Source of the DNA: Paragordius varius
Taxonomy: Eukaryota > Animalia > Nematomorpha
Length of the DNA: 64,000 bases
Assembly: GCA_964247055.1 (NCBI GenBank)
Contig: OZ176059.1
Span: 1,054,001-1,118,000, forward strand
Reading direction: 5' to 3'
The position numbers and the translations under genes are program-made. The notes below the pieces were generated by a model, which was not told the origin of the DNA, searched no databases, and saw only the letters and a program-made list of their open reading frames with translations. Of the stretch, positions 1-64,000 are shown piece after piece; position 1 is the stretch's first letter, and each line of letters opens with the position of its first letter.

Positions 1-80
1 CAGGGGGCACCTTTTATTAAAAGCCATTATAATAATTTTTTGCCCTAGAAAATTCATTTTCCTCTGCCTGTGTCCGCCTC

Positions 81-388
81 CATTGTGAATTTTTTCCGCA
101 TAACTTGTGTAAATTAGTTAGATTGGGGTAAATTTGGTATAAAACCTTCATGGAAATTAATCAATCCTCAAAAAGATCGCAATTCAGTTTTATTTGATGG
201 TGGGCATTTTTGAATGGCCTCTAATTTTTCATCGGTAGGTTAAATATCTTTCCCAGAGATTACATAACCCATGTATTACCTCGGGAATCGCCATTTGGAG
301 TTTATCCTTGCGTAATCGCAATCCGGCCTCTTGTAACCGGCTTAAAACAACCCTTAGTCTTTTATCATGTTCCTCGCAAGTGGCACAT
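81..388 (-). mobile_element. Ty3/Gypsy pol fragment (RT C-terminal part into connection region), decayed
   Basis: Minus strand translates, with frameshifts, to EEHDKRLRVVLSRLQEAGLRLRKDK...MGYVISG...PTDEKLEAIQKCPPSNKTELRSF...FIPNL...LHKL, the typical Gypsy RT sequence after YxDD. It directly abuts the left viral arm at 389. Confidence 0.85.
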
Positions 389-1578
389 AGAATTCCTATT
401 AACAAGGGCTAACTTTGCTTGCCGCTGTTCATTGTAAGGTATTAATGATGCTTTCTGTACAGCAAGAGACAACATATCCCTGACATGAGTCTCCATCTTT
501 GGCAATATTCTGGTCATGTAGTCTGTCACTGTCTTTTCATAAGGTCTGTTTAACTCATTTGTGAACCAATCACCTTTTGAGGCTAGCGATTCTCCCTTTG
601 CCAAGTCCTTTAAACATAAATTATAGATTCTGTTCAATAACTCTCTTTGCAGGAAGGCTTAGTACGAATTCTTCTTCTGTCAAAAGATAGGCAAAGTTTT
701 TATACAATTGATCCCCGGTTGTAGGGAACACGTCAACTAATTTCTCGCAAGTAACTCTGTTCATTGAAATGGTATTATCGTCCCATGTGTTGTTCTTTGA
801 TGAAGACCACTTTTTGAATAATTATCACCAAGCAAACACAGGGGAAAATTACTAATCTGCAGATCGTGTTCCTGAGATTAGATCATCCCAATGTATGGCT
901 TACCTTCAATTCGTCTACTTGCCTCATACAATTTTTTAAGTTCTTCCTTCCATACTTGTCCGGCCGACTTTAGAAAATCATCTCCCAAGCCTAATATGGA
1001 ACAATCAAATGTCACACTCTGAATATGGTAGTGCTATAAACCAACAATAACTGAGTCACCAGGGCTTTTTCCCAGTCACAATAATAATAAATCTTCCAGA
1101 GTTTGAGAGAAGAATAATCATGACCAGGTATGATATCTTCTTCTTTTATTGTTCTAGAGTAGGTTTCCTCTCTATCTCGAAGGAGGACCCATCCTACGAT
1201 TTCTGCCACTGTAGAATTACCAATCAATCCTCCTTCTCCTAATGCTTTCATGCCAATTTCGAATGCAGAGTCAGCTAGTAATTGTGCCCCACTTAAAGTA
1301 ACTGCACTAGAGCATCTCTTGGCTATCTGTTTATAAGCTGTTTCTTTGATAGTGTACGCTGGAGCTAGAGCACATATAGCTGTTACGACCAAGAAATCCC
1401 GAAGGGAGTCTTGATGTGAGCCTGTATACTTAGTCCTAGTTATAGAGCACCTATCACTTTCTATGGTTGTATAGTACTGATTTACCTGGGCCCATATATG
1501 AGGATATATTAAGAGAAGGACTGTAAGAACCTTCCACACAATACTTTCCTGAGACGTACGCACAGTCAATGACCGGAT
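389..1578 (-). pseudogene. Endogenous viral element, nucleoprotein (N)-like gene of a negative-strand RNA virus (left arm)
   Basis: About 390 codons can be rebuilt across stops and frameshifts. The central segment WKEELKKLYEASRRIEGKPYIGMI*SQEHDLQISNFP matches the E-x-x-L...PY(I/L)G-x-I...NFP pattern recalled from bornavirus/chuvirus-type N. Composition is purine-rich and less AT-biased than the host. Confidence 0.62.
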
Positions 1579-1625
1579 TTTAGTTATCTTTGTAACTTAC
1601 AAAATTAAAACTTATTCTACTCCCT

Positions 1626-1642
1626 CTGTTGCTTTTTTTATA
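1626..1642 (-). promoter_or_regulatory. Viral transcription stop/start gene junction TAT-AAAAAAA-GC-AACAG
   Basis: Minus strand reads ggTATAAAAAAAGCAACAGagg, between the stop of ORF 1691-2050 and the start of the N-like frame. It resembles the vesiculovirus junction TATG-A7-dinucleotide-AACAG. Confidence 0.7.
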
Positions 1643-1690
1643 CCTAATATAAATATATTAAGAGACACTCTAGATGAGCAGAACATTACA

Positions 1691-2050
1691 TCATTTGTAT
1701 TGGTACATATACCAAGAGAAGATTTCCACACGCTTAAATACTACTTTGTGCATCCAGTCATGAAGCATTCTGTGAAAAAATTGATCTTTTTTGATTATGG
1801 TACCTGGTGTATTCCAATATAGAGATGGACCTATCTCAATTGATAATAAACTTGTAAATCCTTCAGGGAAGTCCAAAAAGACATTTGATTGTTTACTGAT
1901 ATTGGTAGGAGACCCAAATGCGATCATATCTATATCAACCCAACAATTTGTGTTAGCAAGATGTCTTGATATATTACCCACTTGTTTGATGCAATTCTTC
2001 TCCAATGGCGGCACAGAATGAGCATCCACAAAAATTACTAACACATCCAC
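1691..2050 (-). pseudogene. Upstream viral ORF fragment of unassigned function (spacer of the inverted repeat)
   Basis: 119-aa open frame ending about 50 nt before the A7 stop signal; same composition as the N-like arms; no family recognised. Confidence 0.45.
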
Positions 2051-2102
2051 TGAGCATTACATTTTGACCAGTTATGAAAATGTTTTACTGGTTGTCTATT
2101 AC

Positions 2103-3277
2103 TCTCAGGGAAGTATTGTGTGTAAGGCTTTTACAGTCCTTCTCTTAATATATCCTCATATATGGGCCCAAGCGAATCAGTACTATACACCAATAGAAGG
2201 TGAAAGGAGCTCTATAACTAGGACTTACAGGCTCACATCAAGACTCCCTTCGGGATTTCTTGGTCGCAACAGCTATATGTGCTCTAGCTCCAGCGTACAC
2301 TATCAAAGAAACAGCTTATAAACAGATAGCCAAGAGATGCTCTAGTGCAGTTACTTTAAGTGGGGCACAATTACTAGCTGACTCTGCATTCGAAATTGGC
2401 ATGAAAGCATTAGGAGAAGGAGGATTGATTGGTAATTCTACAGTGGCAGAAATCGTAAGATGGGTCTTCCTTCGAGATAGAGAGGGAACCTACTCAGGAA
2501 AAATAAAAGAAGAAGATATCATACCTGGTCATGATTATTCTTCTCTCAAACTCTGAAAGATTTTTTACTATTGTGACTGGGCAAAAGCCCTGGTGACTCA
2601 GTTATTGTTGGTTTATAGCACTACCATATTCAGAGTGTGACATTTGATTGTTCCATATTAGGCTTGGGAGATGATTTTCTAAAGTCGGCCGGACAAGTAT
2701 GGAAGGAAGAACTTAAAAAATTGTATGAGGCAAGTAGACGAATTGAAGGTAAGCCATACATTGGGATGATCTAATCTCAGGAACACGATCTGCAGATTAG
2801 TAATTTTCCCCTGTGTTTGCTTGGTGATAATTATTCAAAAAGTGGTCTTCATCAAAGAACAACACATGGGACGCCTATAATACCAGTTCAATGAACAGAG
2901 TTACTTGCGAGAAATTAGTTAACGTGTTCCTTACAACCGGAGATCAATTGCATAAGAACTTTGCCTATCTTTTGACAGAAGAAGAATTTGTACTAAGCCT
3001 TCATGACAAGGACAACAAAGAAAAGTTATTGAACAGAATTTATAATTTATGTTTAAAAGACTTGGCAAAGGGAGCATCGCCAGCCTCAAAAGGTGAATGG
3101 TTCACAAATGAGTTAAACAGACGTTGTGAAAAGACAGTGACAGACTACATGACCAGAATATTGCCAAAGATGGAAACTCATGTCAGGGATATGTTGTCTC
3201 TTGCTGTACAGAAAGCATCATTAAAACCTGACAATAAACGGAGGCAAGCAAAGTTAGCCCTTGTTAATAGGAATTCT
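2103..3277 (+). pseudogene. Endogenous viral element, N-like gene (right arm)
   Basis: Inverted copy of 389-1554 (ORFs 2064-2321, 2260-2556, 2891-3313). It shares the same internal stops, has a private 5-nt deletion near 2226, and has extra bases near 3000-3015 that the left arm lacks. Confidence 0.62.
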
Positions 3278-4960
3278 GAAGATTTTCATGAATTTTTCTT
3301 GTATAGGTGTTAAAATGTAGAGGACATAAGCAATGTCTGGACCACATATTACCAAGAACAATTCGGAAAAATACATGATTTTAAAACAATAAACCAACCA
3401 CCAGCAAAAGGTCCCAGACCATTGATAACAGATGTAAGTGGCCTAGATGAAATATAACAAAGCAACTGTGGTCCATTTTAAATCAGCTCCGACATGATTA
3501 AAGCTTTACCCCCAATGCATTCATTTAACTAATATATTAAATCAAATCTTATCAACGAATCACATCCCTAATGATTGGTGAAAAAGCACCATCATTCCCA
3601 TTTAAACAAAACAAAGGGGACGACATACTCGTTTGTTCCTCCTACAAATCACTAAAATTGTTGGAGCACCCGTTAAAATTTTTTTGAATCCATTATTGAA
3701 TCAAAACCGAGATCAATCAGCAACATAGATGAATCGCAATATGCCTATAAACCAAACAGTAGCACAATTGATGCAATCTTTATTTAAAAATAAAAAACTA
3801 TATCATGTTATTATTGATTTACAAAGGGCCTTTGATTGTATCCCCAGGAAGTTAATCACATCCACACTACGACCCAACAACGTAGATGATTGGATAATCG
3901 AATCTATTGAAATGATGTACTACAAAACAACAAACTGCGTCAGATTAACACTAGGCAACACAGCTTTTGTTCCAAACGAATCTGGTCTTCATCAGGGCTC
4001 CATCCTAAGCCCTTTACTTTTCATTTTAATAATTGATTACCTAACAAAAGATATAAAACAAGGCCTACCATGGGAACTTATCTATGCGGACGACATTGTC
4101 CTCACCGCAACATCAATGGAAGAATTAAATCAAAAGTACAACACATGGAAATCACACTTAGAAAAGGGTGGAATGAAGATAAATATAAGCAAAACAAAGG
4201 TGCTGATAACGGGTGAAACTGTATATGATCGACCTAAGTTTCCATGTAGAGTATGTGATTTAGATGTAAAACAACTCAATTCAATCCTATGTACATCATG
4301 CAATAAGTGGGTACAGAAAAAATGCTCGCTTATAAAAGGGACATTAATCAACATAAATTTTATGTGAATCATGCAAAAATAAAACTATAAATCACTCATC
4401 CAATTCAATAAATTACCTTTATATGGCAGACGCCAAAATCGAATCGGTATATAATTTTAAATACTTGGGCGATGTCATACATTGCCTAGGTGGAATAAAC
4501 CAGTCAGTTCAATATAGATCCCAAAAGGCTTAGGTAAAATATCATCAACTTAATTTTGTGCTCAAAAATAAACACATATCAGCAAAAAACAAAGGTTTAA
4601 TCTACAAAGCCGGCATACGTCCCACACTCCTCTATGTAAGCGAGAGTTGGCCGATGACAGATTCATTTGAGAAAAAACTAATGAACACACTAAATTTATT
4701 CCACCCCAATAAGTCAAATTCAAATTTACATCAACTGTACCAAATCAAACCTTTAAATGTTATGCTCAGAAAAAATAGGTTTAGATATTTCGGACACATC
4801 AAACGGCTCCAGAACAATGGACAAATAAAATTATCCCTACATCCCGAAGGTAACAATCGCAGGGGTAGACCAACATTTGACTGGGAAAAAACAATAAATA
4901 ATGATTTAAATAGTGTTGCCAACATTGATGATGCACATATTACAGGCAGCTTCTATACAG
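3278..4960 (+). mobile_element. 5'-truncated, decayed non-LTR retrotransposon (RTE-like LINE, RT domain)
   Basis: IDLQRAFDCIPR, GLHQGSILSPLLF and LIYADDIVL motifs in ORF 3729-4367; Cys-rich finger after RT; C-terminal KGLIYKAGIRPTLLY...LRKNRFRYFGHIKR...RRGRPTFDW in ORF 4558-5091; multiple frameshifts. Confidence 0.92.
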
Positions 4961-5283
4961 ATACAATGGCTAGCCATTACACAAAAAACGACACATCATC
5001 AATAATTATTTGTGAACCATTTAATATGTTTTACGGCTATTTATTGAAGTTTTTGATTAAAAAGTTTTTAGAAATAAATATTGAAAATTAGCTGATCAAA
5101 AATAAAGGTTCCAAAATTCCGTTCCCATCTGCTTTTTTAAAAATATATTTTGAAACCGAAACATGGAACAAAAAATTACTTCAAAACAAAGATATTCCAT
5201 ATAGTTATGAAGGAATAAAATAAATTACGAATATTTTAATCAAGCTGATTGATATATATGCTTTTACTTAGGAAAAATCTAAT

Positions 5284-5646
5284 TCATACTTTTTTGAAAC
5301 CTGATGCCGTTTTGATTGAGAATTTGGTTGATACATCAGTGCATTTTGTGGTTGGTGTATAGAAAGTCAAAAATAATTTTTTATCTGATTCCTAAAATAT
5401 CAATTAGTTTTTACTTTACATAGGATTTGATTTAAATTATCGTTTGTGTTGTTTTCAATTAAAGGGTATCTAAAATAAACAAATGTGCACATACATTGTG
5501 GGTAATGATATTTGATAAATATGTGGTGGTTGGTTATCAACAAGGTATGATTCATCAATAATATGTGGTAATTGACCGTGTAAATTAAATAACATAAGAT
5601 TAGGCATTGCCTTTTTTTGCATTGTTCGGTTAAAATAGGCAAGCAT
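5284..5646 (-). CDS. Possible small micro-intron-containing gene or pseudogene fragment, product unknown
   Basis: Exons 5646-5495, 5469-5415 and 5391-5290 stay in frame (about 103 aa) across canonical 25-nt (gtatgt...ttttag) and 23-nt (gtaaaa...ttttag) introns. No homolog recognised; there is an in-frame stop just upstream. Confidence 0.27.
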
Positions 5647-6530
5647 GCGTTAACATGCGCCAAAATGTTGCAGCTGATTATTTTGATCCCGTAATCAGAA
5701 AAATGTATTTCCTTTGAAGCAATTTTTTAGGAAACCGCACACATTTATAAAATAAAAATTTGTTTCAAAAGTCTGTTTGTACAAAATAACCCTTTAGTAA
5801 TGTCTCACTACGCGTGAAAGTATGGATTTTAAAAAATTCTAAGTTTGAATCACGTTTCCGTAAAATGCATATTCCCTTTCTTCGGTCGCAACAGTTGTTA
5901 TTTTGAGTTCTTTTCGAAAGTGCCGAGGATTACATAGCCGTTTTTTAGAATGAGCTTCCAGATACCGTTTTTGGAAATAAGGTTTTTAAGCAATTATTGG
6001 ATTAAAGGCTGTTTTCTGGAAAATATAGGCCCAATAATTATCGGTAAACATTTTACATCATCTCAATGACGACAGAGCCAATTTTTGAACTCTTTTTTAC
6101 CTTATGGAAATGAGAATAAGCAAATATGGTTTCAGAAAACGCATAGGCTTATTCGATATAAATAATATATATTTTATCAGTTTTTCCACATAGATTTTTT
6201 TAAAAATTAGCACCTTGGTTGATATCCCAATAATTATTGCTTTTGAGGACACCTACCGGAAAAGGTGTAGGGGTAAACATTTAACATTCGGAGTTTTTTT
6301 TATCTTTTGGGAGTGAGCGAAGGACAGGTTATTCTTCTAAATTGAACGTTTCCTCACCAGTGAATACAAGTTTTGAACATATATGAAAGCTATTTCGAGG
6401 AAAACAAGCAGGCTCAAATTTATAATTAAATTTCGAGATTTTCACCAGATTTTGAAGAAAGCGAATGCGCTATTGTAACACACCATTACATTTTGGGACA
6501 GTTTTATTAGAGCCATTTGAAATTGAAAAT

Positions 6531-6800
6531 CTTAAAACTTAAAATAAAATTGGGGTATCTAAATAACCCAGACTATATTAAAGTTAATATTTTTAAAAAA
6601 CCACTGAAGGAAACGGTTCCATTTTAATTTATGATTCATAATAAAAATATAAATAAGTTAAAATATCTAAAAATTTCGTTTCATAAACATGTCATGTTCC
6701 CTAAATTTTTTCCATAAGTCACGTTAATATAAGTAATATCAGGTATGAATAAACTTTATTATATATTTCGGTTCATTAATGTTATATAAGTGCAAATTTT
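6531..6800 (+). repeat. Dispersed repeat; diverged inverted partner at 8801-9107
   Basis: cttaaaactt...aattggggtatctaaat and atataagtgcaaa are reverse complements of atttagataccccaatt...aagttttaag and tttgcacttatat at 8801-9107. Confidence 0.65.
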
Positions 6801-7862
6801 TGCCATGGTTTTATCGTTGCATATTTTTAAATTTTTTTATTTTAAACAAGCCTGGCGTAACCAACTTCCCCAATTTGAATCGAAAAAATTAAATGAGTGT
6901 GTTGTATCCAAGTTAAAAAATAGGTATTTAATAAATAAAAATATGCTTTTTTAGCCTTTTAGGCGCATCACAAAATTTTTTTCAAGAATGTAAAATCGTA
7001 AAAACTCAATAAAAATTTTTTTGCAGCCATATTTTTTCTATAATTTTTTATACGCTAATGCAATAGGCAAACAAATGTTTATTATGGATATGTAATATAA
7101 ACCATTATCAAACTTTCAGGCTACATTTTACCAACAAAATTTGTTGTATTTTTATTTTAATATCAGCCGTTCTTCCTAATCGTGAGGCCTTAATTTTAGA
7201 CTTTAGGAGTCATAAAACTATAAAGAGCTTTTTTATTTAATACATGAAAACATATAATTAAATTATAACTAAAATAACTTTCAACAGTGTTGTTTATTTA
7301 CAAAATTGAGCTCTGGGATATAGAACAACCCTGAAATATAATCAAGGAAAATGTTGAAAGGTAGTGAGGTGTTCAAATTTTCTCTTAACCCCGTGTTAAA
7401 ATAAGGACATCTAAACATAATTTGGCTTCTTTTCGAGATTTAAGGTGATTTCATGTTTATACACTCTATATCTTTTAAATTTAGCTTTTTCCTAACACTA
7501 ATTTAACAAATATAATTAGAATTTTTAAATACATTTTTAAAGATTCAAAACAAAACTTTAATCTAACAGTTTTGTTTTATTTAATTTTTATCTCTTATTA
7601 AATAAAAAATAGATCATACTAGCCAATGACTACCGAAAAATTATAATTTTTAATAATTGATTGATGTGTCAATATTTTTAGCTATCAGCATTATAACATT
7701 CTAGCGGAAATAACTTTTTAAATAATCTTGAACATAAATATTCTAAATTTTTTTCGATAGTTATATCAAATAAATTTGCCTTAATTAAGCCTGTCTCATC
7801 TTTATAACTCTCTGTTATAAATGTTTTTATAATACGTAGACGTGCGATAATTTAACGCATTC

Positions 7863-8371
7863 ATGTTGCCACATATTTTGACCACACTCTTGGTAACTTT
7901 GATTGATTTTGCTTATGGAGAATCAAATAACTGTTATGATAAAGGCTTTATAGCTGTTCAATGTGAGGATTGCGAAAAATTTGATAATAAAACGGCAATT
8001 TATGATGATTGTAAGGGATGTTGTTTGAAAACTTTATCTGAGGATAGTCAGGATTCAGTATAATTATAAATCTTATTAAATAGTCGTTTATATCAGCAAA
8101 ATTGGTTGTATGTGGATGAAAATTAAAAGCTTATCCTCAAATTCATGGTTTTAATAAATTATATATTTAAGCATTTGTAACGAGTGAAAAGATTGCAAAT
8201 TATCCGATGTTAGAAGTTGTGTATAGAGGAGGTGCCCTCCCAGCCCTTGAACTAACCCAATCTGACGGTTCTGTAAAAGTACAAGCTATAGATGCATGGA
8301 CCACTGATGCTTTGGAAGAATTTTTAAAGAAAACTTTTCCAAACAATATTTTAACGTCTGATGAATTGTAA
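7863..8371 (+). CDS. SELENOF: Selenoprotein F (Sep15), 152 aa, Sec encoded by TGA 8117-8119
   Basis: Exons 7863-8057, 8084-8147, 8172-8371. Signal peptide, Cys-rich domain (C...CEDC...CKGCC), redox motif VCGUKLKAYPQIHAFV, thioredoxin-like C-terminus (IDAWTTDALEEFL), ends SDEL. Confidence 0.96.
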
Positions 8372-8401
8372 ATCATGCAACATTTTTACTACTTTGTATA
8401 C

Positions 8402-8487
8402 TTTGATGTGTTAATGTTATCAATATATGACGATATAATTGTTAAAATATATGCAATTATATCTGAAACCTGGTCATTAACATCAAA
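8402..8487 (+). promoter_or_regulatory. SECIS element in the SELENOF 3' UTR
   Basis: ATGA at 8427-8430; 10-bp helix II GATATAATTG/CAATTATATC (8432-8441/8454-8463); unpaired AAAA in the apical loop; TGAA at 8464-8467; helix I tttgatg..ttaatg/cattaacatcaaa. Confidence 0.93.
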
Positions 8488-9442
8488 ATATATATGGTAT
8501 AAATTGGTCATAATAAACTTTGACACTAAATTTTTGGTTATTCTACATATTGTTAAAATTTATGATTAATTTTTATGGTTAACGCGAATAAATTGTTAAT
8601 TTTTTGTAAATGATTTTATTCGAATTGTAACATCTTTTGATTTGAATCCATTTTTCGTTTTAAAATAAAATCTTGAATCAAAAAAGGATTCCATTAACAT
8701 TTGGAACAATACATTCATTTCAGTGATACAAATTGTTGGATACCCCAGGCCTGTGTAAAATTAAATACTTCAAAAAATATGGAAGGGATCGAATCATGAT
8801 AAAAGTTTGCACTTATATGACATTTAATAATCGAAATATAATAAAAATTTATTAAAAATATTTGATATTACTTCTTTTAAGGTAATGCTTAAAGATAAAA
8901 ATTTGGTCAACATGACAGGTGTGCATTAGCTTAATTAATACATTTATTTCTATCAATGTTAGATGGTTAACTTTAATTTTAGCTTAAATACTAAATTAAC
9001 ATGATATTTTGCAAAAAAGTTGTAAAATAAAGATGGCTTCGAAGTAATTTGATATGGAACTTTTTTCTGGGGATTTAGATACCCCAATTTGACTCGAAGT
9101 TTTAAGAAAATTATTTAAATGTCACAAAACGATGATTAATTAGTTAGAGAGAATGTAAAGGACAATAAGTGACCAATAAGGTTAAGCATTTTTGTCGAAT
9201 ATGCTTTATGAATTTTCATATTAACGACAGTGGCCCACCCAATTAATACAAAGGCGAATAGCTATACGCTTGACTTTATAAAAGACAATATAACGAGAAC
9301 ACGAAAGAGTTTAAAAGTTTTTGAAAAATAAAAATGTCTCGATAAACTATTTCTGGGCATAGAATTTTTACTAAAAAACGCTATTACTTATTTGGATCTG
9401 AACACGGTCCATGAACTGATATGATGCGAATCTACTAATATA

Positions 9443-9619
9443 CAGTATGCATTTTAATGGTTGCTTATTTCACACTATAGTAGGGCGATTTGCAAAACAA
9501 TAGTGTATGGGAAAAACAACAAAATGTTGAAAAAACAATTATTTCCTTTCTTTTTTCCATACAGTTCTGTGTTGGGCCCAACTATAGTGTGAAATAAGCA
9601 ACCATTAAAATGCATACTC
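9443..9619. mobile_element. TA-flanked palindromic MITE (CAGTATGCATTTTAATGG termini); second copy 28674-28857
   Basis: About 40-bp terminal inverted repeats; a closely similar copy lies in a BRCA2 intron. Confidence 0.85.
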
Positions 9620-10431
9620 TTTGATTATAATAATCATGGCGGATATCCCCTTGTTCGAATAAAAACTCTGGGGCGATTGAGGGAGTTTGGATCATAATGT
9701 TTCATTGTAACATATTTAAGTGCCAGTTGATGAATCGAATATGCTGTAAGTTGTTTAATCTGATCTTAATACCGTAACTTAGGCCTTACATATTTTCTAG
9801 AGGCTCTTGCCTAACATGGTCCCTTTTTCAATATTTTAAGACAATCAAACTCTGATCCTAGTTGTGACTAGTCACGCGTAGCTCTGTTCCAATCGAAACC
9901 AAAATCATTAGTGAATTGATACTTAATTTTTCTGAAACAAAAGTAAAAAAGTGTTTTTCAATAGTCTATAAGGTAAGATAATTATGAAAAAATTCCGATA
10001 TTTACAACCATTCAACGCATATTTTTTTAACAGGTATGAATGAAATTTTTTGGATATTTCCTAATTAATAAATCACTCATCCATAGAAATAATGTGTTAG
10101 AATAAATTATTGTTATATATTTAAATATATTTGTTGGTTTATTTTATGTTTTACATTGAACAAAATTTACTTATAATAAACGAAAATTATGTTAGATATG
10201 TATTCAATATTACTGAATATGCAAAATTCCAAGCAAGATAATTTGGAATGAATGTATACATAATATAGAAAAGCCCAGAAGCTTTTTAGTTGGAGAGGCT
10301 AAATAAGGAATTATTTAGGATATTTCTATTAAAACGATAATACATTGTCTCATATATCCAAAAAGTTGCGTTGTCATGTTCGATCGGATATCGATACGAC
10401 CTCCACTAGCACCAGCTTTCTGAATTCGAAT

Positions 10432-11196
10432 TGCCACCAGATGTTAACTTGATGAGGAGATAATTATAAGAAACGTATGAATATTCGGTTTTTTTATGGT
10501 TTATATATACTAATTTTAGTTGTACATAATTTGCATTATAACAATAAAATTTCAAGTAACAAAGGATATAATATTTACATAGTACCAAAAAATATAAAAA
10601 TAATACAATTCAAATAACGCTGAAAGTTATGATATACAACCAAGTGTATTTCAAATTTGTATGTAACACAGAAAATTATGATATAAAAACAAAGTATATA
10701 TTTCAGATTTGCATGTAACATCACTTCCCCCTTAAGAGAACCGGACCGGCTTCCGCCGAATTCTCTCGGGGTAACGACGCTCGTGCGGATTTACATTGAA
10801 ATTTTCATTATTGCTATTAATATTATCATTACTACTTTCATTATTATTTTCATTTATTTTATCATTTTATTGTCATTACTACTATTATTATTATCTATAC
10901 TGTTACCATTATTATTACTGTTATTGTCTTTATCACTATCATTACTATTGTTTTGAGTGACCGGTGTGGTTGAGTTGGCGGGTTGGTCTACTTGTTTCAA
11001 TTGCTCCGCATGCTTTCTGACGATCTTCTAGTTTACCTGATCCCACACACTGTACCAAAGGAGACCTGTTCTATCAACAACATCGCCGGCTCGCCATCCA
11101 GGACTTTGTTCGTTTTTCATCATTATGCGTTGGTTTATTGAGAATTCACGGCGTGGACGGGGTGCGTCTAAGCTTTCAAACTATGATTCGTCGACA
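10432..11196 (-). mobile_element. Gypsy LTR retrotransposon remnant: integrase C-terminus, PPT, LTR (10442-10720), PBS
   Basis: Minus strand REFSINQRIMMKN...GWRAGDVVDRTG...Y...RKHAEQL...RRYPERIRRKPVRFS*, then the polypurine tract aagggggaag, LTR TGTTAC...GTTAACA, then TGGTGGCA (10439-10432), complementary to a tRNA 3' end such as Leu. Confidence 0.9.
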
Positions 11197-11723
11197 CCGC
11201 CAACTCAACGACACCGGTCACTCCTAACAATAGTAATGATAGTGATCACGCCAATAACAGTAATATTAATGGTAACAGTATAGATAATAATAACAATAGT
11301 AATGACAATATAAATGATAATAATAATGAAAGTAGTAATGATAATATTAATAGCAATAATGACAATATCAATGCAAATCCGCACGAGCGTCGTTACCCCG
11401 AGAGAATTAGGCGGAAGCCGGTCCGGTTCTCCTAAGGGGGAAGTGATGTTACATGCAAATCTTAAATATATACTTTGTTTTTATATCATAATTTTCTGTG
11501 CTACATACAAATTTGAAATACACTTGGTTGTATATCATAACTTTCAGCGTTATTTGAATTGTATTATTTTCTATATTTTTTGGGTACTATGTAAATATTA
11601 TATCCTTTGTTACTTGAAATTTTATTGTTATAAGTACAACTAAAATTAGCATATATAAACCATAAAAAACCGAATAAATATTCATTTCACGTTTCTTATA
11701 ATTATCTCCTCATCAAGTTAACA
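11197..11723 (+). mobile_element. Inverted duplicate of the Gypsy 3' end: pol tail, PPT, LTR (11447-11723)
   Basis: Reverse complement of 10442-10981: Asn-rich linker, RRYPERIRRKPVRFS* (stop 11433-11435), PPT, 277-bp TG...CA LTR. Confidence 0.92.
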
Positions 11724-12890
11724 ACGCCCCTCCAAAGAATAAAAATTTTTGCGCCTGCCTTTTAAAAAATATCAAGATAAAAATGTAAAATATATAATAA
11801 TATTATAAAAATTCCAATCAATGAGATCCTTATATCTGTTTTTAAAATATATTCCCATATCGGTGACAAATCTTGAGAAGTCGCACCTGAAATCCTCCAA
11901 TATGTTTTTGGTTTTATTTTTTAATTAATACCTCCAAATTTTTGGCGCCCTCTTTAGATTTTTATACGCCACCCTTTAAAAACCACTATTGATTCCTTAT
12001 GGCCTTATAGCCTAAAACTAACTTTAAAGCCAAGTTGTGGCATAAGTTAGAGAGTGGAGTTTTCTAGCTACAAATCGAAATGGATTTAAATATTTGCCTT
12101 TGTCCGGCAAATACCTTAAACCATCTTTAAAATCTCAAAGGTTTTCAAAAAACTTGTTTTTGCATGGTCGCGCATTTTACAGAGGATAGAGGCCCAACCT
12201 GCGGCTAAGTGAAAATACACTAGGCTAAATTTTTGTATATTTTATACAGGAATAATCATCTAAAACCACTCTTAATTTCATATAGTCTTATAACCTAGAC
12301 CAAAAATCGTTTTGGATACTTAGCTTTTATTGCAAAAAATATCGATGCTGAAGCAGCCAAATACATTGGGTAATGTAAAAAAGTGACACGACTGTGTTTG
12401 GCGATATCGCAAAAACTTAAAATAAAACTTATTGTATTCGAAATGCTTAAGATACGATTTTGGATATCTTGGAATTTTACACTCTTGTTTTCATGCTGGG
12501 TCGGGCATCTTAGGGCGCTAATTCAAAAGAAGTTCCCGATTAGTACATTTATAAACCATAAATTTCCACTGTTAAATTTGAACGGCTTATACGATTTCCC
12601 GACATTGATCTCAAAGCCAACATTTTTTATTTTTATCTATATTATATAGGTAGTAGATGTTTACATTTAAATTAATCCTTTTCATTTATCGCTTTTTGCA
12701 TAAACCGTATATTACCTATTATGGATTGTATTTACCTGTTTAGTTATTTTAAAATTATATATAATTCTGCTAAGCGTAAATAATATAAAAAATGTTGAAT
12801 AAAAAAATCCTCATGTATCTAAATATTTTACAAAATTTATGTATTTTTTAAAACTTATTATGATTTGCATTACTCAATTTATGATATAAT

Positions 12891-15367
12891 TAGAGTGACC
12901 AGATTTTTTGGAGGAAAAAACGGGACAAATCTGAAAAAGGGGAAGGGGGGCATGGGTGCGGAGTACAACCAAAAATTTTCATACAAATAATTTATTGTAT
13001 TATTTATTTATTTTTAACTCAAATACATTATAAATATAAAAAAATGTTTTATTCCTTGGTATATTTTTTATTTGAGTGAATGCGTTTTAGCATATTGCCA
13101 TCATTATTGTAGAAGTCTTCACAAGAATTTGTCAAATTATATTTGACAGATAAATGGCCTTTAAAGTTTCAACATTTAAATTTTGATTTTTCCGATGTCC
13201 ACATTTGAATCACTGTGTAATAAACGCGCTTAGTAGCAGCTTTGGTTATCGGTAAAAATAGTACAAATTCCACAATATTTAAAATATTATTGTATGGAAC
13301 ATGAATTGTTTCAAATTGATGAAATATTTCTAATCATTTCTTTTCGACTGTATTTTTTTATGTCATAATTTAAGTGTTTCATTATTAATATATTTTTTAA
13401 CTAATGATACTTCAGAAAAAAGATCATTTTCTGAAAAATTACTTTTTGAGAATTTTTGGGAGATGCAGATGTAATCAAATGATTTTTGAACATCGCACCA
13501 ATTAAATTCTGGTTTTAATGTTATCCAATGAAAATGATCAATTTCATTAATTTGCACCGTCCCCAAATATTTAAAATTGTATAAAACATTTTATTTGGTA
13601 CAGGATATCTTGGCGATATATTAAGCCTTGTTTTTCTAAATTATTTATAATATTGCGGATGGTTAATGGTATAAAATTATTTCAAACTTTTTTTAACATT
13701 GGAATTTTAGGTTACTATATCATTGGCTAGTTCGATTGCCGAAATTTTATCACCTTCTATCAATTTAATAACATATTGAAAGAGAAAGGTTGATTATGTG
13801 GGCATTCTAACCATATTTTTGAAGAATCACTTTCAAAAAACTTTTACAAAGTTGTAGGACATTTGTCCTGCGATAAAAAATCGAATTTTAAAGGATCATA
13901 CATTAAAATTCTTTCGATAGCTGGAAGAGCTAACCAACGAGTAAATATTTAAGCATTTTTAATATTGAACTTCCGCATTTTCACAGAATTTCTTAAGCGT
14001 TACGCGTACCGTGTATATATAAAAATAGGAATATATTTTAACAACTACATTTTCCACATCTAGGGGTAACAAATCAGCAGCTTTTTGAATAGCGTTGTGT
14101 ATTATATACGCTGCACACCCAACGCCAATAATGTTTTGATTAAGATTATCTGTTAATTTATAAAAAATGTTCCCCTCCTTGCTTTTCCACCGGTATTGAT
14201 GTTGTCAGCGCAATATGCGATGATTTTGTCTTTAAAATTTATTTTTTCTAGAATATTCATTATTAAAGTAAGAATTATGTCAGAATTTTCACCGGGTATA
14301 GAAATAAAATCTAAAATTTAAATTTTCTATCCGGTTTCTGGATCAAAATATCTTATTATGGGAAATAATATTGTTTCCTTGTGATTTGATGATCACAGTG
14401 TAATAAGAATTATTCAGCAAATCTTTTTGTATTACAGAAATGCATGTGGCGAAAGAAAATTTCATACAATGGCTTCAGCCTCTGTACGGGCACATGTACA
14501 TTTTTTATTGAATAAGGTACGAATAACCTGTGAGGTACAATCCATAGATCTAAAGGAATGATTGTGATTAACGGCGTAAAAAAATAAAATGCCTTCGGCT
14601 AATGCCAAATTCTTATCTTTCTCTCCAAAAGCGGTTTTCGATAAAAATCTCTGATTTTGTAAGATGATGCCGCCATATCTAAACATTTTTTATATTTATG
14701 TGTTTCCATATGCTTTGTACCATGCTTGCCGCGATTTGCTAGAGTGAATTCCCCTCGCTTAAAGAACATTTAACAAATGATTCATTCTGTTTTTTTTTGA
14801 AAGAAAATTCTTTCATCAATTCATCGTTGAATTTCGAACCTCACTCAGTACTCATAGTTTTAAACTATAATATTAGTATAAAAAAATATTATATTACCTT
14901 AATTTTCTGGAGTAAACGTATAAGCTACCGATTTGTGGTATTAATTTGTCTTTTTGATAATGTTGGCAGGTAATATAAATAAAATATTGGTATAAAAAAT
15001 ATTTTATTACCTTAATTTTCTGGAATAAACGTATAAACTACCGATTTTTGGTATTAATTTGTCTTTTTGATAATGTTAGCAGTGGGAGTAGGAAACAAAG
15101 TGTATAATCATATGATATAAATTCGAAAAAAATAAATATTTTAAATTTAAAAATAAAAATTTTAATATTGATATAGATTTTAAAGATAACTAATGATAAA
15201 AAATTTAAACGGATAAAAAAATTTTTTTATAAAATTTTTAAATGTATTTTAATATTTTTTTTATATAATCGTGAAAAAGTGTGACATTTTAAAAACTTAG
15301 CGGGATGCGGGACAAAGTGTGAAAAAGCGGGAGTGTCCTGCCAAAACTGGGACATCTGGTCACCCTA
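12891..15367 (-). mobile_element. hAT DNA transposon (Blackjack-like TIRs) with decayed transposase
   Basis: TIRs tagagtgaccagat/atctggtcacccta; 8-bp TSD gatataat/gatacaat (7 of 8 match); transposase pieces AEG...NHNHSFRSMDC...CARTEAEAIV (14462-14686) and dimerisation-like LPITKAATKRV...WTSEKS (about 13190-13260); about 110-bp direct repeat at 14870-15080. Confidence 0.9.
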
Positions 15368-15992
15368 GATACAATATAAGCAGGGGTTCCCAACGCAAAT
15401 GATACACTGCTTTAAAATTGATTGTTCATTTTTTATTTACATGCCTGCTTTTGGATGATATATCTACCAAATTCTTGTCGCCTAATCAAATTTTTTTAGA
15501 CTTTTGAATATTGAAAAAAAAGCAACGTGTTTAACGTCCCCTTAATGCATTAAGCTAAAGGACCACTGTTTCAAAGAATCAGGAAATGTTTAACACCAAC
15601 TTGAAATATTCAAGGACCAAGCCTTCAAGACTTTTTGCAAATGGTAGATCAAAGTTTTCTACTAGTAAGTTAACAATGTCCTTAAATTTTTTGTATAAAT
15701 ATTATGTATAAAAATTATTTTAGCCGAAATAATTTTTATTGATATATCTCAAAGTATTTTTTGCAAAAATATGCCATTCTTTATAGTAAAATCATAAGGT
15801 ATTGGTATACACATATGTGTTTAAAAATCGGGTTTTATGCTTATGTGAAATTATGAAGCGCCGCGCATTAGCAGACGATTTAAATTTTTTGTATGAAAAG
15901 CAGATAGTTCCTTTTAATGAAACTCTCAAGTAATTTTACGATTAATATTAAGTTTCGAACGTACATTTACTGATGAAACGATTAACTGGACA

Positions 15993-18900
15993 ATGAGTTT
16001 TCAAACTCCCCATAATCAATTTAACAAAAATTTTACAGCTCTGGAGACAACCGTGGTCGAAAGCAAGAGTTTGTTAATAAAGCCAAAATCTCGGAAAAAA
16101 TTATTAAATAGTAAATTTGTTATAAAGATTAGATATACTAGATTACTTTATCCATTCATATGAAACTGCTTATACAGATTATTTGATTGCTCAACGTATT
16201 ACCATTAAATCCAATGATTGTGTTGCTCAATTCAATTCAACAACGAAATCTTTTATGAATTATTGCGACAATATGTCTTCGGGCATCTATTCAATGCTTA
16301 TAAACTCATTTGATTATTCTACAGATAAGTGCTTGACTTCTCTAAACTTATCGAATCACCTTTTATCGCCGGAAAAAAACAATACAGTATTAGATGCATT
16401 ACCTTATACTAATACTCCTACAAACAAATATAATTATTTAAAAAGCGAATCTAAAAATATAATAGTACCCAAAACTGAACCCGATTTTATTATAGGGTTT
16501 CAAACAGCCGCTGGACAAAATATTAAACCAAATAAAAAGGCCTTACTTAACGCCGCTACCTTGTTCAATGATATAATCTTATCACAATTTTGTGATGACC
16601 AATTAATTATACCAGGCATGGATCAATACGAAAAAACTATTATGCCTAATGAACAGATCATAAAATCTGAAATTAAGTCTAATGACATTGTATTACATCC
16701 CAAAACGATATGCAATGAGCCACCAAACAATTTGTTATCTACTGGATTTGTTACCGGATGTGGTAAAGTTGTTTGCATAAACCCGAAATCATTGGAAAAA
16801 ATGATTATGTTAAGCCAAAATCAAGCATTAAACAATAATGAAAGTATTGATACTCATTTCGAAGTGCATGCATCAAATGCGGCTTTAATAACGCCTTGCA
16901 AACAAAAAGTAAATGTTCCCATAAAACTGGCGGAAGTGAAACAGGAAACCATTAATGAGGAACCAGAAATTAACAATGAACAAATTCATACACATTTCTC
17001 TGCACAGAACAATGAGATCGACTCTAAATTATTAGCATTATTGGATAATAATGATATGTTAGTGTCAAAGAATGAACATGGAAATAATGATTATTTCGAT
17101 GTTTTAGCCGTACCCCTGTCCCCATTCGATGAGTTTTTGTTGAAATCCGTGAATGACTTTGAACAAAATCTTCCAAATTCACGTACTAATCTCTGTAATA
17201 TTACCACGAATGCAATCACACAACAACAACATAAACCCGGTTATTTGTATAAACTAAAGTCAGATCCAACCGTTAAACGTATACCACTTTGTCGTTTAGC
17301 TAGGCTTGAACGTATTAAATGGCGTAAGATGCATAAGAATACTGATGTCGACTTCTTAAATACCGCCCGTTTGAATCAAATAACGTTTGCCAATGCCATA
17401 CATTACAATTTTGATCTACATGAACACAATTATTTGAAATGGATGCCTAAAGTGTTACGATCACCAAATTTTATGTCCCCGTTAAATCCTCACCATGATA
17501 AAATGGATAAAAGGCCGCCGCCCCATAAATGGAGCCCAAAATTTTCTTCCAATAAAACAACTCAACGATGTGTTAAGAGTCCATCATATGCCGTACAAAA
17601 TAAATCAAACGTATCTACCGGTAAAAATTGAGACATTTAATTATTTATTCTTTGACGGGTAAATTATATTTGAAGGGTAGTTGGAAGGTGTTGCCTTCAC
17701 AATATATTTGAGTGTGGACCTGATGAAAAAATATAATTGGAAACAAACGACGTTTTGCATATACAGTCATGTATTTTTTGTTTTATCAAAAATATTTTTT
17801 TACGTTAAATGGGTATAAATATTTGGCAAAGAATGGAAAAACACGAGCTTTATGGTAATTCTTTTCCTTTTTCGATGAATATAATATTGTTGAATACCAT
17901 AGAGCTCTTGTTTTTTCCATTTTTAACAAATATTTATACCCATTTAACAAAAGAAAATATATTCCTGATAAAATAAAGAAAACATGACTGTAACTTATGA
18001 GCCCATTATCACATTAAGCTAAAAACGAAATGATTAACGGATATTTTATATTTATGAAATATCAATCTATATACATATTAATTAAATTTTAATGAAAATT
18101 CAAAGGCATAATGCGAATGATGAGACACATATTTATCCCAAAATTAAATTAATAGGGAGGGAGGGGGCAATAAATCATTGTCATTACTAGAATCTATTAA
18201 TAATAAAATTTTAGAGACTAAATGATAAAAAAAACTATTTTATTTCATACGTAAAAACCAAAAATATATAATATATCGACAAAAGTAAGATTATCTTTTT
18301 TAGACAATCTTTATTAATCTTTTAGTTTTTGTAAAAACCTATATGATTTTTTATGTAATAAGCAATATAATGGCACTCATTTTGACAATCATGATTACAT
18401 CTGTAAAATAAAGGTCAAAATATGTTTTTTTTTATTTTAAGCACTATATTATTTTACTTATTACATTTTGTCTTTATAATTTCATTTTTTACCATATTTA
18501 AATTAATACTTTACAGGTACATTCTCACCCCAATCCGCAGTGTCACCTTTATCTATGGGTAGTCGTTCTAAAAATAAATTGCTTTCAAAACGACAATATT
18601 GTTGGATAACTAAGGATGGTGCTTCTATACCTATCCCAAAGACTTTTTTACCTGTTATAAATTATCCGTATAATGATAATTACAAAAATGGTTTTAATGT
18701 AAAAACACCTGATCTAAATAATATCGATACCAAAATTGATATGAAATTAAATGGTTTGACGGATACTGAAGAAGGCAAAATGGCATTGATAACTCCTAAG
18801 GATATGTTTAAGTATAATATGCGTTTTTATTTTCATATAACCATTTTATTTTTTAATCATTTTTAGGTAGACGCAATGTATATTATTTTTCTAACAATGA

Positions 18901-19480
18901 ATTTTGAAACAAAATTATTTTTTGTTTTATTTGTTGCGCTAATCAAATTTTTTTTTATAAGTTCGAGTATTGTTAAATTTACATGATTCCAGTTAATATA
19001 ATATATTTATTAATCAAATGTGTATAATTATATCCGTAAAAACTGTATTTTTATGTAAATAAAGATTTAGTTATGTATTATATCAGAAATTTTTTAATAT
19101 ACCCACCCACGTTTATGATTTTTTTGACATTTAACTATATTAATAACCTAAATTTTTTGTTTCAAATCAGAATATTTATCAATATGCCTGGTGTGGTGTA
19201 CAATATGCTCAAATATCCAGACCCTGAAACCTGGTTTTTCAATCATTACAAATGGATAATATTGAAATTGGCCTCAATGGAATTAAGATTTCCCACCTTA
19301 CTTGCTGGCCATTTACTTACACCACATAATGTTTTATCTCAACTTAAATATAGGTAACTCTCATATCTTTTTAATTTTAGCCTTATTCTCATTTTAGTTA
19401 TTTTATTTACAAAATTGTTTTATTAACCAGGGGTTCGCGGACCGCTTTTTAAATAAAAAAACCTGCGGGCTACTCTATGT

Positions 19481-19521
<41 letters not shown>

Positions 19522-19967
19522 ATCACCATTTACAATTCAAATTCACCCTTAAACAATTCAAATCCACCCTTGAACAAAAATCACCCTTGAACAATTCTAA
19601 TTCACTCTTAAACAAATCAAATCCACCCTTGAACAATTTGGATTCACCCTTAAACAATTAAAATTCACCCTTAAACAATTAAAATTCACCCTTGAACAAT
19701 TCAAATTCACCCTTAAGCAATTCAAATTCACGCTCAAATAATTTATATGTTTTTTAAGTTTAAAAATTACCTATATTTTTATACATTTTTAAAAAATAAA
19801 ATTTTGTTTTAAATTAAAATAATACTGAAAAATAAACATGCCATAAAGATATATTTCATATTAATAATGAGTTATATTAGTTCGAAAAACACATAATTTA
19901 CAGAGTGAATTCAAATTGTTAAAGGGTGAATTTAAATCGTTAAAGGGTGAATTTGAAGTGTAAATGG

Positions 19968-20022
<55 letters not shown>

Positions 20023-22475
20023 TGATGGCAACAAAAGAATATTTTAACACACTTTACTGAACAATCATTGGTGTTTTATAATTTCTGAGAAAACGACATG
20101 GATACCTAAAAAATATTTTGTAAATGATATTAATTTTATTATTTTTAGTTTTCCAAGATTTTGTAAAATGAACACTTTAATAATTTATAAATTGATATTA
20201 TTTGTTTTTTTTGAAAATTTTCGCGGGCATACAGAATTTTGCATAGGATTGTATGTTGGATACCCTGTTTTTGACTTTAAAATATTGCTTTTCAATTATG
20301 ACTTTTTCGTTTAGATTGCTATAATTTTAGGATGATGCTTATCATATAATTTTGTTTAAAAAAATTTCATTATCTTTTATTTTGTTGTTTCTGTTATTAC
20401 TTATAAATTTCACCTTTTACAAAACATAATGTAATGTTATCATAATAATAGTTGTAATAATTTAGATATACCATTAACAGTTCAAATTTACCCTTCAACA
20501 ATTTAAATTCACCCTCGAACAATTAAAATTCACCCTTGAACAATTCAGATTCACCCTAAAAATAAATTATATGTTTTCGAACTAATATATCCCATTATTA
20601 ATATAAATATATCTTTATGGAATAGTTTAATATTTTTTAAGTATTATTTTAATTTAAAACAAAAAAAATATGTAAAAATATAGGTAATTTTTAATCTTAA
20701 AAAACATAAAATCTATTTAATGGTGAATTTGAATTGTAAATGGTATATTATTATTTTTGTAAATATTATAGTTTTAGGAGTTATTTAAAAAAGATATTTT
20801 GCCATTAGATATGATAGGGAAATAGATTTATGTCACCGATCTTGCCTTAAACGTATTATGGAACACGATGATATACCCGAAAAAACTATGGTACTTTTTG
20901 TTTCAGACATCTACATAGATAATAATGAAACTACTACTAATGATAACCTTTGTGAAACCAATTATTCAAAAGTATGATTGTTTTACAATGTGATTATTTT
21001 TGTATAACATTTACAATTCAAATTCACCCATGAACAATTCAAGTTCACCGTCGAACAATTTAAATTCACCCTAAAATTTAACTATGAAATTTCGGTCTAA
21101 TATAACTCATCATTAAAAATTAATGTATTTTTGTGACAAATTTTATTATTTTTTCAGTATTATTTTGATTACATACAAATTTTCTTCTTTAAAAAAATAT
21201 AGGTACTTTTTAATCTCAAAAAACACTTAATTTATTTTAGTGATACTACTAATGATAAATTTTGTGAAACCATATATTTAAAAGTATGATTGTTTTACCA
21301 TGATTATTTATACATACCATTTACAATTCAAATTCACCCTTGAACAATTCAAAATCACCCTCGAACAATTCAAAATCACCCTTGAACTATTTAAACTCAC
21401 CCTAAAAATTAACTATGAAATTTCGGTTTAATATAAAACTCATCATTAAAATTTAATGTATTTTTATGGCAAAGTTTATTATTTTTTCAGTATTTTTTTG
21501 ATTACATAAAAAAATTATTTATATAGGTTATTTTTATATAAAAAAACACATAATTTATTTTAGGGTGAATTTGAATTGTTTAAGGGTGAATTTGAATTGT
21601 TTTAGGGTAAATTTGAACTGTAAATGTTATAATATTGTGAATAATTTATTTTGGATATTTTTATAAACCTCTACCTTTATACTTTTAAATATTGATATAT
21701 TAATTAAATCATGTTTTTTTATTAAAAAAACTAATTTTTATAAACTACTTCCTAATTAAAATAATTGAGGGATTTGATTTGCATTTTTACTTTTAAATAA
21801 AATAAAATAAATTAAATTTTGGGCTTTAAAAGCAAATATTTATATAAAAAAATGATATTTATTATATTTTTTAAATTTTGAAATATATATATATGTTATA
21901 TGGAGATATATACCATTTACAATTCAAATTCACCTCTGAACAATTTAAATTCACCCTAAAAACAAATTATCTGTTTTCGGGCTAATTATAACTCATCATT
22001 AATATAAATATATTCTTATGGCATAGTATATTATTTTTTCAGTATTATATTAATTTTATACAAAACTTCATTTTTAAAAATATAAAAAAATATAGGTTAT
22101 TTCTTATCTCAAAAAACACATAATTTATTTTAAGGTAAATTTGAATTGTTCAAAGGTAAATTGAATCGTTCGAGGGTGAATTTGAATCAAGGGTAAATTT
22201 TAACTGTAAATGGTATACCATTGTGAATAATTTATTTTGGATATTTTTATAAACCGTTACTTTTATAACTTTCAAATACATGATAAATTAATTAAATTTT
22301 TTTATTTTTATTAAAAAAACTAATTTTTACAAACTAGTTCCTTATTATAATAATTGAGATATTCGATTTGCATTTTTACTTTTAAATAAAATAAAATAAA
22401 TTTTGGGCTCAAAAGCAAATATTAATATAATAATAATTTTTATTACGTTTCATTTATAATTTTTATTATTCTTTT

Positions 22476-22511
<36 letters not shown>

Positions 22512-25500
22512 TTTACAATTGAAATTCACCCCTGAACAATTCAAATTCACCCTAAAAATAAATTATCTGTTTTCGGGCTAATATAACTCATCATTAATAT
22601 AAAATATATTCCTATAGCATAGTTTATTATTTTTTCAATATTATATAATTTTATACAAAACTTCATTTTTAAAAATATAAAAAAATATAGGTAATATTTA
22701 ATTTTAAAAAACACATAATTTATTTCAGGGTGAATTTGAATCGTTCAATAGGGAATTTGAATTGTTCAAGGGTGAATTTGAACTATAAATGGTATATATA
22801 TATATATATATATTATATATATGTTATATAGAGATGTATTAATTTAAGCATATATTTAACGGAATAAAAAAATAGAATAAGCATGAGACCAATAACAATC
22901 AAATTTTAGCCATGGAACTGAGCGATGGATGGTATGCTATTCAATGTGTAGTTGATCAGCCACTATTACAATTAATCAAAGGCAAAAAAATTGGTTTAGG
23001 CGATAAATTATGTATATCTTATGCCCGGCTTATAGGTTCATGCGAACCTGAAACTCCACTTTTGGTTAGTTATTACCTATTACTTATTACTTTTATTAGA
23101 TATGACAAAATATGAAATTATTAATTTTTTGATAATGATTCATTCCGAAAACTTATATGTGCTCTTTTTTGGATATCTATTTGGTTTAAGTTTGCTTTTT
23201 TATAATTCTAGCCAATTAATATATACCATTTGTATTTCAAGAGTGTCTTTTCAAGTTTGAATATTTTAAGTTGGTCCTAGTTTTTTTGTTTTGTATTTAA
23301 CTTTTATCAACCGATTTTCTATTATTTTATATTTTAAATCAATATGTACTTTTAATTATTCAAACCATACATAATTATTTTTGTGAAATTATTTTGGATA
23401 TTTATGAGATTTTAACTTTTAATTAAATATATATAAGTTTTCATTTCTAAATTATTATTTACAATTTTTCTTTGAAAACATTTAAAAGTTAATAATTTTG
23501 TAAAATTGGAGAAAAATTAGTTTGAAACAAAAAAACTGTTTTGAATAAAAGTTTTTATTTTTAAATGAATAAATATATAATAAAGAAAAATTAGGTTAAT
23601 AAATAATAGAATAAAAAAATACATGCAAAAATTATGGTATCAAAATTTCAAAATTTATGGATTAACTTGAAGTTTTCAAAGACCAATTTGAAGTGTTTAA
23701 GGACCAACTTGAAGTGTTCAAGGACCAACTTGAAGTGTTCAAGGACACTTTTGAAGTGCAAATGGTATATTATTTATTTTTTTATTTCCAGTTTCCCACT
23801 TTTTTAACAACAGATTGACTATAACGTAAAAAATATCTTTGTCAAAATTGGCTTTAGTTTTTATCTTTTTGGGTCAAATGGTTATGATATTGGTTTATTT
23901 TAATAACTCACAGAAAGCTTAATTATTTTGATATCATGTGAAAAATTAAAAAAATATATATAAGCTGCAAATATTGCTTTATGATGTAATTTTATAGTTC
24001 AATTCAACTAGTAAAAACTCCCAGGATATAAATTATTTTTTTATCAAAAAAACCATTTTAAAACCACAGTTGTCAAATCGGTTAACAAAAAGAAGGCTAA
24101 TAGTTTCGACTATGCAATATTATAAACTTGTCAGTTATATTATAGATTTAATAATTTTATTCTTCATTCGATTTGGGACTTGGGATACTTTTTTAGCATT
24201 TATTTTTTTAGATGTTACGATATCTCCCATCTTTATAAGATAAGAGTTTAATTTTTAATTCCAATTTGATACCATGGAACATTTTCATTCCAAAGTAACC
24301 TATTTTATTTGATTTCACAAAAATACAGTATGTGTAAGTATACATTGCTAGAAAGTTATTAATTATTGCCAAATAGTAAATACAACAAAGGGCAGTATTA
24401 TTGGCTTACGGTTATTTTATTCTCTTTTACAATTATTAGCCAATAATAATTCTCTTTGTTGCATATGCTATTTGGCAATAATTAATAACTTTCTAGCAAT
24501 GTATACCTACATATACTGTAATTTTTAATAACCTAAGATATTTTGGATCATAATATTCCCTTTTCATTTATATTATAAATTATTTTATAGAGTTGAAAAA
24601 GTATAATCTTTTCATTTTTTTCCATTGATATAATGTAAAGTTATCGATCAATATATCACTGTGTGCAAAAAAAGGTGGTTAATGTTTTTAACAAAAAAAA
24701 TTTTTTTTTTCCATAAGATAGCTTATTACCCGCGGATTCATTTGCCGCAAAAAATTTTATTTGTTGACGACCTAGTTTTTGAAACAGTGAGAGAAAATTA
24801 AAATTTAACAGAAAAGTGAAAATTAGTGATATATAATTAGAATATAATCATTAAACTTGAGATATTATGGTTTATTTTCATTTTAGGAGATATTTTCAAT
24901 ATTTAAATAGCCTTAAACTTAGGGTCGTTTTTAATAACTTTGATCGAAAAATCCCGTTTATCTTTAACCATATCAAAAAACAAAGGTTTTTTTATAAAAA
25001 TATATTGAAATATTTTTTTAATTATTTGCTAGCTAAACTCACTATTAAAATCTCAACATTCGTATTTTATTCAGTAAAAAAAATTGTATATCAAAATAAA
25101 ACTAAAAAAATATTGTTTTAATTTTTCATTTAGTTTATGAGTGTATAAAAAATATACTGCCTTATATTGGAATTTCACATGAGTGTTAATTATAAAGTAT
25201 ATAAATTAATACAAAATAAATTTACAAGTAGTGGGATATTAACCAAAAATCCTTACAATCCCCGTAAAAAGTTTGTTTTAACACAAGTTAATATTTTTAC
25301 TGGGATATATATGGATTTTTGGTTAATTTTCCACTATTTGCAAATTATAATTTGAATTTATATACTTTATAATTCCCGCTCATGTGAAATTCCAAAATAA
25401 AACAGTAATTTTTTTATGCAGTCCTAAATCAGATGACAAAAAAGGGAAAAAATAAAAAACAACATTTTTTAGTATTTTCATATAGAAGTATTTTTTACTG

Positions 25501-28500
25501 AATATGGATGTTAAGATTTTAATAGTGAGTTTAACTAGTAGTAATCAAAAAAAATATTTTAATATAGGTTATAAAAAAAAATTTTTGTTTTTTGAGTACG
25601 TTAATAGAAAAACGCCTTCCTTTGATTTAAGATTTTATAAAAACCCAAACTATATGATTTTAGGCTATTTATATATTGAAATATCTCCTAAAATTATAAT
25701 AAACCATAATATGTCAAATTTTATCATTATTTTTTGAATTATCCTTAATTATTTTCACTTTTTGCCCAATTTTAATTTTCTCTCAATATTTCAAAAACTA
25801 GGTGGTTAACACATAAAAATTTTTGCGGAAAATGAATTCGCGCTGGTCATAAACTATCTCATGAATTGTTCAAAAAAAATTTTTTTGTAACATTTTTTTG
25901 TTAAAATTTTTTTGCTAAAAATTTTTTAGGCCTATAAAACTAGCAAATTAGCTATTTCATATAATTCAACACGCCGTGCCAAATGGTGGACAAAACTAGG
26001 TTACCTTGCTTCCCATATTAATGTTAATAAGGGTGGAAACTCATCATCAACTATGACTTTACCACTTAAATCACTGAGACCAAACGGGGGTCCGACACCC
26101 CAATTATGTCTCATTATACTTAGGACATATCCACTCTTGGTTAATTTTTTGCTTAAAGTCATTTTTTTGTTGCAAAAGGTTTTTGTCGTTAGAATTCTCA
26201 AATTTTCCGTTTTTTTGATATAAGTTTATAATTTTGAATAATATGATGGAATATCAGCAAAATTAATAATAAATTTATTAATGAATTTTCGTTAAATTCC
26301 TCTAATTTCTTCGGATCAACACAAAATAAAATTAAAATAAAGATACAAATAAAAATTATGAAATATATTATAAAAACAAAGATGTATATCTATTTATAAA
26401 AAATTCCGTTATTGGGTGGATATGATTGATTTCTTTTTGTCCGTTTATATCTCCCGAATTTACAGTGGCGTATGGAGTAATACCATATTAGTTCATAAAA
26501 GAAAAAAAATGTTTTTTTTAAAAAAAACAATCCTAGTTGTAAATACACATATCTATAATATCCCCTTGTTTTTTCAAGAAAAACAATTTTTTATTCCATT
26601 ATGGACTAATATTGTTTTATTCCATACGCTTCTGTATATAATAGCTTTCTTTTATAATTTTTTGGTTTCGTTCTCTTTTTTATCTATTATCTCAACGTTA
26701 TCCCAATTATTTTGTGTCTGTACGCAAGTGCCGACACATTTACTTTGTTTCTTCTTTCTGCGGATTTGTGTTCTTTTATTCGAGTGTTTATACCTCTTTT
26801 AGTCTGTCTAATATAAATATCATCGCAATCATTACATTTGACTTTGTAAACTACAAATTTTACATCTTGTTAGATATGTAGATGATATAAAATTTGCATA
26901 GATGAGGAAAATAATACAAAAAAGTTACAAAAACAGTTTGATTGTACTAGCCTTTTACACTTCACTATAGAAAAAGAAAATAATAATAAAATCCCATTCC
27001 TCGATATATTGTTAACGAGAGACAATTATAATATTAAAACTCAAGTATATTATGAATCTGATACATACATAATTGATTATACCTCACACCAACCTCCAAA
27101 TTGTTTTAATTCTATAGTACACAGGTTACTACAACGTACATTATTAATTCCTAATGATATAAAAATGAAAACTGCACAAACATCGTTACTTGTTAAAAAG
27201 TTTTTAAAGAAAAATTATCCCCAGCACCTTATTACAAACGCTATAATTAAAATTATGAAACATAACGGAGTTAATAAAAATACGAAAAATAATGAGATTA
27301 ATAATAATAATAGTTACAGTAATACCGACAACAGAAAGGGAAAAAATACTAGTGATACCTTTTCACGAAAACGTCAGTTACAAAATCAAGGATATTTTAA
27401 AATCCAAGTTTCATATTATTTTTAAACCTCTTAATAACAACATTCGATAGGTACAAGAGAAAAATTTGTAGTTTACAAAGTCAAATGTAATGATTGCGAT
27501 GATGTTTATATTGGACAGACTAAAAAAGGTATAAACACTCGAATAAAAAAACACAAAGCCGCAGAAAGAAGAAACAAAGTAAATGTGTTGGCACTTGCGC
27601 ACAGACACAAAATTGATTGGGATAACGTTGAGATATTAGATAAAAAAGAGAACGAAACCAAAAAATGATTAAAAAAAGCTACTATATAAATAAGGAAGAT
27701 AATTAAATTAAATTAAAATAAATATACAAATTAAAATTATGAAATATTTTATAAAAACAAAAATATATATCTATTTATAAATTCCGTTATTGGGTTGTTT
27801 CTTTTTGTCCGTTTATTAATATTCCATATTTACAGTGGCGTATGGATTAAAACAATATTAGTCCATAATAGAATAAAAAATTGTTTTTCTTGAAAAAACA
27901 AGGGGATGTTATTACAACTAGGATTGTTTTTTTAAAAAAAACATTTTTTTTCTTTTATGGACTAATATTTTTTACTCCATACGCCACTGTAAATAAGGAA
28001 GATAAATTAATAAACCGACAAAAAGAGATCAATCAATCAACCCAATAACGGAATTTATAAACAGATATACATCTTTGTTTTTATAAAATATTTCATAAGT
28101 TTAATTTGTATCTTTATTTTAATTTTATTTTTGTGTTGATCCGAAGAAGTTAGAGGAATCTAACGAAAATTTATTAATAAATTTATTATTAATTTTGCTG
28201 ATATTACATCATATTATTCTAAAACATAATTCAGCCTATTGTTATGGTAAACAACGGATTGGTTATGTTTTGTAATAACAGTTGTTAAAATCCGTAATAT
28301 AACGATAAAGGATAATTAAGTAGAATTAAATGTCCATAATTTATCATGTTAAAATATTTAATTGCATTTTTGATATTGCTTTAAAGTATTAAAGTCATTC
28401 ATAATTTACTGGATTATAACTGCAAAAATTTACTTTTTTTCTTTTTTAACTATATGAACGAACCTCTTTCTGTAACATTTTTTTCTGAGTACTTTTTTTA

Positions 28501-29724
28501 AACTCCCTTTTAAACACTAAATTTATGTAGATCTTTGTACGATATTATTTGTGTCCATAAATTGTTTATTTGTGTTATTCTATCAATTTTGTAGAGAAAT
28601 TTAATTGCCATTGGTTTTTGTTTGGTGTTAATATGTAATTTTTTTGTGATACATAGGATTTTTTATGTCTTTTTAGTATGCATTTTATTGGTTGCTTATT
28701 TCACACTATAGTTGGGTAATTGCAACACAACAGTAGTGTATGGAAAAAGCAACAAAATGTAGAATAAACAATTATTTCCTTTCTTTTTTCCATACACTAC
28801 TGTGTTGCAATTTGCCCTACTATAGTGTTAAATAAGCAACCATTAAAATGCATACTGTAAATTCCGGTTAATGATTACCAATATTTATTTTAAACATGTG
28901 ATTTCTTTTAAATTATTAGCGGTTTCGTTTTTATAACATCATTAAAATGTTAGTCTAACTAGAGAAATAATAACTCTATAATAATTTTCTTGTAAAAATT
29001 TATTACAACCATTTTATAACATATAAAAACTTACTTATGATTAATTATAGTATCATATTAAAGGTTTTTATAAATAATATATTTTCATGTTTAGTATATT
29101 GTCAAGAAATCAAACAATACATCAGTTTGTGTTAATGAACGCACCTTTGAACAATATCATCAATTAATGCAATCCGAAAATCAATACGGGGACAATGATG
29201 GTTGGTTAGATGGTATATTATAATTAATTCTTTTTTTGCGTCACAATCAGTTATAACTGTGTTTATCAAATGGTAAAATTGAACACATTTTATAAAAATG
29301 TGTTTTATATGCAAAATCACATTTTATAAATTTTAATAAAGTAATTATATTCATTACTTTTTAGTTATTTATTTAGATTACACAATTTTGTGGTCTATTT
29401 TAGCCAAATAAAATTAATTTAAAAAGGACAAACAAATAAGGATTTTAATAAAATTTAAAAATTGTTAAATTTTTGAATGTAGAATTAGAAACACGATCCA
29501 TAATTTCATTACCATATATTTTTAATTTAGAAAAAATTATAAAATATATTTATTTATAAACATTTAGGTGTAATTGAAATTGAGCCAGAAATTTATTATT
29601 TAAATATAAAACTAAATTATATATAATATGTTTATTTTAAATTTTCCTTTTTATTGGATATAATATATCTCAAAAAAAGTGTATATTATATTTAATTAAT
29701 TTACCATTTATATTTATATATCTT

Positions 29725-29763
<39 letters not shown>

Positions 29764-32700
29764 TTACTAGATTTCAGCTATGAAAATGTTAAACATGGTC
29801 AAGATGCCCACAAAAAAGAATTATTAACTGACGAGGAGAATAATAATAGCAGTGAAGACGAAGGACAAAATAAGGAAAATGATAAAATAACCATAACTAA
29901 AATTACACGAATTTTACGGGTATTTTTTTAATAAACAAAATTTATGATTAAAATGTTAATATATATCCAAAATAATGAAATAATGCTATTTTTTGCAATG
30001 GAGAAAATTAATTTTAGAAATATATAATATTATGGTTTTTTATTTTCCTATCCATTTTTATGGTAACCAACCATGTATGTGAGATTTTGGATGTATATTA
30101 ATTTATATTAAAAATACCTCTATTTGTTATGAAACAAAAACTCTGTTAGAATAAAAAACTTTATTGATGTTCATTAATATAAATTTTTCACAATGGAACA
30201 TATCGTTGCTTATTCCCCGTATATCGCTTTTTTAATCCGTACTTTTTTTCATAACTATTTATTTAGCTTAGAGTTACTGATAAATCTTGGCTTTTCCATA
30301 CATGTAATTCGTCGAACCCTACTAAAAACTCACATACCAATAATCAAAGTTATAACGATAAAAATAATATTTCAAATGCAAATTCAAATTCAAATCTAAA
30401 ATATATGGTAACTAAATCATGTATTTTAACCATATACGATCCAACAGATGATATGATATCCCATTTTGAGAGTCGAAAAGCTACACAAAAATACTGTATA
30501 GTATCATGCCTTAATGTCACTTCAAACGTATATAATAATAATAATAGCATGCTCAACTGTAATAATACATGTAATGACATGACCACTATTAAAAGAAACC
30601 ATGAATATTATTATGAAAATGCCTCATTATCATTGAACACAAATATATCGACCACAAAGTATATATTATATAAATTATGGAATTACTGAATTAAATACAT
30701 TATAATAGGTAAAAAAAGGAATGTAAATAAAAATATGGAAACAAAAAATTGTGTCTGCGAAACGAACCATTTTTATAAATAAAAACTTTTGATGACCAAT
30801 GTGAATAGTAGATAATTAATTTATGCGCGTTTATTGTGTTAAATTGTTTTTCAGATATATATATATATATATATATATAAATAACCTTATCTCTATAACA
30901 CATAATTATATCAATATTTGCAACTTAATTTAACCCTACCTTTTTAGATTCGATCTTATTCCCTCAAATTTTATAAATTTATTCTACAACTTCTAGTTAA
31001 TCAATATATAATAAGAAGATTAACTTGATTTAAAACAGTTTAAATGCATTCTGCCTTTAATTTATTAGATATTAAAAACATTGTCGCCAAAAATATTTTA
31101 GAGAAAACGATAAAGGGGGTATTCCTGATTTGGAATTTTCATTCCACGAAGTATTTCATATTCACAATATTTATACTTTGTGGTAATCTGAGGTTATTTT
31201 TTACATAACACATGCCCTTGTGTACAACTAATGATTTTACAGTTATTAGAAACTGGCCTTTGCTGTCGGCCAGGTGGGAATATGACTTTGTTGGCCCTAG
31301 AGAAAGATATACCATTTATAATTGAAATTCACCCTAAAAATAAGTTAGTTTTTTCGAGCTAACATAACTCATTAATACGAAAGTAATGTATCATTATGGC
31401 TTAGTTTATATTTTTTTAGTATTATTTTAATTACAAACGAAAAGTTTTCATTCTTTTAAAATATAAAAAATAGAGGTAATTTTTTATCTTAATAAACATA
31501 TAATTTATTTTAGGGTGAATTTGTATTGTTTGAGGGTAAATTTGAAGTAAAAATGGTATAAATTAAATTATTTATGAGAAATATTTCAGTTCTGTGATAT
31601 TTTTCCAATTGGATTTTATATAAACAATTTTTTTTAATTATTTGCAGATCAATGGCTGGAAATAACAATATTCACCTAAAAACAAATCCCCGTAGCATTA
31701 TAAATTTGTATGAAACAAAAAATTATTTGGGCGATAATATATTTCCACAATTAATGCCTGATATCCAGGTAAATAAACAGCTTGTAAAAAATTGGTTATT
31801 GTTACTTTTTGTTTTAATATAATATAACATTCAAAACACTTACAGTAAAAATTGAATTATACGGACAAAATGTAAAAAATAAAGATAATCTATATATTTA
31901 TAAAAATGGAAAATGCTGGCTTTGTGATCTGGTACAGAAAAAACGGTAGACCCATTCAAATCCAAACTTCGAAAAAATATAATCATTAATGAATGCCCCG
32001 ACAATAGTTTCGCCCTTTTTTTGAAATAGGCCCCCAGTTCGGGCCCACCCCGTGTGAAAAATGGTTTTTTTTTTGAAAACAGAAGTCCACAAAAATCGTG
32101 TCTTTGAGACAATTTTCCGGAGAACGTGTTGGACCATTCAATTTCAATTATGATTTTTATTTACTTATTTTCGATTGCGCCGAACATAGTCGTCTCGCTT
32201 TTTTAATTTAGGCCCTCTTTTTACCCGCTACCCCCGTAAAATGCCATTTCAAAAAACCAAGTCCACAAAAATAATTTTTTAAATCTATTTTTCGCCCTAG
32301 GTATGAAACCGTAAAAATTCTATATGGATTCCACGTATTCCCTGTTAAAAGGCAAAATTTTGGGTAAGGAGATACCCGCTAAAAACTGATTCCTCATGTA
32401 ACTTTGTGATCTGCTACCGGTAGATCCATTCAAATCCAAACTTCGAACCCCCCCTCCCCAGAAGTCCGAAGGACTTCCTCTGGCTGCGTAGCAGCATTAC
32501 GCTAGTTTTTTTATAAAAGACAACCATACCCTTTTAAACCTTATCTTATCCTATAAAAAAATTTAATTAGAATCGTAAAATATATAATTGATTGTGTTAC
32601 CAATTTACATTTTCACATTATACTTTGTAGTTTTAAACAATGAGTAATATTAAAAAAAATCGGGATTAAAAAAGTTTGATCTTATAAAAAAATATTTGTC

Positions 32701-35700
32701 TTTATATTTTCACGTTTTGTCCGTTTAATTACAATTTTTACTGTATTTCAAAAATATGGTACTTTATAGCTTTTCAAAAGTAAAAAAATACTCTCTTTAT
32801 ATATAGATATATATATCAGTTGTGTTTTTATATTTTTTTTACAATAAATTAATTATTTTTATATATTATTAAATGCTTCAAAAGCAAAAATTTTAATTTT
32901 TTTCTATAATTATCTAAAAATATTTATAGGTAAATATTAATATTCTTATATATTATGCGTTTAGGATTTAGAAAGTTTATTACAATATATAAATCGGCAT
33001 CAAGTGCCAATCAATACATTGGATAAATATTATCGAGAAGTTAATTTTGTTGGACGTGTCATACAATCACCGCTAATTGATAAATCTATGTTGGCCAATA
33101 TAAATAATCATCATCATATCGGGGGCAGTAATAAAAAGTATGTACTGTCTTTTATTTTTTTTATATAATTATACGATTTAAAGTATTTTTAGATTGAGTC
33201 AAAAATATGTTTTAACTATTTTTATCACCAAATAATATGGGACAGTAAAAAGTTTAATAAGACGCAGACATATAAATATATGTATTTTTGAAACAAGACA
33301 GCCGCCACCACACTTTTACAAACCTTGAATTTAACATACCTATCATCTTTTTGAGTTGCAAAAGGAATAGAGATGTAAATTGGTATATATAGATTTCACA
33401 ACTTCATGTTGGTTATAAAAAAAATCATGGTTTAAAAAGTATGGTATGGGTGTCATTATACAGTAAATGAAATTATACGGGAAAACCATAAAAGTATAAA
33501 GACGAAATTTTTTTTATAGGTAACCATACTTTTTCAAACCTTAAATTATCAAAATATATAATTGATTGTTTTACCAATTTTCTCTCTGTTTTATGCTTTA
33601 GAGCTTAAAACAATGAGGTATATTAAAAAAATTTAAAAAGTATGGTTGTTTTTTAAAAAAAATATTTGTTTTTATAATTTTACGTTTTCTCCGTATAATT
33701 TTAATTTTTACTGTAAGAAATGTTATATAGTTTTTTAAATTTGTTTTAAACCATTAATGTGGTTACCATCTGTCAAAATTTTTATACATATTTTAACTTA
33801 AATAAATAAATTTATATAAAATTACGGTAAAACATTAGTTTTTATAAATTATTATAAATATTTTAAATAAACGCTTAAGTTTATTCTGTTTGGTAGGGGT
33901 ACAACATAAGTGTTATATTGTGTTCTATTAATTGCTTAATTAAAAAATCAAAGTTAAAAAAAGATTATGTTAGTTTCTTGTCTAAAACTTACACTTAAAA
34001 TTGAAAAAGGCTTATATATAGACTAATTTTTTTTATATAGAAAAAATATTTTTTCATATAATAAACATTATGATTACGATTGTGAAAAATATAATTAAGT
34101 GTGTCAATTTATATATCAATTCCTTATTCCCGAAACCCATATGTTATGGTCAAATAATAAGGATCAAATAGATATGGTTGTCTTTATTAATGAAATGTAT
34201 ATTAGCCTCTTATTTTTAAAATTTGTTTTTAAAGCTTAATTTTAACTATATAATTAACAAACAAATAATAGGTATAGTTTCTGTAAAAATTTAAAATCAT
34301 AACAAAACGTAAATATATAAACGACAAATTAAATATAGCGCCATAATTTTAAACCCTAGTTTTTTTCTCTATTAAATGATTCAAAGGTGAAATGTATATA
34401 ATTGAGTGTGTTAATTGATTCTTTAAATATTAATGTTAAATAAAATATATTTTTGTATTAAAAAAATAATGTTAGTCATTCAGTTTTTTCCTTTGTCTGA
34501 ATAATTTTAAAAAACCAACAACTTATTATAATAACTAATTTTAGCCTTAATGCCGCCTCAACCATGAAAGAATTTGGTGATGGCAATTATCAAATGCATC
34601 ATCCTTGTGTAGTTAATATGCTTACAAAGGATTGGAATATTGTCTTTATTAAATTTCGAACCCTTAAAGAATATCTGGTTTTAGTTTGATTTTTATACCA
34701 TATATTTGAGTTAAAATGTAAATCTTTTGATTATGTGAGCCAAAGATTAGATTTTACCAGCTCATCAATATAATAAATGAAGAAATCGGCTAAATTATTA
34801 AAAATATTTAAATATAAATATATACCTATAATATAATTTTGCTAATTTTCAAATTAGCACTGATTATTATACCATTTGCACTTCAATAGTGTCCTTGAAC
34901 ACTTCAAGTTGGTCCTTAACTTTTTAATTTGTTATTAACTTTTCTCAATCAAACCGTGAATTATTCGTCTATATCCATTATTAACCTATTCTCTAGAAAC
35001 CAAACTTTTAATATCATTTTTTAATTATTCTGAAACCATATATCGTTATTAAGTTCTTAAAAAATATTTTTTTTGTTAACAAGACGATCGAAAAAATATA
35101 TATCTTGGTTATTAATTACAATTTTAAGTTGAAAAAATATATGATTGAATATTATTTTTGTAGTGGAAAAAATAGTTCAAAACAAAAAAGTGGTTTATGA
35201 TTGAAAAATATTCAAAATAAATAATTATGTATAATCAAGAAAATTAGTTTAAAAAATAATTAAATAAATAAATTTATAGTTATATCCAAAGTTAAAAAGT
35301 TTAAAGACCAACGAAAATTCTTCAAGGAAACTCAAAGTGCAAATGGTATTGTATACTACAATTCAATTTAAAAAAGTTTTAAACGTATCACATTTTCTTA
35401 CTTGGACATATAAAAATTTTACAGTATGAATTTGCTAAACACCACCTTTTTTGTGATTATAATTATTTTTGCCATTGTTAAAAATAAAACAGAGTGTTAC
35501 AAATAATTTTTGTACTTTTAAATTATAGCGTATATATATATATATATATATATGTATATTGTTATGTAGGATTTAGGATATCATCAATTATTTCAACCCG
35601 GTAATGATATATATGTCCATCATGTATATTATTTATATTCATCTCCTTTGATTTGTAAAACTGCTCTACCCCTAACCGAGGAAACGAAGTATTTAGAATA

Positions 35701-36130
35701 AAAATTATTTATTGGAAATATATAGATAATAATCTTAATCATTGATGCTACAGTGAAGTTTTTAAAATTATCCGCACATTTAAAAAATATGTATTAAACA
35801 TATAAATATGTAGAAAAACAATCAATTTTGTCAAATAGATAATTAATTTATTTCTAATCTGATCTTTATACTTTGGTTCAACTTTAACCTCTTAATAAAT
35901 GTATTTTTGAAAACACATTTTTTGCAAATTTATTATTATACATTTTTTTATAGTTTGAATTTATATCAAAATAATTTAGAAATTTTTTTTTATTTACTTT
36001 AATCATATTATTACTACGCAGAGATATTATGAACGATATATTTTTACATATTATCAAAGTTTTTATAATTTTATCGCTTATTATTATCAATTTTAAACAA
36101 TAGCATTATGCTGCTTTTTGTTTTAATTAA

Positions 36131-36167
<37 letters not shown>

Positions 36168-39100
36168 TTACAGGACTAATTCTATCGGACAAAATTTAAT
36201 TTACGTGTCAGCTTCCAATTACTCCCATTTTTCTAAGTCGCCTAAAACACAGTATCAGGATTTGTCCTGTCGAATGACGGAATTAAAACAATGGATTCAG
36301 GTTTTTATAATTTTTTTTTAATATTTAAAAAATAAAACATTTCAGATATATCAATTTTGAGTTGAGATTGCCTTAAGCCAATAACGAAGGCATCCATAAT
36401 ACGCTCTTCAATAAATCCTTGAACTTGGCCTTTCCGGCTGTTATTTAAACACCCGCTCTAAGAATTGGGTAAAGGTTTGAGTATTGTTCCGCGTAAAAAT
36501 TTAAATCGACTTTGAAATTTCGATTTTGTGGCATTGAACTTTTTAGGCCTGTTGCCTTGATCTCGCCCCGAGTTGCATCCTTAATTATCGGATATAATAA
36601 TTGATCATTTTACTCATAACTAACAGTACAACATAAGAAAGCAACGTTGTTTTAAACGCTTGCTCGGTTACTGGAATCTCTTTGGATTCCATAACGTTTG
36701 CCATGTGGTCAATGTTTTCCTCAAACTTAGTATTTTCAATATCATATATTATCTTTATAATTTAATCCAACAAACTGATAATAAATTCCTAACGAAATGA
36801 CACGCCAGTGCCAATTTGGCCAACCTGTGCATTTAAAAATTTGATGATAATATTAAGTTTGAGGAATACATCGACTACATAACAAATCTTATGGAAGCCA
36901 AAGAGATTTCAGTAACTGACAAACCACTCAAAACAACGATGTTTTATGGTAGACTGTTGGTTTTGCGTAAAATCAATCAACGATTATATTCCACAAAATT
37001 TGGATTCAAGGTGGGGGCGAATAAGGCAACCACCCTAAAAATTTCCATCCCGCCAAATCTATACTCCAAAGTCGTTCGAATTTTTGTTGACTTTTTCGAA
37101 GTAATGCTGAAACCTTTACCCAATTCTTAGACCGGGTTAAGAAGACGGTGGCCACCATGGAACCGCTAAAAGGCGTGTAACAACAGTTGGCCTGTCAAAT
37201 CAACTATAGCCTTGAAAGTATATGGCGTTATAGCGATGACTCAACCATTCGATAACGTCTATGTATTCTTATTTGAATGGAATGAGTATTAGAGTCGCAA
37301 GGATGAGCGTCTAAGGCATTAAACTTGGACTCCTCGGCTGCTATCTTAACCCGCTTTAAGAATTGCGTTTAAAGGTTTCGGCATTGCTCCGAACCAAATC
37401 GACATTGGAAGTTAGATTATGTGGTATTGAAAATTTTAGAACCGTTGCCTTACAGTCTATCTCCTAGTAAATGATTTCTTAGACTGCATAAAACAACTAT
37501 AAATAAAACTGAACCTATAATATTTTTCGTGCTGAAATCAGTTAATTGAAAAAAATTGCTTATTTATTATATGTATATGTTATTAAATTATTTCTCATCA
37601 GCATCAGATTAATATTTCTAACTGAACATTGATAAAATGGAAATTTCCAGGAACACGTTTTTAGTGTTTCAATGGCCGTTTTTTACATTTTTATGCCGAC
37701 TAATGTTAACAGAATCTTTATATATAATGACCATTTTAAAAAAATGCTATTCCCATTGTAATTTTGTGATGAAAAAAAGGAAATTCCAATATATAAAACA
37801 AAATTTCAATTTTGGACAATATATATATGTACTTTTAAAAATCCATTTTATAATATTAATTTTAGCACTTAAAGCGTATGTCTCCTCTCAGGTAAATGTT
37901 TTGTGAGAGAACGGAAAAATTTCCGGATGAAAAATTATTTTAGATAAAATATATAAAAATATTATATATACAGTATAAGCCCCTTTAAATATATTGTGGC
38001 TAGATAAGAGGGGCGAAGCCAATGGGAAAATATTCCTATATTAAGCATTTTTTCAGTAATATTATAATGTGCATTTTAACCATATTTCCAATAGGATTTA
38101 TTTAGACTTCACTCGCAGGAACTTATATTACAATGCTTGATTGATATTCTCAAACCTTTCCAATCTAACAACCAGCACTATGTAATATTTATATTTTGAT
38201 ACATTAAACAAATTTTTATTATGATGTCCAAGGGTGTGTATGTAAATTATAATTTTTAGATTCGATTAACTATGGATCAATTTTCGGAATGTATATTTAA
38301 TTTAAATTATATTAATCCATATTTAACAACTTTAATTAGGCTTTTTCAAAAAATCTAAAAAAATGTTCATTTTTATTTCTAAATTACGGCCCTTTTAACA
38401 AATATTTAACTTTTATCACTTTATATATTTTACGACTTGACATTTTAAACACTATTTGTATATGTAATATTAAATACAGCATGCTTCATATCAAAAATTT
38501 AATCCATACCGTACCTCTACCCCTAATACCCTTGATCGAAAATCTAAAATTCGCCCAAATTATCCAATGAAACCGGGACAACACACCAACGATATGTTAC
38601 TTATGTCACACGAAATCGAAACATTTAACACTACCTGTCCAAATGCATCTTACCCTATTATCCAACAAATAAATGTAAAGAAAGAATACCCAATCGATAA
38701 TAATAATATGGACGTGGACGCCTTGCATTGTGAGAAATTTAATAATTTTAGTAATAATTACACTGCTCATACAACGTCTAAGGTGAAAAAACGCCATGGT
38801 TTTTTTACTTATGAAAAGGGTGCCGGACCAGAAACCATGTGCATTGGTGACGATGATACATCATATCATTCTGACGCCGTTAATGGTGAAAATGATGTAA
38901 CAAATTACAGTAAAGTAGGTAGTAATATAACGAAAAATGTCACAATACCACCTATTGATGATAATTTATCGGATCGTGCACTTAGCATGTTGTTAGATGA
39001 ACCATTTGATTTATGCATATTATCACCATCTCCGCATTCGAAAAAACGTATGCTAACCAAAATATCACCGGTGGCCATATCTGAAAATAGCAATCCCCAC

Positions 39101-39424
39101 AGTGTACAAGTGAAAATAGAAAACATGACTACTATGGATATGAGAAATAATGCCTCTTTAAAAACTACTGCGCGTCAACCATTTGATAAAATTGATTGCA
39201 ATCGTTCGCATAAACACTTTGTTGGGGAAACGAATTCTGTGTTAAAGAATTTTGATAAAATTTTTCCAACAAAAAATTCCTCGTTTATGCATGAAAACAT
39301 TGAGAATACGTCGGTCACGCCTTATCTTCTTGATGCCGATGCTCAAAAACAAATCCTTTTATCGAGATTAGGTCCCAAACTTAAAGCCCCATTTAAACCA
39401 CCCTTTAAACGTAAAACTCTTTAA
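15993..39424 (+). CDS. BRCA2: BRCA2, 17 exons, about 1639 aa
   Basis: Exons 15993-16110, 16133(or 16142)-17620, 18517-18811, 19171-19353, 20809-20971, 22876-23064, 25930-26139, 29095-29212, 29771-29919, 30267-30658, 31648-31768, 32965-33137, 34545-34677, 35570-35688, 35754-35790 (least certain), 38095-38181, 38480-39424. All phases are compatible (4920 nt). Motifs: BRC repeats, WFFNHYKWIILKLASME, RYDREID...RSCLKRIMEHDD, ELSDGWY, NSTRRAKWWTKLG, YPL, EVNFVG. Confidence 0.95.
16495..16815 (+). other. Two BRC (RAD51-binding) repeats in BRCA2 exon 2
   Basis: GFQTAAGQNIKPNKKALLNAATLFND (canonical) and GFVTGCGKVVCINPKSLEKMIML (degenerate). Confidence 0.8.
17764..17990. mobile_element. TA-flanked MITE (CAGTCATGT termini); second copy 61520-61746
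   Basis: Long internal inverted symmetry and TA on both sides; the two copies are clearly homologous. Confidence 0.85.
19526..19967. mobile_element. Foldback MITE family A (CCATTTACAATTCAAATTCACCC termini, 21-bp subterminal tandem units)
   Basis: About 10 units of ttgaacaattcaaattcaccc on the left arm. Other copies at 20471-20743, 21008-21240, 21317-21627, 21913-22213, 22510-22792, 31312-31556, 42440-42698, 44913-45168, 47852-48067. Flanked by TA, often inside (TA)n. Confidence 0.9.
20930..22800 (+). repeat. Local tandem duplications of MITE-containing units in BRCA2 intron 5
   Basis: 20930-21240 is repeated at 21241-21600, including the exon 5 3' end and donor; the spacer at 21627-21900 is repeated at 22213-22500. 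Confidence 0.8.
23226..23765. mobile_element. Foldback MITE family B (CCATTTGCACTTCAA termini, 21-bp unit ttgaacacttcaagttggtcc)
   Basis: Copies at 23226-23765, 34872-35346 and 61863-62425, partial near 15550-15650; TA flanks; similar internal sequence. Confidence 0.88.
24326..24518. mobile_element. TA-flanked palindromic MITE; partial copy at the window end (about 63950-64000)
   Basis: About 55-bp inverted arms cagtatgtgtaagtatacattgctagaaagttattaattattgccaaatag and their reverse complement. Confidence 0.85.
24690..25890. repeat. About 1.2-kb foldback (palindromic) element with arms of about 600 bp
   Basis: Matching reverse-complement blocks throughout (ctagtttttgaaa/tttcaaaaactag, ggagatattt/aaatatctcc, cactattaaaatc/gattttaatagtg, ttggaatttcacatgag/ctcatgtgaaattccaa); centre near 25270. 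Confidence 0.82.
26463..26634. mobile_element. TA-flanked MITE (CAGTGGCGTATGG termini); copies 27833-27989 and 49955-50127
   Basis: TIRs and TA flanks in three homologous copies. Confidence 0.85.
28137..28188 (+). ncRNA. Minimal type I hammerhead ribozyme motif in the Penelope 3' tail; degraded copy at about 26266-26318 (-)
   Basis: TGAT-CCGAAGA-A-GTTAG(aggaat)CTAAC-GAAA, palindromic helix III AATTTATTAATAAATT, then T and ATTA. Penelope pLTRs are known to carry such motifs. Confidence 0.6.
31843..32743. mobile_element. TA-flanked MITE (CAGTAAAAATTGAA termini) with a nested GC-richer insert; copies 33461-33713 and about 46075-46344
   Basis: TIRs cagtaaaaattgaattatacggacaaaa/ttttgtccgtttaattacaatttttactg. 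The internal insert at about 31905-32460 carries a direct repeat gtaga(c/t)ccattcaaatccaaacttcgaa. Confidence 0.75.
36370..37450. mobile_element. Three diverged Gypsy gag fragments in alternating orientation (-, +, -) in a BRCA2 intron
   Basis: KFEEYIDYITNLMEAKEISVTDK (+, 36855) versus KFEENIDHMANVMESKEIPVTEQ (-, 36730); FIEERIMDAFVIGLR (-, about 36400); 37320-37450 aligns with 36420-36560. Confidence 0.65.
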
Positions 39425-39994
39425 ACACCTTTAGTAATATATCTTGTCATTTCTTTCCTACTTATGTGCATTATTCAATTTAATCTTTTTTAAGTTTTCT
39501 GTGAATCTCGTTATTATAATATTGTTTTGTTGTTCTTTGTTATTTGTATTTATAATGATAAGAAAAAGTAAAATCTAAAATTTATTCTAAATCAAAAGTT
39601 TCAAATTAACAATTAATAAAGAAACAACTGATTACAATGGTTATATAGCATTATGTTATAAATAAAATAAACAAATAATAAATATATGAAATGTCATCAG
39701 TAATTTTATCTATACATTTAACAATAAATGCGTTTGATATATTTATAATGCATAAATTTACATATAGGCAGTGTAGAATAAGGGGATAATTGAATTTTAA
39801 CTTTGGTTGTATAAGGATTCGAGTAAAAAATGCCATTTTGTATGTTTTGCGATCGTTATAATTCAATTCCACATGATACGGTTTCATTTAATAAATAGGC
39901 CTTTGACTAGTTAACTATATGAGAATCTTAATAAATCGATGGAGGTTTTAAATGTACACCTGCCAAAAAAGGTATAAAGGAGATTATAATTTTA

Positions 39995-42900
39995 TTAATT
40001 ATTATTATTATATAATAAGGCACGGCTTGAATCATTATCCATGTAGGCGTTAGTTGTCATATTACTTGAACTGTCCAGGGTTGAATGGTCGTACTCATTT
40101 GTTTTATACATTTGTCCACGCAAAGCATTATGTCTTTTATTACTACTTTCATCATTAATAATTAACGAGGTTGAATTCGTTGAAAGGAAAGATGAACCAG
40201 TACTGTTCCCTTCACCCGATGATAAGCTATGTGCCTTCTTTCCAGAATAAACGACGTTTGATAAATCCTTCATGTAATTATCAACAGTGGATACAGCATC
40301 ATTATGAAAAATATTTCGGGGAAGTTTTGCATTTAAATGATCATTATTAGTGTTAAATTTATCAATACCAACCTCCTCGTAAATGTTGGAAACTCGATCG
40401 CCTTTACTTGATGTTTTATTTGTCGTATCATTTTGTTGGTTCTCCAATGATGTATTTATAGCTATAGGTAAAGTAATTTATAATTATAACAAATAATAAG
40501 CAAAACTAGTAGCCCCTTTCTTCCTGCTTACTATAATGAAATGACCTCTTTGTCAAGAAAAAATTGATATACTTATTATTATGGTTGGTTTCTAACGTAA
40601 AATTAGAAAGTTAACTTTTATTCCAACTTATTTTAACATTTTTTTTTATTTAATCTTATTCAAATTATATTTAACAAGGTTTAAATGGGTAAAAACTTAA
40701 ATAAAATGGACAAGTGCGTGATAATCAGCATAAATTTGTAGGAGTCGTTAAAAATATGAGAGGGGCTAGGTGTTACTAAATTTAATACTATACATAATAA
40801 TTTCATGATTTTATAACTTACCATTAATTAAAATATATGTTGCAAAAATTGGCTATGTTACCTTTTTGTTGGTTTAGATATGGCGATGGGACAAAGGTTT
40901 GATTAATGAAACATGAACCCACATTTTGGTTTTGTTGCTTTTCATTTTTCTTTTTTTTTCTTTGATATTTAACCTTACCATTTTCAATGCTGTTATAATT
41001 AGCCTTAGGATTTCGATCAATTGAGTTTTGTGTCTTTTGATTGTTGCTTTTTATTCCAGATACTGAATTATACTTGATTCCATCGCTTTCCTCTTCTTGT
41101 AATGCGTATAGGCCACCGTGTTCATTGTTGCTAGAAATCAAACTGGACTGCTTAATATTTTTTGCATGAGTTTTTACTGATTCGTATAACATTTTACCAT
41201 TACTTGTGGGGCAAACAATGCGTTTAAGTGTCGGATGTGTTTGAATTAATAAATCCTCATTAACTCCACCCAGATTTTTAGCATCCCCATACAAAATATT
41301 TTTACTATCATTGTTATGCTCTTGTGAACCGCCATTATTGCCTAAATAATACTTCTTATTTTCCACCCTAGATGAAGTGAATGAATGCGAAGTCTCATGG
41401 CTCATGTTTAGGGTTGTATCAGCAGCAAAACTACTCTCTTCTCGTAGGGATTCAATTTCATTTCCATTTGCACAGCTGCTACTATTTTTGCTTGAACACC
41501 CAGATAGGTTGAGTTGATTTGTTAGATGGGATGGATGATAATGATGATGTTGATATGATTGAGCTAAATATTTTGATATATCATTATTGCAATTGTTGTG
41601 CTGCCATTGAGAACTTTGTTGTAGGGATGGGTAAGAGGTTAGTGAACAAGTTGCCCTATTATCCTTACCAAAATTGGAAATAAGATGCCCATTAAACGTT
41701 TCATTTTTGGTTTGTAATGCATGATCCCTATACAGTTTGTTTGCGATTGATGGGTTCCAATACTCTTGTGCGGTAGAATGACAATGGTGATAGGTGCCAT
41801 TGATATTAAAATCACTGTTTTTCCCACCACAATACGTTTTTCTGCCGCACATCTCATTCGTATTAGCCTTATTTAGCAGGGTTGGGGGTAACAGGGGTTC
41901 ATTTATACCATTTAGCAATTCACTCTTCCCTTCCTCAAGCTTAGATTGTGTTACACCATAAATGCTATGAGGGTTTTGTCGTTGCATCTTTGGGTCAAAA
42001 TTAAAATTTGGAGGACCTACTTTGTTTTCATCGATTTGATACAAGCCAGGGGACGTAGGTAATGGGCAATGGAAAAGTGTTTGAGATAACAAAGGAGTCG
42101 GTCCACGTCGACTCACATACCCAAAGTATCCGGATGAAGTACCCGTTGAAAAATTGTACAAAAATTTATCCTTCATATACTTTGTCTTTTCTTTATACTT
42201 CTTACAACCAATCTATGCATATGGAAGAAAAAAACGTTATCATTGAAATCAAAAAAGTTATTTAACTCCAATGTATAACGTTATGATTGAAACAAAAGAT
42301 TATGACTTATCCAAAAAGTTTATGGTAATTTTAGCTAATATTTTGTTTTTCTAATATTTTAGCTATATATTTATCACAAATGCACCGTTCAAATTATCAG
42401 ATGGATTTTCATTAAAACCATGATAAAAATATTTTTAGTTAACCACCCTTCATATTCACCCTAAAACAATACGAATTCACCCACGAACAATTAAAAATTA
42501 TCTAAAATAAATTTTGCGTTTAAGATTAAACATTACTCATATTTTTTTATATTTTTAAAAATAAAATTTTGTTTAAAACTACAATAATACTCAAAAATTA
42601 GCAAACTAAGCCATAAACATATATTTCATATTAATGATGAGTTATATTAGCTTGCAAACACATAATTTATTTTTAGGGTGAATTTTAATTGTAAATGGGA
42701 TATCCCAAAAAAAATTTTAAATAAAATGATTAATTTTACGAAAACTTACAAATAATAGGATGCATACGATACATGTAAGTAAGCTAAACGCTGCACTCAT
42801 TATAATAATCATTTTATTGTCATGATGGATCCTGGTTTGAGGCCTGGTGTAATTATTGGGTATTTGGTCGGCCTTATTTACTACAAATCCAAACTTAAAC

Positions 42901-45900
42901 GAACCATTAACCACCCTGTTAGATTGTGTGGGAATATTTGTAACGTTATTATGTTGAAATGAGTTTTCTATGGGATATTTTAGGATACGTTTGATAGTTT
43001 CTTCGTCCAAACCTATTATTTTCAATGTTTATATAACATTTATAATCCTATAAATATAAATTATTATAATCATATAAAAATAATTTACCCCTCTTTGTAC
43101 CTTTTAAAGATTTTAGGATTTTTATTTTATAATAAATAAAATTACTAAATATAAGAAATATATATGATAACCCAACCCTATTACATTTAAAGCCAATAAT
43201 AAAACAATTTATATAAAAAAAAATAAACCTTGTCCTCCATCATATTCATAATCGTTGGGTGGAGTTTGGATTATGGGAGTTGTTTCACTCATTCTTATAT
43301 CGTAGCCGGTTGATATTTCTGAAAAAATATAAAAATTTAAACTTCTAAATATCCATATTTAAATAATTTTTAACCAATATTTATAATGAGGGGGCAAAAT
43401 TTTGATGAAAAAAAATATATTTTACCATGGAAATCGAAATTTATTTCAGACAGTAAAATCCAATCCGTTTGGAAATCAAGGGTAACTTTAAGGGATCGGG
43501 CCATAAAACCTGTCAGACCTATGGAAATCCAACGAGAGCTTTTGGATCCCATATCTGGCCGCGTTATATATGAAATTTCTGGATGATATGTAATTGCGTT
43601 CGAATTAACATTTCCACTTTTCTCCATAAAATCATAGTCATTTGGGCTGTGATAAAATTGAATAAGTTATTACAACTAGGGTTGTGCATTTGACTCCTTT
43701 TTCAAAAAAGTCCGGTCAGACCCAGTCAGACCATGGTCATGACCACTTTTTACTTAATTAAGTATCAGATATTGGATTGTCAAAATAATGTTCGAATGAC
43801 ACTTGCGTTTCTCTATAAAGTCATGTTTTTTTAAAAGATTGTATTATACATTTTTTGATATTTATTTACAAATATTTTTGATCAAATTTAATTAAAAAAT
43901 TTGTTTTAATGAATTTTGCCTTATGTTTGTGGCCTTCTGAATCTTCAAATACATCGCTTTTAATACTGGATATTTCAAATAAAATTTTACCTAGTTTGTT
44001 TTACACTTTCTTTCATCATTAAATATCCTATTATAGGATGTTTTTTATTTTATTGGTTCACATATATGGAATAATTGCAAATTTTGCAAAGCTCTTGATT
44101 GTTTTGTTTTTCGAAATAACTGGATATGCTTAAATGCTAATGTTATAAGGATGCATGTTTAACAATATTATATTGTTAAATAAGCATATTTAAATATTTA
44201 ATATATATTATTTAAAAATTATATTAAACAATTAAATCTTAATATCTTTCTCCCAAAAAAAAGTACTAGCAATTTTTCAATAAACAGCTGTTTTTTTAAA
44301 ATGACCATGGTCAAGAAATAAATAGTCACTGACCTGGTCATGACTCAATCAATTGACCGGCTCATGACTTGGTCAGCTCAACCCTAATTACAACACATAC
44401 TATGCATGGGTATTTTATATATACAGTAATAAGCACTATTATAGACCATGCCATATCACTATTATATGGTATTTAATTTACATGCCTGCCTTGTATGAGA
44501 TTTTTATTTTATTAGTTATATATTTGCACACAAACTGCATTATTTCCATCGTTTTACAAAAATGTATCAAATAAAAAAGGGAAAATTCTCATACATGGCC
44601 ACATGCATGTAGAATATATCCCCTTTTAGGCATTTAATATACCGACACCTATAATAGCTCTCGTTACTGTGCTAGGCTTTACTGTTTAATTTTTCAATTT
44701 ATTAAATAAATTTTTTATACCTGACTGCTATAGTGGCTTTAGCAAATGTCCGAACCCCATAATCAAAACGATTATTGCAATAAAAGGATATGGCGGTAAC
44801 ATTAATTGTGTTTTGGAAGAAAAAATGCAAAATTACATTTTGTTGGGTGAGACTTCGTTTCCACCCTAACCACCCATAACCTTTAAAATAATAATTGTAG
44901 AAAATTAAAATACCATTTACAGTTCAAACCCTTGACGAATTCAAATCACCCTTGAACAATTCAAATTCACCCTAAAATAAATTATGTGTTTTTTAAGGTT
45001 AAAAATTGGCATATTTTTTTATATTTTTATATGATTTTTTGTTTAAAATTAATACAATGCTGAAAAAATAATAAACTATCTCATAAAAATATATTTCATA
45101 TAAATGATGAGTTATGTTAGCCCGAAAATACATAATTTATTTTTAGGGTGAATTTGAATTGTAAATGGTATATAATACATGAAAATAAGAAAAAAATAAA
45201 AAATATGTAACCGTTTAATACAAATTATGTAATACATCAATATTTTTTTCATTTAAAAAACTTCATTTATATGTATATAGACCCTAAAAATTTACCAGGT
45301 GGATAGCTTTCGTGCGGTTTTATAAAATCATCTTGACCAACTATACCGTCATACAAGATGCCCAGCGGATTATGCATATTGTTATGTTGTTTTGCCAAAG
45401 ACTGTTTTGTTTTCCAAAACTCTTCATTTTCTGCTAAAACAAAGATATAATTAATTTAAATTTTACACGGCAAAGCATAATATTGGTTTACGGAACTCAA
45501 GTCAATAAAATATTAAAATCTGAGAATTGTGTTAATGATTTTATCCAATATTGTGTTTTGCTTTTAAAAAAAATATTTTAAATAAATTTTTTACATAAAG
45601 CACAATAAAAAATTTTTTATTTGAAAAATATAATGTTGTTATAGACTGTTTATCCTCAAAACTTAAAAGGGGCTACTTAGAGTTAGTCTAAAAAATATTT
45701 TATGCCTATAAAACGAATAATATATTAAATTAATTAATTAATTACCTGCCAAGGGTAAAACATCTATTATGTTGGGTATTGTCATTGCTCCATTATATTT
45801 GTCCTCAAGTGAAATACGGTTTAGATTTAACCCATTACGCACTATATAATTGCTACCGATAGGTGCAACGTATTGTTTCAAACTACCTGATATGTTTTAA

Positions 45901-46726
45901 CACATATTTAAGATATAATTTGTAAAATGAAAGGATGTATACCTTTTATATTTTTGGAATTATAGGCAAATGACTAAATTAATTACTCTCTCATTGTCAT
46001 TAGAATGCAAATAGACTTTTGTGGTTCAATGAAGTTAAATTATTATTTTATATTGCTAAATCAATGATTAATGTAGAGTAAAAATTGAAATTATACGGGA
46101 CAAGACGTATATGAAGACAATTTTTTCAAACAACACTACTTTTTTGAACCTTAATTTATCCAAATTTTATATCTATCATAATATAAATAAAGATTGTGTT
46201 ACCAATTTACATCTTTATTTTACATGTGCAATTAAAACAATGAGTTATATTCAAAAAAATAAGATTAAAGTATGGCCGTCTTTTAGAAAAAAATATTTGA
46301 CTTTATATTTTTCCATTTTGTCCGTATAATTTCAATATTTGATGTAAAACTTACCTTCAAAAAAATGGAACAATTTTATTTCCTAATTTTCTATTATATT
46401 GTTATTGATTTTTAATCTATTTTAATAACTTATACTGAATCTATCAGCTTTATAATTAATTAATTTATTTACTTAACCCTTATTAATTTTAACAATTAAT
46501 TATTTTCAAGACTATATCATCAAGTATAATAAAAAATGGTGCTAATAATAACTAGTATGTGTGATAAAATTAACACAAAAAGTTTTTTTTATTTAACAGA
46601 AAGAGAAAGGAGGTGTAAGACGCCGCAAACGACCATATCCATATCATGCAAATAGGGCATAAAAATATTACATTTATACTATTTTAGTTGACTATAAATT
46701 ATTATCATTAAAGTGCAGAAAAAAAG

Positions 46727-46767
<41 letters not shown>

Positions 46768-46895
46768 TTTAAATAATAAAATATGTATTTGACAAATTAG
46801 TCTTTGAACCAAAATTCATAATAAGATGTGAAATTTTATTAACAAAATAATAAATGGGCGCCACATAACCCAAGACAAAATAACACCAACATGTA

Positions 46896-46937
<42 letters not shown>

Positions 46938-49900
46938 CTTATATTATTTATGTGAGATTAATTTTTAATCGTAATTTTTTTTAGATGTATATTTATATCT
47001 TAATTGATATTTTGTAACCAAAAAAGATATATATTAGGAAATGACGACACATTAAAGTTAAAAGAGGTTAAAATTTTCCAAGAGTGTCAATGACATCCTA
47101 AAAAAATACTTTCAACAAACAAACTTAGAAACTTAACTTAAACTAAAACCTCAATAAAATTTAATTAAATGATACAAAATTTTATAAAATGACTGGTATA
47201 TAATATTTTGTACCTGTATAGGCGCACCCTAAAATTTCAATCCGCACACAAACTGAACGGTGCTCAGTAAAGTGTGGGATAAAACGTAATCCATCACTAA
47301 TAATGGGCGGTTCCAGATGAGATGTAACAATACTTTTGGTATCATTATTGCCAGGAATAATCTAACATTAAAAATTTGTGGTTACATTACTAAAATCAAA
47401 ATAGAATGTTTTTGGAGATTTCATAAATTATATATGTGGGTAACTTACTCTAGTTCCCATGCTATTAACATAGGGGATCCATTCATCAATTTCAACCGGG
47501 CTTTCCGCTGCATTAGTTTTTGTTTGATGTTCATTTTTAGCGTGTGAAAAAGTAGTAGTTTTCATATTATTATTATTATTATGTCGGCGGCCATTATTTC
47601 GATAGGATAATCTATAAGCATCCATATATTCGATCCCTCGACCCTGTCCAAAACGACCTTGAGTCTGGATGGCAGTTATCATGACTGGGACGGGGAAACG
47701 AATTTGCAAATATTCCTCCATGAACGATGTATTCTCATCAACATTATTCTCATTATGTTTGTGATTATTATGATTGGGCAAAGCAACAATGGTCGGGCAC
47801 CAAGCTCCACCATCAATATCCCAATTAAGTCTAACCACACGTATAATATATCATTTACAATTCTTTAAATTGACCCTCGAACAATTCAAATTCACCCTAA
47901 AAATATATTATGAGTTTTCAATCTAACAACTTAACTCATCATATATGAAATATATTTTAAAGACATAGTTTATTATATTTTCAGCATAATTTTAAATTTT
48001 AAAAATATAATAAATAAAGATTTTTTTTAAAAAAAAAAGATAATTTTTAGGGTGAATTTGAACTTGGTATATTTGTATATAGTCAATAATTGTAGGTAAT
48101 TGCTTTATTAATAACTATATGGCATTTACAATGTTATACATAAATTAAGATTTATTATTTCCATTTGAGATTTCATTCTACTGCTACAATAGAGTAGATA
48201 AATTTTATGATCGTTCCCCATTATTTACACTGATTTATTAAAAATTAACATTAAACTATGATGACCCGTATATAAAAATCAATACCCGTTATAATTTTGG
48301 AGTAGTTTTTTTATAAAAGTTAAATTTAAAAAAAACCATTTCAATAGTTAAATAATTTAGTTTCCTCGTTTATTGCGAATTGCATGAATGTAATAAAAAA
48401 CTAATTTAAATCAATCATTCCTAGACCAATAATGTAAAACCATAAAATGAATGCAGCGCTAATAAATGTAAATTACGTTTGACAAAGATTACTTGTAGTA
48501 ATCGAAATATTATATTATAATAAATTATATAATTTTTGCTGATTGATTCCATATATAATTATATTATTATTCTGTTTGCATCCAGCCACATATCTTTTAT
48601 TACATTATTTATTTTGCGTGTGATTTTCTCAATTCCTTAACATCCACCCGTAAATAATTTCATGTTTAATGAAAATCACAAAAATCATGCTGGTAGTAGG
48701 ACTTTAGATTAACCGTCAACTAAGCGAATTTACATAAAATAATTAGTCTGCGATTACTATGGACGAAGGGTTTCACATATCGTTTATAATTTCTATTTAT
48801 ACTTTCATTTAATTTTATTTAATTTCCTTTATCGTTATCTTACAACAACTTTTATAATTGATTTTAATTCCAAATTTTCATTTGTATTATGGAGGGGAAA
48901 GAACCAAAACAGTATATTTACATTTTAACCAATTTATCCATCCATCCATCTCATTAATAAAGTATTAAAGGGACACCTCCAAATTTTACATGCTGTGTGT
49001 GTGGGAATTGAACACATAAGAAAAATAAGGCGTGACAAAAAAATTTATGTCTAAGGTAAAAAAAAGCTGAGGGACCAGGAAATTCAATAAAAATAAAATT
49101 AAGTGAGATCTCTATGCCATACCATTTATGCTTGTTGCTTTTTATTCCTATGAAAAAAAAAATATTTTTGCCAAAACTGTAACATACAAAAATGCAATTA
49201 AATAAAACAAAATAAAATTTGTTGATAATAATAAAAATGATATGGTGAAAAACGTGACAAGAATAAATTAATAATGTAATGTTTTATTGGACATATAAAA
49301 TGTATATAATGGCGTTTTTATATTAATTTGGTTTTCGTTGGGAAATGAAAATAAAAAAAAATTTTGGTAAAATTTAAATTATTTTTGTTCCTTTCTAAAA
49401 CTATATAATAACAAAGTGTTAAAAAGTGTAAAAATTGAGTAGCGAATTTACTTATTTTTTTATGATTTTAACACGACTAAACAATTTAAATCGCTAAAAT
49501 TTTTAATTGTTAACTAATGGTTTAATATGGCACGAGCGATATGTATTACAGCCATTGGAAGCGTAGCAAAAACCAGATTTCATTCTTATTTATGTTTTGA
49601 TCAACGAATTAAATCATTAACCAGAAAAACGCCTTTTATTTTAAAAAAGGTCTGTATTCAATCTAATTTAACCATTAATAGTATTATAATTATATAATAA
49701 AATTTATATTATACACATATATGGTAAATATTAGAGTTCCATTAAAATTAATCATAAAAATTAATATATATTTATATAAAAAAACAGCCATTTCCATTTT
49801 AATATGTAATTAAAAGAACAACCATTTTTCTTGGAGTTTATAGAGAGATAATTTAAAACACGTTTTTAATCTTGATTTTTATATTAAAGAATCTAAATTG

Positions 49901-50809
49901 AGTTTTCAACCTTGAATGTTTTGATTAAATCAAACAAATCTCGCTTATACATTTACACTAGCGTATGGCATAAAACAAGTCCATAAAAGAATTTTTTTAC
50001 GAAAACAACCCTAGTTGTGTATATAATCCGTCATGTACCATTACAATATCCATAATATCCCCTTGTTTTTTTAAAAAAAACATTTTTTTATTTTTTATGG
50101 ACTAATATTTTATGCCATACGCTACTGTATTAGAGTTTGGACATTTATTTTATATTAATTTTTGGATCATTTTAACTTATCATTCATACATTTTAGTCAT
50201 TCAAACAAGATAAAAACACGTTTCAAAAGTACATTCAGGGAATAATAGAGAGTGGAATGTAGTGAAGTGAAGATCAATTTATAATTAAATTTTAATCAAA
50301 TTATTTGATCAGTCAGATATTTTCCCAATGATTATGTTAATTAACAAAAAGTTAACAATATTGGCGGCAAATATGTGCTTAATACAATAACTAATTCAAT
50401 TATTAATCATTAATATATTTGGTTATTTGTAAATTACATATATCTCAAGATATTATAAATTAAAAAATAATTTGAAAATGTGTATAACCTCTATATTACG
50501 ATTTAAAAAATTTAAAAATATTTTATGTTTTCCAGCCAAATTGTGAAAATTTGACAATCTAATTATTTAAAACTCCTACTATTAATTAGGATTAACACAA
50601 TTTTTTAGTGAAGAAAATAAGATATATAAAGGGCGCTTCTAATTATTTACTTAATATAAAGTATAAAATAAAAAAATGACCATAGTATTAATAAATATTT
50701 TACCTAGCTTGTTCAGGGCCTACACTTTCCATTGCATGAGATGAACTTGCCGATAACCATTCGTCCTTTATTTGTCCAGACTCCATTCCCAATGGTTTTT
50801 TGCACATTT
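39995..50809 (-). CDS. Ddr: Discoidin domain receptor-like single-pass membrane protein apparently lacking the kinase domain (signal-peptide exon not found)
   Basis: Exons (-) 50809-50704, 47830-47449, 47361-47214, 45886-45746, 45433-45296, 44880-44721, 43646-43426, 43318-43229, 43012-42750, 42212-40862, 40461-39995; phases are compatible. DS domain (PLGMESGQI, DGGAWCP, TQGRFG, VCVRIEILGC), DS-like domain (LYDGIVGQDDF, GWLGW, YCNN, WILLSEINF), TM followed by KKYKEK. Confidence 0.88.
43677..44386. mobile_element. Non-autonomous hAT element
   Basis: TIRs tagggttg/caacccta with a perfect 8-bp TSD attacaac (43669-43676, 44387-44394); subterminal gaccatggtca-type repeats. Confidence 0.88.
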
Positions 50810-53800
50810 CTAATAATAACAGAAATATATTTTGATATAAAATAGGGAATAATTCGTTAATTTATATACCCATATATGGATCAGTTAAAATACTGATATT
50901 ATTATAAAGCACTGCTAAATATTAAATGTATAAAAGTTTTTGGAAATAAGGTTTAATATCACCTGTTTATAATAATGACTTTTCCAAAGTCATAAATGTG
51001 CTACTCTATTTTACCATTAGGTCCATGATTTTAGAATATTTCATTTGTTAAATAAAAGGCCCGTACCTTAAGATTAAACATAGTTTTATTGAATACAACA
51101 ATAACACATGGTTTTCCCATTAAATAGTAAACTAATTACTTCCTGATGCATATATACTATATAGTTAGTATTGGTCTGGACAAAAAGTGGTGTAGTTACA
51201 GACACTATACTTTGATAGAAAAAAAACCAGATTTTTAGTACACGTATAAATTGAATATTTTTGCCTGAATGCCTCTCAATTAACGATTAGGACGCATGCT
51301 TACGGAAAACAACTATACATATATCCACATTTTTTGTTTAATAGTACACCTACCTATTATAATTTAATGATAAGTTTTGCAAAACTTATGGTTGATTTGT
51401 TTCAAATATTTCAAGACATTTTATCTATAATAATAATTTTTCTATAAAATATGATTTTAATAAAATTATATTAATGTTACATAACTTTACAGGCGTATTT
51501 TTGCGTTGTGTATTGAAACGCTAATGTACATTTCCGGTTTGAATCTTTCAACGTTCTCAATATATACTTATGATTTTTTTTCGTTACTAAATGGTAGATG
51601 TGGCTTTTAACTATAACACTAACGTTTTCATTACATTAAGGGTAACACATTGGAAATCGAGAAATATGCAATAGTATTATAAAACTTTAAATCCCTAATA
51701 TAACGGATTACTTTACTTACATACATAAATTTGTACATCAATTTATGTTAACGTTAGAATCTCAAACAAAAAGACATTCCCTTGTATTTCATTCGTGAAA
51801 TTATAAAAAAAGAAAAAAATTAATTTTATTATAGCATAAAAATTCAGTATTCTGTATGTCATTGTGCAACGATCTATACAGAAAAAAAGACACGATATAC
51901 ATATATAATATATATTTATATATATATATATATTAATCTGGTATAATAAATTTTGTGCATTATATATAAACGCGGTAGCCACATGTTATTCATAATGAAT
52001 GATATGGTTAAAAATAAAATAAAATTTTATTTAATTTTAAAATTTTCATACATGATAATAACATTATTGTTTAAAAAATATTATTTTTGTGGTATTATCA
52101 TTTCAATGCAGGTAACATTTATCAAGGGGATTAAAAATTATATGTATATATGTTTAGTTTTTGTTATCAATTTTTGATTTTTATGGACAAAAATATATGT
52201 GTAATTTACAATATGGCATGGTCGCATGTAAACGCAAAAAAAGAGATAAGGATTAAAATAAAATTTTTAGTTTCAAATCTCGGCTTATTGAATATATTGA
52301 GTTATATTGCAGTTGCTATTTAATATTATGTATTTTTAATTACTAAAATTAAAATAAGGACGCTAAGTATTTTAATATATCATTAAAATGATTTAAGCCA
52401 TAAACAAAAATAAGAGTCTCCACAAAGTCTTCCGCTGTTATATTGATTAATTATTAAATGATTTAATATATTCAATACCACAATTCCTATTAATTTTAAA
52501 ATTTACTTTGATGACTCTTTAAAATATAAAAAAATAAACCACTCAGATTATATATATTTGAATATATGGAACTTTTGAATATATAGTAAATCTATTATAA
52601 AGCAATAATACTCTTATATTCAGTCCCCTTATATTTGCCGATCACGCGCCTAATTTTTCCTTGCCATTTATAATTTTTAATAAAATTATAATCTTATATA
52701 TATTGATAGATGGATAACAATATGGAATTTAATATTATACAATAAGTGATATATCATTTTATCAATGATATATACATTATGCACAATAATTGACAAGAAA
52801 GGCATTGCCCTTCTTTTAAATCATCAATCCCTTATTATAATGTTAGTGTTTAAATATTTATAATAACACTTATATACTCAAAGAGTGGCTTCTGATAAAA
52901 AAATTCATTATAAAGCCCGCCTAATATCTAGACTTTCAATCTACAATAAGTAAAAGAATTTTATAAGATCAAAAATCCATATAAATTTACCGAAAATACC
53001 CTCTTTCTATTGGACTAATTAAACAAAATATTGATTCAAAAAACACATTCTTATATGAAAACCAAAAAAATCCAACTAATTTTTTGAAATTCAAATCCAT
53101 TTATGCAAAATTGTTAATAAAAACGTTAATGTTTTCCTATTCTATTCATGATTGACGTGCTAATTAGTAACATATTGAATCTATCGGTAAAAAGAATGGG
53201 CCTCCAAAATATATTTGATATAAAAAACATGTCACTCGATTTAATTAACACAATAATACAGGCTAAATTAGAGACAGTATTGCACATTTGCCAATTAAGA
53301 ATTTTCAAAAAGCAACACCAGGCTTTTCAATTCCGATATATGTACCTACCTGTTTAATTATTTTTTTATAGAGCAACCTTTTAAGAGCTATTAATATATT
53401 TTAAAAAATTGCTACATTGTGCCGTTTTATATTTCCACGTTTTAGGAATCCTAATGTATATATATATATATATATATATATATGCTAAATGCAATATGAA
53501 ATATATATAGTCAACAATGTCACATATCCAAATATAATTATATAAATAAATTCTTTTACACCATATAACTTGGAAAATATTTATATAAAAGATGTATTAA
53601 TTTAATCTAAGATAGCTTTATAAAAAAATTATTATTATACATTTACTTTAAAAAGCATTTTCAAGTGGTTCTTAATGAAGGGTGCCACTTGTAATAAAAT
53701 TATATATTGAATTATGGCTTGGCTAATGCGTTTGTTTACATAAGCATATCATTCAAGGTAAAAAGATTTAATGCAATAATTTTATAAAATTCATACAAAA

Positions 53801-56800
53801 ACTACAAACATATAATTACAGATTTTAACATTAATTATAAAATAGATATCGTTAAACTAATATTAAGGCAATTAAAAGTAAGAGTGTAAAATATTATGTT
53901 TGCTGACTTAAATTACTCAAAAATTTAAAAAAAGAAGCAATTTTGGGAAACCAAAATTTTAATATATTGTTTCACAAGATTTTATTATATTAGGTTATTA
54001 TGGGTTTGAATAATTTTAAAGATGATTAAACCAAATTAATCATACTTGATATTTGTAATGAATATCCACGATGAATATTACATAGCAATATATATGTGAA
54101 TAAAAACAATAATTTTAGGGCAAATTTTTTGGCATAATGTGTCATTTTAAATGATTAAAATAATTATTAGACTTTTGGAATAAATTCAAATTAAACGGGG
54201 TTACATAAATTTTGAATCATTTAAAACTAATAGGCGTATTTGGCAGACGATTATCCTCATAGCTAATTTGAATAATGTGATACATGCGACAATAATATCA
54301 AAGTGACCATGGTATGAAAGGAAAATTATGAAATAATTTTGAAATACGCAAATTTTTGGGAAAGTAACATTTAATATAATTTAAGGAATTAATTTTCGTC
54401 CAGCTTTGTGATATTGTATTGGATAAAAGCTAAAACTAAATGAAATTATAATTTAATTTTGAAAAAATATAGTAAAATTTTAATATTTTATTGTATAAGT
54501 AAATTATATTAATTTAATTATTTAGATATCGATGAAAAATGAAATACCAGAAAACAATCACAAAGAATGAACATATATGTATATGTATGTATAGACGAAA
54601 TAAAAACTAATAATATATGTAGCAAGAGAAAGGGAAAGTTGGTTTATACTTTTTTTATTGAGAATATTAAAAATATTATTTTTATTTTTATTATTATATT
54701 TAAATTTTGTTTTTACAAAAAAAATATACAAGAATCAATTGTGTGCAAACCTAACCCATGATCGGCTTAGGTTAAATATAGTTTATTAAAATGGGCCTTT
54801 ATAAAAAAATAATTGATTAAACACCAACGTATTTCAAAGTTTATGAAAATTAGTTTTTTATAGATATTCGGGTTAACGAAAAATTCTCAAAACTCAATAT
54901 CCAGGCTTTTAAAAACAATTTTCACATCCAATTAAAAAATGAATGCTTAATAACGTTTTAATTTGAGTTTGTGTTTGGAAATAGCCTAAACTCCCTTTTT
55001 GTTTTATATGTTTGCCAGCAACAATTAACATCTAAATACTAAATTTTAAATTCATCGGCATTATATAATTTAAAATTAATTATATAATGGTTAAATGGGT
55101 GCGGAAGTTAAAATTTTTTAATTCATGATTGTAATACTATATAAAATGTTATAATTAAAACATTTAGTTTATTATATTTGTGTGTTATTAATTTTATGAT
55201 AATAATAAACTTCCTTTTTTTACCGGCCGTGATTTTGAAAATACGTATTAAATATTGTCTTTTTCAAAAAATACTGATACAAAATTACATAAAGTTTTTA
55301 TTTTAAATCCCATATTTGTCAAATGGATAAGAATGTTTCTATTTAAAAAAAATTCCTATTCACACTTCAATTGTAGACTTAATTACTTTCACCGAGAAAA
55401 AAATTAATTTTTATTTTATTGAAACAAACATGTTGCATAGTATCATTATATATTATTATCAAATTTATGTATTTTTTATATTTAGAATATAATATATTGA
55501 CAACTATATTCAGAAGATAATTAATTAGCTTAATATAATGGACCAAAAAGTTTAACCGGCTGAATAAACAACAAAAAATTTCGCGATTAAAAGAAAATTT
55601 CATAAACTATAATTTAACAAAAAAGGACATCAAAAGTTATTTAATACAATATTAATTTTTGTGGTTTTTAACAAAATAGTTAATTTGACCATATACTTAA
55701 TCCCAAAAGCAAGCAAAAAATTAAATGATATTTAAATATATATATATGTATATATATTATACACATATATGGGTTATGTTCAAGTGATTTGAATATAATT
55801 TTACATTAGGCAGATGCCTGGCATTTTTAAACAGTGGTCATCGTGAGCAGTATGTACATATTGATAATTCCTAAAGCAAATATAACCTAAACTTTACTTT
55901 ATGTTAAGTTTTGGTTAATATATATGCATTATAGAAACTCTATATATTTTAGAAAAATTAAAATTTATTTTAAATATATAAACGTATCTAATTAAATCCA
56001 TATGAGTCGGCATATTTAATAATCTTTAACATAAACCAAACAAAAACTAATTACAGTAAAATAATGTATAAAAGAATCAAAAACGATCTCTCTCAGAAGC
56101 TTTGTGTCACGTATTGTTGATAAATTTTGGATATTTTTTTATATCGAAAAATATTATAAAGTAATTTTAATTATTTAATTAAAATACGATATTTGGTCCG
56201 TTTAATGAACTACGTAATTCAATACAAATAATATATGCTATTATGCTTAAATCACGTAGTTTAAAACCCATCAAACAAAGAAAATATATAAAAATACTAA
56301 ATACGATTATATATTTTGTGGCCTAATAGGTAATGAATATTTTTGAAAATTATATTTTTTAATTAATATTTTTTATTTAAATATATATTTATCGGTTGTG
56401 TCTCTCACGCTATATAATATTTTATCTATAAAAAAACACCTACCTTATTGGCAGGTTAATTTAATACGTGCTATTTTTTGTTTTTAAGAAATTCAAATAG
56501 GATTGATATTTATTATTGCTAATATCACTTTCAATTTTATTTATTTATTTATTTAATATTTTGTTATATTTAAAAATTTAAAATTTAAACCATAATGAAA
56601 TAAAATATTTTATACATAGGAAATTTGTAAAGTAATGTAAAGTAAATAAAAAATGTGTCAGGCAGGTTAAATAAAGAAATTACAATTTGTACTTTACAAA
56701 AAATGTATTTTACATTTTGCAAACAATACCAAACTTTAATATATATGTATGTATTAATGATTGGTAAAAAATATTACAGTATGTATTCACCATGGTAGAC

Positions 56801-59284
56801 CATACCTAGGTTTTAGATGTTGTATTGGTTACACTTTCTCAAGATATATAAATTGTTAGTTTAAATAAATATGTTATATAATATCAATTGTTAATATATA
56901 TAATTTTAAATTATAGATATAAATTATTTAGAAATTTTATTTTAAAATACATGCAACCGTAGGGAATGTAATATAAGTTTAATTTTAAAATTATCCGAAA
57001 TCAGCAGCTTTAACAACCTTTCAGACTAGTTGAGAACTTACAATTATTTTACAACTGTGAAATGATATACCTGGTTTCATTGTCATTTATCATGGTAATC
57101 ATTTGAGTTTACGTCTGTATACCTTACTGATTATATACAAGTCGTAAGTTAATGGCTAAAGAAAAAATATTATTAATCACTTACCTTCTTAATTCAAAAT
57201 ATAATCGGATTGTTGTTGGTTTGGATTAAATTATTAATCCTTTTTACTGCAACTTTAGCACACATAGACATATATACATATTACAGGTGCGTATAGTATA
57301 AATCAAATTTTGTCCTTAATTAAACAAACAAAACTAAAGCTCTGGGATAGAAAAAAAAATGTTTAAATTCAACCATTTAGTTGTTTTTTACTACTACACA
57401 TAAAAATAAATATAATGTACTAATTTTCATAAATTTGTAAGTCAACTAACTCTCTTTGACATCATCTATGTTTCATACTTTATATATGGGAGAAATTATA
57501 AGTTTGTGTCGTGTTATCTGATTAGATTACAGGAGATCATGGATTATACATATACATATACATATATATAGGCCATAAATTAACTTTTCCTGTGCAAAAT
57601 AGTGTGATTTATGGAAAATTACCTGTATGTTTGACTTTATAATTTAGATTTATTATAAATTAGTTAAAATTAATGATATATTTTTTTAAATTTGTTAAAC
57701 TAAATTTTTCTTTATAAGAATAAAAACGCTAAAACAATAAATTAAATAACTTCCAATTTTTATACTTTAATTATTTTTATATAGCCGGTACCACTGACGG
57801 CTAACTACTTCATGACAGACAGACTTTATATACAAAATATCGTTTTTTTCAATATTTTTATGAATTTCTGTTATGTTGTTTTATATATGGTATTTTAACT
57901 TGGTGGCTATAGCCTAAAATTGGCTAGAGCACTAGAAAGAAAGCATAAAAAAGGACGGAACATAAAAACAAAAATCAATATTGCTTGTGTTTCACCCCTC
58001 CCTAACATAACCATTACATTTGGCCTAGCCACCTATTCTAACAGCTAAATATATATATATATATATATATATTATAGTACATTATTGATAAAAATTCTTT
58101 ACGCACACATTTAATGTCCCGTTGACCATTTATATCACTAAAAGAGGATTGGAACAATAATTAGTGTAAAATAGATTGGAATATATTTTTTTTATATAAA
58201 ATAATATCGCTTATAAAACAAATTTTTTATGCAAATTGTAAAAAGGTAGGGTAAATAGTGATGGCCGTATTTAAATTAAAATAAGAAATCTTATATAAAA
58301 CACCCAAAAAATATCTACGATTTGGCCACCAAGACTGTTAATTAAGAAAGTAAGGAAATCAGCTTATCAGATAAGTCTAATTTGAAACGCCCTAGTTCTA
58401 TTTGCCATGATTTTTTTATTAATTAATGGATTTAAAGGTCTATGTATCTGGTTAATTATTTTAAACCTAACTATCGTCATATTTTCAATTAAAAATATGA
58501 TATGTTTGTTTATGATATACAAATAATCATTGATTTGGGCAGACACGATAACTTATATTGCATAATACCAATACCTATGCAATTCATTAATATGAGTAAG
58601 GTAGTCCTAATAGGCTCGAAGTTGATTATAATTTTAATTCCGTTTTAGTGACTATTTTCAATGTTAACACAGTTTGTATTTATAAAATACTATCGATTTC
58701 GATCATATTTATAAATTTTTTTCGCTCTCGGTTTTCATGGAACCCATTTTATTATTTAAAAAATATAAATTTTTATTAAAAATTAAGAAGCTGTTTTTCA
58801 TAGTAATTGTATAACAAATTCTAAAATATAAAGTCTTTTGTATCCTAAATGCGCCGTCTACATATTAACGCAAAACCCATGATTATGAGATAAAAAATAG
58901 ATGTACTAAAAATGCTAAATTTCAAATGAAATATTGCATCATGGAATTCGTAAAAAATATGTCTACATCTAATAAAAACAGCCTTACATTTGTGCCGCTG
59001 AAGATATCTAGCCCCTCTTTTTAACGTTAAATTTAAATTTAAGGCAAAACTCTAAGATTTTAAAATATTTCGCCGTTTACAGAACCTCAGAAATCAATGC
59101 AATATAAGTCTTGATGAGGCTAAGTTATGATAAAACCCTTTATATGTAGCTAAAGTTTTTAAACTGTATTAAAATTTTTTTTCGCAGAATCGCGGATTTT
59201 TTGCGTTAATAAGCACAGGAGCGCATTCTGTACAAATTATGAAGAAAATTATTATTTTTTATAGTGAAATATAATAGTTTACAG

Positions 59285-59537
59285 CAGGGGAGTCTAACAC
59301 GCCGCCCCCAATAACATTATGTGCGGCCCGCGAACAATTTGAATATCCACATTTTGTACAAAATTATGCCCATAAATCGTAAAAATCATATTTCTTAAGT
59401 TAGCCATCCAATAACAAACAAAAAAATATTGTTTTCTGTTTTCATTTTACAGTCTTATGCTTGATATCAAATAAATATCTATCAATGCCTATATATTTTA
59501 AATGAGGCCCACAAAATCATTTGTGCTGACACCCTTG
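59285..59537. mobile_element. Non-autonomous hAT MITE; related copy at about 62987-63240
   Basis: Termini caggggagtc/gacacccttg, TSD gtttacag/ttttacag, internal gcggcccgcg motif. Confidence 0.75.
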
Positions 59538-62500
59538 TTTTACAGCATACATTAACAAACTATTTTTTAGTTGAAATATTCCGCTTATTTAAATTATATA
59601 TATTTAAAGCATTGTAAGTGGATTTAGTGGTTTTATGCAAATGATGATCCATGCGTTTTTTAATCTAAAAACCGTATACATAGTTTGACTAAATATTATG
59701 TTTATTATTTTAGCAAATGCGTAAAGGGGGGATCTAACTAAATCCGAATTTTGCACATAATGCTAAACAGGTGTTTATATTTTTTGGTATATTAAAAATA
59801 TTGCATGAATTACATAAAAATTAAAACAAAATTAAAAGTTGTACACCAAAGGAGTGTGATGTCTTTTTTAGACAAAAATTTATTTCCACTTAATTTATTA
59901 TAATAATATTACTTTATTCTTATTATACCTGACTGAACAATGTTACAATACAATTTTGGGTAGATTACTAATTTAGGAACTTATATAATATTTGTATTTC
60001 GACATAATTATAGGGCAGATGTTATTTTATCCAAAATTTAGAAATATCCATTTGTTACTTTTTATTAGGTTTGAATAGAAAAAATGAATTATTTATACTA
60101 TTATTTTATAACGTAACTCAAGACAAATGATTAATTTATTATTGTTTTCATAATTAATTTCAACCGAGCTGTTGATGGATTAAGTGTTAACTAAATTGTT
60201 TTGAAATACATGCACTCAAAAGATATTTATACATGAAAATATCAACGCTTACAAAAAAAGATAATATCATCTTGGATAGAAAATTTAAACTTTGAAACAC
60301 TTTTAATTAATATATAATTGAGTTTTGATATTTAAAACATATTTTCTGGCCATATTTGGTGTCAAATTTAAGAATTTAGTATTATAAAATTTAACAATTA
60401 TGTAATGATCAAACTGGCCATATGTAGGAAGTTTAAATGTTCATAATAGTAATCTTTAACTAAAAAATTGATGCTCAAATATTTTGAAATATATATATTT
60501 AATATAATTGTCTAAAAACAGGAAATCTCATTACATCGTAGAAATCTTATAATTACATTATATTACAATTTGGTTACAATTGAATAGGCAAGGTGGTGTT
60601 TATACATTACATCCATTTATATAGAAATAAATAAATATGAAATAAAACCTGTTGTCCAATTTTATTTGTTGCTACAATATTGTGAGGGGATGTAATTTTA
60701 ATTTCCTTTTTTTTACAAAATTGTAAAACTTAGTTTGTCTCACTTCACCTGTGAGACAGCGTGCTGACAAATTTGAGTTAAATAGTATACATATAATGTG
60801 TTAAATTACAACCATACTGTGTAATTATTATGATGAAGGTATAAATATTTGCGGTTCATTACATTCATTTTCAGTGTATATTTCATACCACCACCACTTA
60901 CTTTGTTTTGGATTTATTTTTTATTAATAGCGAGAATAAATTGTAATTAACTACTAGTCTAGAACGATTAAAAATACTATACATGTATAACCTATCTTGT
61001 ATGATATAGTCTAATGTCGATAGGAGGTATTCGAATATTTATATTCACGTTTGTTTTAATCTATATATAAAATATTTTGCTTAATTATTAACCTTTTAGG
61101 TTTTAAAACCCTAGAGAACACAAGTGCAACCACAATTTTACTTCTCTACACCATTGATTATACAAGGTAAAAATTTAGAGCATACCCTAAATCATAATTT
61201 GTAGTACTCTCTCCACTGCCTCAAAGATTTAAAATGACCAATTTGCTACAAAAGACACGATTTAAGATCATCAGGCAGAACCCGTTCTATGTCATTTCTT
61301 ATATTTCTGATTCTGTTTTCGGTCTACTAATCTATTTGGATCAAACCATTGGTATATAATTGATTACGGACAAAATTAGTGAATCATATTCAATCTGAAA
61401 TTCTATGAGACTGACGGTCTTAAAAGTTATACAGGATTATGAGTTAAACAAAAAACGTATGACTAACCTATTAACAGTCTGTGTTAATTCAAGAGATGCC
61501 CTTTTTGAAATATGTGTTACAGTCATGTATCCTTTTTATCAAAAATTTATTTTTTTTTCGTTAAATGGGTATAAATATTTGGTAGAGAATGGAAAAAACA
61601 AGAGCTCTATGGTATTAACAATACACCATATTCATCAAAAAAGTATAAGAATTACCATATAGCTCTTGTTTATTCCATTCTCTACCAAATATTTATACCC
61701 ATTTAAGGAAAAAAAAATTTTTGATAAAATAAAGGATACATGACTGTATAATGAGAATTGGAGATTGATATTATATAAATTAGATTTCTGTCTCTTTTTG
61801 ACATTGTTATAATTTAACATAATTTTTTAGCAAATGAAATAATATTGAGCTCTTAAAATATACCATTTGCACTTCAAGAGTGTCCTAATTTCAAATTGGT
61901 CCTTGAACACTACAAGTTGGTCTTTTGACTTTTGTTGTTTTTAACTTTTATCAATCAAATCGTATATTATACATCTATTTTATTGTAACCTAATTTCTAT
62001 CATTTAATGTAAATTTTAAATCAATATCAACTTTTAATCATTTGGAAACCGTATCTATTTATTTATTTCTTGCAATTATTTTGGATATTTATAATATTTT
62101 AAAACGTAATTAAAAATTATATAAGTTTTCTGGGTTATTTTTACAATTTTCATTGAAAACATTTAAAAGTTAATAATATTGTTAAATTATAAAAAATTTA
62201 TTTGAAACAAAAAAGTGGTTTTTGAATATAATTTTTTATTTTTAAATGAAGAAATATATAAAAAATGATGAAAATTAAGTTAACAAATAGTAAAATAAAA
62301 AAACAAATGCCAAAATTATGGTTATAAAAAACATAAATATTACAACTTGAAGTGTTCAAGGAACAAACTTGAAGTGTACAAGGACCAACTTGAAATGTTC
62401 AAGGACCAATTTGAAGTGAAAATGGTATATTTATTTGAAGGACTTTCTAGACGATTTTTTTCTTGTAAAAAAGTTATTTTTTTTTAAATTTTAATGCCAA

Positions 62501-62759
62501 CCAGTAACATATCATATTTCTCAATTAAAAAGAAATTTGTTCGTAAAATGTTTATATAATCCTGTTTTTTCCCAAAAAGAGGAAAATACTAAGGTGATAT
62601 AATTATTTTTAAATTAAAAATTTAGAGTCAATTAAATTTATTAACATAGCCACAAATAAAAATTATCTTTAAATTTATCCATAAATACCATATTTTAATA
62701 TGTGTGTTGTATTATTTGTCACAATTTTAGGATTTGTTTTACACTCCAAGTATAATCAA

Positions 62760-63936
62760 TTAAAACGGCCATATGGTAGCTAACAATTTTTGACGAAAAG
62801 CTGTATCAAAGTAGAAGTAAATGAAAAAATTATACAGTAGAGCCATGGTGTAAAAGAATACAAGAGATTTATCCACTATTTTATTATTGAGAAATGAGAT
62901 TCGGTCATATTTCAATGTCTGTTTAATGTATATATATATATATAATATATATCGCATATCAAATTTTGTTGAAAAAATTTTAAAACAGGAGTGTTCAACA
63001 CAAATGGCTTCTCAGGCCGCATTTTTGACTCAGAAAGACGAAGGGACGCATTCGAAATAAATATTAAATATATTATTAGATATCAGATATAAGACTGTAA
63101 AATGTATACACAATTCAATAATTTTGTCCAGTTAGTTGCCAAATGGATAGAATTATTATCGATTTGCAAAGATTTTGTGAGCATATTCCTGCAAACTATG
63201 TTTATTCAAAATTTTCGCGGGCTGCGTGCCGGACACCCCTGGATAAGAATTATTATGGTTTTTTATAAAATTGGTGGTCTGCTTGCACATAAGGAAAATA
63301 ATTGTAAGTAATAAGTATAAATTAGTTTCGATATAAAGCCCCCACAAAGCTTGACTATAAAACAATTGTTTTGGAAGCAAAATTCTAAATCGTTGGCCTT
63401 TTAAATGATGCATTTAAAACGTAGGACCCATATTCCAATCCTATTATTTTATAAAGATTAATATTTTTGTTCTTTGATACTACACACTTATTTTTATGAT
63501 CAGATTCTTGTAATACATTTATGATTTACTTAAAAATAAGTATTCATTCTTGTACATTTCGTAAATTAAAAAAATTATTTTTAGAAATAATAACATCAAT
63601 TATGAATACGATAAAGTATGGGACCCAAGTGAACAAATACGATATCGTTGATATCAATAACGAATATATGACATTCTTTATCTTTTGATGACTGACTTGT
63701 CTTTTATGCATAACATATATACCAGATTTGATTACAGCGGTTTCATTAGGCCCAGCAGAATTTCCTGTAGGCGGGAAACTCATCACACTACTTATTTTAT
63801 GTGAATCAACATTAGTTTTTGTAATCATATTATTAATATTTTTATTATCAACGAAATTATTGGTGTTATCGTAAAAACCTTGAGCCGAAAGGACAACATC
63901 ACCTCTTGTAACAGAAGATAGAGTGGCCAGCATTTT
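62760..63936 (-). CDS. Class A (rhodopsin-like) GPCR, 3' part (ICL3, TM6, TM7, helix 8); 5' end lies beyond the window
   Basis: Exon 63936-63556 (YSLLISTISYLFTWVPYFIVFII) joins in phase 0 to exon 62918-62760 (LLYNFFIYFYFDTAFRQKLL...*). Confidence 0.8.
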
Positions 63937-64000
63937 CTAAACAATTACGGTATGAGAGTAAGTATATATTGCTGGAAAATTATTAATTATTGCCAAATAG

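Follow-up and report, generated by a model that had tools for sequence, protein, structure and literature searches.

Near the start of a 64,000-nt stretch of the Paragordius varius genome (contig OZ176059.1, positions 1,054,001 to 1,118,000; hereafter the window, in whose positions all coordinates are given), two copies of what appears to be an RNA-virus gene face each other across a short spacer. The locus raises the question of whether such an arrangement is genuine, what was captured in it, how it came to be folded back on itself and whether it serves the host as an inherited source of antiviral double-stranded RNA (dsRNA), as proposed in an earlier note on this DNA. The arms were compared with each other, with sequence and structure collections and with public sequencing runs, six of the 11 listed runs containing part of the window (X1, X3, X4, X5 and X6 were used). 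None of the listed runs with the locus is an RNA run, which has no bearing on whether it is expressed.

Geometry and genomic setting of the inverted repeat

The locus and its flanks comprise the following features:

1 to 388, minus strand: fragment of the pol gene of a multi-copy LTR retrotransposon, with the end of the reverse transcriptase and the start of the next domain (weak RVT_1 match, E 0.013)
389 to 1554, minus strand: left arm, a broken, probably viral, nucleoprotein-like (N-like) gene of about 390 codons (alignment and frames)
1555 to 2102, no strand: spacer (loop) of 548 nt, single copy, without cover in X4 and X5 (alignment and run depth)
1626 to 1642, minus strand: putative gene-end/gene-start signal, TAT-A7, a 2-nt gap and AACAG (pattern search)
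1691 to 2056, minus strand: spacer frame of 121 codons, likely the 3' part of a viral gene ahead of N (open reading frame)
2103 to 3277, plus strand: right arm, a second broken copy that begins at about the 5' end of the N-like frame (alignment and frames)
3278 to 3322, plus strand: linker of 45 nt, of uncertain origin (the LINE likeness begins at 3323)
3323 to 5000 (right end approximate), plus strand: 5'-truncated high-copy LINE-type element with its reverse transcriptase at 3729-4367 (RVT_1, E 2e-20)

Pairwise alignment of the left arm (1166 nt) with the oppositely oriented right arm (1175 nt) gave 94.6% identity (1116 of 1180 columns), the differences consisting of 45 substitutions (28 transitions and 17 transversions) and 19 gap columns, or 49 difference events, with private substitutions and indels present in each arm. 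Self-BLAST returned the pair as the longest and most identical long inverted repeat in the window, and both methods bear out the earlier description of two near-identical opposite arms around a 548-nt spacer. Long inverted repeats also occupy 10442-11723 (91% over 549 columns) and 26226-28229 (around a GIY-YIG element). Many shorter inverted repeats also occur in the window.

Inverted repeats are a known type of assembly error, in which one arm is folded back to give the other. Such an artefact would be favoured by the fact that run X1 is possibly the same sample as the window and that no single piece spans the whole locus, junction 3277 being crossed by none of the X1 pieces listed. However, X1 contig pieces bridge the junctions at 389, 1554/1555 and 2102/2103 with 0-1 differences and 56-58 nt on the shorter side; piece 333-539 passes over the left outer junction with 1 difference, and pieces 1497-1925 and 1896-2160 pass over both inner junctions with 0 differences. 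The X1 depth over the collapsed core (735-1384, one 650-nt contig) was 928, double that of the spacer (444-468), with 370 over the unique flank. The 49 difference events and another fold-back joint in a separate sample (described below) also speak against an artefact, to which we give next to no probability. The presence of both arms is backed by the bridged junctions, the core depth and the arm-private differences; the inverted repeat is genuine and an assembly fold-back very unlikely.

The insert is chromosomal, as an X1 contig joins it to retroelement DNA, its depth is about that of single-copy DNA and animal genes lie in the same window, including BRCA2 domains (E 1e-17 and 2.6e-15), an F5/8 type C domain and a weak GPCR match. 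The pol fragment, which we take from its motifs to be of Ty3/gypsy type, is joined directly to the 3' end of the left arm, and its depth in X1 is 4,600-8,200 compared with 370 for unique DNA; the LINE reaches a depth of 10^4-10^5 in the same run. Both elements read away from the hairpin, on opposite strands and without their 5' ends (n = 2), and no inward promoter is visible in the flanks of the hairpin. The GC content is 39% in the arms, 34% in the spacer, 35-38% in the flanking retroelement pieces and 26% over 5001-64000, and the observed/expected CpG ratio, 0.99 elsewhere in the window, falls to 0.39-0.41 in the arms and the spacer. The non-host composition ascribed to the locus earlier is therefore only partly distinctive, since GC and CpG do differ from the rest of the window but the flanking retroelements come close to the arms in GC.

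A probable nucleoprotein gene and the junction ahead of it

The gene of about 390 codons is in pieces in each arm. In the left arm, the first piece is open from 1596 to 1015, with no ATG between the gene-start signal and 1495; the frame switches near 1021-1036, 803-821 and 641-660, and in-frame stops stand at 878-880 and 659-661. The right arm has breaks near 2616-2631, 2772-2774 and 2831-2849 in common with the left, and among the breaks that it alone carries are a gap near 2226 and a stop at 2554-2556. The lack of introns reported earlier holds over two frames, that of the arm and that of the spacer. The PY...FP motif, on which the first identification as a nucleoprotein had leaned and which we take to resemble the cores of N proteins, was found in both arms, although it is cut by an in-frame stop.

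When 1.84 billion proteins were scanned in full with HMMER, the first arm piece had two matches at E <=0.001. The piece matches an uncharacterised crayfish gene model (XP_053644330.1, hereafter P0005) at E 1e-4 and aligns to its residues 227-398 with a score of 146 that 0 of 2000 shuffles equalled. The second piece, with the PY...FP motif, aligns next in order at P0005 404-477 (2 of 2000 shuffles as high with BLOSUM62; 0 of 2000 with BLOSUM45 against the restricted target 399-520), and the third falls in order at 479-570 without significance (P 0.27-0.53). A protein with bacterial Ig-like repeats (P0006, E 1.9e-4) scored almost as well as P0005 in the scan and was rejected as a composition match, with one Ala/Thr/Ser-rich stretch aligned thrice and no other arm piece.

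When residues 227-617 of P0005 were searched against viruses, the top match was A0A1L5BWN7 of the artovirus PpNSRV-1, at 25% identity over 378 columns (E 7.3e-4), the identities in the other 49 rows listed being 10-16%; none of the top rows that carry a name is a chuvirus. It is a match by sequence, because the fold model of this region was poor (pLDDT 35.8, TM 0.15). It is carried by identity and not by E-value, because a second poor model (pLDDT 34.5) drew a noise match with a best E of 1.2e-3 at 10% identity; PpNSRV-1 was absent among the 50 rows listed for that model, which had only the first 137 N-like residues. A0A1L5BWN7 is 620 aa long, the length given for PpNSRV-1 ORF I in PMC5344506, where ORF I is presumed to be N from its position. 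For the related LsNSRV-1, PMC6394706 describes ORF I as sharing no features with known nucleoproteins and as resembling uncharacterised Daphnia and beetle proteins.

Pfam, NCBIfam and PDB sequence searches with the arm protein gave no match to a known N, Foldseek against the PDB returned nothing for the modelled protein (poor models, pLDDT 35-36) and Rfam nothing relevant. Word-based protein searches yielded 0 of 1123 candidates with P0001 against longer proteins, 0 of 50 with P0004 and, with P0005 222-620, only itself among 7994. No relative was found in viral contigs scanned with P0002, alignment A1 and P0003 or in metagenome contigs scanned with P0001, and the best ESM Atlas score (0.82) was a lead only, with no usable match. 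That the gene matches no family profile and no solved structure, and that its sole real homologue is an uncharacterised crayfish gene model, would also suit a decayed host or transposon gene. We consider such a non-viral source quite improbable in view of the artovirus as top match at 25% identity, the viral-type gene junction, the two frames without introns and the low CpG. By a weak link of two steps, from the arm to the crayfish protein and from there to PpNSRV-1 ORF I, the arm gene likely derives from the nucleoprotein gene of an artovirus-related RNA virus. The earlier naming of an RNA-virus nucleoprotein gene is thus upheld indirectly, through this link and the junction, as to viral origin and N-like character, but not by any direct profile match.

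The spacer also looks viral, with a frame followed by a gene junction of the non-segmented negative-strand type. The signal lies 49 nt past the stop of the spacer frame and 72 nt ahead of the arm, and its pattern, which was picked after viewing the sequence, matched once in the window and in 1 of 100 shuffles. Compared with the VSV consensus (PMC6636387), the A7 run and the AACAG start agree and the other letters differ. The PpNSRV-1 termination motif at 1644 (3 mismatches) was not counted, as it occurs at 48 places in the window in all. Searches of Pfam, the PDB and viral contigs with the spacer frame gave no match, and inspection by eye showed no membrane-spanning stretch in it; in the second viral search, with its poor model, the upstream gene matched nothing identifying, and the frame is weakly like the P0005 region directly ahead of the N-like part (P 0.03-0.17, 5 tests). 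The second frame of the spacer and the gene junction go beyond what the earlier note had observed.

As the insert crosses a gene junction, its template was likely a genome-length or read-through RNA and not a single-gene mRNA. As the spacer frame and the junction precede the N-like gene, the source virus would have carried another gene before N, in contrast to known artoviruses. The locus resembles ORF I/U1 of the Artoviridae in the best viral match of its crayfish homologue and in its A-rich gene-end and AACA-type gene-start signals. However, ORF I comes first in the gene order of artoviruses (PMC7011699) and is a first gene of 620-661 aa (PMC5344506, PMC6394706, PMC7011699), whereas here a gene and a junction precede and the length is about 390 codons; in the order U1(N)-U2-U3-G-L of the family U1 is first, and here a frame and a junction stand before the U1-like gene. 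Chuviruses have the order L-G-N or N-G-L (PMC6932829) and in mymonaviruses N is second (PMC6394706). The family is not assignable because the insert holds no recognisable L polymerase. Even as a fossil, the locus would record a likely undescribed negative-strand lineage with a gene ahead of an artovirus-like N and a VSV-like junction.

Capture, duplication and later divergence of the arms

The repeat comprises viral DNA only, with no flank sequence, and a different retroelement lies on each side. The two outer viral ends coincide within about 6 nt, X4 contigs following the right side to 3283 (2 contigs). A repeat confined to viral DNA, with a different retroelement fragment on either side, suggests that the fold-back took place during capture, and the reading that we hold to be rather probable is a real inverted duplication of a likely viral N gene, probably copied by reverse transcription and folded back at capture, which is likely decaying without a selected role. 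The template would have been a genome-length or read-through viral RNA, and a retroelement would have supplied the reverse transcription, as the direct join to LTR pol and known viral DNA chimeras suggest. The cDNA may have run from the N end via the junction into the upstream gene, primed itself at the start of N and recopied N, which would leave two arms ending together and the junction with the upstream fragment as the loop. The arms then gained substitutions and indels, gene conversion may have homogenised tracts and the centre was apparently lost in another individual. On the evidence of a single locus, the fold-back may have come before or after integration.

Nucleoprotein-derived inserts are common, for example among the nrEVEs of Aedes (PMC13643977), and the locus is like them in having a broken, intronless N-like gene among retroelement fragments, with related copies elsewhere. 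It is unlike them in its 1.17-kb inverted repeat of viral DNA only, with a junction and part of an upstream gene. In the vDNA chimeras of virus and LTR retrotransposon described in insects (PMC5857290), as here, viral sequence is joined directly to LTR-element coding sequence and a source of dsRNA is predicted. Those chimeras arise in somatic cells in the course of infection and have been shown to give rise to siRNA (PMC5857290), whereas the present copy is fixed, chromosomal and aged, with a built-in inverted repeat.

A single copy might instead have been duplicated in inverted orientation later, when the adjacent LINE was inserted, by self-priming of a resected DNA end. The 5'-truncated LINE beside the right arm suits such an event, and L1 insertions with inverted duplication of adjoining DNA have been described (bioRxiv 10.1101/2024.12.14.628481), the duplication lying, as in our locus, beside the 5' end of a truncated LINE. 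Several breaks are moreover common to both arms. However, the LINE-site fold-backs of that report duplicate the genomic flank and have a small loop, whereas here the repeat is viral only and the loop has 548 nt, and the copy ends at the boundary of virus and LTR element without taking any flank. X4 contigs also pass the left-arm/LTR joining point by 6 nt on the right arm (a weak point, from 2 contigs), and all the shared breaks fall within the near-identical core and could have been spread there by conversion. We regard a later duplication as unlikely, albeit with an appreciable chance.

In a copy-back viral genome, the terminal gene would be expected to form the stem and the loop to extend into the gene upstream. 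This is also the shape of the locus, which might represent the copy-back defective genome of a virus with N last, reverse-transcribed whole. Defective genomes are reported to template viral DNA chimeras with LTR elements in insects (PMC5857290), and the L-G-N order does exist in chuviruses (PMC6932829); however, the arm ends show no evident trailer sequence, the word 'inverted' is absent from the main text of PMC5857290 and a last place for N in the source virus is an assumption. This origin appears improbable to us.

Differences between the arms were scored by codon over three segments of the left-arm reading frames, leaving out any codon that held a gap or, in the left arm, a stop. Among 41 differing codons, 10 were synonymous, 30 non-synonymous and one a stop, a synonymous share in line with the transition-weighted neutral expectation of 0.27 (p 0.86). 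Two viral isolates would be expected to show chiefly synonymous differences, and the arms thus probably accumulated theirs as inert DNA. No excess of CpG transitions was found between the arms (4 of 40 versus 24 of 432 columns, p 0.28). Along the left arm, the difference events numbered 25 in 389-778, 0 in 779-1069, 10 in 1070-1194, 1 in 1195-1426 and 13 in 1427-1554, with identical runs of 293 and 190 columns; a run of at least 293 arose in 0 of 20,000 random placements. These long tracts suggest gene conversion between the arms as their simplest cause, and fit it as well as they fit selection. Gene conversion could itself preserve the duplex, and because of it the breaks shared in the core are no proof that the gene was dead before it was duplicated.

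Variation between individuals was seen in X4 and X5, which represent one sample, from a second individual under the same species label. Their depth was zero in all six bins across 1540-2139, and a joint connects 1452 to 2552 with 40 nt on the shorter side, on contigs that are not tied to the flanks of the locus; the joint and the missing spacer cover, which would prove nothing by itself, together read as a hairpin with its centre deleted. Several arm segments are represented in this sample by 2-3 diverged versions. Related copies of the arm sequence are present elsewhere in the genome. In X3 and X6, labelled as other organisms, low-depth pieces match arm and spacer with 0-4 differences and bridge no junction, and they were left out of the dating of the insert.

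Predicted hairpin RNA and the case for defence

A read-through transcript is predicted to form about 1.2 kb of dsRNA of both polarities, and this part of the earlier proposal follows from the sequence. The inner 1261 nt fold at a predicted -761.5 kcal/mol, and perfect pairing is still present in 619 of 1160 21-nt windows. In its layout the locus resembles a hairpin transgene, and it might be an inherited hairpin defence whose transcribed arms pair and, through Dicer or the piRNA pathway, provide guides against the cognate virus. In keeping with this, a fold-back joint persists in the second individual, virus-derived inserts yield piRNAs in mosquitoes (PMC13643977) and in a mollusc, the dog whelk, where a rhabdo-like insert of N only gives 5'U piRNAs (PMC6085071), and dsRNA against ORF I cuts the PpNSRV-1 load in wasps (PMC5344506). 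However, transitions that give G.U pairs numbered 13 on the plus strand and 15 on the minus strand (p 0.85, with low power), a pairing bias on neither strand; both flanking elements face outward without 5' ends, the loop is absent in the second individual, long inverted repeats are common nearby and, according to PMC6085071, several non-arthropod animals yielded no canonical viral siRNAs.

The hairpin gave no sign of selection; the neutral codon changes are still compatible with selection at the RNA level. The step from dsRNA to inherited defence taken in the earlier note is without support, given the neutral divergence, the lack of pairing bias and of an inward promoter, the frequency of long inverted repeats in the window and the second individual without a spacer, and we judge a defence role unlikely. 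If the locus makes small RNA, piRNA would be at least as likely as siRNA. A more elaborate course of events, in which the capture fold-back became a heritable hairpin gene that is transcribed, gives siRNAs against both strands of an undescribed artovirus-related virus with a gene before N and has its pairing kept by gene conversion, seems distinctly unlikely; if true, animals would have a natural equivalent of the hairpin transgenes engineered for virus resistance. Transcription, with host genes or transposons as targets, characterises the hpRNA genes of Drosophila and the inverted-repeat siRNA loci of plants. The locus is like them in its long imperfect stem, which Dicer could cut, and unlike them in that any promoter, transcript or target would be hypothetical. 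We regard it as an unusual hairpin-shaped viral fossil for which the defence reading is open but unsupported.

Endogenous viral elements are thought to protect mainly through one-strand piRNAs, and if capture itself produced a long inverted repeat, dsRNA of both polarities would arise in a single step, without a piRNA cluster. Of the titles and abstract openings listed in searches of the open-licence literature on inverted-repeat or artovirus inserts, none describes an RNA-virus gene inserted in fold-back form, by nature, in an animal genome. The locus offers a clean test of such a route, as the small-RNA predictions for arms and spacer are opposite and the centre varies among individuals.

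A probable further insert of the viral gene family

In public sequencing runs X3-X6 (X4 and X5 from one sample of a second individual, X3 and X6 labelled as other organisms), contigs were found that are about 84% alike to the right arm of the inverted repeat of the N-like viral gene at window 3071-3134, where 10 of the 64 letters differ. As the sequence of these contigs is unlike the window on both sides beyond this stretch, the genome probably carries, at another place, one more insert from this viral gene family, more distantly related to the arms.

The crayfish homologue

The uncharacterised crayfish protein XP_053644330.1 (P0005), a homologue of the arm gene, clusters with gene models that join it to an RBM46-like RNA-binding protein (entries P0005, P0007 and P0009). 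It probably represents either an unrecognised artovirus-like insert within or next to an RBM46-like gene or a true fusion.

Host genes and repeats in the window

Features of the window
10442-11723: second long inverted repeat (arms about 540 nt, 91% identical; spacer 215 nt)
about 16100-39400, +: BRCA2 gene (Pfam matches at 19040-19354 and 22876-23112)
19500-22800, 31300-31550, 42450-45200, 47840-48060, both orientations: MITE-like element family
26226-28229: nested inverted repeats flanking a decayed GIY-YIG element (E 2.5e-5 for the domain)
about 40000-47900, -: probable gene for a discoidin-domain receptor; contains Asn-rich stretches
63547-63936, -: GPCR-like exon

The inverted repeat at 10442-11723 contains low-complexity tracts, and the MITE-like elements carry subterminal tandem units of 21 nt each. 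The decayed GIY-YIG element, which we take to be Penelope-like, has BRCA2 exon-like stretches on either side.
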